Both the position numbers and the translations under genes were made by a program. A stretch of DNA of 63,205 nucleotides, the filler included. It is 8 parts of 8 records of this genome, joined end to end, with 100 filler letters (N's around TTAATTAATTAA, not from the genome) between each part and the next. Parts side by side here need not be neighbours in the genome. Positions count along the whole stretch, not along the records: positions 32,197 to 39,629 come from SRR31147125_24370; 7 more parts are not named here. The stretch is one strand, 5' to 3'. Under the pieces are notes generated by a model. That model saw only the letters and a program-made list of their open reading frames with translations. It was not told the origin of the DNA and did no database searches. Shown here piece after piece: positions 1 to 63,205 of this stretch; position 1 is the stretch's first letter; each line of letters begins with the position of its first letter.

Positions 1-3000
1 GAGAGACAACTTCTCACTTGCCAAAGGGTTGGACTTCCCCTGCCCGAGGGAGGGTGGACTCTTGCCGATCTTCACAACAAGCTTACGTGGGCAGCTGCCG
101 TGGCACGTCCATGGGGTGCCCAGGCTGTGGTGACCAAGCAAGGTGCTGCCATCGAGACACGAACGGGGGAGCCATACGGTGCACAACCGAACTACCTTAC
201 GACCACGGTCGTTCCACCGACTCAATTCGATACGAGTGGGGAGGAACAGACAACGTACAAGGTTTCAGAGTGCGATATGGTTGTGTTCGTCACCCAGCCC
301 GGACAACCCGAGGATCTTGACATCACAAAGGTCGAGATTGTGAACACACTGAAAATTGGGGACTGGCTTTATGCTGCTCTCGATGACACGCCCGTAGCCC
401 AAGAGGCCATTGGGTGTCAGTACGACACCAAACTCCTACCGGCTACCTGGATGCTCGTGCCCTATGATGATCAGATCAAGGAAGATATCAAACAATTCCC
501 CGTTCATGCATTCGGAACGGAGGGCCTTGTTCTGGAGGGTGGCGTGTCGCTGGCGCCTGCCACCGGGGTTGTGAATGGTGAGGACGTCCTGGAAACAATT
601 GATCTGGAAGGTCGGTTCCCCTTCTTCCTGTATTCCACCAACCGATGCAAGCGTCGTGTGCTTGTTCGACGAGCGGTCAATCCGGGTGCGGATGGAATGC
701 CTCTCAAGATTGCTCAGCTGGCTATCAGTAAGGCTATCCCTATACCGGATGTTGTTCCGGCAGGAGAAGAGGTTAAGTATCAAATCGAACTTCTCAACTA
801 CGGCCCGAGTGATGCTGCCTCGGTTGTCTTGACGAGCACAACTCTTCCCGGGTCGGCGGCAACCTTTGTGAGTGCAATGTTTGAGACAATGATCGCGGGG
901 GCCCGAGCAAGTGCCGGAGACTGTTCCTTTGATGGGGGGAAGGTGGTGTGTGCCATTGGTGCTCTGGGCAAGGAACAGAAGGCAACAGTTGTGGTGCGCT
1001 TCCGGTTTGCTGCCGGGGCTCAGGGAGGGGCGACCCCGAAGTTTGCTGTTCACGTAGAGAGCGAACTCCCCGATCCCAATATGAAAGACAACGATGCCGA
1101 GATTGTTGTGGGGGTGAGTACCCAGGCCGATCTGGCTGTTACCCTCGCCAGCCTGGCAGGATCCCAGATTACAGCTGGAAACACAATTCAACTCGAGGCG
1201 ACTGTCACGAACCACGGACCATCGGATGCGGGGAATGTACTCTTGTTGCCACTGGATGGTGAGGACACACCCTACAAGGTCACCTCTGTCGCCGAGCTCG
1301 AGTGTACGCCTCTTGGTGCAGACGGGAAACATTTTCAGAGTTGTCATGTGGGCACACTACGGGCGGGCGAGTCCAGGAGTTATTGGGTGGCCTACGAAAC
1401 CGGGTTGCACTCATATGAAGTCTCGCAGCCTGTCGTTTACGAGGTCCATGCAACAAGTGACTCGCACGACAATGCGTTGGAAAACAATGCCGACCAGGTG
1501 GAACTGCAAATCTTGGAACCTGAGTGGCCTGTTGATCTGCGCACTCATTTCGATGCCTCGCCGCTTACCACTGCCGTTCCGGGACAAACCAAGACCTTTA
1601 CCGTTCATGTTACCAACGCGGCCGCACATGCAGCCACGGAAGTGGGTGTTGGGTTGACCTATGCATGCGACGCCCTGGCACTTGGAGTGGGAAAGCTTCC
1701 GACGGGATGGTCCTGTGTTATTCACGAGGATCGCTGCATGGCGTCATGTTCCCTCAAACGTCTGGAAGCCAATGCCCACGCCATATTGCCCTTCTCCGCG
1801 TTTATCAAGCCTGGACAACGAGACAATGTCACATTCCAGGCCGTGTCCTTTGCACGTGAAGAAGAAGAGGCCGCTGGGGATAACACGGCAGCCATGGTGT
1901 GGGAAATGCATCCCAGTGTGGATGTGACGGTCCATGTCGTGGATCACCCCGATCCAGCACGAGCGGGAATGCCCCTTCGTTACGAGGTTCACATGTCCAA
2001 CCAGGGCCCCTCGACCGCTACCGACCTTGCACTCCACCTGAACATTCCGGCTTCGATGACGTACAACACCTCGTACTCGAATGCCCTGATGACTTCGTGT
2101 AAGGAGAGTGGGGGAGCCGTTGTGTGCACGATGCCGCTTCTCGAACCCGGCAAAGATCAGAGTGTGATGGTCGAAGTGCTCATTGACCGTGAGGCTCAGG
2201 GTACCTTGTACGCATCCGGACTGATTAGCAGCAAGGAGCCGGATGCCCACGGGGATGACAACGAGTTTACCGTTGACACTCTTCTGCCGGAGGCCAATCT
2301 TCAACTCACCCTGAACCATCCCGAGACTCAAGACCATGCGATTCCTGGAGAACGGTTTTCCTTCCACGCCGTGGTGGTGAACAATGGGCCCCATGCCGCC
2401 AGTGCCGTCCGACTTGTGGGACAACTTCCGTCAGATGTCTCCTATATCACGTCTACATTCGATTCCTCAACCGTAACCAACGGAGCTTGTTCTGCGGACA
2501 AGGACGGTGTGGTCACGTGTGAGATTGGTCGTCTGGCAGCAGGCGCATCGGCAACCGTGGTCATTGCAACTCAGGTGTCTGTGGACACACGAAAGCCCCT
2601 TGAGTTCTCGGCTGTTGTTTCCACTCCCGAGAAGGATGTCGACGGAACAGACAATGAACAAGTCATCCGCATTCCGCTGGAGATTCTTGCAGACATGGGC
2701 GTGACTCTTGTCACGAGTGCCCTGGAGGGAAGCATTATTCAGGACAATCCCATTACCTACACGGCGGTCGCTACCAACTATGGCCCTGGCATGTCTACGA
2801 GGAACACATTGACGTTTAGTATTCCCCCCAACCATGCCATCGAGAGTGCATCAACGCTGAGTCCCGCAGACGGCTCGTGCGCCATTGACGACAACACTCT
2901 GATTGTGACGTGTGACCTGCGAGACCTCGCACCTGGGGAATCTGTAACCGTGGAGGTGAATGCACTGGTGGAGACAACTGCACTCGTGGGAGGTACAGAT

Positions 3001-6000
3001 GTGCGGGTGGGAGTCGCCCACGGAGACTCCAAGGAACTGGAACCGGATACCCCGCAAGCAAGCAACAATAACGCTGCGACGGTTTCCTACACGGTCAGCC
3101 CCGCCAACACCCAAAGCGGATGTGGAGACAAGGTTTGCTGGTATCACAAACAAACTGGCCGGTGAAACAACGCGCCTTCGTGCCAGGACGATCAACAATG
3201 GCCCGTTCACCAGCAACGTAACCTTCACGGAAACGTTGCCGGAATCCCTTCGCTTCACTCGTGGCCGATGGGGCGCCGGTTCGAAATGGACAACCAATAC
3301 GTGTTCGCACGACCAAGCCACCAACATTGTCACGTGTCCCTTGGGCAAGATGACTACGGGCAGTCGCGCCAATATCCTAGTTGAGGGAGTGTGGAATCCC
3401 GATTCTCGGGAAGAGGTTTCCATTCGAATGGAGTCGTGGGGCGATATTCACGAAGTTGACGATAGCAACAACGTGCACATTGCTCAGATTACGCCAATTG
3501 GAGCCTCCAACACCTATGTCACCATCACGTCAAGTCCGAGTGATGAAGTTGATGCCGGCAAGCCACTCGTTCTCACGTACACACTGGGGAATAAGGGCTA
3601 TTCCACTGCGTACGATGTGTGGATGAATGCCGAGCTTCCCGAGACAGGCATTTCTGCTGTGCGTTTTGAGACAGACGAAGATGTGACGTGCACGGTACAG
3701 GGTGCTGCGTTGAAGTGTACGCTTGCCAAACTGAGTGTGGGCGCGGTGAAGGAAGTGGTGGTGCATATGGATGTAGCACGGGAGATGCAGGACGACTTGA
3801 CCACACGGGCCCAAATTGGTCACTCCGAGAAGGAACTCTCTTCCTACGACAACGAGCGCTTGAAGAGTATCTTGGTTCGACCTCCCGAAGCCGACGTGAG
3901 TGTCAACGTGGACGTCACCCCCAACCCTGTGGTTCCTGGCTCCAGTATGACGGTTCATCTCCGTGTGAACAATGTTGGACCCGAGTATGCATCCAATATT
4001 GAACTTGAGACACGTATTTCTCCAGCGGACTTTGGTGATCTCATCACTGCAACTCCTCCGGGACTCTGTCACGAACTCTCGCGCGGTGTGTTAGTGTGCC
4101 ATCTGGGTACCATTCAACCTCTTGAGGGGAAGTCGGTGGACCTTCTCTTCCATGCAAAACCGTCTCTTCGTGAGGCGATCAACATTCGATCGGAAGTGAG
4201 CGCCTTCGAGCACGACGTCAACACGGACAACAATGTAGACACCCTTGCGGTCAGCTTGCTTCCCAGGGCACTCGTTCGACTCGAAATGTCGGCTCAACCC
4301 GAACCCGTAACAGGCGGAGACGAACTCATCTACGACATGCGGGTCTCCAATGAGGGTCCTTCCACGGCTACGGGACTTGTCCTCACACAGTTCCTGCCTG
4401 TGGGTACGAGGTTCCGAGGCACGTTTAGTGAAGACGGTATCGAGTGTCAACCGGACGAGAGCGGTTCTGTGTTGCAGTGTCAGTTTGCGGAGCCCCTCAG
4501 TGTGGGTGCAACCTTTGCCTCTGTGCTCCAAACTACCATTCAGACACGCTTTGACCACTCGGAAAGCGAGTGGCGGATTGCAAGTCGTGCTCTCGTCACA
4601 TCCGAGGATCTTGATGCAGCAAGTACGAACACCCTCAACATTCAGACGGTGGTGGAAGAACCAACAGAGATTCTGGACATGTCCGTCCGGGCCACGACCG
4701 ACAAACCCAAGGTCCTTGCGGGTGAAATGGTCGAGTTGCGTTTCAACCTCTCCAACAAGGGTCCCAAACCGTCCCAAGGTCGCTTTGAGTTCCCCGTTCC
4801 GGAGGGTGCCTTCTTCGAATCGGCTGAAGTGGAAGCCCAACCGGTTCAGGTGCAACAGAATGTCACGTCCCGCATGACCAATGTCACGGTGATGATGGGT
4901 GGCGAGTGTGCGTACAAGGCCGACGAACGGGTGGTAACGTGTCTTGTTGACCGTACGCTTGAGGCCGGGGATAGTGCCATGATCTTTGTGGTCCTGTCTA
5001 TTGATGAGGCCTACGTGGAAGAGTTCCAGGGCATGCCCATTACCAGTATTGCTCATGTTGCGGCGACGGCAGGGTATGCGGATACAGACGAGACCAACAA
5101 TGACGCCTCGGTAGCTGTCGAAGTTGTTGCAAGGGCTGACTTGGCCACTTCGGTCTCTGCTGTCCCGGAAGAGGTGTCCGCGGGTGTGCCGGATGTGAAG
5201 TTGCTATGGGCCGTGACAAACCATGGTCCCTCCCTTGCTGTGGGGAATCAGGGTTCGCTTGTTCTGCCCGCTGAGTTGGTGTTCCGGGGGATTGTTGGAC
5301 AGGCGGACAACGTCGAATGTGTGTACAAGACAAAGGATCATCGTGTCGACTGCACATTCCCAGACATGAAGACAGGCATGGAGTTCCATGTGGATGTCCT
5401 GACCACGGCAGATCGGTTGGCTGACGCTCAGGTAGAAGTGGGCAGTAGCATTCTTGGTACTGTGGAGGATACGTACACGGAAAACAATGTTGCACGAGAG
5501 AATGTGATTGTACACGAGGCCAAGGTGGATCTAGTGGCTGATGTGTACACCATTGGTGAGAGGGAGGCAACGGCCGGAGACGCCTTGACCTACGTTGTCA
5601 CTGTTGTCAACAAGGGACCCCACTACGCCAGTGACGTGGTGCTGACGGACTCTTTTGCGGAGGACTTTGAGTTTGAAGAGGCCACCTCGGAGAATATGAC
5701 ATGCACGGCCACCCAGACCGGCGAGCTGGTGTGTCGCCTGGACAAGCTCCTGGTAGGTGAAGCAGCCATGGCGCGCGTCGATGTAAAGGGGCAAATTGCT
5801 GCGGCCCATCGTGGAGCCCTTGAGAATCACGTCGAGGTGCAGAGTGCGGAACGCGAACTCGTCGCTGTCAGCAATCGGGCTACGCATATTATTCCTGCTG
5901 AGGATATGCATACACGTGTGGATGTGGCCGTGGCCTTTGATTCTGTGTCCCAGGTTACGGCTGGCAACCTCTTCTCGTACAGTCTCACCTTGTCCAACAC

Positions 6001-9000
6001 GGGCCCGTCCGATGCCACCAATGTGGAAGTGGAACAACGTCTACCTGCCCTTTTCGTGTATGAGAATGCTTCACCCCAAGAACCAGCGGATGGTGAGTGT
6101 TCGCATTCCGCTGTCGGCTTCCGGTGCAATGTTCATCGTGTCAAGGCCAATGGTGAAGTTGTCGTGATCCTTGTATCGGCCCGTGCCAATGACATTGAGG
6201 AGTGGAATACAACGGTACGAACGGATGTGGAGGCAAAGCCATTTGAGCGCGACGAGAACCAAGACAACAACATGGCTGAAGCGAAGATGCTGGTCGTCCG
6301 ACCTAAGGAGGACACAAACCTGGGTCTGGAGGTTACTCCGTCCGTGGAAGAGGTTGTGGCGGGTACTCCGGTGTCCTACATGTTTGCGATCACCAACCAT
6401 GCGTGCGATACATGCCGCGACGCCACGGGTGTGTTGCTTCAGGCTGTCCTTCCGGGCTCGGCATTGTTCGAGTCTGTCACCGTGACAGGAGAACTGCCCT
6501 ACGTGGCGTGCAACTTTGACCGCAAGACATCGCAACTCCGATGTGTATCAACGGAACCACTTCCGATCGATGGATCTATTGTTGTGACGACAGAATTGCG
6601 TACCGCCCCGGATCGCCGCAAGCCTCTTGAGTTGTCCGCGTTTGTCATGTCTGAACAGCACGACCACACCATGGAAAACAATATGGTGAATCTGTTGACC
6701 CCTCTCCGTGGAGAGGCAGAGGTATCCATCACCATTGAACCCATCGAGGACATTCTAGGCGGAAAGACGTTCCCGGTTGTCTTTGAGATCCAGAACAAGG
6801 GCCCCTCGACAGCCAACCAGGTGGAAATAGAGATTCCACTCCCACAAGGGTTGAACTATCTCGACCATCAAACCTCCTCGAACCATCTCCAGTGTGGCTT
6901 CGTGGCCGATTTCCGGAAGGTTATGTGTACACAGCTGGTGCTGGCACCTCACGAGACGGAGACGGTAACCCTGTGGGGTACCACGGACGAGAACTTTGAC
7001 GACTTCTTGGCGATTGCAGGTCGTGTGCGGGCTCTGGAAACAGATCCACTTCCCAAGAACAATCTGGATCGAAAGGAGGCGCGTGTCTTCCCACCAGTAG
7101 CCGATCTCTCTGTGTCGGCCGAGGTGTCACCGTCCGAACCCGTGTGTGGTGTGGACGAGGTCACCTTTACCGTGACGGTGGTCAACAACGGACCGCAGAA
7201 TGCTACGAACGTCGTGGTTGCGGCTGTTCTCGATGGTGAGGAACCAGATCTCCGCACGGCCCTGTTTGTTGTTCCGGGTGGAGATGCGGGTGAGTGTGAG
7301 CTCTCGGCCAACACGGCCACATGTCCTCTGGGGATGTTGGCTGTTGGTCGCTTTGGCATCGTCACGTTCACAAAGAAACTGGAACCCGAAGCCCGAGGTA
7401 TTCTCTCCCTGTCAACGGATGCCCACGCCGACCAGTTTGACGATTCCCAGGCCGACAATGAAGCTAAGGCTCAGGTCTCGATACAGAGTGAGGTGGATCT
7501 CTCCCTGAAACTCTCCGATGCCCCCTATGATCCAACGCTTTCCGACTCTGATATGGAGTACGACATTGCCTTGAGAAATCGTGGACCGTGCACCGCCACA
7601 GGAGTCCGGGTGCACATTGTGCTGCCTAGTGATGTACGCATCGATTCGACCACGCACCGCTGTCTTCTTGCCGGCGAGAACACGTTGGAATGTGCTCTGA
7701 ATGATCTCCAACCCTCCGAGGAAGAGGAAGAACACGTCAAGCTGGCTGTACATGTGCCGAAGCGCGAGGTATCTGGGATCGTTTGGGTCCGTGCCCATGT
7801 GTCCAGTGCTGAAAAGGATACCAACTTGCACAACAACGAGGCAACCGAATCCACTGCCGTCATTGTACCTGTCCTGCGCTCGGATCTGAGCATCAAAATT
7901 GAACCACTCGATGGGGATATGGTGGCCGGAATGCCCCTCACGATGCGTGCGGTTGTACGCAACGATGGACCAGATACGGCTTCGGATGTTCGTGTTCTGT
8001 ATGAGCTTCCTGCGTCGCTTGAATTTGTGGAGGCCCTTCATGAGGACGGTGCATCGTGCGGATACGAATTTGAGCGTCATGCTGTAGCGTGTACGCTCAA
8101 GAAGCTTCTGAACAATCACACGGCTCATGTCGACCTGGTTTTGGAGACTCTTCCTGATGCTGGGTGGGTGGTGAACACGGCCCGTGTTGTAGGAGCCGAA
8201 GAAGATGTTAATCCGAGCAACAATGCGGTTGTCCGCAAGGTGCAACTGTCCCGTCGGGTTGATGTCGTACCGCGCATACTGCTTCCACAGGACGAAGTTG
8301 AAGCCGGTCAGGTTGCAGATGTGATCTTGGAGGTTGTGAACAATGGCCCATCCACGGCGACCAATGTCACTCTCACAGCCAATGTGGGTACGGACGTGAA
8401 CTTCTTGACGGCGGCCTCTGCTGATGAAACCGTGACTTGTCGTATGAGTGGAGACGCGGATGGTCTTGTGAGGTGTACCGTTGTTGATCTGGCTCCTGGT
8501 GGCCGCGGTGCCGTGCGCTTCATGTTGGGCACCATTGACAGTGATACGGAGGTTGCTGTTCCTGTTCGTGTGAATGTGACGGCTGCCGAGGTTGCTGCGG
8601 GCTCTGTTGACAATATGGATGCGGGTACTGTGTTTGTGATCCCACCCGAACTCCCTGTTCCTCCGCTACCGAGCCCATCTGCGGTTCCCAGTCCGAGTGC
8701 TCCATGCCCGGAACCGGAGCCGTGCGTGTGTGCAGCCTCCCCAGCACCATCGACTCAACCTGTTAGGCAAGAGGGGGTAACCCAACAAGAACCCGAGCCT
8801 GAGTCTGAGCCTGAACCCCCGCTCCAGGAAGGATTAGTCCAACAAGAAGAACCGGAGAAACCAGAGCCGACCCCTGTTCCTGTGCGGGAGCGATATGCCG
8901 GATCCAACACGACGGCGAATGCAACTGAGAGTCACAGCAACACCACGATCGAAGTCGTATCTGAATCTGAGGAGCCCGAGGGTCTTATCGATGAACCTGA

Positions 9001-9028
9001 GGAGAAGCCTGAGGAGGAAGAGGAGAAG
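1..9028 (+). CDS. Giant surface protein with ~20 tandem DUF11-like (OmcB-type 'conserved repeat') domains and a Pro/Glu-rich stalk; truncated at both ends, one frameshift near 3100
   Basis: Frame is open from base 1 (ERQLLTCQ...). ORFs 100..3165 and 2960..9076 join at the C-run in agccccgcc (~3098-3106). Recurrent ~130-aa units carry ADLxV...Y/F...NxGP(S)xAxxV...C...C...DxxxxNN. Ends in PPELPVPP...EPEPE...EEEEK at the gap. Confidence 0.85.
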
Positions 9029-9128
9029 NNNNNNNNNNNNNNNNNNNNNNNNNNNNNNNNNNNNNNNNNNNNTTAATTAATTAANNNNNNNNNNNNNNNN
9101 NNNNNNNNNNNNNNNNNNNNNNNNNNNN
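9029..9128. other. Artificial contig linker (N-run + TTAATTAATTAA + N-run); same linker at 19089-19188, 25102-25201, 32097-32196, 39630-39729, 45963-46062, 56150-56249
   Basis: Identical 100-nt spacer with stops in all six frames; composition and gene content change at each junction. Confidence 0.98.
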
Positions 9129-10984
9129 GCCGGCAGCAGACCGACGCCTATCTCCACCAGGCCCATATAGGTCTCCGCATAGGCGTTTATCCGGTCTGCG
9201 TGCAGGCAGAACTCGCAGCCGCCACCGAGCGCCATATTGAACGGCGCGGTGACGACGGGAACTTTTGCATATTTGACGGCCATCGTCGCCTTCTGAAACG
9301 ACCTGACCACCATCTCGATATCCTCGTAAGCACCTTCGGCCAGCGCCACGGCCAGCAGCATCAGATTCGCGCCGACGGAGAAGTTGTCGCCGCGGTTCGC
9401 GATCACCAGGCCGACGCCTTCATTCTCTGCCCGTTTGATCGCCTTGTGGGTCATCGCGAGGATGTCACCGCTGATCGCGTTCATCTTCGAGTGGAACTCG
9501 AACCCGAACACCCCGTCACCAAGATCGATGACGGAGCAGTTGGCGTTCTTCTCCACGACCTTGTTGCCCTTCTTCAGAATCTGCAGGTCGATCTGTCCGA
9601 CGGGAAGTTCGATCCGTTTGTACGCCCCGCTCGCCAGATCCCAGTACTGCTTACCCTCGGATTCATCGAAACGGTAAAACGATTCAACTCCCTGCAGGCT
9701 TTCCGGAAGTGCTACCCCGTCTTTTTCCGCCCGCTTCACGAACGACTTGACCCCGATCGCATCGAGCATCTCGAAGGGTCCCAGATCCCAGTTGAATCCC
9801 CATTTCATCGCGTTGTCGATGTTGACGACATCGTCGGCAATCTCGGGAATGCGATTGATCGTGTAGACCAACGTGTCACGCAGGGTCCGCCACGCGTACT
9901 CGGCGCCGTTGTCATTTCCGGAAATGACCATCTTGATGCGCTGGCGTGGGTCATCCACCTGTTTGACCGTCTGCACCGACGGAAATTTCGGCTTCGCAAG
10001 CGGCTTGTATTCTCCGTCATTGTAGTCGTAGTAAAATATCCGGCGCTTGCCGTCGACCATCTCCTTTTTATAGAAGCCCTGCTTCGTTTTATTGCCCAGT
10101 TTTCCTGCCTTGATCATTTCGGCCATAAAGTCCGGAAGCTTGAAGACATCACGCTCTTCGTCGTCGGGAGCCAGCTCATAGGAGTTGGTGCCCACGTGGC
10201 CGAGCACGTCGATGCCAACCAGGTCCGCCGTCCGGAACGCAGCGCTTTTCGGGCGCGCCGTCGCCGGACCTGCCACCGAGTCGACCTCTTCGACCGTCAA
10301 CCCCATATCCATCATGTGCCCGATACCCTTGTAAATTGCGTACACCCCGATACGGTTGGCGATGAAATTGACCGTGTCCTTCGCGTACACGACCCCTTTG
10401 CCGAGTCGTCGTTCCAGAAAATCAGCCATGTCCGCGACAACCTGCGGATCGGATTCAGTGCATGGAATAATTTCCATCAGGCGCATATAGCGGGGCGGAT
10501 TGAAGAAGTGGGTGACCAGGAAACGCTTCCTGACAACCGGGGGCAGACCGGCGGCCATTTCATTGACGGACAACCCGCTGGTGTTGGAGGAGAGAACAGC
10601 CTCCGGATGCAGGAAGGGGAGGATCTTTTCGAAGAGACTGAGTTTAATTGCGAGGTTCTCGATCACCACCTCCACGACCCAGTCACAGGTGGACAGCTTT
10701 TCGAGGTCGTCTGCGAAGTTACCGACTTCGATCCGGCTGGCATAATCCTTCAGGTAAAACGGGGCGGGTTTCATCTTCAGCAGCCCCTGCAGCCCACTTG
10801 CGGCGATACGGTTTCTCACTGCCGGACTGTCGATGGTCAGCCCCTTTTTCGTTTCATCTTCGGTCGGCTCTTTCGGTACGATGTCGAGCATGAGGACTTC
10901 GAGTCCGGCATTGGCCAGATGGGCGGCGATGGTCGCTCCCATCACACCGGCACCGAGTACGGCTACACGATTAATCTGAATCAT
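9129..10984 (-). CDS. fadN: 3-hydroxyacyl-CoA dehydrogenase / enoyl-CoA hydratase fusion (FadN-like), 3' truncated by gap
   Basis: Rossmann motif VAVLGAGVMG, SNTSGL, HFFNPPRYM, then crotonase-like NFSVGANL and ALGGGCE. Confidence 0.88.
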
Positions 10985-12837
10985 TGTTTGTCTCCATTCA
11001 CACCACGGTTTTTAAACACCAGACCGTTTTCATTGCTCATATACAACTCGTCCACAATGGTTTTGTACTTGTTGTAGATTTCCTTCCGTTTGAATTTCAG
11101 TGTCGGGGTCAACTCCCCGCCGTCAATGGTAAATTCTTTGGGTATCAGCGCGAAATATTTGATGGTCGAGTAGGACGGGAGGTTCTCATTGAGTTCGTCC
11201 AATCGCTCCTGGTATACTTCCCTGATCCTGCTGCTCTTCACCAGCTCGTAGATATCGATGTAGTCGATATTTTCTTCCCGGGCGAAATCGATCAGCCGCT
11301 CGAGGTTGGGAGTAAAAAGCGCGACCAGATATGGTTTACGATCCCCGAAAACGATGGCCTGGGAGACGTATTTATCGAGTTTGAGCTCGTTTTCGATCGG
11401 CTGCGGCGCGATATTCTTGCCGCCGGCGGTAACGATGATCTCCTTCTTCCGGTCGACGATGTACACAAATCCCTCGTCGTCGATATGAGCGATGTCGCCG
11501 GTCATGAACCAGCCGTCGTCAAACGCCTCCGCCGTTTTCTCCTCATTCATGTAGTAGCCACTCATCAGTTGCGGGCCTTTCACCAGCAGTTCCCCATCAC
11601 TGGCAATTTTCAGCTCGGTCTCATCTATCTTCTTGCCAACCGAATCGAAGCGGACGTTGTCGATATCGCTCAACGTGACGACCGGGCTCGTCTCAGTGAG
11701 TCCGTAGCCGTTGAAAACCGGGATGCCGATCGCCCACATGAACTCGTTAATCGTCTTGTCCAGCGGCGCACCGCCGCAGATCATCCCCCTGAGTCTCCCT
11801 CCGAACCGTTTTCGAATCTTTTTGAAGACGAGGTTGTCGAAAATGCGATACTCCAGCCCGAGCAGACCGACCGGTTCTTTGGTGATATACTTCTTGTTGA
11901 CGTATTCCCTGCCGACCTTTACTGCCCGGTGAAACATGGATTTACGCAGCGGTTTCATCTGGTGCACATTTTCGTGAATCCGCGAGTAGACCTTTTCGAA
12001 AAGCCGGGGGACGCAGATCATGAATGTCGGCCTGATTTCGCCCATGTTCTCGATCACCTTCTTCACATCCTCGGCAAATGCGATATGCTTGCCGCTGAGC
12101 AGCGAGGCATAGTAGCCTCCGGTACGTTCGAGGATGTGACTCAGGGGCAGAAAACTGAGAAACGTCTCGGCTTTCTCAAGTCCACCGATACGGTGAACGC
12201 TATAGTGGGTATTGGAGATCACGTTGTACTGGGTGAGCACCACTCCCTTCGGCCTGCCCGTGGTCCCGGACGTGTAGATGACCGTGAGAATGTCGTCGTG
12301 GGTGATCTGCGCGATCTTGTCCTCTATATGCTGCTTCTCCTCGTCACTCAGCGGCGTCGACACCTCCGAGAGCTGGTACTGGGTATAGACCGGAAACGAT
12401 CGATCTCCCATAAAACGCTCGTAAGAGATTACCAGTTCGACATTGGGAATCTGGTCCCTCACCTCGAGCAGTTTTTCGTACTGGCCCTTGGTCGACACGA
12501 ACACAATCTTCGCGCCGCAATGATTAAGGATGTAAGCAGCCTGCTCCCCGGTGTTAGTCGCATAGATCGGGACTGAAATCCCTCTCCCGCTCTGAATACC
12601 GAAATCGGAAATGGCCCAGCCGAGACGGTTTTCAGAGAAGATCGCAACCTTATCACCCGGCTGCATGCCGACCTTGCAGAGTCCCCGGGAGAGCATCAGA
12701 ACCCGTTCATAGAATTCCTTGTAGGTCAGGGACAGGAACGATCCCCGTTTTTTGTAGCTGATAGCGGTCTGATCGGTATAACGGACCGCGTTGTCCTTCA
12801 TGATTGCCGGAATGGATTGATAGGAAAGAAAGTCCAT
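10981..12837 (-). CDS. fadD: Long-chain fatty acid-CoA ligase (AMP-binding)
   Basis: YTSGTTGRPKG, GYGLTETSP, TGDI, DRKKE motifs. Start MDFLSY at 12837 follows a GGAGG RBS; stop overlaps the fadN start. Confidence 0.92.
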   Translation of the reverse strand: MDFLSYQSIPAIMKDNAVRYTDQTAISYKKRGSFLSLTYKEFYERVLMLSRGLCKVGMQPGDKVAIFSENRLGWAISDFGIQSGRGISVPIYATNTGEQAAYILNHCGAKIVFVSTKGQYEKLLEVRDQIPNVELVISYERFMGDRSFPVYTQYQLSEVSTPLSDEEKQHIEDKIAQITHDDILTVIYTSGTTGRPKGVVLTQYNVISNTHYSVHRIGGLEKAETFLSFLPLSHILERTGGYYASLLSGKHIAFAEDVKKVIENMGEIRPTFMICVPRLFEKVYSRIHENVHQMKPLRKSMFHRAVKVGREYVNKKYITKEPVGLLGLEYRIFDNLVFKKIRKRFGGRLRGMICGGAPLDKTINEFMWAIGIPVFNGYGLTETSPVVTLSDIDNVRFDSVGKKIDETELKIASDGELLVKGPQLMSGYYMNEEKTAEAFDDGWFMTGDIAHIDDEGFVYIVDRKKEIIVTAGGKNIAPQPIENELKLDKYVSQAIVFGDRKPYLVALFTPNLERLIDFAREENIDYIDIYELVKSSRIREVYQERLDELNENLPSYSTIKYFALIPKEFTIDGGELTPTLKFKRKEIYNKYKTIVDELYMSNENGLVFKNRGVNGDKQ

Positions 12838-12909
12838 GATTCCTCCAGTCAAAGACCTGCGTTTCGGTGTCAGCCCCTCGTCTCTATTATAGCACACAGT
12901 GTTCTGCCC

Positions 12910-12938
12910 TGTATACATAACCTTTACGTTTAAGTCAA
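12910..12938 (-). promoter_or_regulatory. Sigma70-type promoter of fadD-fadN overlapped by a LiuR-like palindromic operator
   Basis: Minus strand TTGACT-17 nt-TATACA; TTGACTTAAACGTAAA (12923-12938) resembles the LiuR box TTTACGTwwACGTAAA. Confidence 0.55.
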
Positions 12939-13175
12939 ATAGAATATTTTCGATCATCCTCCATCTGTCAGCCGGGTACCGGACTGTTTACGGCTCTCCC
13001 TGCATACATTATTTACGTTTTATATTTGACACTTAGGTGGCTATACATACTGTCTGAGCACAGATGTGGGGCAAGAATCAGGAAGGAATAAGGGAAAAGA
13101 TAGATCTTTACGTTAAAAACAAATGAATGTGGAGAGACAGGTGTATCGTACTGATACCGTTAAAGGAACCCGATA

Positions 13176-13203
13176 CCGGCGGGGGCCAGTATGCCTCTGC
13201 CGG
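13176..13203. terminator. GC-rich hairpin downstream of the 13222-13581 gene
   Basis: CCGGCGGGGGC-cagtat-GCCTCTGCCGG; no clear U-tract. Confidence 0.35.
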
Positions 13204-13221
13204 GTGTAACGGAGTGCAGGC

Positions 13222-13581
13222 TCAGCGTTTCAGCGGATTGCAGTTTTTGATAGTCACCCGCCCCTGCAGCAGATTTCCCTTAGAGTATTCGCTGAAGATA
13301 CAGGTATTGGTTTTGGGATCGTAATTTTCAACCCAGAGGTTGTCATCTTTCCAGGTTGTCGCGATATGATACTGTCCCTCGGGTACCGAGATGGTCATAA
13401 CGCCACCGTAGCGCTTTACAAACACCTGTTCCAACCCGAAATAGTATACAGCCCAGCCGACCACTATCAGCGACGCGAACACGATAATGCCAGTTTTCCA
13501 CTTTTCTGCTTTCGCCCCAAGTACATAAAATATGATGCCGGCGACTCCCAGCACTGCAAACCAGTACAAGTAGGTAATCAT
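13222..13581 (-). CDS. Hypothetical membrane protein
   Basis: Two N-terminal hydrophobic helices, then a soluble domain (YGGVMTISVPEG...TWKDDNLW); GGAGA RBS before MITY. Confidence 0.75.
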   Translation of the reverse strand: MITYLYWFAVLGVAGIIFYVLGAKAEKWKTGIIVFASLIVVGWAVYYFGLEQVFVKRYGGVMTISVPEGQYHIATTWKDDNLWVENYDPKTNTCIFSEYSKGNLLQGRVTIKNCNPLKR

Positions 13582-13667
13582 GTCATATCTCCCCAATCAC
13601 CCGTTTTTTCAGGTACTTTCCCGGATACTCCGCCCCGCAGCCATCAGATGCTGGGGCAGCGGCCTCT

Positions 13668-14147
13668 TCACCTGCACAGGTCAGGTGCCTCGCGGCAGAT
13701 TGCATCCAGTTCGGCGGCCGCTTCCGCATGGCCGTTATCCGCCCCCATCTTCAACCAGCGCAGAGCCTCTGCACCGTCGAAACTTTTGTAGGCCAGTCCC
13801 AGGTAGTATTGCGCATCAACCTGCCCCAGTTCCGCAGCCTTCTTGAACCAGCGCAGTGCTTCGACATTGTCCTTTTCAACACTGATCCCGTTCAAATAGA
13901 GCAGAGCCAGATCCAGCCCGGCCTCCCTGTGGCCGCCCGCAACCGCCTGTTCCAGCAAACCGATACCAGCCTGCACATTACGATCGATGCCGCCCCGCCC
14001 TTTCAAGTTGAGGTGCGCCAGCGTGTACTGAGCCTCCGGATCCCCATTGGCCGCATCGGCGATGAGATGGGAGTTGTCGAATTGCCCGGCCGAAACCAGA
14101 AACGGAAACACATAAAAGACAACGAGAACGCTCGACCGACTGAGCAA
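13668..14147 (-). CDS. Sel1-like repeat protein, probably exported; start approximate
   Basis: AANGDPEAQYTLAHL..KGRGG; ALRWFKKAAELGQVDAQYYLG repeats after a hydrophobic signal. Confidence 0.8.
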   Translation of the reverse strand: MLSRSSVLVVFYVFPFLVSAGQFDNSHLIADAANGDPEAQYTLAHLNLKGRGGIDRNVQAGIGLLEQAVAGGHREAGLDLALLYLNGISVEKDNVEALRWFKKAAELGQVDAQYYLGLAYKSFDGAEALRWLKMGADNGHAEAAAELDAICREAPDLCR

Positions 14148-14420
14148 CGTATATGAACGTTGAACAAATCTCCACACACGCCTTGATTGTGAATCAAAAC
14201 CCAAATTATTCAAGGTTCCCTTATAACGAAAGCTGAATAGGCTGAAGTTGGCAAACATATCAACCGATGAAACCACTCTCCGAGAATATTGCATAGGCGC
14301 GTGGATCACCCAGCGTGATGCACCATTCGCTGTAGCATAACGGGGTCCAGGATATCTGCAACCAAAAACGAGATGGGCCAGCACCGAAGATTGGGCGACA
14401 CGAATCATGCCCGTATCCTG

Positions 14421-15598
14421 CTAGCGGTATGCCGCCAGCCCCGTCACCTCCTGACCGATGATCAGCGTGTGGATATCGTGGGTGCCCTCGTAGGTATAGA
14501 CCGACTCCAGGTTGTTCATGTGCCGCATGATCGGGTATTCCCCCATGATGCCGTTGGCGCCGAGCATCGTCCGGGCCGTGCGGCAGATCTCGAGTGCCAC
14601 GTGGACATTGTTCATTTTCGCCATCGACACCTGTGCCGGCGTGGCCAGCCCTTTATCCTTAAGTCTTCCAAGTTGCAGAACGAGAAGCTGCCCCTTGGTA
14701 ATCTCGGTTACCATCTCGGCGAGTTTTTTCTGCTGCAGCTGGAAAGCGCCGATCGGTCTGTCGAACTGGACACGGGTCCGGCCATATTCGAGCGCCGTCT
14801 GGTAGCAGCAGTCGGCCGCCCCCAGCGCCCCCAGGCGATCCCATAACGGGCCTGGGTAAGACAGCTCAACGGCCCCTTTATACCGGAGACGCCCGGCAGC
14901 AGACTGCTCTGCTCATCCACCACGACGTTGTCCAATACCAGTTCGGACGTAACGGATGCGCGCAAACTCCATTTGCCCTTCATCTGCGGAGCGCTGAACC
15001 CGTCGCACCCCTTCTCCACCAAAAACCCGCGAATTCCATCCTCCGTCACGGCCCATACCAGCGCGACATCGGCGATCGACCCGTTAGTGATCCACATCTT
15101 TGCGCCGTTGATAAGCCAGGTACCGTCGTCTCGTCTCTGTGCCCGGGTGCGCATGCCGCTCGGGTTGGACCCGAAATCAGGTTCGGTCAGGCCGAAGCAG
15201 CCAATCTTCTCGCCCGCCGCCATCTGCGGGAGCCAGGTCCGTTTCTGCTCCTCACTCCCGTACGCGAAGATGGGATACATCACGAGCGACCCCTGAACCG
15301 ATGCAAGACTGCGCAACGCAGAGTCCCCGCGTTCCAGTTCGTACATCAGCAGCCCGTACGCAACATTTGACAGCCCGGCACAGCCATACGTTTCCGGAAG
15401 CGACGGCCCGAAAAATCCCAGGCTTCCCATTTCACCAACCAGATGGGCAGGAAACGTTTCGTGTTGGGCATGCTCATCAATTATCGGCATCACCTTTTCG
15501 TTGACAAAGGCCCGGGCGGTCTCCCGCACCAGTTTCTCCTCATCATCGAGAAGTGCCTGAAAATTCATGTAGTCGGTCAGCTCATTAGTCAGATTCAT
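14421..15598 (-). CDS. gcdH: Glutaryl-CoA dehydrogenase-type acyl-CoA dehydrogenase; frameshift near 14830
   Basis: ELERGDSALRS, GCFGLTEPDFGS, GAKMWITNG, C-terminal YTYEGTHDIH. ORFs 14708..15610 and 14421..14714 join as GIAWG-ALGAA across a G/C run. Confidence 0.88.
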
Positions 15599-16696
15599 CC
15601 TCTTCACCATACAATTGCGTTTATACGTGCGGGTCCCCCGCTTCGGTCGACTTGTGCCGACGCACGGGCGTGACCGTTGTTATAGCAGACTTTTTTATTT
15701 TAGTATATGGACGGACGGCAGGACGGAAAGATTATCGTCAGCGGCTATGCCCCGCTCCGGATATCGTTCCGTCCGCCGGTACCATCGTTCGTACACGACC
15801 GAAGCTGAGACACTGCCCGGCAGATTCTCGCAATATTGCCAGTTATAATTGCTATATCAATACGTTAAACAGATATATAGGCGAATATACCTAACTATTT
15901 TTAGGCCTATAACTGATTGCATTGCTGCGCTATCTGCTGTACATATATTCGACATGGAGATCTGTGTCCTTGTTCCTGCAGACGATGGCCATCTCCGCCC
16001 GGCAGAGCCCGAGTGGGACCAGGCACCTCCACCGGGCTCTGCTCCTTGATTGCATCCATCGATTGTTGCTGAACACGTTAGTGCCTTTTCGTCATGCAAC
16101 CAAACAAATACTACGTTTCATCCAGGATTTACGTACGGATCGGGAAAAATTCTTTTCTCATTAAAATTTAACATATCTGTCATTAATCCGGAATGTTAGA
16201 ACAAAATGATACAAAATATCAGGTACCTTAACGAAAAATAGTAACATTTTTTCTTGCTATTGCGGCGAAACCGTTTACATTCATGCCCAATGGGAAATAT
16301 CCTCAAGAACCAGATCACGCACAGTATCGTTCAACGTTTGTCTTTTCGCACTGTCTCATTGCGCAGCACCCGAAGATTCTTGCTGATCATAACCAGGGTA
16401 AAGCGGAATTATACGCTCTCTCAGCATGTCGATCACAACGGTTACAACGGGCCTGCTGCGGATTCCCGCCCAATTTTAAAATGACGAGACCTCACCGGAA
16501 TCATGGACCATGAGAATGGCCGGTCGTTCACCCGGAGGTTTACGTGGAATAATGAAATAACTTTGTGGCGTCTCTCTTATAGAAAGAGAAGTCACACGAG
16601 CGTTCCTTCACACAGGAAGGAACATCAACGGATCACATGATGGTGATTCGAACATAAATAGTCGGATTGCGGCTAACAGTAGAGGAGTAGTACAAA

Positions 16697-16897
16697 ATGG
16701 CAGAAGGAACAGTAAAATGGTTTAATGATGCAAAGGGATACGGTTTTATCGCACAGGAAGACGGCGGAGATCTCTTTGTCCACCATAGCGAGATACAGGC
16801 CGACGGCTTCAAATCTCTTGACGAAGGTGCCCGGGTAACCTTCGAAGTAGTCGACGGTCCCAAGGGACCGGCTGCAACCAACGTCGTACAGGTGTAA
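16697..16897 (+). CDS. cspA: Cold-shock protein (CspA family)
   Basis: [38 protein letters not shown]. Confidence 0.97.
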
Positions 16898-16919
16898 TTA
16901 CGAATCAGGTTGTCACGGT

Positions 16920-16946
16920 GGAGGGCTGTCGGCCGGCAGCCCTCCA
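16920..16946 (+). terminator. Hairpin after the csp gene
   Basis: GGAGGGCTGTC-ggcc-GGCAGCCCTCC; weak U-tract. Confidence 0.55.
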
Positions 16947-16952
16947 TTGAGG

Positions 16953-17420
16953 TATCATTCCGCCGGCCACCTCTCCCACAGAATCAGCACCATCCACTCG
17001 GATGAAACATTATCGTTTTTCCTGCTGAAGTACGCTCTCTACCAGTACCACGAAATCCTCTTTCAACAGCGGCTTCTGAACGAACGTGTCGAAACCCAGT
17101 TGTTCGGCGCAGGCGCGGTCAAAATCACCAGTATATCCGCTACAGAGAATCACGGGCAGTCAAGGATTGATCTCTTTGGCAAGCTCAAACAGGCGATCCC
17201 CGTTCATGACCGGCATACGATAATCGGTGATAAGCAGATCGACTTGGTTGGGGTTTCTATCGTCCACACTGACACAATCTGCATTTCGGTGATTTCCTTG
17301 ATGGTGAAGCTGTTTTTTATCAGGTTGCAGAGTTAAATCTCTTTCGGGGTAAATCGATACGATGGGCTCGACAGAGTGATCCCAGTCGGAGAGGCGAGAT
17401 TCAGAAGGTTCTGAATATCG
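16953..17420 (-). pseudogene. Decayed regulator remnants: LuxR-type HTH fragment joined out of frame to the C-terminal half of a receiver domain
   Basis: Hand translation gives FTPKEI*LCNLIKNSFTIKEITEMQIVSVWTIET (TAA at 17333-17335), then in another frame VDLLITDYRMPVMNG...INP*LPVILCSGY...FVQKPL (TGA at 17160-17162). Confidence 0.75.
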
Positions 17421-17627
17421 GAATCGTTTGTCATTACATTAATGTTTTCAAGCCCGTCTCCCGGATGCAAAGAGTGCGGCACGAACTCCACGCCCCATAC
17501 GTCGAACAGTACACAGCAAATCGATTGGCAATGCAACCGCCGTCAGTTATTATTGCCGGTACAATCACGCCCATACGAAACAAACCCTGCAGCGATCTTC
17601 AGCGGGCAACCAGCAGACGGAGATGAT

Positions 17628-18629
17628 ATGAACATCGTTTTCCATGGCACGAACGCGGCGAATTTTCACGACGGTATCGAAACCCGACTCACTACTTCTC
17701 ACCACGTTACACGACTCCCAGACGACTTGTCCGACCGGGATGCCCGCGATATCTTTGTCGGCGCCGATGTCATTATCGGGACCTCACTCTCCGGGACCGA
17801 CCCAGTCCCCAGGCTCGCACGCCTCTACCAGGTTGCAGGAGCCGGGTATGATGGAATCACACGCGAAGTACTTCCCTCGGGCTGCTGGCTCTGCAACTGT
17901 TTCGGGCACGAAACGGCCATCGGCGAATATGTAACCGCGGCAATCCTGACCCGGTATGTACCGCTCGTGCAGGCGGATTCAGAGTTGAGGGACGGCAACT
18001 GGCATTTCAGGGCCGGAAACCCGGGAGGTTTGCGGACCGAGTGCTCTGGAAGAACCGTCGGTTTGCTTGGCTACGGCCATATCGGAAAAGAGATTGCCGC
18101 CAAGGCCAAAGCTCTGGGAATGAACGTTCACGTGGCAAACCGCTCTCCCCTTTCCCCCGATGATTTTATCGACCGCTCCTTTCCCTTATCGTCACTGCAC
18201 TCCTTTTACACGGATATCGACATCCTCGTCGCCGCCCTTCCCCTCGCCGATGCCACCGTCGGCCTGGTCGACACGGCAGCGTTCAAACTGATGAAACCGG
18301 ACTGTCTGGTCATTAACGTGGGTCGCGGGGAAGTAATCGACGAACGGGCGTTGTACAATGCATTGAAAAACCAAACCATCGGCAATGCGGTGATCGACAC
18401 CTGGTATGTCTACCCCAACGAAGAGGAGCGCTCACCACTCCCAGGCAACCTGCCCTTTCATGAGTTGGATAACATCACCATAACCCCGCACATGTCCGGC
18501 TGGACACATGGCACGATTCTGCGAAGACAACAGGTGATTGCGGAAAACATCGACCGCCTCGCACTCGGCAAGCCACTACTCAACGTCGTCTACCAGCAGC
18601 CGGGAAAACCTGAAACGGAAATTGTGTAA
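17628..18629 (+). CDS. D-isomer-specific 2-hydroxyacid dehydrogenase
   Basis: VGLLGYGHIG, INVGRGEVIDE, TPHMSG; start MNIVFHG after GGAGA. Confidence 0.9.
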   Translation: MNIVFHGTNAANFHDGIETRLTTSHHVTRLPDDLSDRDARDIFVGADVIIGTSLSGTDPVPRLARLYQVAGAGYDGITREVLPSGCWLCNCFGHETAIGEYVTAAILTRYVPLVQADSELRDGNWHFRAGNPGGLRTECSGRTVGLLGYGHIGKEIAAKAKALGMNVHVANRSPLSPDDFIDRSFPLSSLHSFYTDIDILVAALPLADATVGLVDTAAFKLMKPDCLVINVGRGEVIDERALYNALKNQTIGNAVIDTWYVYPNEEERSPLPGNLPFHELDNITITPHMSGWTHGTILRRQQVIAENIDRLALGKPLLNVVYQQPGKPETEIV

Positions 18630-18655
18630 TTTTGCCGGGACGCTCGCGACGAAGC

Positions 18656-19088
18656 TCAGATCGATTTAAAGACATGGCTGATCGCCGGCATCATCCGTTC
18701 CACGCACTGCCGCCCTTCAGCGATCGCTTCATCGGCGCGATAGAATTCCAGTAACCCGATTTCCGACAGTTTCGGTGCCAGCAGGATATCCGGCGGATCG
18801 CCCGCCATGCGGCTCCTGGTGATTCGATCCTGGGTGATATTGATCGATCCGGCAATCGCCTCAAACAGATTGGGAGGCGGCTCATCTTCTTTTTTTGATG
18901 GGAGAAACGCTGTCGTATACTCCCTGGCCATATCGGTGATCTTGTCCACGAACGTCACCCCTCTGGATGTATCCGGGGAGACGCCTGAAAATGTTTCCCG
19001 ACTATATCTCCGTTGAGGTTGACCGCGATGACCACATCAGCCCCGAATGCGCGACACACGGAGACCGGCACGGGGTTTACCAGCCCCC
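18656..19088 (-). CDS. rssA: Patatin-like phospholipase RssA, 3' part (5' truncated; frameshift ~18960-19000)
   Basis: GLVNPVPVSVCRAFGADVVIAVNLN and QDRITRSRMAGDPPD...EFYRADEAIAEG. Confidence 0.8.
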
Positions 19089-19188
19089 NNNNNNNNNNNN
19101 NNNNNNNNNNNNNNNNNNNNNNNNNNNNNNNNTTAATTAATTAANNNNNNNNNNNNNNNNNNNNNNNNNNNNNNNNNNNNNNNNNNNN

Positions 19189-20884
19189 ATTTTAAACTGC
19201 CCCACCATCTGGCTTAAATTCCTTGCCAGATCAGATAATTGTCCCGCACTGGTACGAACCTCACGGCTGCCACTGCTAATTTGGGCGGTGGCTTCATTTA
19301 CCTGGGCAATGTCCCGGTTCACCTCCGCCACAACCCCGGAAGACTGGTTTACATTTTCATTGACCTGTTGGACGCCTATCGCCGCCTGGCTTACATTGTT
19401 TGAAATCTCCCGGGTGGTTGCAGATTGCTCCTCAATGGCGGTGGCAACACTTGTGACAATATCATTGATTTCATTGATGACCTGCACGATTGATTCTATG
19501 GCCTTGATTGATTCGGCAGTGGTATTTTGGACCCCGCAGATTTTTTGGTTGATTTCCCTGGTGGCCTCGGCAGTCTGCTGTGCAAGCATTTTTATCTCTT
19601 CGGCTACAACGGCGAATCCTTTACCGGCCTCTCCGGCCCTGGCGGCTTCTATGGTTGCATTCAAAGCAAGCAGGTTTGTCTGCTCGGATATATCGGAAAT
19701 GGTTTCGGTCACCTTATTGATTTCAGAGGCAGACTTGCCTAAGGCATCCACCTTTATTGAGACTTCCCGGGCGCTTTCCACTGCGTTTGATGTGGTCTGG
19801 CTGCCCTTGGCCGTATTGCTGCCGATTTCATTAATTGTTGCGCTCATTTGTTCTGAGGCCGAAACAATCATCTGGATATTTGCGGTTGTCTGCTCTGTCG
19901 CAGCGGCAACACTGTTCATGGTTGTGGCCATCTCCTCGGAAGCTGCGGCCACGGTGGCGGATTTTTTCTCGGTTTGACTGGAATTGGTATCTATCTGTTC
20001 TGAAATGTCTGAGAGCCTTGTGGAAGAGGTCGTCAGGGTCTGAACCCCGGTTAAGATGTCCTTGAACATGGCTTGTAAATTTTTTGACATTGAATCCAAG
20101 GCCTGCATCAGGGTACCGATTTCATCGTTTTGGTTGACCTCAAGGCCCTGGGTTAAATCGCCTTTTGCAAGTCCGTTGGCAAAGGCCACTGCGGCAAATA
20201 TCGGTTTTTTGATCATCAATGAAATGATCAGACCGAAAATGATACTCACCGCGACACCGGCTAGGACAAAATTCCGATTGTTGTCCGGGCCCTTTTTCCA
20301 TTGGAAATCACCTCTTGGGCAGCATGAAAAATCATCCCATGTACGTCTTTGAGCAGAACCTCAATGCTGGATTCAAAGGTGTAGATATTTTCCTTGAGCG
20401 GCACCATCATCTTATTGGCTTTTTGCGGCGTGATGGTTTTATCGGATGAAATCGTTCTTGTCAGATCCATAAAGCCCCTGGCATATTTTCCATAGGCATC
20501 CCGGGCAGCAAGAATTGCCTTTTTGAGATCATTGGAAAGGTCGGGGGTGGTTGAAATGATTTTTTCTGTGTCCGAAAGAAGCTGGGAGGTTTTTGCTTGG
20601 ACGGCTTGAAATTTTTTGATGTATCCGGCCTGTTTGTCAGGGTTTCCAATGTTCAGGAAAAAGTCCTTTTCATATCGCCGGTTTTGAAGTGCGGCAATTT
20701 TTAACTCTTTGGTTTTTTCAAGAAAGACCAGGTTCTTTTCGACCATTGTCTGGAAATCTGAATTGCTGCTTGATATCCACAAAAAGCCGATCCCGCCGAC
20801 GATCAGGGTAATAAGTGAAACAAAAGCAAAGGAACCGATTAATTTTGTTCCAATGGATAAATTTTTAAACCGGTTTAAGGACAT
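19189..20884 (-). CDS. Methyl-accepting chemotaxis protein (helical periplasmic sensor, HAMP, signalling domain); frameshift near 20270
   Basis: [29 protein letters not shown]. ORFs 20261..20896 and 19137..20249 join across a T-run as [16 protein letters not shown]. Confidence 0.92.
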
Positions 20885-21113
20885 AGTACACTCCAAAAAT
20901 TATTATAATAAAGCTGCTGTCAGTTCCCCAAAAGGGCCGCAGCCATATTTCCCTAAATAAAGGGTGGTTTTTTACACTAATTTAGCTTTTTTGAAAAGAG
21001 AAGGTTGTTGTTTTATGAAAAGTTATGCATGGCGGCTTGGGCCATGTGTTAAAATTTCCATATGCTGATGACCGGGAAGCGGCTATGGGCAGATGTCGGC
21101 TGAAACGACCGGG

Positions 21114-23435
21114 TCAGCCTGCGTCAAGAATTTTTCGGATGCACAGGACAAGTTCATTGATAATAATGGGTTTCTCATAATAGTCACGAATTCCCAAGGC
21201 CTGGGCCTGGTTCCGGTTAATTAACTCATTGTGGCCTGTGCATAGAATGATTGGCTGGTCCGGTGCCAGTTCCAGAATACGGGTGGACAGCGCCACACCG
21301 GTCATTCCGGGCATGGTCATGTCCGTGACAATGATATCGTAACGGTCCGGGGCCTGTTCATAGGCTTTAAACGCAGTTTGACCTTCGGGAAAGGCATCAA
21401 CCGTATACCCCAGCTCTTCCATCAGCTCTCTGGCAGATTCCCGCAGCGAATCTTCATCATCGACAAATAAAATGGTTTCCCGACCATCCATGGGCAGGGG
21501 GAGTTGTTTCCGGCGAACCTGGCCGGGCTTTTCCTCTGTCACGGGCAGGTAGACGTGAAAGGAGGTGCCCTGGCCCGGTTCGCTGTATACCTTGATGCAG
21601 CCGTGATGTTCTTTTATGATGCCCTGTACCACAGCCAGTCCCAGACCGGTCCCTTTTCCCTGGACCTTTGTGGTAAAATAAGGTTCAAATATCCGATCCA
21701 TCACCCCAGGGTCGATCCCTTCTCCAGTATCGCTGATTTCAAGTTTCAGATAACGGCCCGGACGGGTGTCCATATTTGAAATACAGTCTTTCTGGGAGAA
21801 ATCCACCTCTTTGAGCCCAACTCCCAATGTCCCCCCTGTCAGAGCCATGGCCTGGGATGCGTTTGTGCACAGATTTAAAACAACCTGGTTGATTTTTGAC
21901 GGATCCGCCAGGATCATGGATTCTGATTCAATGGCCTGGTTGATTTGAATGGTCTTTGGGATACTTGCGCGGATGAGTTTGAGCACTTCTTTTACCACCA
22001 GATAAACAGGAAGGGGCTGTCTGGTTGCCTGGCTTTTTCGGCTAAAGGTTAGGATCTGCTGGACCAGCTCCGATGACTTGCGGGCCCCGTCAATGATCTG
22101 TTCTATATCCTTTTGAGCCCGTTGGGGGTCTGCAAGATGATTTTTGGCCAATTGGGCGAAGCCGAATATTCCGGAAAGCATATTATTAAAGTCATGGGCG
22201 ATCCCGCCGGCCAGGGTCCCGATGGCCTCCATTTTCTGGGATTGCAGCAGCTGGGCATCAAGCTTTTTTCTCTCTTTCTCTGCCTGTTTTCGATCGGTGA
22301 TATTCAAAACTGAGGCAATGATGAATCGGACATGGCCATCTTTTTTTCGATGACAGGAGAGGTTGAGTTGGGTATGAATTACCTCTTTGTTTTTATGGAA
22401 AAATCGCCGCTCCGTTTCATAGGTGTCTATTTCACCGTCCACCATCCGATGATAGGTCGGCATTTCGGTTTTCAGGTCATCCGGGTGGGACAGCTCGGCC
22501 CAGGGCGTGCGTTTCAGTTCTGCTTCAGAATATCCAAGCATATTGCAAAGCCGGTTATTGGCCCGGATCCATATTTTTTCTTCCGACGCAATGGCAATAC
22601 CGATGTTTCCATACTCAAACTGAGACCGAAACAATGCTTCGCTTTCCGTGAGCTGACGGATCAGGTTTCTGACTTCCGCCTTTTCATATTCCAGGGTGTC
22701 TACCATTGTGTTAAATGAGGTCATCAGCCGTCCAAATTCATTGCGATCCACCTGGTCTATTTTCTGGAATTGTCCTTCGGACACGCCTTCTGTGGCAGTG
22801 ACAAGACGGTTCAGGGGCCGGCGAATGAATTGATAAAAAACACCAAGCAAGGTGAGGAGAACTGCTGCAAACACGCCGATCGCACTCAGGTGGGTTATCC
22901 AATAGGCCATGCGTACCGGGCGTTTATACTCTTTTTCAAAAACAAAACTGATCACATGCCAGTCCCAGAAGGGGAAAAATTGGACATGCCCCAGGACCGG
23001 CTCTTTGTTCAAATTAAAGTGAAATATTGTATCATCCATGTTTTCCGGAATCGTGATCTGAAACGATCCAGGCACCCCTCCGATTGAGCAGATCCGGATA
23101 TCCCTCCCGGCTTCCAGCACCAGCAGGTGAATATCAGGGAAGTGGGCGCTGATACGTTTAATCTTCTCAAGGGCCTCCTGTTCCAGGGTCTGGTTCATTT
23201 CCGGATTCTGTTCCAGCCGAAGTTCAAGCAGGTAGTTGAAGCTGTTTTCACAGATCTTCAATCCCATGGACGACGCCAGCCGGAGATTGGCGTCAAATTG
23301 TCTTTCAAGAAAGGCGTTCATGGGCCTGGAAAGAATCGAGACGGTCAAAGTGGACATGATAATGCCCACCAGGATCACCGGCAGCAGGAGTTTGAAAAGA
23401 ATGCCGTCATAAAATGGGAATTTATTTTTTTCCAT
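21114..23435 (-). CDS. Hybrid sensor histidine kinase (TM, HAMP, PAS, HisKA, HATPase, receiver)
   Basis: LAGGIAHDFNN, NLCTNA, GKGTGLGL, ILFVDDE, TDMTMP. Confidence 0.93.
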   Translation of the reverse strand: MEKNKFPFYDGILFKLLLPVILVGIIMSTLTVSILSRPMNAFLERQFDANLRLASSMGLKICENSFNYLLELRLEQNPEMNQTLEQEALEKIKRISAHFPDIHLLVLEAGRDIRICSIGGVPGSFQITIPENMDDTIFHFNLNKEPVLGHVQFFPFWDWHVISFVFEKEYKRPVRMAYWITHLSAIGVFAAVLLTLLGVFYQFIRRPLNRLVTATEGVSEGQFQKIDQVDRNEFGRLMTSFNTMVDTLEYEKAEVRNLIRQLTESEALFRSQFEYGNIGIAIASEEKIWIRANNRLCNMLGYSEAELKRTPWAELSHPDDLKTEMPTYHRMVDGEIDTYETERRFFHKNKEVIHTQLNLSCHRKKDGHVRFIIASVLNITDRKQAEKERKKLDAQLLQSQKMEAIGTLAGGIAHDFNNMLSGIFGFAQLAKNHLADPQRAQKDIEQIIDGARKSSELVQQILTFSRKSQATRQPLPVYLVVKEVLKLIRASIPKTIQINQAIESESMILADPSKINQVVLNLCTNASQAMALTGGTLGVGLKEVDFSQKDCISNMDTRPGRYLKLEISDTGEGIDPGVMDRIFEPYFTTKVQGKGTGLGLAVVQGIIKEHHGCIKVYSEPGQGTSFHVYLPVTEEKPGQVRRKQLPLPMDGRETILFVDDEDSLRESARELMEELGYTVDAFPEGQTAFKAYEQAPDRYDIIVTDMTMPGMTGVALSTRILELAPDQPIILCTGHNELINRNQAQALGIRDYYEKPIIINELVLCIRKILDAG

Positions 23436-23449
23436 TTGCCTTTGTCTGT

Positions 23450-24715
23450 TTAGAGGATGGGTGTGGCGGTCTGCATTTTTACCGGCCAGACAATCTGTTT
23501 TTTTCCGTTCTGCCATTGGATAATAAAAGAATTGTGTCCCACCTGTTTGCCCGAGGGATCAACCTTAAACCGCCCCAAAATCGTTACCGTATCAAGGGCG
23601 GCCACATATTCTCTGAGCGTCTCATGATCAAAGGATTTGGTCTGAACCACGGCCTGCTCCAGAATCTGGCAGGCGGAAAACGCTGCCGCCGCATGAAAAG
23701 AGGGATCAATGCCTGAAAATCGGGTAAACGCATCAACAAAGCGTTTTGTTCCTGGGAAGGGAATCCGTTCCATGGGTTCCCATTGGGATGGTCCCAGTAC
23801 CCGGTCGGCCATCTTACCCGCGGTTTTTTTAAAATCCGGGTGGGGCGGAGCAATGGGCATTCCCAGGACCCTGGGCCGGTAGTTTTTTGTCTCCAGCAGA
23901 TGAAGCAATTGATAAAGATCCGGGGGATATGCTGATATGATCAACCCGTTTGAATCCCTGGCCCGTACACTCTCAACCAGTCCAGGCAGTTGTTTTTTCC
24001 CGTCTTGAAAGCTCTGGTCAAGCGTGAGTTCTATTTTAAACATTTTGGCCCATGCCCTTATCCCTTTGGCAGTGTTTATGTTGAACTCGGAGGTGTCATC
24101 GTAAAGAAGGGCAAGGGTTTTAAACCCTTTTTTCGCCATGATATCTAAAAATCCAATGAATTGACGGTCAGCGGGTGCGTAGATCTGGAACAGATACCGG
24201 TTCCCCCTTTCCCAGGGACTTGATGAGGCAGCAGCCACCGCAAGCAATATTTTTTTATGCTGCTCGGCGATTTTTGCTGCAACGGCATTTAATGGCGAGC
24301 CTGTATGGGGAAAGGACAAAATCCACCCTCTGTTCCTGGATCAGTTTTTTATAGAGGGTTTGGGTTCTTTCCCTGTCGCTTTTGTCATTGTACAAAATCA
24401 GGTTTACTTTTCTGCCGAGCAGTCCCCCCTTTGATTCACCTCTTTGACCCAGAGTTGGTATCCTTTTTTTATCATTTGTGACGGTTCCCGGTATTTTCCG
24501 TCAAGTGAGACTGTTGCCCCGATTGTAATGGGAGGCTGGCTTTTTGCAGGGGGTAAAAACAAGCAGAAAATACCAATAAATACCAAGACAGCCCCTGGAA
24601 CAGAGGCATTCCGCGATTCATTTTTCGTTTCCTTTTTCGCTGCCGCAGGCAGAACCCATGTGGCCGGTATAAACTGATTTTCAGGACAAGGGCAAGGCAG
24701 CAGAGTATGTATCAA
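23450..24715 (-). CDS. Branched-chain amino acid (LivJ/Peripla_BP_6-type) substrate-binding protein; frameshifts near 24425 and 24300; start uncertain
   Basis: ITIGATVSLDG, VNQRGGLLGRKVNLILYND (reconstructed), SPYGSP, QWQNGKKQIVWP. Confidence 0.82.
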
Positions 24716-24838
24716 TTTTCAATGAGTTTAGAATATATTTTACCCAAAGCCTTGGGCAAATGCAAAACAAATCTAAGCCATTGAGCAATCAAAGGTCAAA
24801 CGATCAAAGAGAAACTGGGGTGTGAAGATAGAAAAGGC

Positions 24839-24870
24839 AAAAAAAAAGCGCCCCGGCGAACCGGGGCGCT
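24839..24870 (-). terminator. Rho-independent terminator of the cytochrome c3 gene
   Basis: AGCGCCCCGG-ttcg-CCGGGGCGCT followed by a T-run on the minus strand. Confidence 0.9.
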
Positions 24871-24896
24871 ATGGGTTGTGCTATTTGGTTATCAGC

Positions 24897-25101
24897 CTAA
24901 CGGATGCCGTCGGGATGGCAGGCTGAACTTGCGCAGCCGGTCATGTCCTTGTCGTCGGCGCCGAACTCCGTGGTGTGGCAGTCCAGGCAGGAGGGCCTGG
25001 GGGCATTGGGAGCATATCGGATCTTGTGCATGGCCTTGAAGTAACTCTTATAGCCCTCAAGATCGTCGGGACTGAAGTTATCATGGCAGGAGGCGCAGCT
25101 C
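24897..25101 (-). CDS. Class III (c3-type) multiheme cytochrome, 3' part; not in the ORF track
   Basis: Hand translation SCASCHDNF...KAMH...SCLDCHTT...TGCASSACHPDGIR* gives two CxxCH motifs and one CxxxxCH. Confidence 0.88.
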
Positions 25102-25201
25102 NNNNNNNNNNNNNNNNNNNNNNNNNNNNNNNNNNNNNNNNNNNNTTAATTAATTAANNNNNNNNNNNNNNNNNNNNNNNNNNNNNNNNNNNNNNNNNNN
25201 N

Positions 25202-25479
25202 CCCCGGATCGCCCGGACCAACGGGACCCCGGACGAGTTCAACGTATACATCTGCCGACAAAACAAAATCAGGTCATCAAGGGAAACCTTTTTCTTACGG
25301 GAGGACGGCAAGTACTTACCAAGATCAAGCGATTCCTTTTCTGTGATTTCAGTGATACTGATCGGGATTGCGTTACTGGCCTGAAACTGACTGGCCAAAG
25401 CTTCCGCAGTGAAGGACTCGGCTTTCCCTTCAACAAGGTTCCCGCCGGCATCTCTGATTTTGTACTGAAACAGTGGCAT
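25202..25479 (-). CDS. mshG: MSHA/T2SS-F family platform protein, 3' truncated
   Basis: MPLFQYKIRD..G; DLILFCRQMYTLNSSGVPL; follows mshE. Confidence 0.85.
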
Positions 25480-25484
25480 AAACG

Positions 25485-27284
25485 TTATCCGCTATGATCC
25501 TGCATTTCTTCGTCCTTATCTTCACCCACATCGACACCAGCAACCAACTGCAGGCTTTCATCGACCTCACCGGCAACACGCAACACTTCATCCATGCTGG
25601 TTACACCCTCGAGAGCAAGCACCAGGGCACTGTCGGCCAAGCTGACAAAGCTGGGCAGTTCTTGGGCGATACGTGCAAACGCGGCACTGTCGTTGCGACG
25701 CAATGCGTCCGCCAAATCAAAGTTAATCTCCAACAGCTCAAAAATACCGATCCAGCCGCTGTATCCCGTATTATTACAGGCTGGACAGCCTCGTCCTTTT
25801 TTGAACCCAGACTGATCCGACCAATCCACTCGACCGCTGTAGCTCTGTAACCAGCTTTTCTCACCGGTATCTAGATCATCTTGCTGACAACAGCTTTCGC
25901 AATTTTTCCGAACGAGGCGCTGTGCCAGGACGGCCCGTAAGGAACTGGCAACGACGTAGCCCTCTGTCCCCATCTCAACCAGACGCAACGCGGTACTGAT
26001 CGAATCATTCGTATGCAAAGTCGAGAGAACCAGGTGTCCGGTCATCGCTGCACGCAGAGCGATATCACTGGTCTCTTTGTCGCGCATCTCGCCAACCATG
26101 ACGATATCCGGATCCTGACGCAGTGACGCACGCAGGACCCGCGCGAAATCCAATCCAATCCTCGGATGGACTTGAACCTGATTGATCCTCGGCAGACGGT
26201 ACTCAACCGGATCTTCGACGGTGATAATCTTCTTTTCTTCACTGTTCAGTTCATTCAGGGCACCATAGAGGGTCGTCGTTTTACCACTCCCGGTTGGACC
26301 TGTAACCAGAACCAATCCATGGGGCTGATGCAACTGCTGTCGAAAACGCTTTAGAAGAGCTGGCGACATACCGACCTGCTCCAACTGAAGAATGCCGCTC
26401 GACTGATCGAGTAGACGCATAACAACAGACTCACCATGCTGGAGCGGCATCGTAGACAAACGGATATCGACACTACGCCCTTTTACCCTGACGTTGAAAC
26501 GTCCATCCTGAGGCAAACGTCGCTCCGAAATGTCCAGTCCACAAACAAGCTTCAATCGTGACACCAAGGCCGAGGCGATCCTTCTCTCCTTCATGATCTG
26601 TTCATGAAGAACGCCATCCACCCGCTGCCGGATGCGTAACACTTTCTCATCCGGTTCAATATGGATATCGGAAGCTCCGACCTGGACCGCATCTTCAAAC
26701 AGTGATTTCAAAAGCCGCACGACGGGAGCGTCTTCAACATCCGTTTCCGTCAGCAACTGTTCAAGGTTGGCATCGCCCTGATACAGCTCCTCACCCAGTT
26801 CCTCAGCAATCGTGACAATTTCCTGGGTTCTGCGATAAACAGTATCCAGTGCCTTTAACAGTTCATTCTCATAGACGACGGCCAGATTGATCTTTTTATC
26901 GAGAATCTTACTGAGTTCGTCGTAGGCATAAATGTCAGTAGGATCGGCAACACCGACCAAAAGCTGGTTGTCCTCCTGGTTTAAAACGATGGCTCGAAAA
27001 CGACGTGCCGCGGTCTCCGGCAACAAACGAACGGTTTCCGGCTTGTAGTTATAATGCTTCAAATCGATGAACGGGAGGTTCAGCTGATCGGCGAGAAACT
27101 GATGTAGCTGCTGCGACGTGACGAGTCCCAGAGAAATCAGTGTGTTGCCCAGCTTACTCCCGGTTTTTTTCTGAGCCGCCAAGGCACTCATCAACTGTTC
27201 TTCAGTGATGATCTGATTTTTAACCAGCAATTCACCAATACGGATCTTCTGGCGTGGTCCTGGTTTATGTTCAATCGCCATCAA
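25485..27284 (-). CDS. mshE: MSHA assembly ATPase (GspE/PilB family) with N-terminal MshEN c-di-GMP-binding domain
   Basis: RIGELLV...QL..AL..Q...KLGNTL; GPTGSGKTT; LRQDPD; STLHTND. Confidence 0.93.
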   Translation of the reverse strand: MMAIEHKPGPRQKIRIGELLVKNQIITEEQLMSALAAQKKTGSKLGNTLISLGLVTSQQLHQFLADQLNLPFIDLKHYNYKPETVRLLPETAARRFRAIVLNQEDNQLLVGVADPTDIYAYDELSKILDKKINLAVVYENELLKALDTVYRRTQEIVTIAEELGEELYQGDANLEQLLTETDVEDAPVVRLLKSLFEDAVQVGASDIHIEPDEKVLRIRQRVDGVLHEQIMKERRIASALVSRLKLVCGLDISERRLPQDGRFNVRVKGRSVDIRLSTMPLQHGESVVMRLLDQSSGILQLEQVGMSPALLKRFRQQLHQPHGLVLVTGPTGSGKTTTLYGALNELNSEEKKIITVEDPVEYRLPRINQVQVHPRIGLDFARVLRASLRQDPDIVMVGEMRDKETSDIALRAAMTGHLVLSTLHTNDSISTALRLVEMGTEGYVVASSLRAVLAQRLVRKNCESCCQQDDLDTGEKSWLQSYSGRVDWSDQSGFKKGRGCPACNNTGYSGWIGIFELLEINFDLADALRRNDSAAFARIAQELPSFVSLADSALVLALEGVTSMDEVLRVAGEVDESLQLVAGVDVGEDKDEEMQDHSG

Positions 27285-27335
27285 AAGCTCCTCTGCTCAC
27301 GCAGTCTTTGCATACTGCTCAACACATCAAATCCC

Positions 27336-28730
27336 TTACAACACATTAAGCCGACTTTGAATATAAGATTGCGCGTCCTGACTCAACCCCTGATAGGACA
27401 ATGCTTTCTCATAAGCAGCTCGCGCTTCGGAAAGGTCCCCCGTTTGATCTCGGGCGATACCAAGCCCCATCCACCAGAGCGGCTGGCTCGGCTGGACCTC
27501 CAAAAGCTTTGTGTACATCCGTCCGGCATCCGAATATTGTTCGGTTTCCTGATACAACGCAGCAATCAACGCGTAGTATTCGAGGTCGACTGTCAATACC
27601 GGTGCCGACGAATGTTGAAGAACCCTCAGAGCGTCTTCAGCACGGTTCTGGTCAAACAGCATCCGGGCATAATACTTTTTCAATGCCGCATTCTCTGGAT
27701 TTAACAGCATTCCTTGCGACAACGTCAAATCCGCTTCGGCAATATCTCCGTTGCGAACAAAAAATGCCGCTAATTGCACACGCGCTTCGGACAGCTCTGG
27801 GTTGAGCTCAAGAGCCTCTCTAAACAAAGCCAGTGCCTCCTGATCTCTTTGCTCCGAAAGTTTTTCTACCCCCGCGACGTAGGCAGCAACATCCGGGGCG
27901 ACCTGCGGTTGTTGTTTCTTGATCGAAGCTTCTGCCTCAACTTTTAGAGCCTGCTGCTCTGTTTTTTGCTGTTGCGTTGCGACCATGTTTAAATCGACGA
28001 CTTCTCCATCCGGGACAATCCGGGAGGGCTGTTCACTGGCAACACTGTGATTGGCCGAAAGCTGAATGACCATCTGTGCGGTAGCACCTTCATTCGCAAT
28101 AACCTGAAATCCCTGAACCTGCGCCTGTGAATTCAGATCAACCAGCATTTGCAGGTTTTCCTGGCGTGGCAGAAAACTGATTCGCTCGACAAATTTACCA
28201 GTCAGGTCGGGAACTTCAAATTCTCCCCCGAGTTGAACATGTCGAAAGCTGACAACCAGCTGAGCAGGCCCACTGCCATCCTGTAATACTTGATATTCCG
28301 GCATCTCGTCAAAAGCCAGACGGACGGTTTCACTGCCTTCATTCTCGTCAATCGTGAGTGTCGAAAGCACTTTTCCCACAGACGCCAGCGCCCGACTCTC
28401 CAGAGGGGAAGATTCACCTTCTACAGATAGCTGCCTCTGAGCTACAGGCTCCTTCGGCAGGATCAACGGAGGCAAATCCCGCATAACCTGTTCAGTTGTG
28501 GGAGAAGGTAATGCAACAGTCACTTCCGGGCCCCCCACATCGCTTTTCAAGTAGTACAGCCCCAGCGCGATGACCGACATAAATATTAAGACAATCACAA
28601 CCATCCAGCTACGATTCAGGCCAGGCTTTTTTGACACCCCCGTTATTGAAACCTGATTTTCTCCTGTGCCTGAATTATCCGCATTTGACCGTGATTCAAG
28701 GTCTCGGAGCATGTCATTAATGAGGCTCAT
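27336..28730 (-). CDS. mshN: MshN-like TPR protein
   Basis: MSLINDMLRDLE start, TM segment, C-terminal TPRs with WWMGLGIA. Confidence 0.82.
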   Translation of the reverse strand: MSLINDMLRDLESRSNADNSGTGENQVSITGVSKKPGLNRSWMVVIVLIFMSVIALGLYYLKSDVGGPEVTVALPSPTTEQVMRDLPPLILPKEPVAQRQLSVEGESSPLESRALASVGKVLSTLTIDENEGSETVRLAFDEMPEYQVLQDGSGPAQLVVSFRHVQLGGEFEVPDLTGKFVERISFLPRQENLQMLVDLNSQAQVQGFQVIANEGATAQMVIQLSANHSVASEQPSRIVPDGEVVDLNMVATQQQKTEQQALKVEAEASIKKQQPQVAPDVAAYVAGVEKLSEQRDQEALALFREALELNPELSEARVQLAAFFVRNGDIAEADLTLSQGMLLNPENAALKKYYARMLFDQNRAEDALRVLQHSSAPVLTVDLEYYALIAALYQETEQYSDAGRMYTKLLEVQPSQPLWWMGLGIARDQTGDLSEARAAYEKALSYQGLSQDAQSYIQSRLNVL

Positions 28731-29634
28731 AACAACAGTCCCCACAAAACGAGGGTTGTCATGGCGATGAGCATGACCATCCCAAGCTCAAAAGCATACG
28801 GTTTAAGCTGAAATTGCTTTTCCGATGGCAGTCCTGTGGTGTCTTCAACAGCAGCCATGACCATCGCACGAGTAACTCTATATTTGCCTTTACCAAAAGC
28901 AACCAGTAAAGCTTTATGGGCAAGCAAGTTAATTATCCGGGGAACACCTCGACTCGCTTTGAAAAGCAGCCCGGTCGCAGCGGAAGAAAACAATTCCGGT
29001 CCTTCGTAACCGGCGACTTTCAAGCGATGACTCAAGTATGGAGCTATTTCCTTTTTATTCAGAGTTGGAAGCTTGTACGAAAATGTGATTCTCTGTCGAA
29101 GTTGACGCAAACTATGCTGCTGTAACCGCTGTTCAAACTCGGGCTGCGCAAAAAAGAAAATATGGAGAAGTTTCTCTTTCTCTGTCTCCAGATTGCTTAA
29201 GAGACGGATTGCTTCAAGGCTACGATGTGGCATGGCCTGAGCTTCGTCTATCAACATCACTACAGGGCGCCGTTTTTCCTTCAGGCACACAAGCTCAGAA
29301 AATATTTTCTGCGTGAGCTGTTGAACCGAATTATCGGGGGAGAGTTCCAGGCGTAACTCCTGAGCGATGGCCTGATAAAGTTCGACCGGAGTTAGCAACG
29401 GGTTCGGCAGGTAGACAGTTTCACAGTCCTCATCTAGCAAAGAGAGCATCTGACGGCATAGCAGCGTTTTCCCGGTTCCAACTTCACCGGTGACACGGAC
29501 AAACCCTTCGCCGTTACGCAGGGCAACTAGCATGACGTTCATAGCCTGCTGATGTCCACTATAGCGGTAAAAATATTCCGTATCAGGCGTCAGAGAAAAG
29601 GCTTCTCCCGGAGGCCAAATAACTGCTCGTACAT
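28727..29634 (-). CDS. mshM: MshM/ExeA-family AAA ATPase; frameshift near 29597
   Basis: MYEQLFGLREKPF(S)LTPD, then GEVGTGKT, IDEAQ, GVPRIIN. Confidence 0.88.
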
Positions 29635-29657
29635 ACCGTCTTCAATCTCCAATCAGA

Positions 29658-31376
29658 CTAAAATGGACGCCAGTTATTCTGGAGTTGCGGGGTCAGATTG
29701 TTCAGCCGCTGGCGTGTATCATCCAAGCTCTGCTTCCAGTCTGCAGGACTACCAATCACCTGGGGACGAAGCAGAATAACAAGCTCACTTTTGGTTGAAC
29801 TTGACTTGCTGTGACGAAATAAGGCACCGATCCCTGGGAGATCGCTTAACACGGGAATCCCACTTTCATCCTTTGATGTGTTTTCCTGCATCAATCCACC
29901 GATCACAACGAGCTGACCACTACGAGCATGAACAACACTGTCCGATTCCCGAACAGTACTGTACGCGACTGGAATTGTCTGATTGACACCGAACACATTG
30001 ATTTGCTTGTTTTGATCGACAACTTCGCTGACTGTCGGGTGGATGTGCAGAGTAACTTGCCCCTGCCTATCGATCTGTGGTGTCACATCGAGAGCAATGC
30101 CTGAGAAAAATGGGGTCAAAGTGATATCGGTTGAGCTTGTCGTTGTTGTCCCCGTGTTGGTGTCACTGGAAATATCCGTCACAAAGAACTCGTCAGAACC
30201 GACCTTGATAACTGCCTTCTGATTGTTGACGGTTGAAATTCTCGGACTGGACAAGACCTGGACATCTCCCTGACTTTCCAACATTTCGACAAAAGCCTGG
30301 AAATCATTGAAATTAAGCGCCAGGCTGAAAACACCGCCAAAAGCCATGGCATCCAAGCTGTCCGGCAACAACTGTCCGGGGGTTAAACTTCCTAAATTCC
30401 CAGCACTTTCAGACAGGCCTGAGTTAAATACCGTCCCCCCACCGCTCTGACCGAACAGAGCGCTCTTTCCAGAGCTTGTCTCTGCGAGCGCCGCCCAGTT
30501 GATTCCACTCTGGAAGCCATCAGCCAGACGAACTTCTATAACTTTGGCTTCAATGACCACCTGACGTTGAAGGTTGCTTTGTATGGTCTTCAAGTATCCT
30601 TCAACCAGCCGCAGTTCATCAGGCATCGCGACCACCACGATCACGCTCGCTTGAGGCTGAACAATAACCTTTCGCCCTCCTTCTGTCCCGATTAAAGTCT
30701 GAACAGCACCACGCAATTCTGTCCAGAAATCCGCCGTTGATTCCGTATCAATGCGACTCCCGGAGACAATCCCCTCAGACGCACCAGTGCTACCACCGTC
30801 ATCATCACTACCTTCGACCTGTGTCACCTGGCCTGAGCTGACCCGCGTCTGGGAAACACCTTTGCGAACCAGGTTAAGATAGTTCACCTGAAACGTTCTT
30901 GCCTGCATAGCCGCCGGCATCACCTGAAAAACGCGTCCTGTCCTGGAATAAGGATATCCATAAACATTCCGGATTACGGCCATGACTTCCTCAACCGTTG
31001 TCCCTTTCAGATCGATACTGATTTTCCCCTCAACTCCAGGATGAACGACCATATTGAACGGACTTCCGTCAACCAAGCCCATGAAAAAGTCACGTGCCTC
31101 CACCTGATTTGCAGCGATGTCAAACCGCGCAGAGTCCTCTCCCTTTGACTGATGAGTAAAAGGTTGAGGAGAAGGCATCAGGGCCGAACGGATTTCAGGC
31201 GGCGGGGCTGGTGCCTTCGTCTCAATGGGAGAAGAAGGTTCTTCCGCGATTGATTCAGCAATCGTATCTGCGGGAGTTCCATTCCTCGGCACAGGCGCAC
31301 ATGCCGCAGAGAGAATAAGGATCAAAAACAATCCATTCAAAACATTCAGGATGCGACAAGATAATATCAACTTCAC
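29658..31376 (-). CDS. mshL: MSHA secretin
   Basis: Lipobox LSAAC; QVVIEAKVIEV; LSSPRISTVNNQKAVIKVG; TPFFSGIALDVTPQI. Confidence 0.92.
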   Translation of the reverse strand: MKLILSCRILNVLNGLFLILILSAACAPVPRNGTPADTIAESIAEEPSSPIETKAPAPPPEIRSALMPSPQPFTHQSKGEDSARFDIAANQVEARDFFMGLVDGSPFNMVVHPGVEGKISIDLKGTTVEEVMAVIRNVYGYPYSRTGRVFQVMPAAMQARTFQVNYLNLVRKGVSQTRVSSGQVTQVEGSDDDGGSTGASEGIVSGSRIDTESTADFWTELRGAVQTLIGTEGGRKVIVQPQASVIVVVAMPDELRLVEGYLKTIQSNLQRQVVIEAKVIEVRLADGFQSGINWAALAETSSGKSALFGQSGGGTVFNSGLSESAGNLGSLTPGQLLPDSLDAMAFGGVFSLALNFNDFQAFVEMLESQGDVQVLSSPRISTVNNQKAVIKVGSDEFFVTDISSDTNTGTTTTSSTDITLTPFFSGIALDVTPQIDRQGQVTLHIHPTVSEVVDQNKQINVFGVNQTIPVAYSTVRESDSVVHARSGQLVVIGGLMQENTSKDESGIPVLSDLPGIGALFRHSKSSSTKSELVILLRPQVIGSPADWKQSLDDTRQRLNNLTPQLQNNWRPF

Positions 31377-31413
31377 TTCGATCTCCTGTATATAACCCAA
31401 CATTGACAAATGA

Positions 31414-31779
31414 CTATTTCTTGACCAATCCAGTGACGGCACGCTTCAAAACAATTTTCTCGACCCCTTTTTTCAGCAGTACCCGGTCTTTCCGGATCTC
31501 CATCACCTTAAAACCTTCAAACATCTCACCGACCATCAACGATTGGCCATTAACCACCGCGACAGATCTTTTCTCAGACGTTAAAACAGCAGTCAGTTTC
31601 CACAATTGCAGATTGACACTTGGTGCTTTCGATACTGTCTGCGGAACAGTTGCTGCGATGCTACGCGGTGGTTTCATAGGATCCGTAAGCGAATCCGCCT
31701 GCTGCGAAAAAACAGAACCACTGAAAAACAGCGTCAGAGCAATGCCACAAACGGCGATGCGTCGATATGCTTTACCCAC
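31414..31779 (-). CDS. mshK: MshK-like protein
   Basis: Signal peptide, LTDPMKPP, AVVNGQ..VGE; lies between mshJ and mshL. Confidence 0.75.
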   Translation of the reverse strand: MGKAYRRIAVCGIALTLFFSGSVFSQQADSLTDPMKPPRSIAATVPQTVSKAPSVNLQLWKLTAVLTSEKRSVAVVNGQSLMVGEMFEGFKVMEIRKDRVLLKKGVEKIVLKRAVTGLVKK

Positions 31780-32096
31780 CGATCCAATCCTCCGTCAGGC
31801 TTAGAGTAGACACCTGCATGCGCACGGTTGACGCAGGGTATTCGTTGCTTTCGATCTCAACCTCCTCAAGAATAATTCCTTTGGGGAGAGTCTCAAGCTG
31901 TCGTAAATAAGTCAGAAGAGTGAGATAGTCTCCAGAAAATTCCATCAGCAGAGAATGTCGATAAAGATTCGGGCCAACCGAATCCGTTTCGACATTTGAA
32001 TCAAAGTGGATACGCTCTGGTGCCAGATTCTCCAGACGCACCAGACTCAAGCGATTTTGACGTGTCAACAACGCCTTCAATAACTCGGACATCTCC
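31772..32096 (-). CDS. mshJ: MshJ-like protein, 3' part
   Basis: LYRHSL..EFSGDY..LL.YL..LE.LP...YP...TLSL.EDWIGG; operon position. Confidence 0.75.
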
Positions 32097-32267
32097 NNNN
32101 NNNNNNNNNNNNNNNNNNNNNNNNNNNNNNNNNNNNNNNNTTAATTAATTAANNNNNNNNNNNNNNNNNNNNNNNNNNNNNNNNNNNNNNNNNNNNAAAA
32201 GTAAATAAATTAATTAAATCCATCTGAACGATGCATCGACAGATGGCTAATGAGACGACGAAAAGTG

Positions 32268-34400
32268 TCAGAACGACACATTCATCGCCACACCAAAAGT
32301 ACGGTCAGTCATGGGATATCCCCTACTGTTGGAATATTCTTCATCCAGCAGATTATTGACGTAAAGTTTTAAGGTTCCTTTCTTGAACTGGTGCCAATTG
32401 GTAAAGAGCACCTGCTCTACAGCGATGTCGAACAGGCTGTAATCATCAACACTTACCTCCTTGACATAGAGATTGCTGGGGTCGTCGTCGATCATCTCGA
32501 TGACCTGTTGAGTCTGTTCGGATTGGTATTTGTAATCCAGAAGCAGAAGGGTGTTGTCGAACAAACGATATCGAATCCCGGCATTGAGACGATGTTTGGC
32601 TCGGTCACTCAAATCCGCGTCGGCCCACTCCTCAGGCCCACCGTTATGGGGACCTTCGTATTTCCACTCATTGAAGGCATAACTGGCGTAAAACTCCGTG
32701 GTGCTGCCCAAAAACCCTTTGATTTCAATATCTACGCCATCTTTTCGAACATCTTCGAGGGAGACCATGCGGCGTCCCCAGAGCGCCTCTTTGAAATAGT
32801 CTGTGGCAGCATTGGCCCAGATGGGGTATCTCTCGAAATCGTAATGGGAGAAATCGATGTTGAAAAAGATATTCTTCAGCAGTTTCCCGGAGAAGATGAG
32901 ATCGTATCCCATTCCTTCGGCCGGATCCATCTCTACGCCGGACCCCCAGGTGCAAACTTCGCAAAAACTTCGAGGACTCCAAATCTTGCTGGCACCAAGT
33001 GACAAAGACATCCCTTTAAACCGGGGGGACATCTGCTCCATCTGCCAGGTGAGAAGGGACTTGGGTACCAGTTGATTGTAATCCCGCTTCACCTCTTTTT
33101 CAGGACGGGACGGATCTTTGTATGCCCCTTCGGGATAGGTGGACGAGGGACTCCACCAGTTGTTCCACCAGATGCTGGTGTTCTCATAGCGAAGGCCTGC
33201 CGTCCATGTTAGAAATTCCATGATATCCCATTCATCCTGAACGAACGCTGCCGTGGTATCCACCACTTCCTGAGTATACTTGCTGTAAAGGTTGGCGGTG
33301 TCGAGACCGGTAGTGACGGTGTGGGAATCTAAGAGTTCGATTTCATGCTTGAACATCCCGCCGTAGGAGACGTAGTTGGTGGTGTACCGGCTGTAATCGT
33401 ACCCTTCCCTGAAATACTCCTGATCCTCGTCCGTATAATAAGCCTCAAGTGAAAATTTTCCCATGGACGACGGCTGCTGCAAATCGAACCGAATGGTGTG
33501 TCCACCGTAATCGCGTTTTGAGTGCTCTTCCGGATTTTGCCATCTGGCCGACACATCTCCGGTTTCGACAATGGGGTAATCGCCGTCGTAATCGCTCCGG
33601 GCCGGATCGTTGGCAGCGGGAATCTCCCTGGAGATGTCGCTGTAGCTTCCCATAAGACGAATATAGCCGCCGGAAGGGAGTTTTCCCGAAATCCGACCGG
33701 TCAACGTATCGATATCCGCGCTGTTGTTTCGAAGGTAGCCATCGGTATGGTATCGCTCATAGGAAAATCCCATATTGATATTCTTCACCCCGCCGCTGGC
33801 CTCCACCATTTGACTGTTCGTATTGTATGAGCGGTAACTCGCTGAAACGCTCCCGTCCAAAGTGGGCTCTTCAAAGAATTTCGGAGTTTTGGTTTTGAAG
33901 TTGACCACCCCCCCGAAACTCTTGCCGTCGTAAAGCGAGGAATGGGGTCCGGCGATAATCTCGATACTCTCAACAATGGAGTAAGGGATAATGCCGAAAT
34001 CAACGTAATGATCTCCCCAGTATCCACCCGTTTTTTGAATGACGAGCCCATCCACGGACGTCAGAAACTGTCGGGTACTGAATCCTCTCATCTGAATCAC
34101 GTCATCGGCCGGAACCAAGTCACTCTGGGCCCGAAAATCAATGATGGCACGATCCTTGAGGATATCCAGAATACTCGTGGTGTGAGATGCCATGTTGTAA
34201 TCTTCCATGAACACCTCGGTCTTGAGGGGGCTGAGTTCGACGCGCGTGCCGGTCACATGTATCTCGTCCAGTCGGAGGGCCGTATCCGATTGTGTTTCTG
34301 ATCCGTCCTCCGACGCTGTTTCATCACACAGAGCACTACCTACGAAAATCCATCCTGTCAGCATGAAAAACACCATCATGCCAAGCCACTTCTTTTTCAT
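32268..34400 (-). CDS. TonB-dependent outer-membrane receptor
   Basis: Signal peptide, TonB box LDEIHVTG, plug IEIIAGPHSSLY...GGVVN, C-terminal NLLDEEY...VSF. Confidence 0.93.
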   Translation of the reverse strand: MKKKWLGMMVFFMLTGWIFVGSALCDETASEDGSETQSDTALRLDEIHVTGTRVELSPLKTEVFMEDYNMASHTTSILDILKDRAIIDFRAQSDLVPADDVIQMRGFSTRQFLTSVDGLVIQKTGGYWGDHYVDFGIIPYSIVESIEIIAGPHSSLYDGKSFGGVVNFKTKTPKFFEEPTLDGSVSASYRSYNTNSQMVEASGGVKNINMGFSYERYHTDGYLRNNSADIDTLTGRISGKLPSGGYIRLMGSYSDISREIPAANDPARSDYDGDYPIVETGDVSARWQNPEEHSKRDYGGHTIRFDLQQPSSMGKFSLEAYYTDEDQEYFREGYDYSRYTTNYVSYGGMFKHEIELLDSHTVTTGLDTANLYSKYTQEVVDTTAAFVQDEWDIMEFLTWTAGLRYENTSIWWNNWWSPSSTYPEGAYKDPSRPEKEVKRDYNQLVPKSLLTWQMEQMSPRFKGMSLSLGASKIWSPRSFCEVCTWGSGVEMDPAEGMGYDLIFSGKLLKNIFFNIDFSHYDFERYPIWANAATDYFKEALWGRRMVSLEDVRKDGVDIEIKGFLGSTTEFYASYAFNEWKYEGPHNGGPEEWADADLSDRAKHRLNAGIRYRLFDNTLLLLDYKYQSEQTQQVIEMIDDDPSNLYVKEVSVDDYSLFDIAVEQVLFTNWHQFKKGTLKLYVNNLLDEEYSNSRGYPMTDRTFGVAMNVSF

Positions 34401-34542
34401 CTTCCTCTCCTTGAATTTTTCATTCCTTTTCTCTCTATTGTTCTATTCACCATATCCTAGTAACGATCAAAGACCGTCGATCATCCCAAATGTTTCCTTT
34501 CCTTCGATTTCAGCATCCCCTTGCGTTTATCATGATGATTAC

Positions 34543-34602
34543 AAAAAAAAAGCCACGAAAAACACCCAGAGTCATTGCTCTGTTGGATGCCTTCGTGGCT
34601 TT
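34543..34602 (-). terminator. Terminator-like hairpin in the 5' leader of the TonB receptor gene (possible attenuator)
   Basis: Minus strand AAAGCCACGAAGGCATCC-aa-CAGAG-caatga-CTCTG-GGTGTTTTTCGTGGC followed by T9. Confidence 0.7.
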
Positions 34603-35163
34603 TAATAAATTGTTTTTGGTCCATGAAAACAATTTACTGTTTTCATGGGTTGGAGATAGCCGCTATGCAGCCTTCATCCAAAAATTGATGTTCAATCAAT
34701 GCAACCGTTATTTTTGATGAAAATCCATCCCTATGACAAATTTTCGATTTTTTACATCATCTTCTTGATGATAGAATTCATCTCTCATAATCCAATCGTA
34801 TTCCCCTTGTCAATTCTTTTCTAACAACAAATTGCCGTCTCTTCTTGTCAGCATATGGAGAACGCCACACCGCCATGTTGCATTTTTAAAACAATCGTAA
34901 ACAATCCAGGCTGGTGACAATCTTCAAAACTCATGGATTCATATCTCTATACACGTCCCTAAGATTTTAAAGACGTCAATATGTAAGACCTTATTACCGC
35001 AACCACAAAAAAGTTATTTAAAAAATTTATTGACATGTTTTAAACTCATATAGTAATCCAAAGATCAAAATATCAATACTTAAAACATACTTATGTATTT
35101 TTTAAACATACAACCACAAATTAAAAGAATCCAATAAACTGTATTCTCGGTTGAAAAGACTCA

Positions 35164-35598
35164 AAAAAAGGAAGTCGCACGCCCCAAACAAACTTTTCGG
35201 CATCATTCGGAGACTACGGCACGTCAACCTATTCGTTAAGCCACGGGGGCCGTTCCGGCAATTTCAATTACTGGGTGGCGGGAGGGTATCAAACCTCCGA
35301 CGGATTCAGATTATCCGGTGATTTCGACCCGAACGATCCCAATGTCGGTATCGGCACCTCCTACAACGAAGACGGCGGAAAAAGGGATTTAAGTTACTAC
35401 GACAAGAAAAATTTCGACATGAAATTGGGTTTTGATCCCGGAACAGGGACAAATCTATATCTATCCTTCGATTATGTGAACAACGACAGAGGCATGCCGA
35501 CCTTCTTCAATCGCTACTGGGAGTACCGCAAATGGGAGCAGTGGCAACGTAGGGATCATTCCCCTCCAAATGATGAAATTCGGTATCGAAAAAAATAG
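35164..35598 (+). pseudogene. Internal fragment of a second TonB-dependent receptor
   Basis: KKGSRTPQTNFSASFGDYGTSTYSLSHGGRSGNFNYWVAGGYQTSDGFRLS looks like the first barrel strands; no signal peptide, plug or C-terminus; in-frame TGA just upstream. Confidence 0.72.
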
Positions 35599-35618
35599 GA
35601 TAACAATAAGGAACGACG

Positions 35619-36277
35619 ATGACAAAAAAAAATTGGACACAGACCCAAAAAGCGACCTTTGACAGAAAAAACGCCGTCAAAATGGATGAAATCGCCAAAA
35701 CCGTATTTGCCCCCATCTACCCGGTAATCGCAAAAAACGCTCTGGAGATCACCGGGATCAGCAAAGGGATCTGCCTGGATATCGGCAGCGGCCCGGGCAT
35801 GCTCTCCCTCGCCATGGCCGAACAAGCACCGGAGTTGTCGCTGGTGGCATTTGATTTCTCAGAAGATTCAAGACAAATCGCGGAAAGAAACATCCATGAA
35901 GCCGGTCTGGACAATCGAATTAAAACGGCATCGGGAGATGTGCATGAAATGCCTTTTGAAGACGGCATTGCCGATGTGATCGTCAGTCGCGGCTCCCTGT
36001 TTTTCTGGAAGGATCTTGAAAGTGCTTTCAGGGAAATCTATCGAATTCTTGCTCCGAAAGGGGCGACCTATATCGGCGGCGGATTTGGAAGTCTCGTACT
36101 GAAAGACCATGTGGTATCGGAGATGCTGAAAATCGACCCGGATTGGAACTGCTACGCCAAAAAAAGAGTGATGAAGAACACGTGAATCGTTTTGAGAAGC
36201 TGTTTGCCGACATGGGGTGTACGCAGTATCGAATCATCGATGACGAGACCGGTTTCTGGATCGTTCTCAGGAAATAG
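35619..36277 (+). CDS. Class I SAM-dependent methyltransferase; frameshift in the A-run near 36160
   Basis: CLDIGSGPG, GDVHEMPFED, VSRGSLFFW, EIYRILAPKG; continues SDEEHVNRFEK...GFWIVLRK* in the next frame. Confidence 0.88.
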
Positions 36278-36287
36278 ATCAAAAGAT

Positions 36288-36328
36288 AATCTTCTACCAT
36301 ACGCGCATAGCGGGTATGGTAGAAGATT
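36288..36328. terminator. 15-bp inverted repeat between convergent genes
   Basis: AATCTTCTACCATAC-11 nt-GTATGGTAGAAGATT. Confidence 0.65.
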
Positions 36329-36388
36329 GCCTGATGATCGGCCCGATCCCTTTACGGTGTTGAAGGTATTCAAACAAACATATTGGAA

Positions 36389-39300
36389 TTACCGATACAG
36401 AGGGCACCTTTTACCCATGCACCCGCTATTCTCATCTTTCTGGGTGCAAACCAGTGAGTCTTTGGCTCTCAGGGCAATAGGCAGATATTGTTTTGACAAA
36501 ACAGCCGCCCTTTTCAACCCCAGCCAGGAATCACGCTGACAACACCTTGCTGCCGCAAGCCGGCCGATATCTGTTGCCACGGCCTGATTGATCTGCTGTA
36601 TGGTTTTTCGTTTATCCGGAGTCAATGGAGTGGCCTCCAGAATCAGGGAAAACGCAATTCCCACACCCTGGGCCACACCGCAACAGCCCATGAACGCGCA
36701 TGCACCGCCGGCAACGGTTTTTCCCCGGTTTATTCCGGACTCGATGACGGACACGGAAATATTTCCCCCGAGATTGCGATAGGTCGATAATATAATGGCC
36801 GGTATCAGGGAGTGGTGCTCGGGGCCGTTTAACGGCATGGCCGGATGCTGACGGATTTTCTTTAACAATGACATCATGTCCGTCTCATGGGTTGTCAGGC
36901 AGACATGCCTGATGATCTCCAGAGCGTTTTCACTATGGCAGGCATCACAAACAAAATGGCCGTTTTCACACACACTGTTGGCCATAAAAGGGTTATTGCA
37001 ATATGCACAACTCTTTTCCCGATCTTCCGACAAATAGATCAAGGGTGCACCGCACACCATGCATTCGCTTGCCTGCCGGGGGAGAACGACGGAGGCTTGG
37101 AGGGCAGTCGGATTCTCTTTCCCGACTTTTTTGGGCGATGATTGGGGTTCCGGATTAATAAAACAGTTACAGCCATTTTCCGTTTCGATATTGGTCATAT
37201 TGCCGGTGTCATCCAGCATAAAAATTTGATCTCCCAACATCTGTGCATGTTTTCGGGGAATCGACCGCGTTATCCCCGCAGACAACACTTGATCATCCCA
37301 AATGGTGATTTTGGATAATGGCCCCCGGTAGATGACATCCACAAAGTCACAGGCCGCCTCGGGTTTGACTGCGGAATATGTGAGAGAAAAAACATGTGGC
37401 CGGACACCTCGCGGTAGGGAAACCGTTTGATCAGCCGAATCCCTGTGAACCCGGTACCATAGAGTAACGCCGTCAAGTGCCGTTGGGTCATGGCACCGGC
37501 AATGCATTCCCCTCTCAATGTTTCATCGTTCCTGATTTCCGGATCCGGTTCGGTTTCACAAACCACATCCGAAATCACCAGGCGACCGCCGGGGCGCAGT
37601 ACGCGAAGGATCTCGGAATAGGCATGCCTTTTATTGACGGAAAGGTTCATCACACAATTTGAAATCACCACATCCGCACAGTTGTCCTCCATGGGAAGGG
37701 TCTCGAGGTATCCCTTGGCAAACCGGATATTGTTATAGCCAAGGTTCCCACTGACACCCACCAGCCCTTTTTTTGCCAGTTCAAGCATGGGATCGAGCAT
37801 GTCCACACCGGTAACACGGCCGGTGGGGCCGGTCAGACGGGATGCAATGAAACATTCGACACCGGTCCCGCACCCCAGATCCACCACATGTTCTCCGGGA
37901 ACGATATGGGCATCCGACACCGGGCTGCCGCATCCATATCCCCTGAAACGGCTTTTTGAAGGAATGTGAGATATCAAGGATTCCTCATAGGAAACCGGGT
38001 TCAATATCTCATCTTTTTTATCCCCGGCCGCTTGGGCATAAAATGACTTTACAACATTCAAACTGTTGTTTTCCTGGGCAATCGCCAACAGGCAATTGGA
38101 GTGCACCAGGGCGACCTTTCCATGGGCGCCGCAACTATCGAGGATTTCACCCATCCGCAATTTTACCTGTCCATGCCCGTTAAGGGATGCTGACGACGAC
38201 TCCCGGGCCAGAATCCATAACGCCATTTTTTCATAAAGTGCCTGATAGGGGTCATCCCCCATGAATGTCTTCTGATGAATATAGCTTTGATCAATATCCC
38301 CGCCGCCGATTAAAAACCGAAAAGGCGAAGTTGTGGACGCGGCCGAACATTTTCTTATTTTCGTCAGCACGTCACTTTGTCGCCATGCGGTTTCAACTCC
38401 GGAGGAAATCTGTGTTGCCAATTCCGGGATTCCGACCAAAGCGGCAGACGGATAGAGATTTCCGTCAGGCCCGATGGCAACCGATTCCCAGGCCGCTGTA
38501 CATCCGTCATGTATGGTTCCCCTGGGGGCAAACACCTGGGTCTTCAGGGCTTCGATATTGTCAATGGGGATGCCGCAGGATTCAGATGCCGTCATAGCGG
38601 AAACTAAGTTGGAAAAAATCGTATCGATTGATGCGCAGGCAATTTTTTCACCGCGACCACGAACAAAATGCCACAAAAAATGAATATTGCCGGCCCCTTT
38701 TTTTGCACCGAATGTCACCAACTCCGTCATGTCATGGACATTGCCCCGGTTGACACACATGGAAAGCGTATAGGGAATATGCTGCGCCGCTAACCACTCG
38801 ATATTTTCGACCAGTTTATCAAATGCCCCCGGGCCTCTGATCAGGTCATGACGCTTGCCGATGCCGTCGACACTGATCTGCAAATGGAGTCGTTTAAACT
38901 CATACTCTTTTTTGCCCAGAACATCCGGAAGATTCATTCCGTTTGTCAGAACCGCTACATGGGCATCAGGATAAGCAAGCAATCCATGGATGATCTCATC
39001 GATTTCCGGATGAACCAACGGTTCGCCCCCGGTCAAGACAAATACCCGGCTCCCTAAACCGTAAGCCTGGTCGGCAATGTTCAATACTTGATTTGCGCTC
39101 AACTCATCCGCTTCTTTTGGAGATGAAGAAAAAGACAGTGCGAGCAGGCCAGATTACATCGATTGGTGATGTGCAGCCACAGCTCGCTGAGGCGTTCCAG
39201 CTTCAGATAGTCATGTCGCCCGCTATATGCTGTGGGTAAGGTTGAAGGCAGATGGTCGATGAATTCCAACACATCCTGATCATTGCCATTCAATCCGTTT

Positions 39301-39437
39301 GACAGTTTTTGCAATATATCATCCCCTTTTGGGTTTGGGACAAACCAATCCGGGCCATTCGGATGAATATAAACCGGGGTCTCTTCAAACAGTATCCGCT
39401 GCCAGTTTTGTTTTTGGAAATGGGGTTGCGTATCCAT
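36389..39437 (-). CDS. Radical SAM / ArsM-like methyltransferase / Cys-rich DUF5714-like fusion (~1,015 aa); homopolymer frameshifts near 39130 and 37390
   Basis: CNLACSHC, LTGGEP, ISVDG; GYGCGSP, DLGCGTG, SNCVMNL, GECIAGA; CMVC..CAYC..CENGHFVCDACH, GPEHH, GGACAFMGCCG, RCC. Adding one T to each of two T-runs joins the three ORFs. Confidence 0.85.
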
Positions 39438-39729
39438 ATTGTGCTCTTTTCCTCCTTAGATTTCTCCAGAGCGTTGCTATTGTAAAAGCCTACCAAACCC
39501 AATTCTAACCCGATTCATGAATGTTTGAACAGGATTTCCAGGATAAATAAGTACCGTCCCTTAAAAAACCGCATAAAGATTCTGCTGCGTCAGCAATTAG
39601 GCAGCGCATAAAAGCGAAGGTCTCTTTTTNNNNNNNNNNNNNNNNNNNNNNNNNNNNNNNNNNNNNNNNNNNNTTAATTAATTAANNNNNNNNNNNNNNN
39701 NNNNNNNNNNNNNNNNNNNNNNNNNNNNN

Positions 39730-40089
39730 TCCCACTACCTGCCCGCTAAAGGAATGACACAACTATTACAGACCATTGGCAGAGTGAAAAAACAGATCAA
39801 CCCGAACCTTAAAATTGAGGGCGCTTTGCTAACTATGGTGGATAACCGTACTAACTTTGCCAAAGATATTTCTTTTGTTTTGCGCCGGGATTATGGGGAC
39901 AAATTACGTGTCTTTAAAACAGAGATACCACTTGCAATAAAAGCGGCAGAGACAAGTGCGGAAGGGAAAAGCATATATGCTTATGATCCAAAAGGAAAAG
40001 CCGCAGAAGCATATATGGCGCTTACAGAGGAGGTGTTAAGAATTGGCCAAAAACAACATCAGAAACATAAAACTGACATCAGTCGATGA
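39730..40089 (+). CDS. parA: ParA/Soj family ATPase, 3' part
   Basis: NPNLKIEGALLTMVD.RTN, IPLAIKAAE..AEGKSIYAYDP. Confidence 0.9.
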   Translation, partial: SHYLPAKGMTQLLQTIGRVKKQINPNLKIEGALLTMVDNRTNFAKDISFVLRRDYGDKLRVFKTEIPLAIKAAETSAEGKSIYAYDPKGKAAEAYMALTEEVLRIGQKQHQKHKTDISR

Positions 40090-40981
40090 TCTGTTTAGCA
40101 GTAATGGAGGAACCGGCGGCGGAGATAATAATGACCCCTCCGAACAAATAGTTGAAATCCCTATTTCTGAAATAACCGACTTCCCCGACCATCCATTTAG
40201 AGTTGAGCAGAATGAAGCGATGCGAGATATGGTAGAAAGTATCAAGAATCAAGGTTTAGTTCATCCTGTTTTGGTCAGGCCGAAAGAAAATGGTGGTTAT
40301 GAAATGATTGCGGGACATCGTCGGAAAATGGCAAGTGAGTTGGCTGGATTGGAAAGTATTCGTTGCATTGTTCGTGAGCTGTCTGATGATGAAGCCATAA
40401 TAGCAATGGTTGATTCAAACATTCAGCATCGGGAAGATATACGCCCAAGTGAAAAAGCAAAAGCATTAAAAATGAGAATGGATGCTATGCAAAGACAAGG
40501 ACAGCGAAACGATTTAACTTCTCGCCAAGTTGGCGAGAAGTTAACAGCAGATGAAGTTGGGAAAATATCTGGAGACAGCGCAAGACAAGTTCAGCGTTAC
40601 ATACGATTAAACGAGCTTATTCCTTCCCTTCAAAATATGGTTGATGATAAGAAAATGGCATTTAATCCAGCCGTTGAATTATCATTTTTAGATACGGAAT
40701 CACAGAAAAACGTAATAGATGTCATGCAACAAGAAGAATGTACTCCCTCTCTTTCTCAAGCACAGAGAATAAAGAAATACTATCAGGAAGGTAAACTCGA
40801 TAGAAACGTGACTGAGGCAATAATGAGCGAAGAAAAGCCACAACAAAGCCGTGTTGTTTTACCAGCCGACAAGGTACAAAAGTATTTCCCAAAAGGTACA
40901 ACCCCAAAAGAAATGGAAGATATCATTTTTAAACTGCTGGAACAGTATCGCCGAAGGAATCTTGATCGGGGAGCCAGATAA
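40043..40981 (+). CDS. parB: ParB/RepB/Spo0J family protein of the type found on Firmicutes mobile elements
   Basis: SVDDLF, FPDHPF, YEMIAGHRR, MVDSNIQ, RQGQRNDL, QVQRYIRL. Confidence 0.92.
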   Translation: MAKNNIRNIKLTSVDDLFSSNGGTGGGDNNDPSEQIVEIPISEITDFPDHPFRVEQNEAMRDMVESIKNQGLVHPVLVRPKENGGYEMIAGHRRKMASELAGLESIRCIVRELSDDEAIIAMVDSNIQHREDIRPSEKAKALKMRMDAMQRQGQRNDLTSRQVGEKLTADEVGKISGDSARQVQRYIRLNELIPSLQNMVDDKKMAFNPAVELSFLDTESQKNVIDVMQQEECTPSLSQAQRIKKYYQEGKLDRNVTEAIMSEEKPQQSRVVLPADKVQKYFPKGTTPKEMEDIIFKLLEQYRRRNLDRGAR

Positions 40982-41010
40982 TTAAACACTAATTAGACTT
41001 AGGAGGAAAT

Positions 41011-41790
41011 TTGAAAATGAAACTGTTCAAAAACAAAATCGTAATCGGCGTAATATGCATTATTGCAGGTCTGCTGCTAAGCTTTGTTGCTTTACCAGCA
41101 TTACAAGGAAGCAATCAGGAAACTTATTCAAATGTTGTTCGTATGAAGGAAACGGTGCAGGGAGGGACACAGCTGAATTCGGATATGGTTGAGGTGGTTA
41201 AGATACCGGATGATCTCATAAAAGGGAGCATTAACGATATCGCTTCGGTTGCCGGCAAGTACGCCGCTACGGAGCTATACGTCGGAGATTATTTGACCAG
41301 TGAGAAGTTATCGTCTTCACCATCAAATCAAAACGCTTTTTCGGCTGGTACGATCAAAGGTAAAACCGTTGTATCAATTACATTACCTTCTTTTGCATCC
41401 GGCGTTTCCGGAAGGCTACAACCAGGCGATGTCGTGACGGTTATGGCGTTACCCAAAGGTGCAATTGATCAATCATTAGGTGTTGAGCCAGATACATCCG
41501 GTTCCGAAATGGATTCGGGTGTTATCATCTATCCTGAATTAGAGTACGTCGAAGTATGTATGGCAACAGCAAGTGATGGTTCAGACTCCGATGTGAAGAG
41601 TAGCCTTAACAATGAAGAAAATAATAATCTGCCAATAACAGTTTCTTTTTTCGTTGATGAATCCCAAGCATTACGGCTTGTAGAGCTAGAAGAGCAAGGT
41701 AGAATTCATTTGGCTTTTGTCGCTCGCGGTAAAGATACCACAAAGTACATACCGGACTCACAGCGCATATTCAATACGGAGGTGGACTGA
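41011..41790 (+). CDS. cpaB: Flp pilus assembly protein CpaB/RcpC (SAF domain)
   Basis: N-terminal TM, SAF-like VAGKYAATELYVGD, GVSGRLQPGDVV. Confidence 0.8.
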   Translation: MKMKLFKNKIVIGVICIIAGLLLSFVALPALQGSNQETYSNVVRMKETVQGGTQLNSDMVEVVKIPDDLIKGSINDIASVAGKYAATELYVGDYLTSEKLSSSPSNQNAFSAGTIKGKTVVSITLPSFASGVSGRLQPGDVVTVMALPKGAIDQSLGVEPDTSGSEMDSGVIIYPELEYVEVCMATASDGSDSDVKSSLNNEENNNLPITVSFFVDESQALRLVELEEQGRIHLAFVARGKDTTKYIPDSQRIFNTEVD

Positions 41791-41791
41791 T

Positions 41792-42523
41792 ATGCTTATA
41801 TCAATTTGGGGACGTGATGGTATTGGGAAAAGCAAGCTCGCCGATGCTTTAGGTTTCCTTTTTTCCAAGAAAGACACTACTATTGTAATTGATACAGACC
41901 TCACACAACCGACATTACCTGTACGGCTTAATGGTAAGAGGTTTGATTCAGATCATTCGTTAGGCAAAGCTGTATCGGGTATAGGGACATCTTGTGCAAC
42001 TCGATATCTGCATCAGCACCCGAAAAAAAAGCAACTATTCTATGCTGGATTGACAGATAATGATGAATATCTTTCATATGAAATCGGATTAGAAGCGGAT
42101 AACAACGCTCAGGATTTTATCGAAGCATGCAAAGAGGTTGCGAAAGTAGTTATTCTCGATCTATCCGGCCAGAGAACAGACCCCTTTGTCCCCTGCGCTC
42201 TAAGCCATTCAGACAAAATAATAATTCCCATAACACCGAATGTACAAGGAATATGTTGGTATAATGCGGTTAAACCTTTGCTCCAAACCATGAACACAAA
42301 AAAATGCATCCTCCCAGTTACGGCAATGACTGAACGGAACCATGATTTGTCCATAGTTGAAAAAGCGGCGAATTTGCATTTTGCCGTAGAACTCCCCTTT
42401 GTTAAAGAATTCAGACAGGATAGCATAACACCCCCGTCTGACTGTGCATCACTTCCAGCTCTACGGTACGCAAAACAGGTGAAAAAACTTAATTCGCTTT
42501 TGAAAGGAGATGATAAGTCTTGA
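41792..42523 (+). CDS. MinD/ParA-like (CpaE/TadZ-like) ATPase
   Basis: ISIWGRDGIGKS deviant P-loop, VILD; between cpaB and cpaF. Confidence 0.7.
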   Translation: MLISIWGRDGIGKSKLADALGFLFSKKDTTIVIDTDLTQPTLPVRLNGKRFDSDHSLGKAVSGIGTSCATRYLHQHPKKKQLFYAGLTDNDEYLSYEIGLEADNNAQDFIEACKEVAKVVILDLSGQRTDPFVPCALSHSDKIIIPITPNVQGICWYNAVKPLLQTMNTKKCILPVTAMTERNHDLSIVEKAANLHFAVELPFVKEFRQDSITPPSDCASLPALRYAKQVKKLNSLLKGDDKS

Positions 42524-43848
42524 AAACGTTTCGTGAAATTGCCTATGACAAAAACACCGAAACACCTCAGAAACAAAGCCAATATGAATCAATACTTGAT
42601 GAAACCCGAACGTATATTACACAAAACCATTCGGAAGAACTCGCGCAAAGTATTATAACGAAATCATCACTGGATACCGTCAAGGCGGTGATTAAAAAAT
42701 ACGTTGACAGCCATCATCTCCGGCTAGACGGCTTCACCATGCAACAACTGGTCGATAAGTTATATGGTGATATGGTAGGGTTTGGTTTTCTTGATAAGTA
42801 TATCTCCGATGATGAAATTGAAGAGATTAATGGAAACTCATGGCGCGATATTGAGATCGTTACAAAAACTGGTTGGAGAAAGATACCTGAACATTTTCTT
42901 TCCCCGCAGCATGGAGAGGATACGTTGCGAAAAATGGTTCGGTTAGGAGGTCTGGTGCTGGACGGTACAAATCCCATTGTTGATAGTTACATCACACAGG
43001 GGATTCGTATTTCAGCAATGATTCCTCCTGTCACAGATAAACGAAGTGGGGTTGTGTTTTCCATACGTCGTCAACGGATGGCTAGAGTTACGAAAGAACA
43101 ACTTGTTGAATGGCAAACTGCCACACCTGAGATGCTTAATTTTCTCACACTATGTATCAATCACGGTGTTTCCATCGGAATTGCGGGTAAAACAGGAAGC
43201 GGCAAAACAACGGATATTTCTTTTCTCCTCAACATGGCTGATAAGAACAAGCGTATCTATACCATTGAAGAAACACGTGAACTTGATTTATTCAACGAAG
43301 ACACAAACGGCAAAACACAGAATCGCGTCATTCATACTTGCACACGGCCATCAGAGATGAAGAATGCCGATATTGATATGAATGATCTGCTGCGAAAAGC
43401 AATGAGGTTTTCACCGGATATTATCGCTGTCGCAGAAATGCGTGGAGCTGAAGCTATGGTGGCCCAAGAAGCAGCACGTACTGGACATACAGTAGTGACG
43501 AGTCTACATGCTAATTCAGCAAGAAAAGCATATAACCGCATCTTAAGCATGTGCCAGATGTCCGGGACGAATATTTCCACGAGCATTCTCATGAGTTTCG
43601 TCAAAGAAGCATTTCCAATTATGGTATTCAAACGCCAGTTTCCCGATGGAACAAGGCGCATCATGGAGATCATTGAAGTAACAGGTGCAAAGGACGGTAT
43701 AGTCAAGACCAGCACACTCTATCGTTATGATATGCGGAATAAAAAATACGAAAAAGCTAATGGCATATCTGATTCCTTATCAGATATCCTTTGCGAGAAC
43801 GGCGCTGACCGTGCAATTGTAGATACTTACAGGGAGGTAGCAACATGA
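42520..43848 (+). CDS. cpaF: CpaF/TadA pilus assembly ATPase
   Basis: GKTGSGKTT, IEETREL, RFSPD...AEMRG, GHTVVTSLHANS. Confidence 0.92.
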   Translation: MKTFREIAYDKNTETPQKQSQYESILDETRTYITQNHSEELAQSIITKSSLDTVKAVIKKYVDSHHLRLDGFTMQQLVDKLYGDMVGFGFLDKYISDDEIEEINGNSWRDIEIVTKTGWRKIPEHFLSPQHGEDTLRKMVRLGGLVLDGTNPIVDSYITQGIRISAMIPPVTDKRSGVVFSIRRQRMARVTKEQLVEWQTATPEMLNFLTLCINHGVSIGIAGKTGSGKTTDISFLLNMADKNKRIYTIEETRELDLFNEDTNGKTQNRVIHTCTRPSEMKNADIDMNDLLRKAMRFSPDIIAVAEMRGAEAMVAQEAARTGHTVVTSLHANSARKAYNRILSMCQMSGTNISTSILMSFVKEAFPIMVFKRQFPDGTRRIMEIIEVTGAKDGIVKTSTLYRYDMRNKKYEKANGISDSLSDILCENGADRAIVDTYREVAT

Positions 43849-44771
43849 TTTTAAATACTCTATGTGCCTTGTTACTTATAACAGGGTTTTTTTTATTGCT
43901 GGGTATTCATCCATCCACACTATTTGCACCGCTCATACGTCCTTTACAGCGGCGATACGAAAAAAATCAACGCATCCTGCGTATTACAGGCAAACCAAAA
44001 GGCAGAATTGCAAATACGATAGACAGTGCCAAAGAAATGCTTGCAGCAGCAAATATGACAGAAAAAACCAACACTTATAAATGGGCTTCCGTGATATCGG
44101 CATGTATCGGGTTGCTGATTGGATTTGCATTGGATAATCTGCTTGTTGCATTGGTTCTAGCTGGAGGACTAAGCTGTTCTCCTCTTATCGTGATTCGTAT
44201 TCGCACAGGCGATTATTTAAGAAGTCTACATGAAAAACTGGAAAGCGCTATGAGCACCGTCACTAACAGCTATATTTCGTCCAGCGATTTGATTGATGCC
44301 GTTGAAAGCAGCCTGCATTTAATTCCGGCCCCGGTTGAGAGTGTCTTTAGGCAGTTCTATACACAAACCCAACTCGTTAATTCGGATATTGTGAAAGCGC
44401 TGTTGCAAATACGGGATAGGATTAATAACCGTTATTGGCATGACTGGTGTGATGTATTGATACAATGCCAGCGGGATCGGCAAATGCGCTTTGCGTTATC
44501 CGGCATTGTAAGCCGTCTTGGTGAGATGCGGCGTGCGCAAATGGAGACAGATACGACAATACGCAAACATCTGGGTGATTACATCACAACAGTACTGATT
44601 GTTTTAGGCGCTATCCCTTTAATGGGGACAATGATGCCAGATTGGTACACCATGCTGACAACCACACCCATTGGCAAGATTACGTTAGCTGTCATATTGG
44701 CTGCAATTCTTTCTACGGCAATATGGGTGGCTCGGTTATATCGCCCATTAGAAGGTGGTGATACGGAATGA
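43845..44771 (+). CDS. tadB: TadB-like membrane platform protein
   Basis: TM pattern, T2SS-F-like core, MPDWY.ML..TPIGK; coupled to cpaF. Confidence 0.75.
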   Translation: MILNTLCALLLITGFFLLLGIHPSTLFAPLIRPLQRRYEKNQRILRITGKPKGRIANTIDSAKEMLAAANMTEKTNTYKWASVISACIGLLIGFALDNLLVALVLAGGLSCSPLIVIRIRTGDYLRSLHEKLESAMSTVTNSYISSSDLIDAVESSLHLIPAPVESVFRQFYTQTQLVNSDIVKALLQIRDRINNRYWHDWCDVLIQCQRDRQMRFALSGIVSRLGEMRRAQMETDTTIRKHLGDYITTVLIVLGAIPLMGTMMPDWYTMLTTTPIGKITLAVILAAILSTAIWVARLYRPLEGGDTE

Positions 44772-45646
44772 CGCTGATAATCCTTGCGATGACCGCAATT
44801 CTATTTATTTTCGGATTGTATCATATTGCACAGGTTGCCTTTGGTTTACCTTCCGGTCATGTAATTAGTGCGATCAAAAACATTCATGGGAAACATGATA
44901 TGGCTAAGCGGATGCAAGATGTCCTGTTTCCATTAGCCAAATTAATATCGAAACTGGTTCCAATGAGTGAATATAAAGAAATAAGGTTAAAAGAAGATTT
45001 TTCAAGACTAAATATTCAACAAACGCCCCGAGATTATGTTGCAACAGTCATGGCAAAGACTTTGTTGTTAACTGTTATTGGCTTGCTGTTCATTCCGCTT
45101 GGTATTCCTTGGCTTTCCCTGCTGACAACCGCTGCTGCCGTGCTTCTATATTTTCAGAATATGCAATCTGTCCGTAAAAAAGTGGAGGGTCTAAATCAAG
45201 AAATTGAATCAGAGTTGCCAAGGATGGTTGAAACTTTGAATTATTCCTTACAAGATAACCACGATTTGCTATCCTTTTTTGAAAAATACCGAAAAGTCTC
45301 AGGACGGGCGCTTAGCTCAGAACTAGACCGACTAATCATCGGTATGAAAACAGGAAATCAGGAAATAGCTCTTCGAAGCATGGATGCGAGATTAGGTTTA
45401 CCGTCCTTTGCTGCGTTATGCGCCATACTTTGTGGTGTTCACCAAGGTGTTGATCAACGTACAAGTCTTTTAGTTCTTGAACAGGACTTACGTACAAAAG
45501 AAAGAGAAACACTAAGGCGCAAAATGGAAAAACGCCCAGGTCGAATTAAAGCAGCGTCTTTCATCCTCACGATTTTGTTAATATTCATGTTTATGGTTCC
45601 ACTGATACTATTGATCATTAAAAACTTGGAAACCGCTGGTTTCTAA
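44768..45646 (+). CDS. tadC: TadC-like membrane platform protein
   Basis: IESELPRMV, MKTGN.E.AL..M..R, C-terminal TM. Confidence 0.75.
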   Translation: MTLIILAMTAILFIFGLYHIAQVAFGLPSGHVISAIKNIHGKHDMAKRMQDVLFPLAKLISKLVPMSEYKEIRLKEDFSRLNIQQTPRDYVATVMAKTLLLTVIGLLFIPLGIPWLSLLTTAAAVLLYFQNMQSVRKKVEGLNQEIESELPRMVETLNYSLQDNHDLLSFFEKYRKVSGRALSSELDRLIIGMKTGNQEIALRSMDARLGLPSFAALCAILCGVHQGVDQRTSLLVLEQDLRTKERETLRRKMEKRPGRIKAASFILTILLIFMFMVPLILLIIKNLETAGF

Positions 45647-45745
45647 TATATTCATTCTGCTTTATTACGGCGTTGGAAGGAGGGTCGTTTTTTTATTGCT
45701 GTTGCGAAAGCAGAATAATCAATCAAAACGAAAGGATTTAAATCT

Positions 45746-45949
45746 ATGTTGAAAATCAGAAACACTGTTAAACGCTTTATGTCCGAGAAAAAGGCCGAAG
45801 GCTTCCTTGATGTTGCCTTTAAAATTTTAATCATTGTCGTGCTTGGCGCAGCCATTATGATCGTCCTTAACGCTACCATTCCTGGACTATTTCAGGGGCT
45901 CATTGACAAGATCAGCGGTGAATTGACTGGAATAGATGTCTTGCCGTAA
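45746..45949 (+). CDS. Small Flp-like prepilin
   Basis: Basic leader ending KKAEG, then hydrophobic FLDVAFKILIIVVLGAAIM; strong RBS; follows tadC. Confidence 0.7.
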   Translation: MLKIRNTVKRFMSEKKAEGFLDVAFKILIIVVLGAAIMIVLNATIPGLFQGLIDKISGELTGIDVLP

Positions 45950-46133
45950 ATAAAGACCAATGNNNNNNNNNNNNNNNNNNNNNNNNNNNNNNNNNNNNNN
46001 NNNNNNTTAATTAATTAANNNNNNNNNNNNNNNNNNNNNNNNNNNNNNNNNNNNNNNNNNNNTCCAAGTACACGAATATACAAACTTTAATGGTATTTAC
46101 CTTTACTGTCTCGGCGATTTTTCAAGCGATTTA

Positions 46134-48544
46134 TTAACGGGAATATTTGTATTTACGAACAGCATTATACAACAAACCAATTATTACTACCAATAGCATG
46201 GGAGCCAGTATGTTCAGCCATTGCCAATAACTTTTTTGTTCGCGTAATTTTACTTTGTCGAGCAAACGCATTTTTAGGGTTCTGTTACGTAATTGCATAA
46301 TTCCCCGGTCATCGTTTAAGTAATAAACAGCATTTAGCAGAAATTCTTTATTGCCCCATTTTCTGTTGGCCACTCTGTCAAATCCCAATTCCTGAATTTG
46401 AGGCGAACTTCCCGAATAATTCACACGATTGGCAATTAAACCGGCATCGGCAACAACAATCATTTTGGTAGATTTACTTTCGGGCAAGATTGCTGAAGAA
46501 GAGAATCCTAAATGTTCTGCCATTCGGTTTTTATACAACGAAGTAAATGTTCCTTCAACCAACACCCCCACCGGAATAGATGGCTCGTTAAACAGTTCTC
46601 GCGTCGGCGGATTATCGATATTTTGCAAACTTACCGACGATGGCGCCTTAACTCTTCTGGCGTATTGCGAGGTGGAAAGGACAACTGTTTTCTTTAGTCC
46701 GGAGTTACCGAAAATGGTATCAATCGATGAAACATACTCGGCAAAAACACGATTTAAATTTCGGCTAAGCGGATGATTATTTCCGGGTGTTAACAAGGGA
46801 GAATAATACCAGGGATGCAATGTATATTTTGCTTGGTTGCCTGCAGGTGCAGTATTTACCGGAATTTCGACACATTCAACATCCTGCAACAATTCGTAAT
46901 TCATTCTAACACCATATTTAAACAACTGGTCGCCCAGGTTAATATCGTTCGGGAAAGAAAATGTTTTATATCCACGCGATAAACTGTCGGCATTAATTTT
47001 TACAGGATCTACCAGCCACATTACTTTTCCGCCATTCATAATATACTGGTCGATAATAAATTTATCTACCTCATCGAAAGGCATCTCCGGTCCCGCAATA
47101 ATCAGCATGTCGAATTTATCGGCGAACTCACCGAGCGTTTGTGTTGAGATTCGTTTCACATCAAAATCGTCCGATAAAGTGTTGGCAAAATCAAGAACCT
47201 GGTATTGGTCGAATTCGCCATGCCCTTCTAAAAAAGCGATGGTTGATCTTTTAGGACGCATGAGTTTCTGAAAAGCATTTACCAATTCAAATTCAACACT
47301 TTCAGTAGAATAATTAAAATTATACTCGTGCGAAAAATACGGATTATATTTCAAGAAATTAACGGCAATTTCTTTATCTCCAATTCTTATTAATGCCCCC
47401 GGAAAAATTAATTTCGTACTAACCCCTTTTTCTGTTTTATGCCTGAAACTGGTGGGCTTAATTCCTTTTTCGTAAAGCTGCTGAATTAATTCTTCGCGCT
47501 TTTCGGTATTCGTTATTTGATATGGATTTGTAAGCTTAACACGAATAGCACTGGGAGAATATGCATTTATAACGGCTATTTTTTCAAACACTTCGCGCTG
47601 TAATTTTTTTAGTCCCGGCTCGAGATCTCCTTCAAGGAAAAACTCTACCAAAACCGGCTCATAAATTTCGGCAGCCACTTGTTTACTTATTTCTGAAAGC
47701 GAGTATCGTTTATCGGCAGTTAAATCCATTCGGAACATAAAACTGTTTGAAAAGAAGAAAACTACAATGGCAACTAAACCAATAATTACAGCTTTTCTTT
47801 TTACCCCTTTATTATTCAATTTCCCTTTTCGTAATATTAACGTTGTTGCATAAAGAAAAAGGAAAGTCATTCCTACGAAATAAATAATATCGGGTAAATC
47901 AATTACTCCGCGCGATACAGCCAAATAATGGGTATTAATACTTAACCACGACAGTAATTGCTCTACAGCATATAAAATCCCCGATGATGCAATAAACTCG
48001 AATCCCAAATAAAACACGAAAGAAACCAACATGGCCAGTATGAACGACACAATTTGGTTATCGGTAAGTGCCGATGCAAAAACACCAATTGACACATAAA
48101 TAGCCGCAAGAAAAAACAAACCGAAAAAAGAGCCCCAGGCTGCACCAACATCGATACTTCCAACAGGATTCCCGAGTAAATAAACGGATAAAAAATAAAG
48201 CAAAGTTGGAAGAAGTGAGAAGATAACCAGTACCATTCCGGCCATAAATTTTGCAAGAACAAGACCAAAATCGGAAACCGGGCGTGTTAATAAAATTTCG
48301 ATTGTTCCACTACGTTTTTCGTCGGCAAAAAGCGCATTGTAATTGCCGGCACCAAAAACAAATACAACCATGGAGCCAACGAAAACAGGCCATTTAAAGT
48401 TGCATAACCGTTATCGGGAATATTATAGTCGCCCGGAAAAACCCACAAAAATAGTCCGGTTACCAACAAAAATACCAGCACCGCCAAATAACCAATCAGC
48501 GAGCCAAGGAATGTTTTTATTTCTTTTTTAAATAAACTATACAC
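46134..48544 (-). CDS. gldG: Fused GldF (ABC permease)-GldG protein; frameshift near 48327
   Basis: FKKEIKTFLGSLIGY...PAITMR-FADEKRSGTIEILLTRP (GldF) continues without a stop into RMDLTADKRYSLS...IAFLEGHGE...WQWLN (GldG). Confidence 0.85.
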
Positions 48545-48559
48545 TTTTTAGTTCCAAGT

Positions 48560-49698
48560 TTAAAGTTTCGAGTTCAAAGATAAAAGCTTTACCATTTTTT
48601 CGGCAGCCCGTTTCGAACAGCCGGGCTCTCCCATTAACTCGTGCATTTCGCGGTAATCGTTCAGAATTCTTTCGCGATAATCATTGTCAGACAACAATCT
48701 ATCTAATTCCGCCGAAACGTTTTTCAAGGTCATATTTTTCTGAATATATTCTTTTACTGCCATTTTTCCCAGGATAATATTTGGCAGCGAGGCCCATGGA
48801 ATTTTTAATATTGCAGACATAATATAATGAAAAACAATACCTCCTTCAACCTTATACAACACTGTTTGTGGAACTTTAAATAACGCTGCTTCCAAGGCTG
48901 CGGTGCCAGACGTAATCAGAGCTGTGTGCGCACGACTTAGCACTTCGTAAGTTACATTAAACAATAAATGTATATCACTGCCCTGTAAAATATCGGCATA
49001 CAATTTTTTATCTACAGAATTTACACCTGCCAACACAACCTGAAAGTCAGTTCTTCCTTCAACGGCCTTTATCATTACCGGAAGCATATTTTTTATTTCC
49101 TGCACCCGACTACCGGCTAAAAGAGCAATTATTGGTCTTTCATCAAGGCCATTCTCTTTTCTAAAAATGGCGTCTGTTTTAGCCGAATGCTCAAATTCTT
49201 TAATCGAATCGAAAAGAGGATTTCCCACATAATTAACATCGATACCATGTTTCTTATAGAATTGGGTTTCGAATGGAAATATGGTGAACATCTCGTCGAC
49301 AAAAGCACGTATTTTTTTACCCGGTACTCTTTCCAGGCCCATAGTTTCGGAGATATGTAATAATAAACTTTTATATTGTGTTGTTTGGCGAATTCGGCAA
49401 TTCTTAAGTTAAATCCCGGATAATCAATTAAAATTAAAACATCGGGTTTATAATTCAGTAAATCTTGCTTGCAGAATTCCATGTTTCGCTTAATTGTTCT
49501 AATGTTCAGCAAAACATTTAAAAATCCCATAAAAGCCATTTCGCGATAATGCTTAACAAGCTCGCCACCTACTTTCTTCATTAAGTCGCCACCAAAAAAT
49601 CGGAACTGCGCATTGTTATCCGCAACGTTCAATTCTTTCATCAGGTTCGAGCCGTGCAAATCGCCCGAAGCTTCGCCGGCAATAATATAGTAACGCAT
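48560..49698 (-). CDS. lpxB: Lipid-A-disaccharide synthase; frameshift in the A-run near 49315
   Basis: YYIIAGEASGDLHG, IDYPGFN, SPKLWAW, LLAGSR, SGTAALE. Confidence 0.93.
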
Positions 49699-49998
49699 TT
49701 AAAAAGCTCTTGAAATTAACACTACAAAGGCATAAATAATAGTTGCGCCCAGAACGCCCCGGGCAGCTTTTTCGTATTTCATTTTTAGATATATCCAAAA
49801 CACTGCAACGTTGGCAAAAACGCACAAGCTACCCAATTTTACAAGCGCCTGCATGTACCACATTCCTTTTATATAATCAAAAAATGGCACTTGATTTTCG
49901 CCTATCAAATAAACGATAAAAAAGATAATTATAGGTAGCAGTGCACCGGTTATTAAACCAACACCAACTTTGTCGAACTGTTTTTGGCGCTTAGACAT
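49699..49998 (-). CDS. Hypothetical membrane protein
   Basis: Three hydrophobic segments; packed tightly between surE and lpxB. Confidence 0.8.
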   Translation of the reverse strand: MSKRQKQFDKVGVGLITGALLPIIIFFIVYLIGENQVPFFDYIKGMWYMQALVKLGSLCVFANVAVFWIYLKMKYEKAARGVLGATIIYAFVVLISRAF

Positions 49999-49999
49999 A

Positions 50000-50761
50000 T
50001 TAAAAATTCCATTTTTTTAGCTGCTCCAATGTTTTATAGCAAGTCATATCAACGTTAACGGGCACCACCGAAGCGAAATTGTTTTTTAATGCAAAAATAT
50101 CAGTCTCCTCAGCTTCTTCTTCAAAGTTTTTAAAGTATCCGGCCAGCCAGTGGTATTCCCGACCGTGTGGATCAATACGTTTTTCAAACTCTTCAACCCA
50201 TTTTCCGTGTGCTTGCCTGCACAATTTAATTCCTTCAGGTTTTCCTTTCGGAATATTCACATTAAGGCATGTAAACTCTGGTATGCCATTTTCCATAACA
50301 CTCTGAAATACTCTCGCAACAACCAATTTTGCTTTCGAAAAATCGGCATCCGGATTAAAATCATCCAACGAAAATCCGATTGACGGCACACCGTGTAATC
50401 CTCCTTCAATAGCAGCCCCCATTGTTCCGCTGTAAATCACACTAATCGATGAGTTTGCTCCATGGTTAATTCCCGAAACCACATAATCAGGTGCTCGTTC
50501 TAGCAGACTGTTAAAACTTAACTTAACACTGTCAACCGGAGTACCATTGCACTTAAAGGTTTGTACACCATGTATTTTTTCAACAGGAACAGCTCGCAAT
50601 GGATAATCAACAGTTATCGAAGATGCTTTTCCTGACATTGATACTTCGGAAGAAATAACAACCACTTCTCCAAAAAACTGCATAACTTCTACCAATTCAC
50701 GCAAGCCTTTTGCATGAATCCCATCGTCGTTGGTAACTAATATTAAAGGTCTGTCTGACAT
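50000..50761 (-). CDS. surE: 5'/3'-nucleotidase SurE
   Basis: ILVTNDDG, GTPVDSV, VSGINHG.N, YSGTMGAA.EG. Confidence 0.96.
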   Translation of the reverse strand: MSDRPLILVTNDDGIHAKGLRELVEVMQFFGEVVVISSEVSMSGKASSITVDYPLRAVPVEKIHGVQTFKCNGTPVDSVKLSFNSLLERAPDYVVSGINHGANSSISVIYSGTMGAAIEGGLHGVPSIGFSLDDFNPDADFSKAKLVVARVFQSVMENGIPEFTCLNVNIPKGKPEGIKLCRQAHGKWVEEFEKRIDPHGREYHWLAGYFKNFEEEAEETDIFALKNNFASVVPVNVDMTCYKTLEQLKKWNF

Positions 50762-51079
50762 ATTTTCTTAATTGAGGAACAAAGATAACCAGAATTTCAA
50801 AGCACAAGAGAAGCCACCTGATAATAAAATCATTTCCACAAAAAAGACCATCTCAGCTATTCCCTTAGACACACATCAGCATTTCGCCTAAGCAATGAAA
50901 ATTAAAATGGGACTTTTAAACCCCTATTATCAGCAATAAAAATTTAAGTATTGCTTGCATTCAAAATAATTTTGGAAATACAATAATGAATTGAAACCAC
51001 TACTGCAACACTCGCAGTTGAGCAATCTAAAATTTATGTTTTAAGAAAAAGGTTAAATAATCCAACATAATAAGAGACC

Positions 51080-51694
51080 ATGAAATCACCCGTTTTTGCT
51101 ACCCTATTTTTCTTTTGTTTGGCCATCACTTGCAATGCACAGTGGACCTATAAAGAAATGTCGAAAAACAAACACTTCTTCTACTCATCGGGAGATTACA
51201 TTGTTAGTAAAAATAGTGCAGGAAATGTTGGTCTTAATTATGTGTATAAAAATAAGTTTTCTTTCTCTGTAGGTTATTCAGCTACAAATAAATCGAAATT
51301 TCCTCTACCTACTGATTTTCTGAAATCAGGCAATGAGGTTTCTGCACTCGATAATATTCAACCATTTCAAACTTCAGATAACATTCATTTATTGGCAGGC
51401 CGTATTTTTTCACTCTCTGAAAAAAGGTCAGTTCGCTTATTACTACAAGCCGGACCTGGTGTTTCAAGCAACAAATGGCCTGAATTTTACACACAAAATA
51501 ATACAATCAATTACAAAATGGAGACATCCCATAAACTAAGTATTATTGTAAATCCGAAGTTAGAAGTGCCACTTTGCGCAACATTCGGAATATCAGCCGG
51601 GCCAATGTTAATTGCCAACAAAGACAAACAATATTTAGGCGCAGGTATTGGACTGATGTATGGAATTATTGGCAAAAACAACAATAAGCAATAA
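51080..51694 (+). CDS. Hypothetical exported (probably beta-barrel) protein
   Basis: Signal peptide ending CNA-Q; alternating aromatic/Gly strands. Confidence 0.7.
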   Translation: MKSPVFATLFFFCLAITCNAQWTYKEMSKNKHFFYSSGDYIVSKNSAGNVGLNYVYKNKFSFSVGYSATNKSKFPLPTDFLKSGNEVSALDNIQPFQTSDNIHLLAGRIFSLSEKRSVRLLLQAGPGVSSNKWPEFYTQNNTINYKMETSHKLSIIVNPKLEVPLCATFGISAGPMLIANKDKQYLGAGIGLMYGIIGKNNNKQ

Positions 51695-51934
51695 CAAGAT
51701 TAAAATCCTCCCAATACAAACATATTCTCAACACACAAATAAAAACTTCACTAAGAAAACACTTACCAAATATGAAATTTTGCCGAAAGCCCAATCAGGC
51801 ATTTTCTTACACCCAATCAGTTTTTTTCATTTACATTACCGGTTATTACAGCGTTTTTTTCTACCTTTAAAAAATAAAGAAAGACGTAAACCCATTCGTT
51901 TTAATAATGTAACTATTTAACATTATTGATTGGC

Positions 51935-52965
51935 ATGAGAAAAATTCTTGCAGTTGATGATAATAAAATAAACTTAGAACTACTGGCTCAAATAGTTAAG
52001 ATATACTATCCTGAGTTCAAATTTCTGAGTTGTCTAACAGGCGAAGAAGGTATTGAAATTGCCAACGAAGAAAACCCTGATTTAATTCTACTAGACATAA
52101 TGATGCCAGGTCTCGACGGATACGAAACCTGTAAAATCCTTAAGGACAGCAGCCAAACAAGACACATTCCAATTATAATGGTTTCGGCCCTGGGGCATAA
52201 TAGTTCGGAAAGAACGAAAGGTCTTAATGTTGGTGCCGATTCTTTTATTTCAAAACCATTTGATCAGGTTGAGCTAAAAGCCCAAATAAATGTTGCTCTC
52301 AGAATAAAAAAATACCATAACAACTTAGAAAACTAAATTCAGAAATTACTCTTATTGAAGAAAACGAACGGAGACGCATTGCTGAAAACCTCCACGATAG
52401 CCTGGGACAGACATTGTCGTTGGTATTTATGCACTTATCTTCGATAAAACTGGAGGAATGTCCTCCCAAGATGACTACAACCATTGAGTATACATCAAAA
52501 CTATTAAATAAGGCAATTGAAGAATCGCGGTCGCTAACTTACGATTTAAGTCCTCCTATTCTATACGAATTGGGTCTTGCTCCCGCTATAAAGTGGAAAC
52601 TTGAACGTTTTGAAAAAGAGTTCAATATTAAAACAGCATTTGTAGTTAAAGAGAATGACGAAAATTTCAGTAAAGAATATAAAATATTTCTATACCGAAT
52701 TATCGGAGAACTACTTAACAATATAAATAAACACGCACAAGCTACGGAAGTAATTGTCAGGTTATATTCGAAAAACAATTCGTTTGTAATGACTGTTGAA
52801 GATAATGGTGTAGGAATTGACAAAAGCAAAATAAAATCGGCATCAACAGCAGGCGGTTTTGGCTTGCTTAGTATTTCTGAAAGAATTGACAGCATTAACG
52901 GAACGTTTGCAATTAATAATCAAGAAGTTGGAACAAAGGCAAAAATTACAATACCTTTAAATTAA
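51935..52965 (+). CDS. Receiver-HisKA_3-HATPase hybrid kinase; frameshift near 52320
   Basis: ILAVDD, LLDIMMP, KPF; then QLRKLNSEITLIEENERRRIAENLHDSLGQ, NINKHA, EDNGVG, GFGL. Confidence 0.88.
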
Positions 52966-53029
52966 GAAACAAAAAACTCCATCATAAAAAAAGGAAAACC
53001 ATTGAAGTTAACCACGTAAAATAAAGATT

Positions 53030-53677
53030 ATGAAAATTAAAGTTATAGTAGCCGACGACCATCAACTTTTCAGAGAAGGATTAGTTAACCTGCTACATAC
53101 CGATGACGGAATTGAAGTAATTTCGCAAGCGGAAAACGGAGAAGAAGCTATTGATAAAGCAGTTCACTTTCAGCCAGATATACTTTTAATTGATATTGCC
53201 ATGCCAAAAATGAATGGCATTGAGGCCACTAAGCTTCTGAAAGTCAAAGCTCCTGAGGTAAAAATCATTGCAGTATCGATGCATTCTGACAAGCAGTATG
53301 TAAAAGGAATGCTGGAAGCAGGCGCCGACGGTTATTTATTAAAAAACTGTACTCACCAACAACTTACAAGTGCTGTTCGCTCGGTTTATGAAGGAAAAAA
53401 ATTCCTTAGCGAGGATATTACGGAACTTGTAATTAGTGGCTATCTTGATTCGAAAAACGAAGGCGACGACAACTACAGCCTTTTATCGGAAAGAGAAAAA
53501 GAAATATTTTTGTTGCTTGCAGAAGGAGCATCAACCCGCGAAATTGGAGAACAACTTTTTATTAGTGTAAAAACGGTTGGTACGCATAAACAAAATATTC
53601 TTGAAAAACTTGAATTAAAAACCAACTCCGACATTGTAAAATTTGCCTTAAAGAAAGGACTAATCCATCTTGATTAA
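53030..53677 (+). CDS. NarL/LuxR-family response regulator
   Basis: VADDH, DIAMP, YLLK, LSEREKEI...ISVKTVGTHK. Confidence 0.95.
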   Translation: MKIKVIVADDHQLFREGLVNLLHTDDGIEVISQAENGEEAIDKAVHFQPDILLIDIAMPKMNGIEATKLLKVKAPEVKIIAVSMHSDKQYVKGMLEAGADGYLLKNCTHQQLTSAVRSVYEGKKFLSEDITELVISGYLDSKNEGDDNYSLLSEREKEIFLLLAEGASTREIGEQLFISVKTVGTHKQNILEKLELKTNSDIVKFALKKGLIHLD

Positions 53678-53720
53678 TTTTTCTATTTTATCCTCTGAAT
53701 CTTACGATTTAATTTACTTG

Positions 53721-53758
53721 ATTTTAGCATGTCAACTCAAATATTGACATGCTAAAAT
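53721..53758. terminator. Perfect 15-bp inverted repeat (terminator or operator)
   Basis: ATTTTAGCATGTCAA-ctcaaata-TTGACATGCTAAAAT. Confidence 0.6.
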
Positions 53759-53804
53759 TTATTTATGTCTAATGTCTGATAATTTTCAGAGAATTATTTT
53801 TTGT

Positions 53805-56149
53805 ATGAAAAAAACTGCTGTACTACTCATTTCTATTATCTGTTTTATAAACACTTACGCACAAACAGAAAAACGTCCCTTAATTTTCGACGACATTTTA
53901 AAATGGGAACGAATTACTGAAACACACCTTTCGAACGACGGGAAATATATTGTTTACAAACAAGATCCCTGGAAAGGAGATTCGAAGTTAAAAATTGTAA
54001 CGGCATCGGGAGAAGAAAAAGCCACCTTGAATTATGGAACTAAGGCACAAATTACTTCCGATTCTAAATTTCTTGTTTATACACAAAACCCTCCTGTAGA
54101 TACGGTAAGAACGTTAAAATTAAAGAAGACAAAAAAGGAAGATCTTCCGCAGGATAAACTTGTAATTTACAATTTATCTGAAGGCACTTCTGAGCTTGTT
54201 GAAAAAATAAAAAGCTCGAAAATACCGAAAGAATGGGCAGGCTGGATTGCTTACCAGGCAGAGGAAGCAAAAGATTCAGTTAAGGCGAAAAAATCAAAAA
54301 AGGACGATAAAAGCTACCCACTGTTTATTAAGAATACTGAATCAAATGAAATAACAAAAGTTCCTGCGGTAAGCAGCTACGTTTTTGCAGAAGAAAAAGA
54401 GGTATTGACTTTTGCAACTAAAGGCGACAGCACATTCAAGGCCGGCGTTTATGTTTATAAACTTAGCGAAGATAAGAAGCTAAAAATACTTGACGGAAAA
54501 GGTAAAATTGAACAGCTTTCGATTAACAAAAGCGGAGACAAGGTTGCTTTTATTGCCGACACAACAGGGGCTAAAAAAGTAAACTATTCTCTTTTCTCGT
54601 GGATAGGAGAAGGAGATGCCAAACTTGTTTTAGACAATTCGGATTCTGCAATTCCTGAAGATTGGGAAATAAGTAAAAACGGGAGCCTCTCTTTTTCAGA
54701 GAATGGAAAGCGTTTATTCTACGGAACTGCGCCCAAAGAAGCAGAGAAAGACACGACTATTTTAGATGAAGAAATTCCGGCTCTGGATATTTGGAATTGG
54801 AATTCGGAAAAGCTCCAAACAGTTCAACTGCATAACAAAACAAAAGATGCCAAGAAAACTTACCTGGGCGTACTTCATTTAAATGAAAACAAAGCTGTTC
54901 AATTAGAAACTGAAAAATTTAGCAGAATACGCAAAATAAATAAGGGCGACGGAGATAAGTTACTTGCCTATTCGAACCGTCCTTATGCCGTTCAAACAAT
55001 GTGGGAAGGCAGTCCATACCACAACGATTTTTATTTGGTTAATATAAATACCGGCGACGCTGAATTGATAAAAAAAGATTGCCGGGCAACTCCTTCTGTT
55101 TCGCCTGCCGGAAAATTTGTTTACTGGTACAATGCAGTTGACACAAGTTGGTATACCTATGAGATTACAAGCGGAAAAGAACGAAAAGTTACCAATCCAA
55201 AACAGATTCAAACAGCCAACGAACTAAACGATGTTCCTAATCTTCCGCGTCCTTACGGAAGTTCCGGATGGATAAAAGATGACGAAGCCTTTTTAGTTTA
55301 CGACCGTTTTGATATTTGGAAAGTAGATCCTACAAATTCGGCCTCTCCTGTTAATATCACAACCGATGGAAGGAAGCAACAAATTAGTTACCGACTGGTT
55401 CGCTTTAATCCGAAACCGGGAGAAGGAATTGATCCAAAAGAACCAGTACTGTTAACAGGACATAACGAAGTTACACGAGCAGATAATCACTTTTCGTTTA
55501 GCTTACAAAAATCTCAGGCTCCTAAAATTCTTTTTTCTGAAAACTTTAAATTAAATACTCCGAGGAAAGCGAAAGATGAAGACCTTGTGGTATTTACAAA
55601 AGAGAATTTCGAGACTTATCCAAACCTGATTGCCACCAATTTGAATTTTAAAAAGCAAACACAGATTAGCGATGCCGCGCCTCAACAAAATGAATTTATC
55701 TGGGGAACTGCAGAATTGGTAAGCTGGCGCTCGTTAGATGGAAGACTTTTAGAAGGCACATTACACAAGCCTGCTAATTTCGATCCGAATAAAAAGTACC
55801 CTATGATTGTGAATTTCTACGAAAAAAGTTCGCAACGATTGTTAAGCTACCACATGCCCGAATGCCACCGCTCAACTGTCGATTATCATTACTACACCAG
55901 TAATGGCTATGTAATTTTTAATCCCGATGTTTATTACAAAGAAGGTTATCCGGGAGAATCGGCATTTAATTGTGTAATGCCGGGAGTTAACGCAGTGGTT
56001 GCAATGGGATTTGTTGACGAAAACAGAATTGGCGCCCAGGGACATAGTTGGGGAGGTTATAAGGTTGCTTACCTTGCTACACGTACCAATATGTTTGCGG
56101 CTATCGAATCGGGTGCACCGGTTGTAAATATGTTTAGTGCATACGGAGG
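53805..56149 (+). CDS. S9 family (prolyl oligopeptidase-like) peptidase, 3' truncated
   Basis: Signal peptide, propeller region, KKYPMIVNFYE, GAQGHSWGGY nucleophile motif. Confidence 0.92.
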
Positions 56150-56516
56150 NNNNNNNNNNNNNNNNNNNNNNNNNNNNNNNNNNNNNNNNNNNNTTAATTA
56201 ATTAANNNNNNNNNNNNNNNNNNNNNNNNNNNNNNNNNNNNNNNNNNNNAAAGCAGCCAGGACGCCTATTCTGTCTGCTATTCAATATGAGTAGGTTAAA
56301 CAATTTCAACGAATTGGAGAACCGATTGATCAGTGATTTCATTAACCTAAGCTGAGTTTTATATTGTATTGATGTTAGTGTCTTGAAATTATAGCTTAAT
56401 ATTGGCATAATTAAGACTGCTAAGTATTCACACAATTTGTTTGAAACCTTGGTCAAGTTCATTATGGAACAGAAAAACCGAAGGGTGCAAATGAGACATT
56501 AATCGGAGGATGCATT

Positions 56517-56840
56517 ATGACCGACAAATTTATTAAAGTAGTTCTGGTTGGGATTTTGATATGTCTGATCATCATGACATTCAAATCAATTAATTTAAAT
56601 GTCACATCACAATCGCCAACTGTAAATATTGATAATGATCAGCAGTTTATTCAAATTGCTCCCAATCGAATAGGCATCGTTGACACTGGCATTCATACTG
56701 GATATAAAGGCCAGTTAGTCGTTTTCGACTTTGATCCAACTTCAAAAACATTTAGCTATGTTGAAACCCTTAATGCTTCATATATTTTGGATCATCCCGA
56801 AGAATATGGGATACCTATTAACAGCAAGGATTTGCAATAA
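56517..56840 (+). CDS. Hypothetical protein with N-terminal membrane anchor
   Basis: GGAGG RBS; hydrophobic N-terminus. Confidence 0.7.
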   Translation: MTDKFIKVVLVGILICLIIMTFKSINLNVTSQSPTVNIDNDQQFIQIAPNRIGIVDTGIHTGYKGQLVVFDFDPTSKTFSYVETLNASYILDHPEEYGIPINSKDLQ

Positions 56841-57048
56841 ACCTTGTTATTTAGTCCGTCTGTTGCTAATCATATAGGCGCTTAGGAAGATGTTTATCCA
56901 GTTAAAATACTGAAAGATATGGCGGTGAACTGGATAAATCCTTTTGTCCAGTTTTGGCATGGTAAATTTGATTGGGCAAATCATAAGCGCGTAAAATGCA
57001 TAATCAGAGAATTAAATTGACATATCTGTAATTGACAAAGGAGACATC

Positions 57049-57978
57049 ATGGGGATTTTCGACAAAATAAAAGGACCAATATTTCTCAAAGAAGACAGCA
57101 GAGCCGAAATTCAACTTTCTGCATTGCATGAGCTAACGAAAACTGCTACTGGCAAAATGGCTGGTAAACTAGATCAGGAGATTAAACTTGTTGAGGCAGG
57201 AATTTACGGTGAGAATACCATAAAATACGAACTGAAAAACAGTCATATTCCAATGTTTGTTCTTCATGACTTGTATTTAGAATTTGGTGGTTTATCTGCT
57301 CAGATTGATTTTCTGATTATAACTAGGAAACACCAGTTTATAATTGAATGCAAGAATCTCTATGGCAACATTGAAATTACGAATACAGGTGATTTTATTC
57401 GAACAATAACATTTGGTCGGCATACCCGAAAAGAAGGGATATATTCTCCAATTACGCAAAACAGACGCCATCTGGAATTAATAAAAAAGATTCGCAGCGC
57501 CGAAAAAGGAAACATATTGTCGAAAGCGTTGTTTGAGAAATATTTTAGCAATAATTACAAATCAACCGTTGTTCTAGCAAATCCCAAGACGATCTTGAAT
57601 GCGAGACGTGCTAAGAAAGAGATCAAAAACCAGGTTATTCGTGCTGACCAATTATCGGATTATATTCGAAAAGTTGATTCTGATCCTGATGCAGTTACAT
57701 CATCTGAAAGAGATATTGAAACACTAGCACGGTATTTCCTTGACATTCATAAAACAATGACTGTTGACTATACCGCTAAGTTTCGAGAGCAACTTGTGGC
57801 GATCGAAGAGAATCATGATGTTCCAGACTCAAATAAAAGTAATGACCAGATATTGTGTCCGACCTGCGGGGCAGCTATGATTCGTAGAAAAGCATCCAGA
57901 GGGGCAAATATTGGAAAAGAGTTCTATGGCTGCTCAAAATTCCCGAAATGTCGAGGGGTCGTTTCAATTGAAGAATAA
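57049..57978 (+). CDS. NERD-domain nuclease-related protein with C-terminal topoisomerase-type C4 zinc ribbon
   Basis: GIYGE, AQIDFLII, IECKN; CPTCG..M.RR...FYGCSKFPKC. Confidence 0.9.
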   Translation: MGIFDKIKGPIFLKEDSRAEIQLSALHELTKTATGKMAGKLDQEIKLVEAGIYGENTIKYELKNSHIPMFVLHDLYLEFGGLSAQIDFLIITRKHQFIIECKNLYGNIEITNTGDFIRTITFGRHTRKEGIYSPITQNRRHLELIKKIRSAEKGNILSKALFEKYFSNNYKSTVVLANPKTILNARRAKKEIKNQVIRADQLSDYIRKVDSDPDAVTSSERDIETLARYFLDIHKTMTVDYTAKFREQLVAIEENHDVPDSNKSNDQILCPTCGAAMIRRKASRGANIGKEFYGCSKFPKCRGVVSIEE

Positions 57979-58362
57979 AACAGGTTCTGATAATGATTTA
58001 ATTGTAATAGGGAGATCTTCAAAATAGTCAAAAAATCGTTAAAGGGACTATATTTGCTGAAATATGACAGAACTCTGGTTTTCAGCAGCGGGTGATATGA
58101 AAGTCAATGGAATATGGAGATGATAAAATTTTGGAATTATAAGGGGGAGATCTATCCGAAATAGGCTTGAGTCAAATTCTGAAGAATAATATGGCATAAT
58201 TATGATAATAAATTGTTGGTTATGACATGTTTAAGGTGAAAGTGCTACTTCAGATATAGCTTTTGATACTATATTTCCTTATGGCGACACCATGCAAGCT
58301 GAGTACCCGTGCTATTATGAAAAGGAAATGGTTCGCTCAATCTATTAATGGAGGTCAGTTGT

Positions 58363-59109
58363 ATGAAAAGGCTCCAAGTTTTAATGCTCATTGTATTATC
58401 AGTTTCATTTTTGACCTTTGGATGCCGTGCATCACTAGCGCAGCAGAATGGACAGGTGGAAACACAACTCAAACCACTAGTAATTTCAAATGAAACAAAT
58501 CCCGTGAATTCTATTGATAGTTTGCAGGTAACTGTCGAAGATGATGTGCGGTATGTGTCTATTCAAACCAGCAGAGAAGCTCCATATCGTTCAATAGATG
58601 AGTTAGAAATTGCAACTGAGTTCATATTTACTGGTGAGTGTATTTCATATAAGTCGATTTTCCAAAATGATACGCTTTATACATTGTCGGGGGTGAGAAT
58701 TTCACAAGTGTTTAAAGGCGAATTAAGGGTTGGTGACACTGTGTAAATTCTGGAGTTGGGCGGCAGAGCGACAGTCGGTGAATATGCGATTGGCTGCTCA
58801 ATTGATGAAAAAGCATTTTATCAGAAAGACGATAGGTTACCAAATGATTATAAGATCATCGTAGGTTATGATGGCTACTTCCCGCTTGAAATTGGTGATA
58901 GAGTATCAATGTTTGCCCATGATGAAAGTGGCTTTTTGGAAGACAAAGAGGGACCAGTGTATTATGCAGCCGGTGATTACGAGGGTAAGCTGTATCTTCA
59001 AAACAATGGAACGTATACGCAAATGATACCTGCTCAGAATAACGAAACAGATTATGCTAGAGAATCACTGACCATTTCAATTGAGCAGTTAGAAAAAATG
59101 ATTGGGTGA
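58363..59109 (+). pseudogene. Probable lipoprotein interrupted by an in-frame TAA at 58744-58746
   Basis: GGAGG RBS, lipobox LTFGC; reading GDTV*ILELGG joins ORFs 58348..58746 and 58756..59109 in the same frame. Confidence 0.7.
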
Positions 59110-59289
59110 TAGTGTCAAGAGCTTTGTGTATCCATCAGTAGCAATTAAATAGTTATGGTTCAAGTATCCCGTTTTTCGACAGTATGCATGGACGGGTTCA
59201 TTTTGTGGGTGCTAGTGCAATTAATAAGCTCAGTTGAAGCGTCTATTGTAGACTTATAATAATAAAGCAGAGCCATAAAAGAACACATG

Positions 59290-59604
59290 CTACATGGCGC
59301 GATTTAGCGGTACAATCCTATCCAGCTGGGACTGGATTTTCCGGCGAGCCAGTTCTGTATCAAGCTTGTTCTGTACACGCAGCCAATAGCCGGTGGACAA
59401 TCCGAAATACTTAGAGAGCCGCAGATCCGTATCCGCTGTTATGGCTCTTCGGCCCGCGACGATTTCACCAATACGCTGGGCGGGTACGTTGATATCCTTT
59501 GCCAGACGATATTTTGTTATGCCTAGTGGAAGAAGAAACTCTTCTCTTAACAATTCGCCTGGTGTGATTGGATCTATTTTGTTTTTTTCTGTTTTCTCTA
59601 TCAT
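59290..59604 (-). CDS. higA: HigA antitoxin (XRE HTH)
   Basis: PGELLREEFL.PLGIT.YRLA, RAITADTDLRL..YFG....W...Q. Confidence 0.95.
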   Translation of the reverse strand: MIEKTEKNKIDPITPGELLREEFLLPLGITKYRLAKDINVPAQRIGEIVAGRRAITADTDLRLSKYFGLSTGYWLRVQNKLDTELARRKIQSQLDRIVPLNRAM

Positions 59605-59615
59605 GTTATCTCCCT

Positions 59616-59894
59616 TCAGTGATAATCACAAATCTCGACATTTTTCGGACCTTGATCAGTCCAAATAAAGCAGAATCGATATTGATCGTTGATGCGAACT
59701 GAATATTGTCCGGCTCTATTGCCTTTCAGCTGTTCTAGTCGATTACCGGGCGGTATTCGAAGATCATCAAGTTTCTCAGCGACATCCAACTGCGTCAACT
59801 TTCTCAGAGCAATCCGCTCAAATTGAACAAATTTTGCCACGCGCTCGAGTCGGGAAAGCTTCTTTGTATTCTTGTCAGCGAATGATTGTATCAT
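59616..59894 (-). CDS. higB: HigB toxin (RelE/ParE family)
   Basis: MIQSFADK.T, LRIPPGNRLEQLKGNRAGQYSVRINDQYR, EI.DYH; toxin precedes antitoxin. Confidence 0.95.
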   Translation of the reverse strand: MIQSFADKNTKKLSRLERVAKFVQFERIALRKLTQLDVAEKLDDLRIPPGNRLEQLKGNRAGQYSVRINDQYRFCFIWTDQGPKNVEICDYH

Positions 59895-59900
59895 ACAAAA

Positions 59901-59929
59901 ATAATAACGCCAAACGTTAATAACGTCAA
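59901..59929 (-). promoter_or_regulatory. higBA promoter with palindromic operator
   Basis: Minus strand TTGACG-17 nt-TATTAT; TAACG-N5-CGTTA at 59905-59919. Confidence 0.7.
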
Positions 59930-60188
59930 GAGTGAGTATTATGACATAAGATATCAATTTAACAACTGATTTTTTGATTTTCATATTATACTTTTTGCTG
60001 TAATGATCGTGTGGGTGATACGTGCAGCCTTGGTAATAATCTAAAGTAAGATTCTTTCAATTCAAAATGGCCAAGCCACACCACACGCCCAGCTCCATCA
60101 CCTCCCAGCTAGAGGGTGTGGATAGGAACAGTAAATCGGTGATTATGACGGGCAATTATGTGATTCTTACTCATCCCCATCCAAGTGA

Positions 60189-60241
60189 TTGACAAATACA
60201 TTACTAAAGGATTAGAATTTAAACATACTAATGCATTAGTA
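60189..60241 (+). promoter_or_regulatory. blaI promoter with two operator palindromes
   Basis: TTGACA-18 nt-TAGAAT; TACTAAAGGATTAGAA (60202-60217) and perfect TACTAATGCATTAGTA (60226-60241). Confidence 0.75.
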
Positions 60242-60265
60242 ATCATATCGACAGAGGGAACGACT

Positions 60266-60670
60266 ATGACGAAACAACAGCTGCCTCGACTATCTGATCG
60301 AGAACTAGAGATCATGAAACTGCTTTGGGAGAATGGGCCCATGAGCGCCGGAGATATAGCCGGGCATTTTTTGAAGATCCGCAAGCAGTTTCGAAACTCT
60401 ACCTATACATTCATAACCAAACTGATCGAAAAAGGTGTTATCCGCAGAGATGATCCCGGATACATCTGTATTCCGCTCTATGAGCAGGTTACTCTGCAGA
60501 TCAATGAAGCCCAGTCCTTTCTGGATAAAGTCTATGATGGATCATTCAATAGCATGTTTGCCCAGTTCGTCCATAAGAAAGCGCTGACTGAACAAGAGAT
60601 AGCAGAACTGCAAAAGCTGATTGACGAGTCAACGAGGGGTGGCAGCAAAGATGATCAACATATTGAATAG
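60266..60670 (+). CDS. blaI: BlaI/MecI/CopY family repressor
   Basis: LSDRELEIMKLLWE, STYTFI.KL.EKG, FLDKVYDGS. Confidence 0.92.
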   Translation: MTKQQLPRLSDRELEIMKLLWENGPMSAGDIAGHFLKIRKQFRNSTYTFITKLIEKGVIRRDDPGYICIPLYEQVTLQINEAQSFLDKVYDGSFNSMFAQFVHKKALTEQEIAELQKLIDESTRGGSKDDQHIE

Positions 60671-62958
60671 CCTGATTAGCATTTTTCAGACCATCCTGAC
60701 CATGAGCCTGACCGCATCGGTGCTAGCAGGAATCATAATACTGCTCCGGCAAACGATTGGCCGTTGGATTAGTTCTCGTAACAAAGCGTTGATCTGGCTA
60801 GTCATAGTTCCCGTTTTGATCATCCCATTTTCAGCAATGCCAATACCAGGTTTTAAATTGAATGATACTATCTCCAATCAGGCAGGATCAGCTTCGATTT
60901 TTCAAGCTGTCAATCAAATCGCACCTGCTCCAATTGAAACTAAAACGATTGACCAAAGTAGCAGTGAATCGCTTGCTCTAAATGAAACCAGGCCAACAAA
61001 TCCGACAAACGCAGGAACAAAATCCAATTCATTAGCAGATCTGCTGAAGTCTCTTTCAACTGCCCAGTTAGTTTGGTTTGCTGCGGCTTGCATTTGGCTC
61101 TTTGGCTTCGTTATTGCTTTATCGGCATTTCTGTTCGGGTTTATCAGAACCTATAGGAAGTTGAAAAAAGATAGCGTGCGAATCAATCCCTCTTGGCAGG
61201 AACAATTCGGGTTATTGTGTGCTCATTTGAAAGTCGATCCGGCATCCATGCAACTGGTCAGTATCATCCAAAACGTCAGCCCATATTTGATTGGGTTCAG
61301 AAAGGTAAGGATTGTAATTCCCGATTCGATTGTACGGAACAGCGACACTAATCAAATTGATGCCATATTGATTCATGAAATGACCCATCTGCGCCATCAT
61401 GATCACATCTTTCGTCTTATCGATTGCCTTCTAATCAGTTTACATTGGTTTAATCCTATTATGTGGATTGCCGTTCGGCTGCATCTAAAAGACTCTGAGT
61501 ACTATTGTGATGCCTCAACACTTGAGTATAAACAGTATATCAACCGATCTGATTATGCCCAGGCTCTTTTGACAACTTCAAAGCAGATCGATGCGATTAA
61601 TTCCAATCATCAAAGTATCTTGTCGGCATCATTTATTGAATCGGGGCTTAGAGGAAGAATTAAGAAGATTCTAAGAAAAATAAAACATTTAAACTCCTAG
61701 GTGTCTTGGCATTGCTAATCTTGGTTGGAGCTATTATCATATTCGTTCCGAACTGGGGCCGGGACAGTGAAGATCCAATTATTCAGATTCAGATCAAGTA
61801 TTTGGAGCAAATGGATTTATATGATATTGAGCCACAAGGAATCAAGCAGTCCTATGAACTCGGATATGATTACATAACGCTCCTGTCAAATACAGCCATT
61901 AACGCAGGGTGGTCTGTACAGGATATAAGAATTATGGATTACATCGGTCAGGAAATTGATGAATACAGTTTTATCGTCAAGGGGCATCCGCTTGACCATA
62001 TCGGGGATTTCAAATCAACGGATGTGACCCTGATGGTTAGTGATGATGAAATCATCGGCGGATACGCAAACCCTAATAATTCAGAAATGATCAGCGGAGT
62101 GTGCTATTCGATTGACGGCAGCCGTCTGTATAGAGAAGATTCTCCATGGCGGTGGACGTATGCCCAGGATATGGCCCAAGATGATATCTATTTTGAAGGG
62201 CTTCAGATTGTTGGAGTTGAGAACTTTAAATACTATGGCTTATCATATGATATTGACTTGAATCAGGACGGCGTTCTTGAAAACATCAAATTTGAATTGT
62301 CAGAGATCATAATGGGAAGCCGTTAACTTGTACGCTGGTTATCAATGATCTTGTTCGTTACCAGCTGTCAGATCAGTTCAATGTATCTTTTGAAAATATT
62401 ATCGTGACTGATCTGGACGAAAATGATGGCGTTTATGATTTGACCTATAGCTACTCAGTTGACGGAAACATGATCAACGAGAGGACGTTATTCCTGTATT
62501 ATGACGGAGCTGAACTCCATGAGCGCGGAACTGTAGAATGCATGTTCCCTGGTCTGGGTTACTGGCTGCTTCTGGACGGCCAAGGCTCTCTGCGAACAAT
62601 TGTCCAGGGCAACGTGTTGCATTCATGGAGTCATCCCAAAGAATTGGAAATTGGCAGTAATGGTTCTTTTCAAGAAACGCAGCAGTTCTATGACATGTAC
62701 AACTATCCATGCAAGATGCTAATTGACCTTCCGATTTATACTGGCATTGAAGACCTTGAACCCACGTCTGTTGTCGAATCGGGCGAACAGATTTATCTGA
62801 TTCAAACAGATGATGATGAATGGGTCCAGCTTTGTACTGCGGATGGAAAACTTGGTTGGTTCCAGGTTTCTGCGCCAGGTACGATACAGCAAGTCAATGT
62901 TGGTGGCTTATATATTGCCAGCGGGGATGTTTTTGACGGATTGTTCTTCGATGGTTAA
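60651..62958 (+). CDS. blaR1: BlaR1/M56 family metallopeptidase with a large non-PBP extracellular domain; frameshifts near 61678 and 62297
   Basis: HEMTH..H.D, HWFNP, E..CD, Y...LL, R.RI. Three ORFs join with one added A each (RKNKTFKLLGVLALL; KFEIVRDHNGKPLTC). Confidence 0.8.
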
Positions 62959-63205
62959 TCATACCGGATCTAGTGCAATAAATCATCTCAGTTGAAGCAT
63001 AATAGTAGAAATATCATATGCATAAAGCAGCAGGTAATTAATCATGCAAGATAGTATCTTCAAATGAAAATTTTCAGTCTGACTTGATCATAATCTGCGT
63101 CCGCTAGTATCAAAGGAATCAACTATTTCTCTGGGGAAATTGTATTAATATAAGTCCCAAGTGTATTATAAAGGCCCAAATTTGATTTTCTTAAGTCAGG
63201 GGGTG

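Follow-up and report, generated by a model that had tools for sequence, protein, structure and literature searches.

Arsenosugar biosynthesis is started by ArsM together with ArsS, a radical SAM protein with a DUF3641 domain (TIGR04167), and arsinothricin is made by ArsM together with ArsL, a non-canonical radical SAM enzyme that transfers an aminocarboxypropyl group. To our knowledge, ArsS and ArsL are the only two systems in which a radical SAM enzyme forms a carbon-arsenic bond, and both have been studied in aerobes or phototrophs. According to PMC13598754, ArsS adenosylates DMAs(III), and As(III) is bound by the RCCLKC cysteines of ArsL.

Here, we analysed a 63,205-nucleotide stretch of DNA (the window), in which one gene unites a predicted radical SAM enzyme and a methyltransferase of the ArsM type, as does the ArsS and ArsM pair, albeit in one protein where that system has two. 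It also resembles the ArsL and ArsM pair, in which the radical SAM enzyme forms the carbon-arsenic bond and ArsM follows. We consider, with a probability of about 0.6, that this gene encodes an intact enzyme of ~1016 residues, from an uncharacterised family of anaerobes, that would provide a fused, ArsS-independent route to organoarsenicals; the fusion probably builds carbon-arsenic compounds.

36389–39437, minus strand: whole gene, 1016 codons once both homopolymer runs gain one base

An earlier note on this DNA had read it as a triple fusion, and this architecture proved to be real, since 116 of the best 120 matches carried all three domains (radical SAM, ArsM-like and DUF5714). An uninterrupted open reading frame (ORF) of >800 aa was present in 72 of 80 loci examined; the fusion recurs full-length in many genomes and its homologues therefore do not exist only as separate genes, the finding that the note had named as speaking against it. 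Other arrangements included two-domain relatives with radical SAM and ArsM-like domains but no DUF5714 (L082, L085), a natural ArsM-like and ArsS fusion of 692 aa with DUF3641 (L091), which is a further likeness to the ArsS system, an ArsM+CMD protein (L111) and stand-alone DUF5714 proteins. ArsM has repeatedly become joined to Cys/Sec-rich domains, as in the ArsM/AhpD and ArsM/DUF2284 selenoproteins (NF041537, NF041536). The fusion family is widely conserved in anaerobes, uncharacterised and not rare. Like the author of the note, who knew of no characterised enzyme of this kind, we found no description of a radical SAM-ArsM-DUF5714 fusion in the freely available papers searched, where looking for such fusions brought up reviews of selenoproteins only.

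The central part of the protein contained all of the methyltransferase motifs noted previously, with the FFSLTY...YRGP tail restored across the second of two frame breaks:

37133–38061, minus strand: ArsM-like class I SAM methyltransferase and C-terminal subdomain, crossed by break 2
37924–37941, minus strand: GYGCGS cysteine motif (sequence)
37642–37662, minus strand: SNCVMNL cysteine motif (sequence)
37492–37512, minus strand: GECIAGA cysteine motif (sequence)
37373–37387, minus strand: SLTYS (sequence)
37319–37330, minus strand: YRGP (sequence)

This domain matched the Methyltransf_31 HMM (E 1e-30) and, as its best solved structure, CmArsM (PDB 4fr0; E 2.9e-35 over about 190 residues), one of the CmArsM/AS3MT structures (4fr0, 4kw7, 5evj, 8xt7) with which it shares the C-terminal subdomain, and NF040538 was matched to its end, indicating that this subdomain is present. 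The three motif cysteines aligned with CmArsM residues 72, 174 and 224 (counted on the 4fr0 chain), which we take to be its As(III)-binding cysteines, and were invariant in 20 of 20 homologues, bearing out the assignment of these motifs to the ArsM cysteine positions. The alignment started at chain residue 57, past CmArsM Cys44, presumably the fourth, N-terminal cysteine. Unlike CmArsM and AS3MT, the fusion domain sits between two other modules and fell below every NCBIfam cut-off: the best match, arsenite methyltransferase NF008823, scored 208.9 bits for the window piece and 204.1, 216.3 and 208.4 bits for three full-length homologues, all under the curated cut-off of 263. In a tree built without characterised ArsM sequences and with no support for the backbone among ArsM-like groups, the fusion methyltransferase domains formed their own clade apart from the other ArsM-like groups (SH-aLRT 100).

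Evidence for a link to organoarsenicals came from gene distribution. The fusion had as a neighbour a fused TIGR04282+TIGR04283 protein (212.8 bits, cut-off 134, and 253.9 bits, cut-off 182, respectively); these glycosyltransferase-like families are named for arsenosugar biosynthesis by NCBI, the label being NCBI's own. In 17 of 80 loci, representing several phyla, relatives of this protein lay in the fetched flanks, and no glycosyltransferase was nearby in the other 63. Among 18 fusion-bearing genomes, 17 had the TIGR04283 "arsenosugar" glycosyltransferase (the exception was G157), and only three had ArsS together with the fusion (G085, G156, G159). We compared 151 Desulfobacterota genomes, 10 with the fusion and 141 without. 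TIGR04283 exceeded its cut-off in 10/10 fusion genomes versus 54/141 others (Fisher p 1.2e-4, kinship ignored), and among glycosyltransferase-positive genomes ArsS was found in 1/10 with the fusion versus 44/54 others (Fisher p 2.8e-5, kinship ignored). Eight of these 10 fusion genomes had no ArsM-like match besides the fusion, and the cyanobacterial-type AsSugarArsM (NF038099) exceeded its cut-off in none of the 151. Both the TIGR04282/TIGR04283 association and the complementary distributions of ArsS and the fusion resemble the ArsS and ArsM system and lend comparative support to the organoarsenical role proposed before. As for conserved neighbours, TIGR04282/TIGR04283 relatives recurred as described but no universal neighbour was found; the commonest cluster, class II aldolase with GAPDH, was present at 12 of 72 loci, apparently through lineage synteny. 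When 133 immediate neighbours were sorted into families, the 25 commonest included no ars-operon family.

The same data bear on whether the protein is only a detoxifying arsenite methyltransferase, with the radical SAM and DUF5714 parts supplying electrons, thiol re-reduction or maturation and no second carbon-arsenic bond being formed. Such a role would suit the conserved ArsM cysteines, the NCBIfam precedents in which ArsM is combined with a different redox-type domain (AhpD or DUF2284) and the single ArsM+CMD protein in our sample. However, the CxxxCxxC motif and radical SAM core were invariant across phyla, the fusion was linked to glycosyltransferases and was complementary to ArsS, and no ars resistance genes recurred alongside it, so that we regard detoxification alone as unlikely.

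The C-terminal module comprised the Zn-ribbon and His/Cys-rich domain anticipated by the earlier note, with every motif present:

36935–37063, minus strand: Cys/His zinc-ribbon-like segment (CMVCG, CAYCN, HFVCDACH), weak Pfam matches (E 0.036 to 2.1)
36395–36913, minus strand: DUF5714 domain, helical, with GPEHH, GGACAFMGCCG, ARCCQRD and a C-terminal CxQ..C....C tail
36812–36826, minus strand: GPEHH (sequence)
36677–36709, minus strand: GGACAFMGCCG (sequence)
36530–36550, minus strand: ARCCQRD (sequence), Arg-Cys-Cys invariant in homologues

DUF5714 (PF18978) was matched over its whole profile (positions 1-173) by residues 199-371 of the third ORF (E 8.7e-55; 185.4 bits, gathering threshold 26.2), and beside it a Pfam search of this module at E <= 10 returned only weak zinc-ribbon/RING matches and no other redox family. 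The DUF5714 model was good (pLDDT 91.2) and had no Foldseek match in the PDB at E <= 0.001 and no usable match in the ESM Atlas. The best VIA-align results against 48,161 chains were Z 5.3 (CyuA 9fsl_A; rmsd 4.9, 142 aligned), 5.0 and 4.8; a Z of about 5 is in the range of a common arrangement, and these values neither assign a fold nor imply a novel one. No papers were found for "DUF5714" in the literature searched. Its nearest named relative was MbdU (NF045648), for which a "CU" motif is tabulated in PMC13188914; this motif may correspond to the Arg-Cys-Cys of the fusion. DUF5714 and the zinc ribbon match the first ~270 positions of the MbdU model, whereas the fusion covers only positions 13-266 of its 468, scores 127.5 bits (cut-off 600) and has neither selenocysteine nor an in-frame TGA where MbdU has two selenocysteines. 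MbdU selenoproteins were over the NF045648 cut-off in 0/151 genomes.

That MbdU is annotated as a "metal-binding" selenoprotein would fit a fusion acting on another soft element (Se, Te, Sb) or on a thiol or sulfur metabolite instead of arsenic, as would the separate methyltransferase clade below the NF008823 cut-off and the fact that "arsenosugar" is an NCBI pathway label not established for these taxa. Nevertheless, the three cysteines at As(III)-ligand positions were all invariant and the fusion's distribution complements that of ArsS, an arsenic enzyme; we judge a non-arsenic substrate to be as improbable as detoxification alone.

Compared to ArsS, the radical SAM half of the fusion was of a different kind, although the intact CxxxCxxC core reported earlier was readily located:

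39183–39437, minus strand: N-terminal domain of ~85 residues, aligning with the CteB N-terminal (peptide-recognition) domain in the L003 model
39135–39158, minus strand: CNLACSHC, the CxxxCxxC radical SAM [4Fe-4S] cluster motif, invariant in alignments A2 and A4
38071–39134, minus strand: radical SAM barrel and SPASM-like C-terminal subdomain, without auxiliary-cluster cysteines
38092–38136, minus strand: conserved C-x2-H-x6-H-x2-C motif (SCGAHGKVALVHSNC), with C, H, H and C invariant

Radical_SAM (PF04055) was matched (E 1.8e-12; 48.2 bits, cut-off 29.5) even without the motif-bearing piece, and the SPASM-like subdomain included GPDGNLYPSAA at 38440-38472. On the ArsS model TIGR04167 (cut-off 300), the first ORF scored 16.4 bits and full-length fusions from five genomes 45.7 to 58.7 bits, i.e., 16 to 59 bits overall, and DUF3641, the C-terminal domain of ArsS, had no Pfam match on any of the three ORFs; the fusion has DUF5714 instead and a CteB-like fold. 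We modelled residues 1-455 of the homologue L003 (pLDDT 90.3) rather than the window's own broken sequence. The whole half matched CteB (PDB 5wgg; Z 28.7, rmsd 3.6 over 388 residues, pairing model residues 6..414 with CteB 2..450, N-terminal domain included) and anSME (4k36; Z 26.8), with TigE, SuiB and SkfB also among the best structural matches and SkfB and PqqE as sequence matches. On this model, the radical SAM half is of SPASM lineage and CteB-like. It is no homologue of ArsS beyond the core. Unlike SPASM enzymes, the fusion lacked the auxiliary [4Fe-4S] cysteine motif: only two cysteines were invariant after the barrel (C433 and C446 of A4), and the fusion reads YPS where its two-domain relative L085 reads YPC and also keeps CxxCxxxxxCxxxC.

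These structural matches would suit a RiPP-type maturase, whose CteB-like half binds a peptide or protein by its N-terminal domain for tailoring by the methyltransferase. This is very unlikely given that the SPASM auxiliary-cluster cysteines are absent, that no precursor- or transporter-like neighbour recurred among ORFs of at least 90 aa, and that the ArsM-type cysteines would be hard to account for. The substrate of the fusion is not obviously a peptide.

In the window, the gene is read as three minus-strand ORFs, 39437..39099 (112 aa), 39102..37270 (610 aa) and 37507..36389 (372 aa), which the earlier note had joined into one ~1,015-aa protein. Successive ORFs were offset by +2 at each break and therefore one base is missing at each, directly after CNLACSHCLF and within GHMFF|SLTY, respectively:

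39129–39133, plus strand: break 1, A5 (T5 on the coding strand), A6 in the run-X1 contig
37387–37392, plus strand: break 2, A6 (T6 on the coding strand), A7 in the run-X1 contig

The comparison was made with a contig, not with raw reads, of run X1, a public run that may be of the same sample as the window. This contig (17,068 nt, word depth 104) spanned 36000-39600 with no substitutions and three inserted A's, behind 36158, 37386 and 39128, i.e., at exactly the two predicted breaks and in the neighbouring methyltransferase gene, thereby restoring the 1016-codon frame and confirming both indels at contig level. Differences between the window and this contig affected 3 of 28 homopolymer runs (>=5 bases), all of them A runs of the plus strand, and thus followed an error pattern. 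Of 238 columns invariant in 20 full-length homologues, the window gene kept 231, and the remaining seven were four substitutions (C130S, V252I, L409I, L950A) and three at the trimmed break sites. The frame breaks are most likely sequencing or assembly errors in one intact gene. A true pseudogene, or a gene expressed by slippage, is the least probable reading: the frameshifts are present in the window sequence and contigs drop rare variants, but the run-X1 contig had one more A at each break and also at one site in the next gene, the differences followed the error pattern described, the gene showed no further decay, and the frames were uninterrupted in homologues.

The fusion gene lies on a 7.4-kb contig of its own (32197-39629), which held no pathway gene. 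Its surroundings were as follows:

35619–36185, plus strand: convergent class I methyltransferase gene, shortened by a one-base deficit (A7 at 36159-36165)
39630–39729, no strand: artificial joint between contigs (N44, TTAATTAATTAA, N44)

This neighbouring methyltransferase was considered as a conserved partner and rejected, as it recurred in 1 of 80 loci only.

For the preferred organoarsenical route, we propose that As(III) would be held on thiolates and methylated with SAM by the ArsM-like domain via its three conserved cysteines. A second SAM would then be cleaved by the radical SAM half to form a new carbon-arsenic bond, as the gene distribution suggests; in the simplest form, a 5'-deoxyadenosyl radical would be added to dimethylarsenite, as in ArsS. 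More speculatively, the zinc ribbon and DUF5714, with its invariant Arg-Cys-Cys, might pass on or re-reduce the arsenic/thiol centre, a role suggested because ArsL binds As(III) through its RCCLKC tail, a likeness of three residues only, compared by motif alone. The product would feed a TIGR04282/TIGR04283 glycosyltransferase-like pathway. A further, tentative proposal is that anaerobes possess a second, ArsS-independent way of forming carbon-arsenic bonds, combining an enzyme of SPASM lineage with its own ArsM and a Cys-rich arsenic-handling domain that matches no solved fold; it might supply sulfate- and sulfur-cycling anaerobes with an organoarsenical not yet described, which would be linked to a sugar or lipid or bear a non-adenosyl carbon group.

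The window illustrates how homopolymer errors can disguise a 1016-residue gene as three ORFs. Organisms in culture carry the fusion, among them Malonomonas rubra DSM 5091 and Maridesulfovibrio salexigens, and it is therefore directly testable. If the proposed function is true, it would be a third radical SAM solution to forming carbon-arsenic bonds, fused and found in anaerobes. Surveys of anoxic soils and sediments based on arsM may count these fusion genes as simple detoxifying arsM, which would misread arsenic cycling in these environments.

The fusion gene, which encodes a radical SAM half, an ArsM-like methyltransferase and a zinc ribbon with DUF5714, lies in the window as three ORFs arranged head to tail, each offset by +2 relative to the preceding ORF, which indicates that one base is missing at each break.

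39437–39099, minus strand: ORF 1 of the fusion gene, 112 aa
39102–37270, minus strand: ORF 2, 610 aa
37507–36389, minus strand: ORF 3, 372 aa
39129–39133: break 1, coding-strand T5 run (plus-strand A5), just after CNLACSHCLF
37387–37392: break 2, coding-strand T6 run (plus-strand A6), within GHMFF/SLTY

The three ORFs aligned collinearly with full-length homologues, with junctions at HCLF-SSSP and FF-SLTY. A public sequencing run, X1, shared 0.99 of the words sampled and possibly represents the source sample. One of its contigs, 17,068 nt long with a word depth of 104, covered 36000–39600 and differed from the window only by three extra A's, inserted after 36158, 37386 and 39128. The latter two matched exactly, at the contig level, the two corrections predicted in the earlier note and restored a frame of 1016 codons, bearing out its claim of a single protein; the insertion behind 36158 lengthened the neighbouring methyltransferase gene. 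Among homopolymer runs of at least 5 bases in this interval, 3 of 28 differed from the X1 contig, all of them plus-strand A runs. The fusion gene kept 231 of the 238 columns invariant in 20 homologues, the other seven comprising four substitutions (C130S, V252I, L409I and L950A) and three columns at trimmed junctions. From this contig-level comparison, possibly with the same sample, we conclude that the breaks are assembly errors. The third one-base deficit relative to X1, in the A7 run at 36159–36165, truncates the methyltransferase gene at 35619–36185, suggesting a general homopolymer-error problem in the assembly. A 107-aa fragment resembling part of a TonB-dependent receptor (35275–35598, plus strand), near a 710-aa receptor gene (32268–34400, minus strand), may be another gene split by assembly errors.

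The window is a chain of at least eight artificially joined contigs, divided by seven blocks of a type used for joining draft contigs.

9029–9128, 19089–19188, 25102–25201, 32097–32196, 39630–39729, 45963–46062 and 56150–56249: linkers, each N44 + TTAATTAATTAA + N44

GC content fell from ~55% at the left of the window to ~35% at the right, so the joined contigs may derive from more than one replicon or organism. The fusion gene shares its contig (32197–39629) with a TonB-dependent receptor gene and, in convergent orientation, a class I methyltransferase gene that recurs next to the fusion at 1 of 80 loci; since this contig ends at 39629, the GC drop (~39.4 kb) and the ParA/ParB genes beyond it belong to a different contig. 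At 40043–45646, this next contig encodes a ParA C-terminal fragment cut at the contig end, ParB (Pfam) and apparent Flp/Tad-type pilus assembly genes. Genes at 25485–31442, on another contig, encode a secretin, an AAA ATPase, a TPR protein and a T2SSE/MshE ATPase and form an MSHA-like cluster for a type IV pilus or for secretion.

Pfam searches of the ORF pieces matched all three domains expected in the earlier note, namely Radical_SAM (1.8e-12), Methyltransf_31 (1e-30) and DUF5714 (8.7e-55). The top NCBIfam matches stayed under their cut-offs: arsenite methyltransferase NF008823 scored 208.9 bits (cut-off 263) and the selenoprotein MbdU 127.5 bits (cut-off 600). With the middle ORF as query, 1291 of 7998 scored candidates reached E ≤ 0.001. 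Full-length homologues of the fusion do exist, as 116 of the 120 matches listed were 943 to 1057 aa long with PF04055, PF13847 and PF18978, the other four being 707 to 852 aa, two of them marked partial. Relatives were encoded in 427 stretches (one genome per species), the best 80 of which were full-length matches from MAGs of Desulfobacterota, Chlorobium/Prosthecochloris, Planctomycetota, Victivallales, Anaerolineales, Nitrospiraceae and Myxococcales, and from isolates such as Malonomonas rubra DSM 5091. A filter for an uninterrupted ORF >800 aa and one motif was passed by 72 of these 80 loci; three of the eight failing loci showed ORFs of 880 aa or more in a later domain search, and thus not all are broken. 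Database names for these proteins go no further than "DUF5714 domain-containing protein" or "methyltransferase", and a literature search outside subscription journals and supplements found no paper describing the architecture.

The closest solved structures to the methyltransferase module were arsenic methyltransferases (4fr0, 2.9e-35). Its cysteines, all three invariant in homologues, aligned at 4fr0 chain residues 72, 174 and 224, which bind As(III). A quick maximum-likelihood tree was built from 61 ArsM-like domains and one outgroup, with every third fusion of the best 80 loci kept; in it the 32 fusion domains formed one clade (SH-aLRT 100), separate from four groups of stand-alone proteins on an unresolved backbone.

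A structure model of the radical SAM half, made from a homologue (L003, residues 1–455; pLDDT 90.3), aligned with the sactipeptide synthase CteB along almost its entire length (model 6..414; Z 28.7, rmsd 3.6, 388 aligned) and anSME with Z 26.8. Homologue alignments of this half contained an invariant C-x2-H-x6-H-x2-C motif and no auxiliary-cluster cysteines of the SPASM type; such cysteines were retained in a related two-domain fusion, L085 (32% identical over 736 residues), one of the other natural fusions listed next.

1012–3087 of locus L091, plus strand: 692-aa fusion, ArsM-like, then radical SAM + DUF3641
1405–3249 of locus L082, minus strand: radical SAM + ArsM-like without DUF5714, Cys-rich tail at the end
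1450–3666 of locus L085, minus strand: radical SAM + ArsM-like without DUF5714, SPASM cysteine motifs kept

The first shows that ArsM and ArsS (TIGR04167) are themselves sometimes fused, in the opposite domain order. The genomes of the other two contained the glycosyltransferase described below and lacked ArsS.

The zinc ribbon and DUF5714 model (pLDDT 91.2) found no convincing relative among the solved structures searched. Its Arg-Cys-Cys is invariant in homologues; a review describes As(III) bound by the RCCLKC cysteines of ArsL (PMC13598754). Stand-alone zinc ribbon and DUF5714 proteins also occur, and on one contig (genome G035, C2; 176580–177296 and 179976–180698) such a gene (247 aa) lies ~2.7 kb from a fusion gene.

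No universal neighbour was found among the loci examined. A recurring one was a fused protein which, in the one case scored, exceeded both NCBIfam "arsenosugar biosynthesis glycosyltransferase" cut-offs (TIGR04283, 253.9 bits vs 182; TIGR04282, 212.8 vs 134). An HMM built from seven such neighbours matched 17 of 80 loci strongly (>140 bits), spread over several phyla, and gave no such match in the window. Hand counts from result tables for 151 Desulfobacterota genomes placed DUF5714 within open frames of 903 aa or longer in 10, TIGR04283 over cut-off in 64 (including all 10 with the fusion) and ArsS over cut-off in 50 (1 of the 10). The 64 glycosyltransferase-positive genomes comprised 45 with ArsS, 9 with the fusion only and 10 with neither, two of which had radical SAM and ArsM-like fusions without DUF5714. 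Fisher tests that ignore shared ancestry gave p = 1.2e-4 for TIGR04283 with the fusion and p = 2.8e-5 for the rarity of ArsS with it among glycosyltransferase-positive genomes. ArsS and the glycosyltransferase occurred in 0/4 and 4/4 of one set of fusion genomes (G001–G004), in 2/4 and 3/4 of another (G156–G159), and in 3/18 and 17/18 of all those checked; thus displacement of ArsS by the fusion is a strong tendency rather than a rule.

This distribution says that the fusion provides a glycosyltransferase-linked pathway with what ArsS and ArsM provide. ArsS adds a 5'-deoxyadenosyl radical to DMAs(III), according to the same review (PMC13598754). Together, distribution and ArsS chemistry make methylation followed by radical carbon-arsenic coupling the simplest mechanism: the ArsM-like domain would methylate first, radical adenosylation or a related radical carbon-arsenic coupling would follow, and DUF5714 would serve as a module for thiol-based arsenic handling or redox chemistry. 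We observe residues, folds and distribution, and infer each chemical step. New in this window are the recognition of the split as an artefact and of the stretch as a chain of contigs, the match of the whole radical SAM half to CteB, and the genomes that, by carrying both the fusion and ArsS, speak against strict exclusion. Both the CteB-like fold and the three genomes that have ArsS beside the fusion allow for another product.
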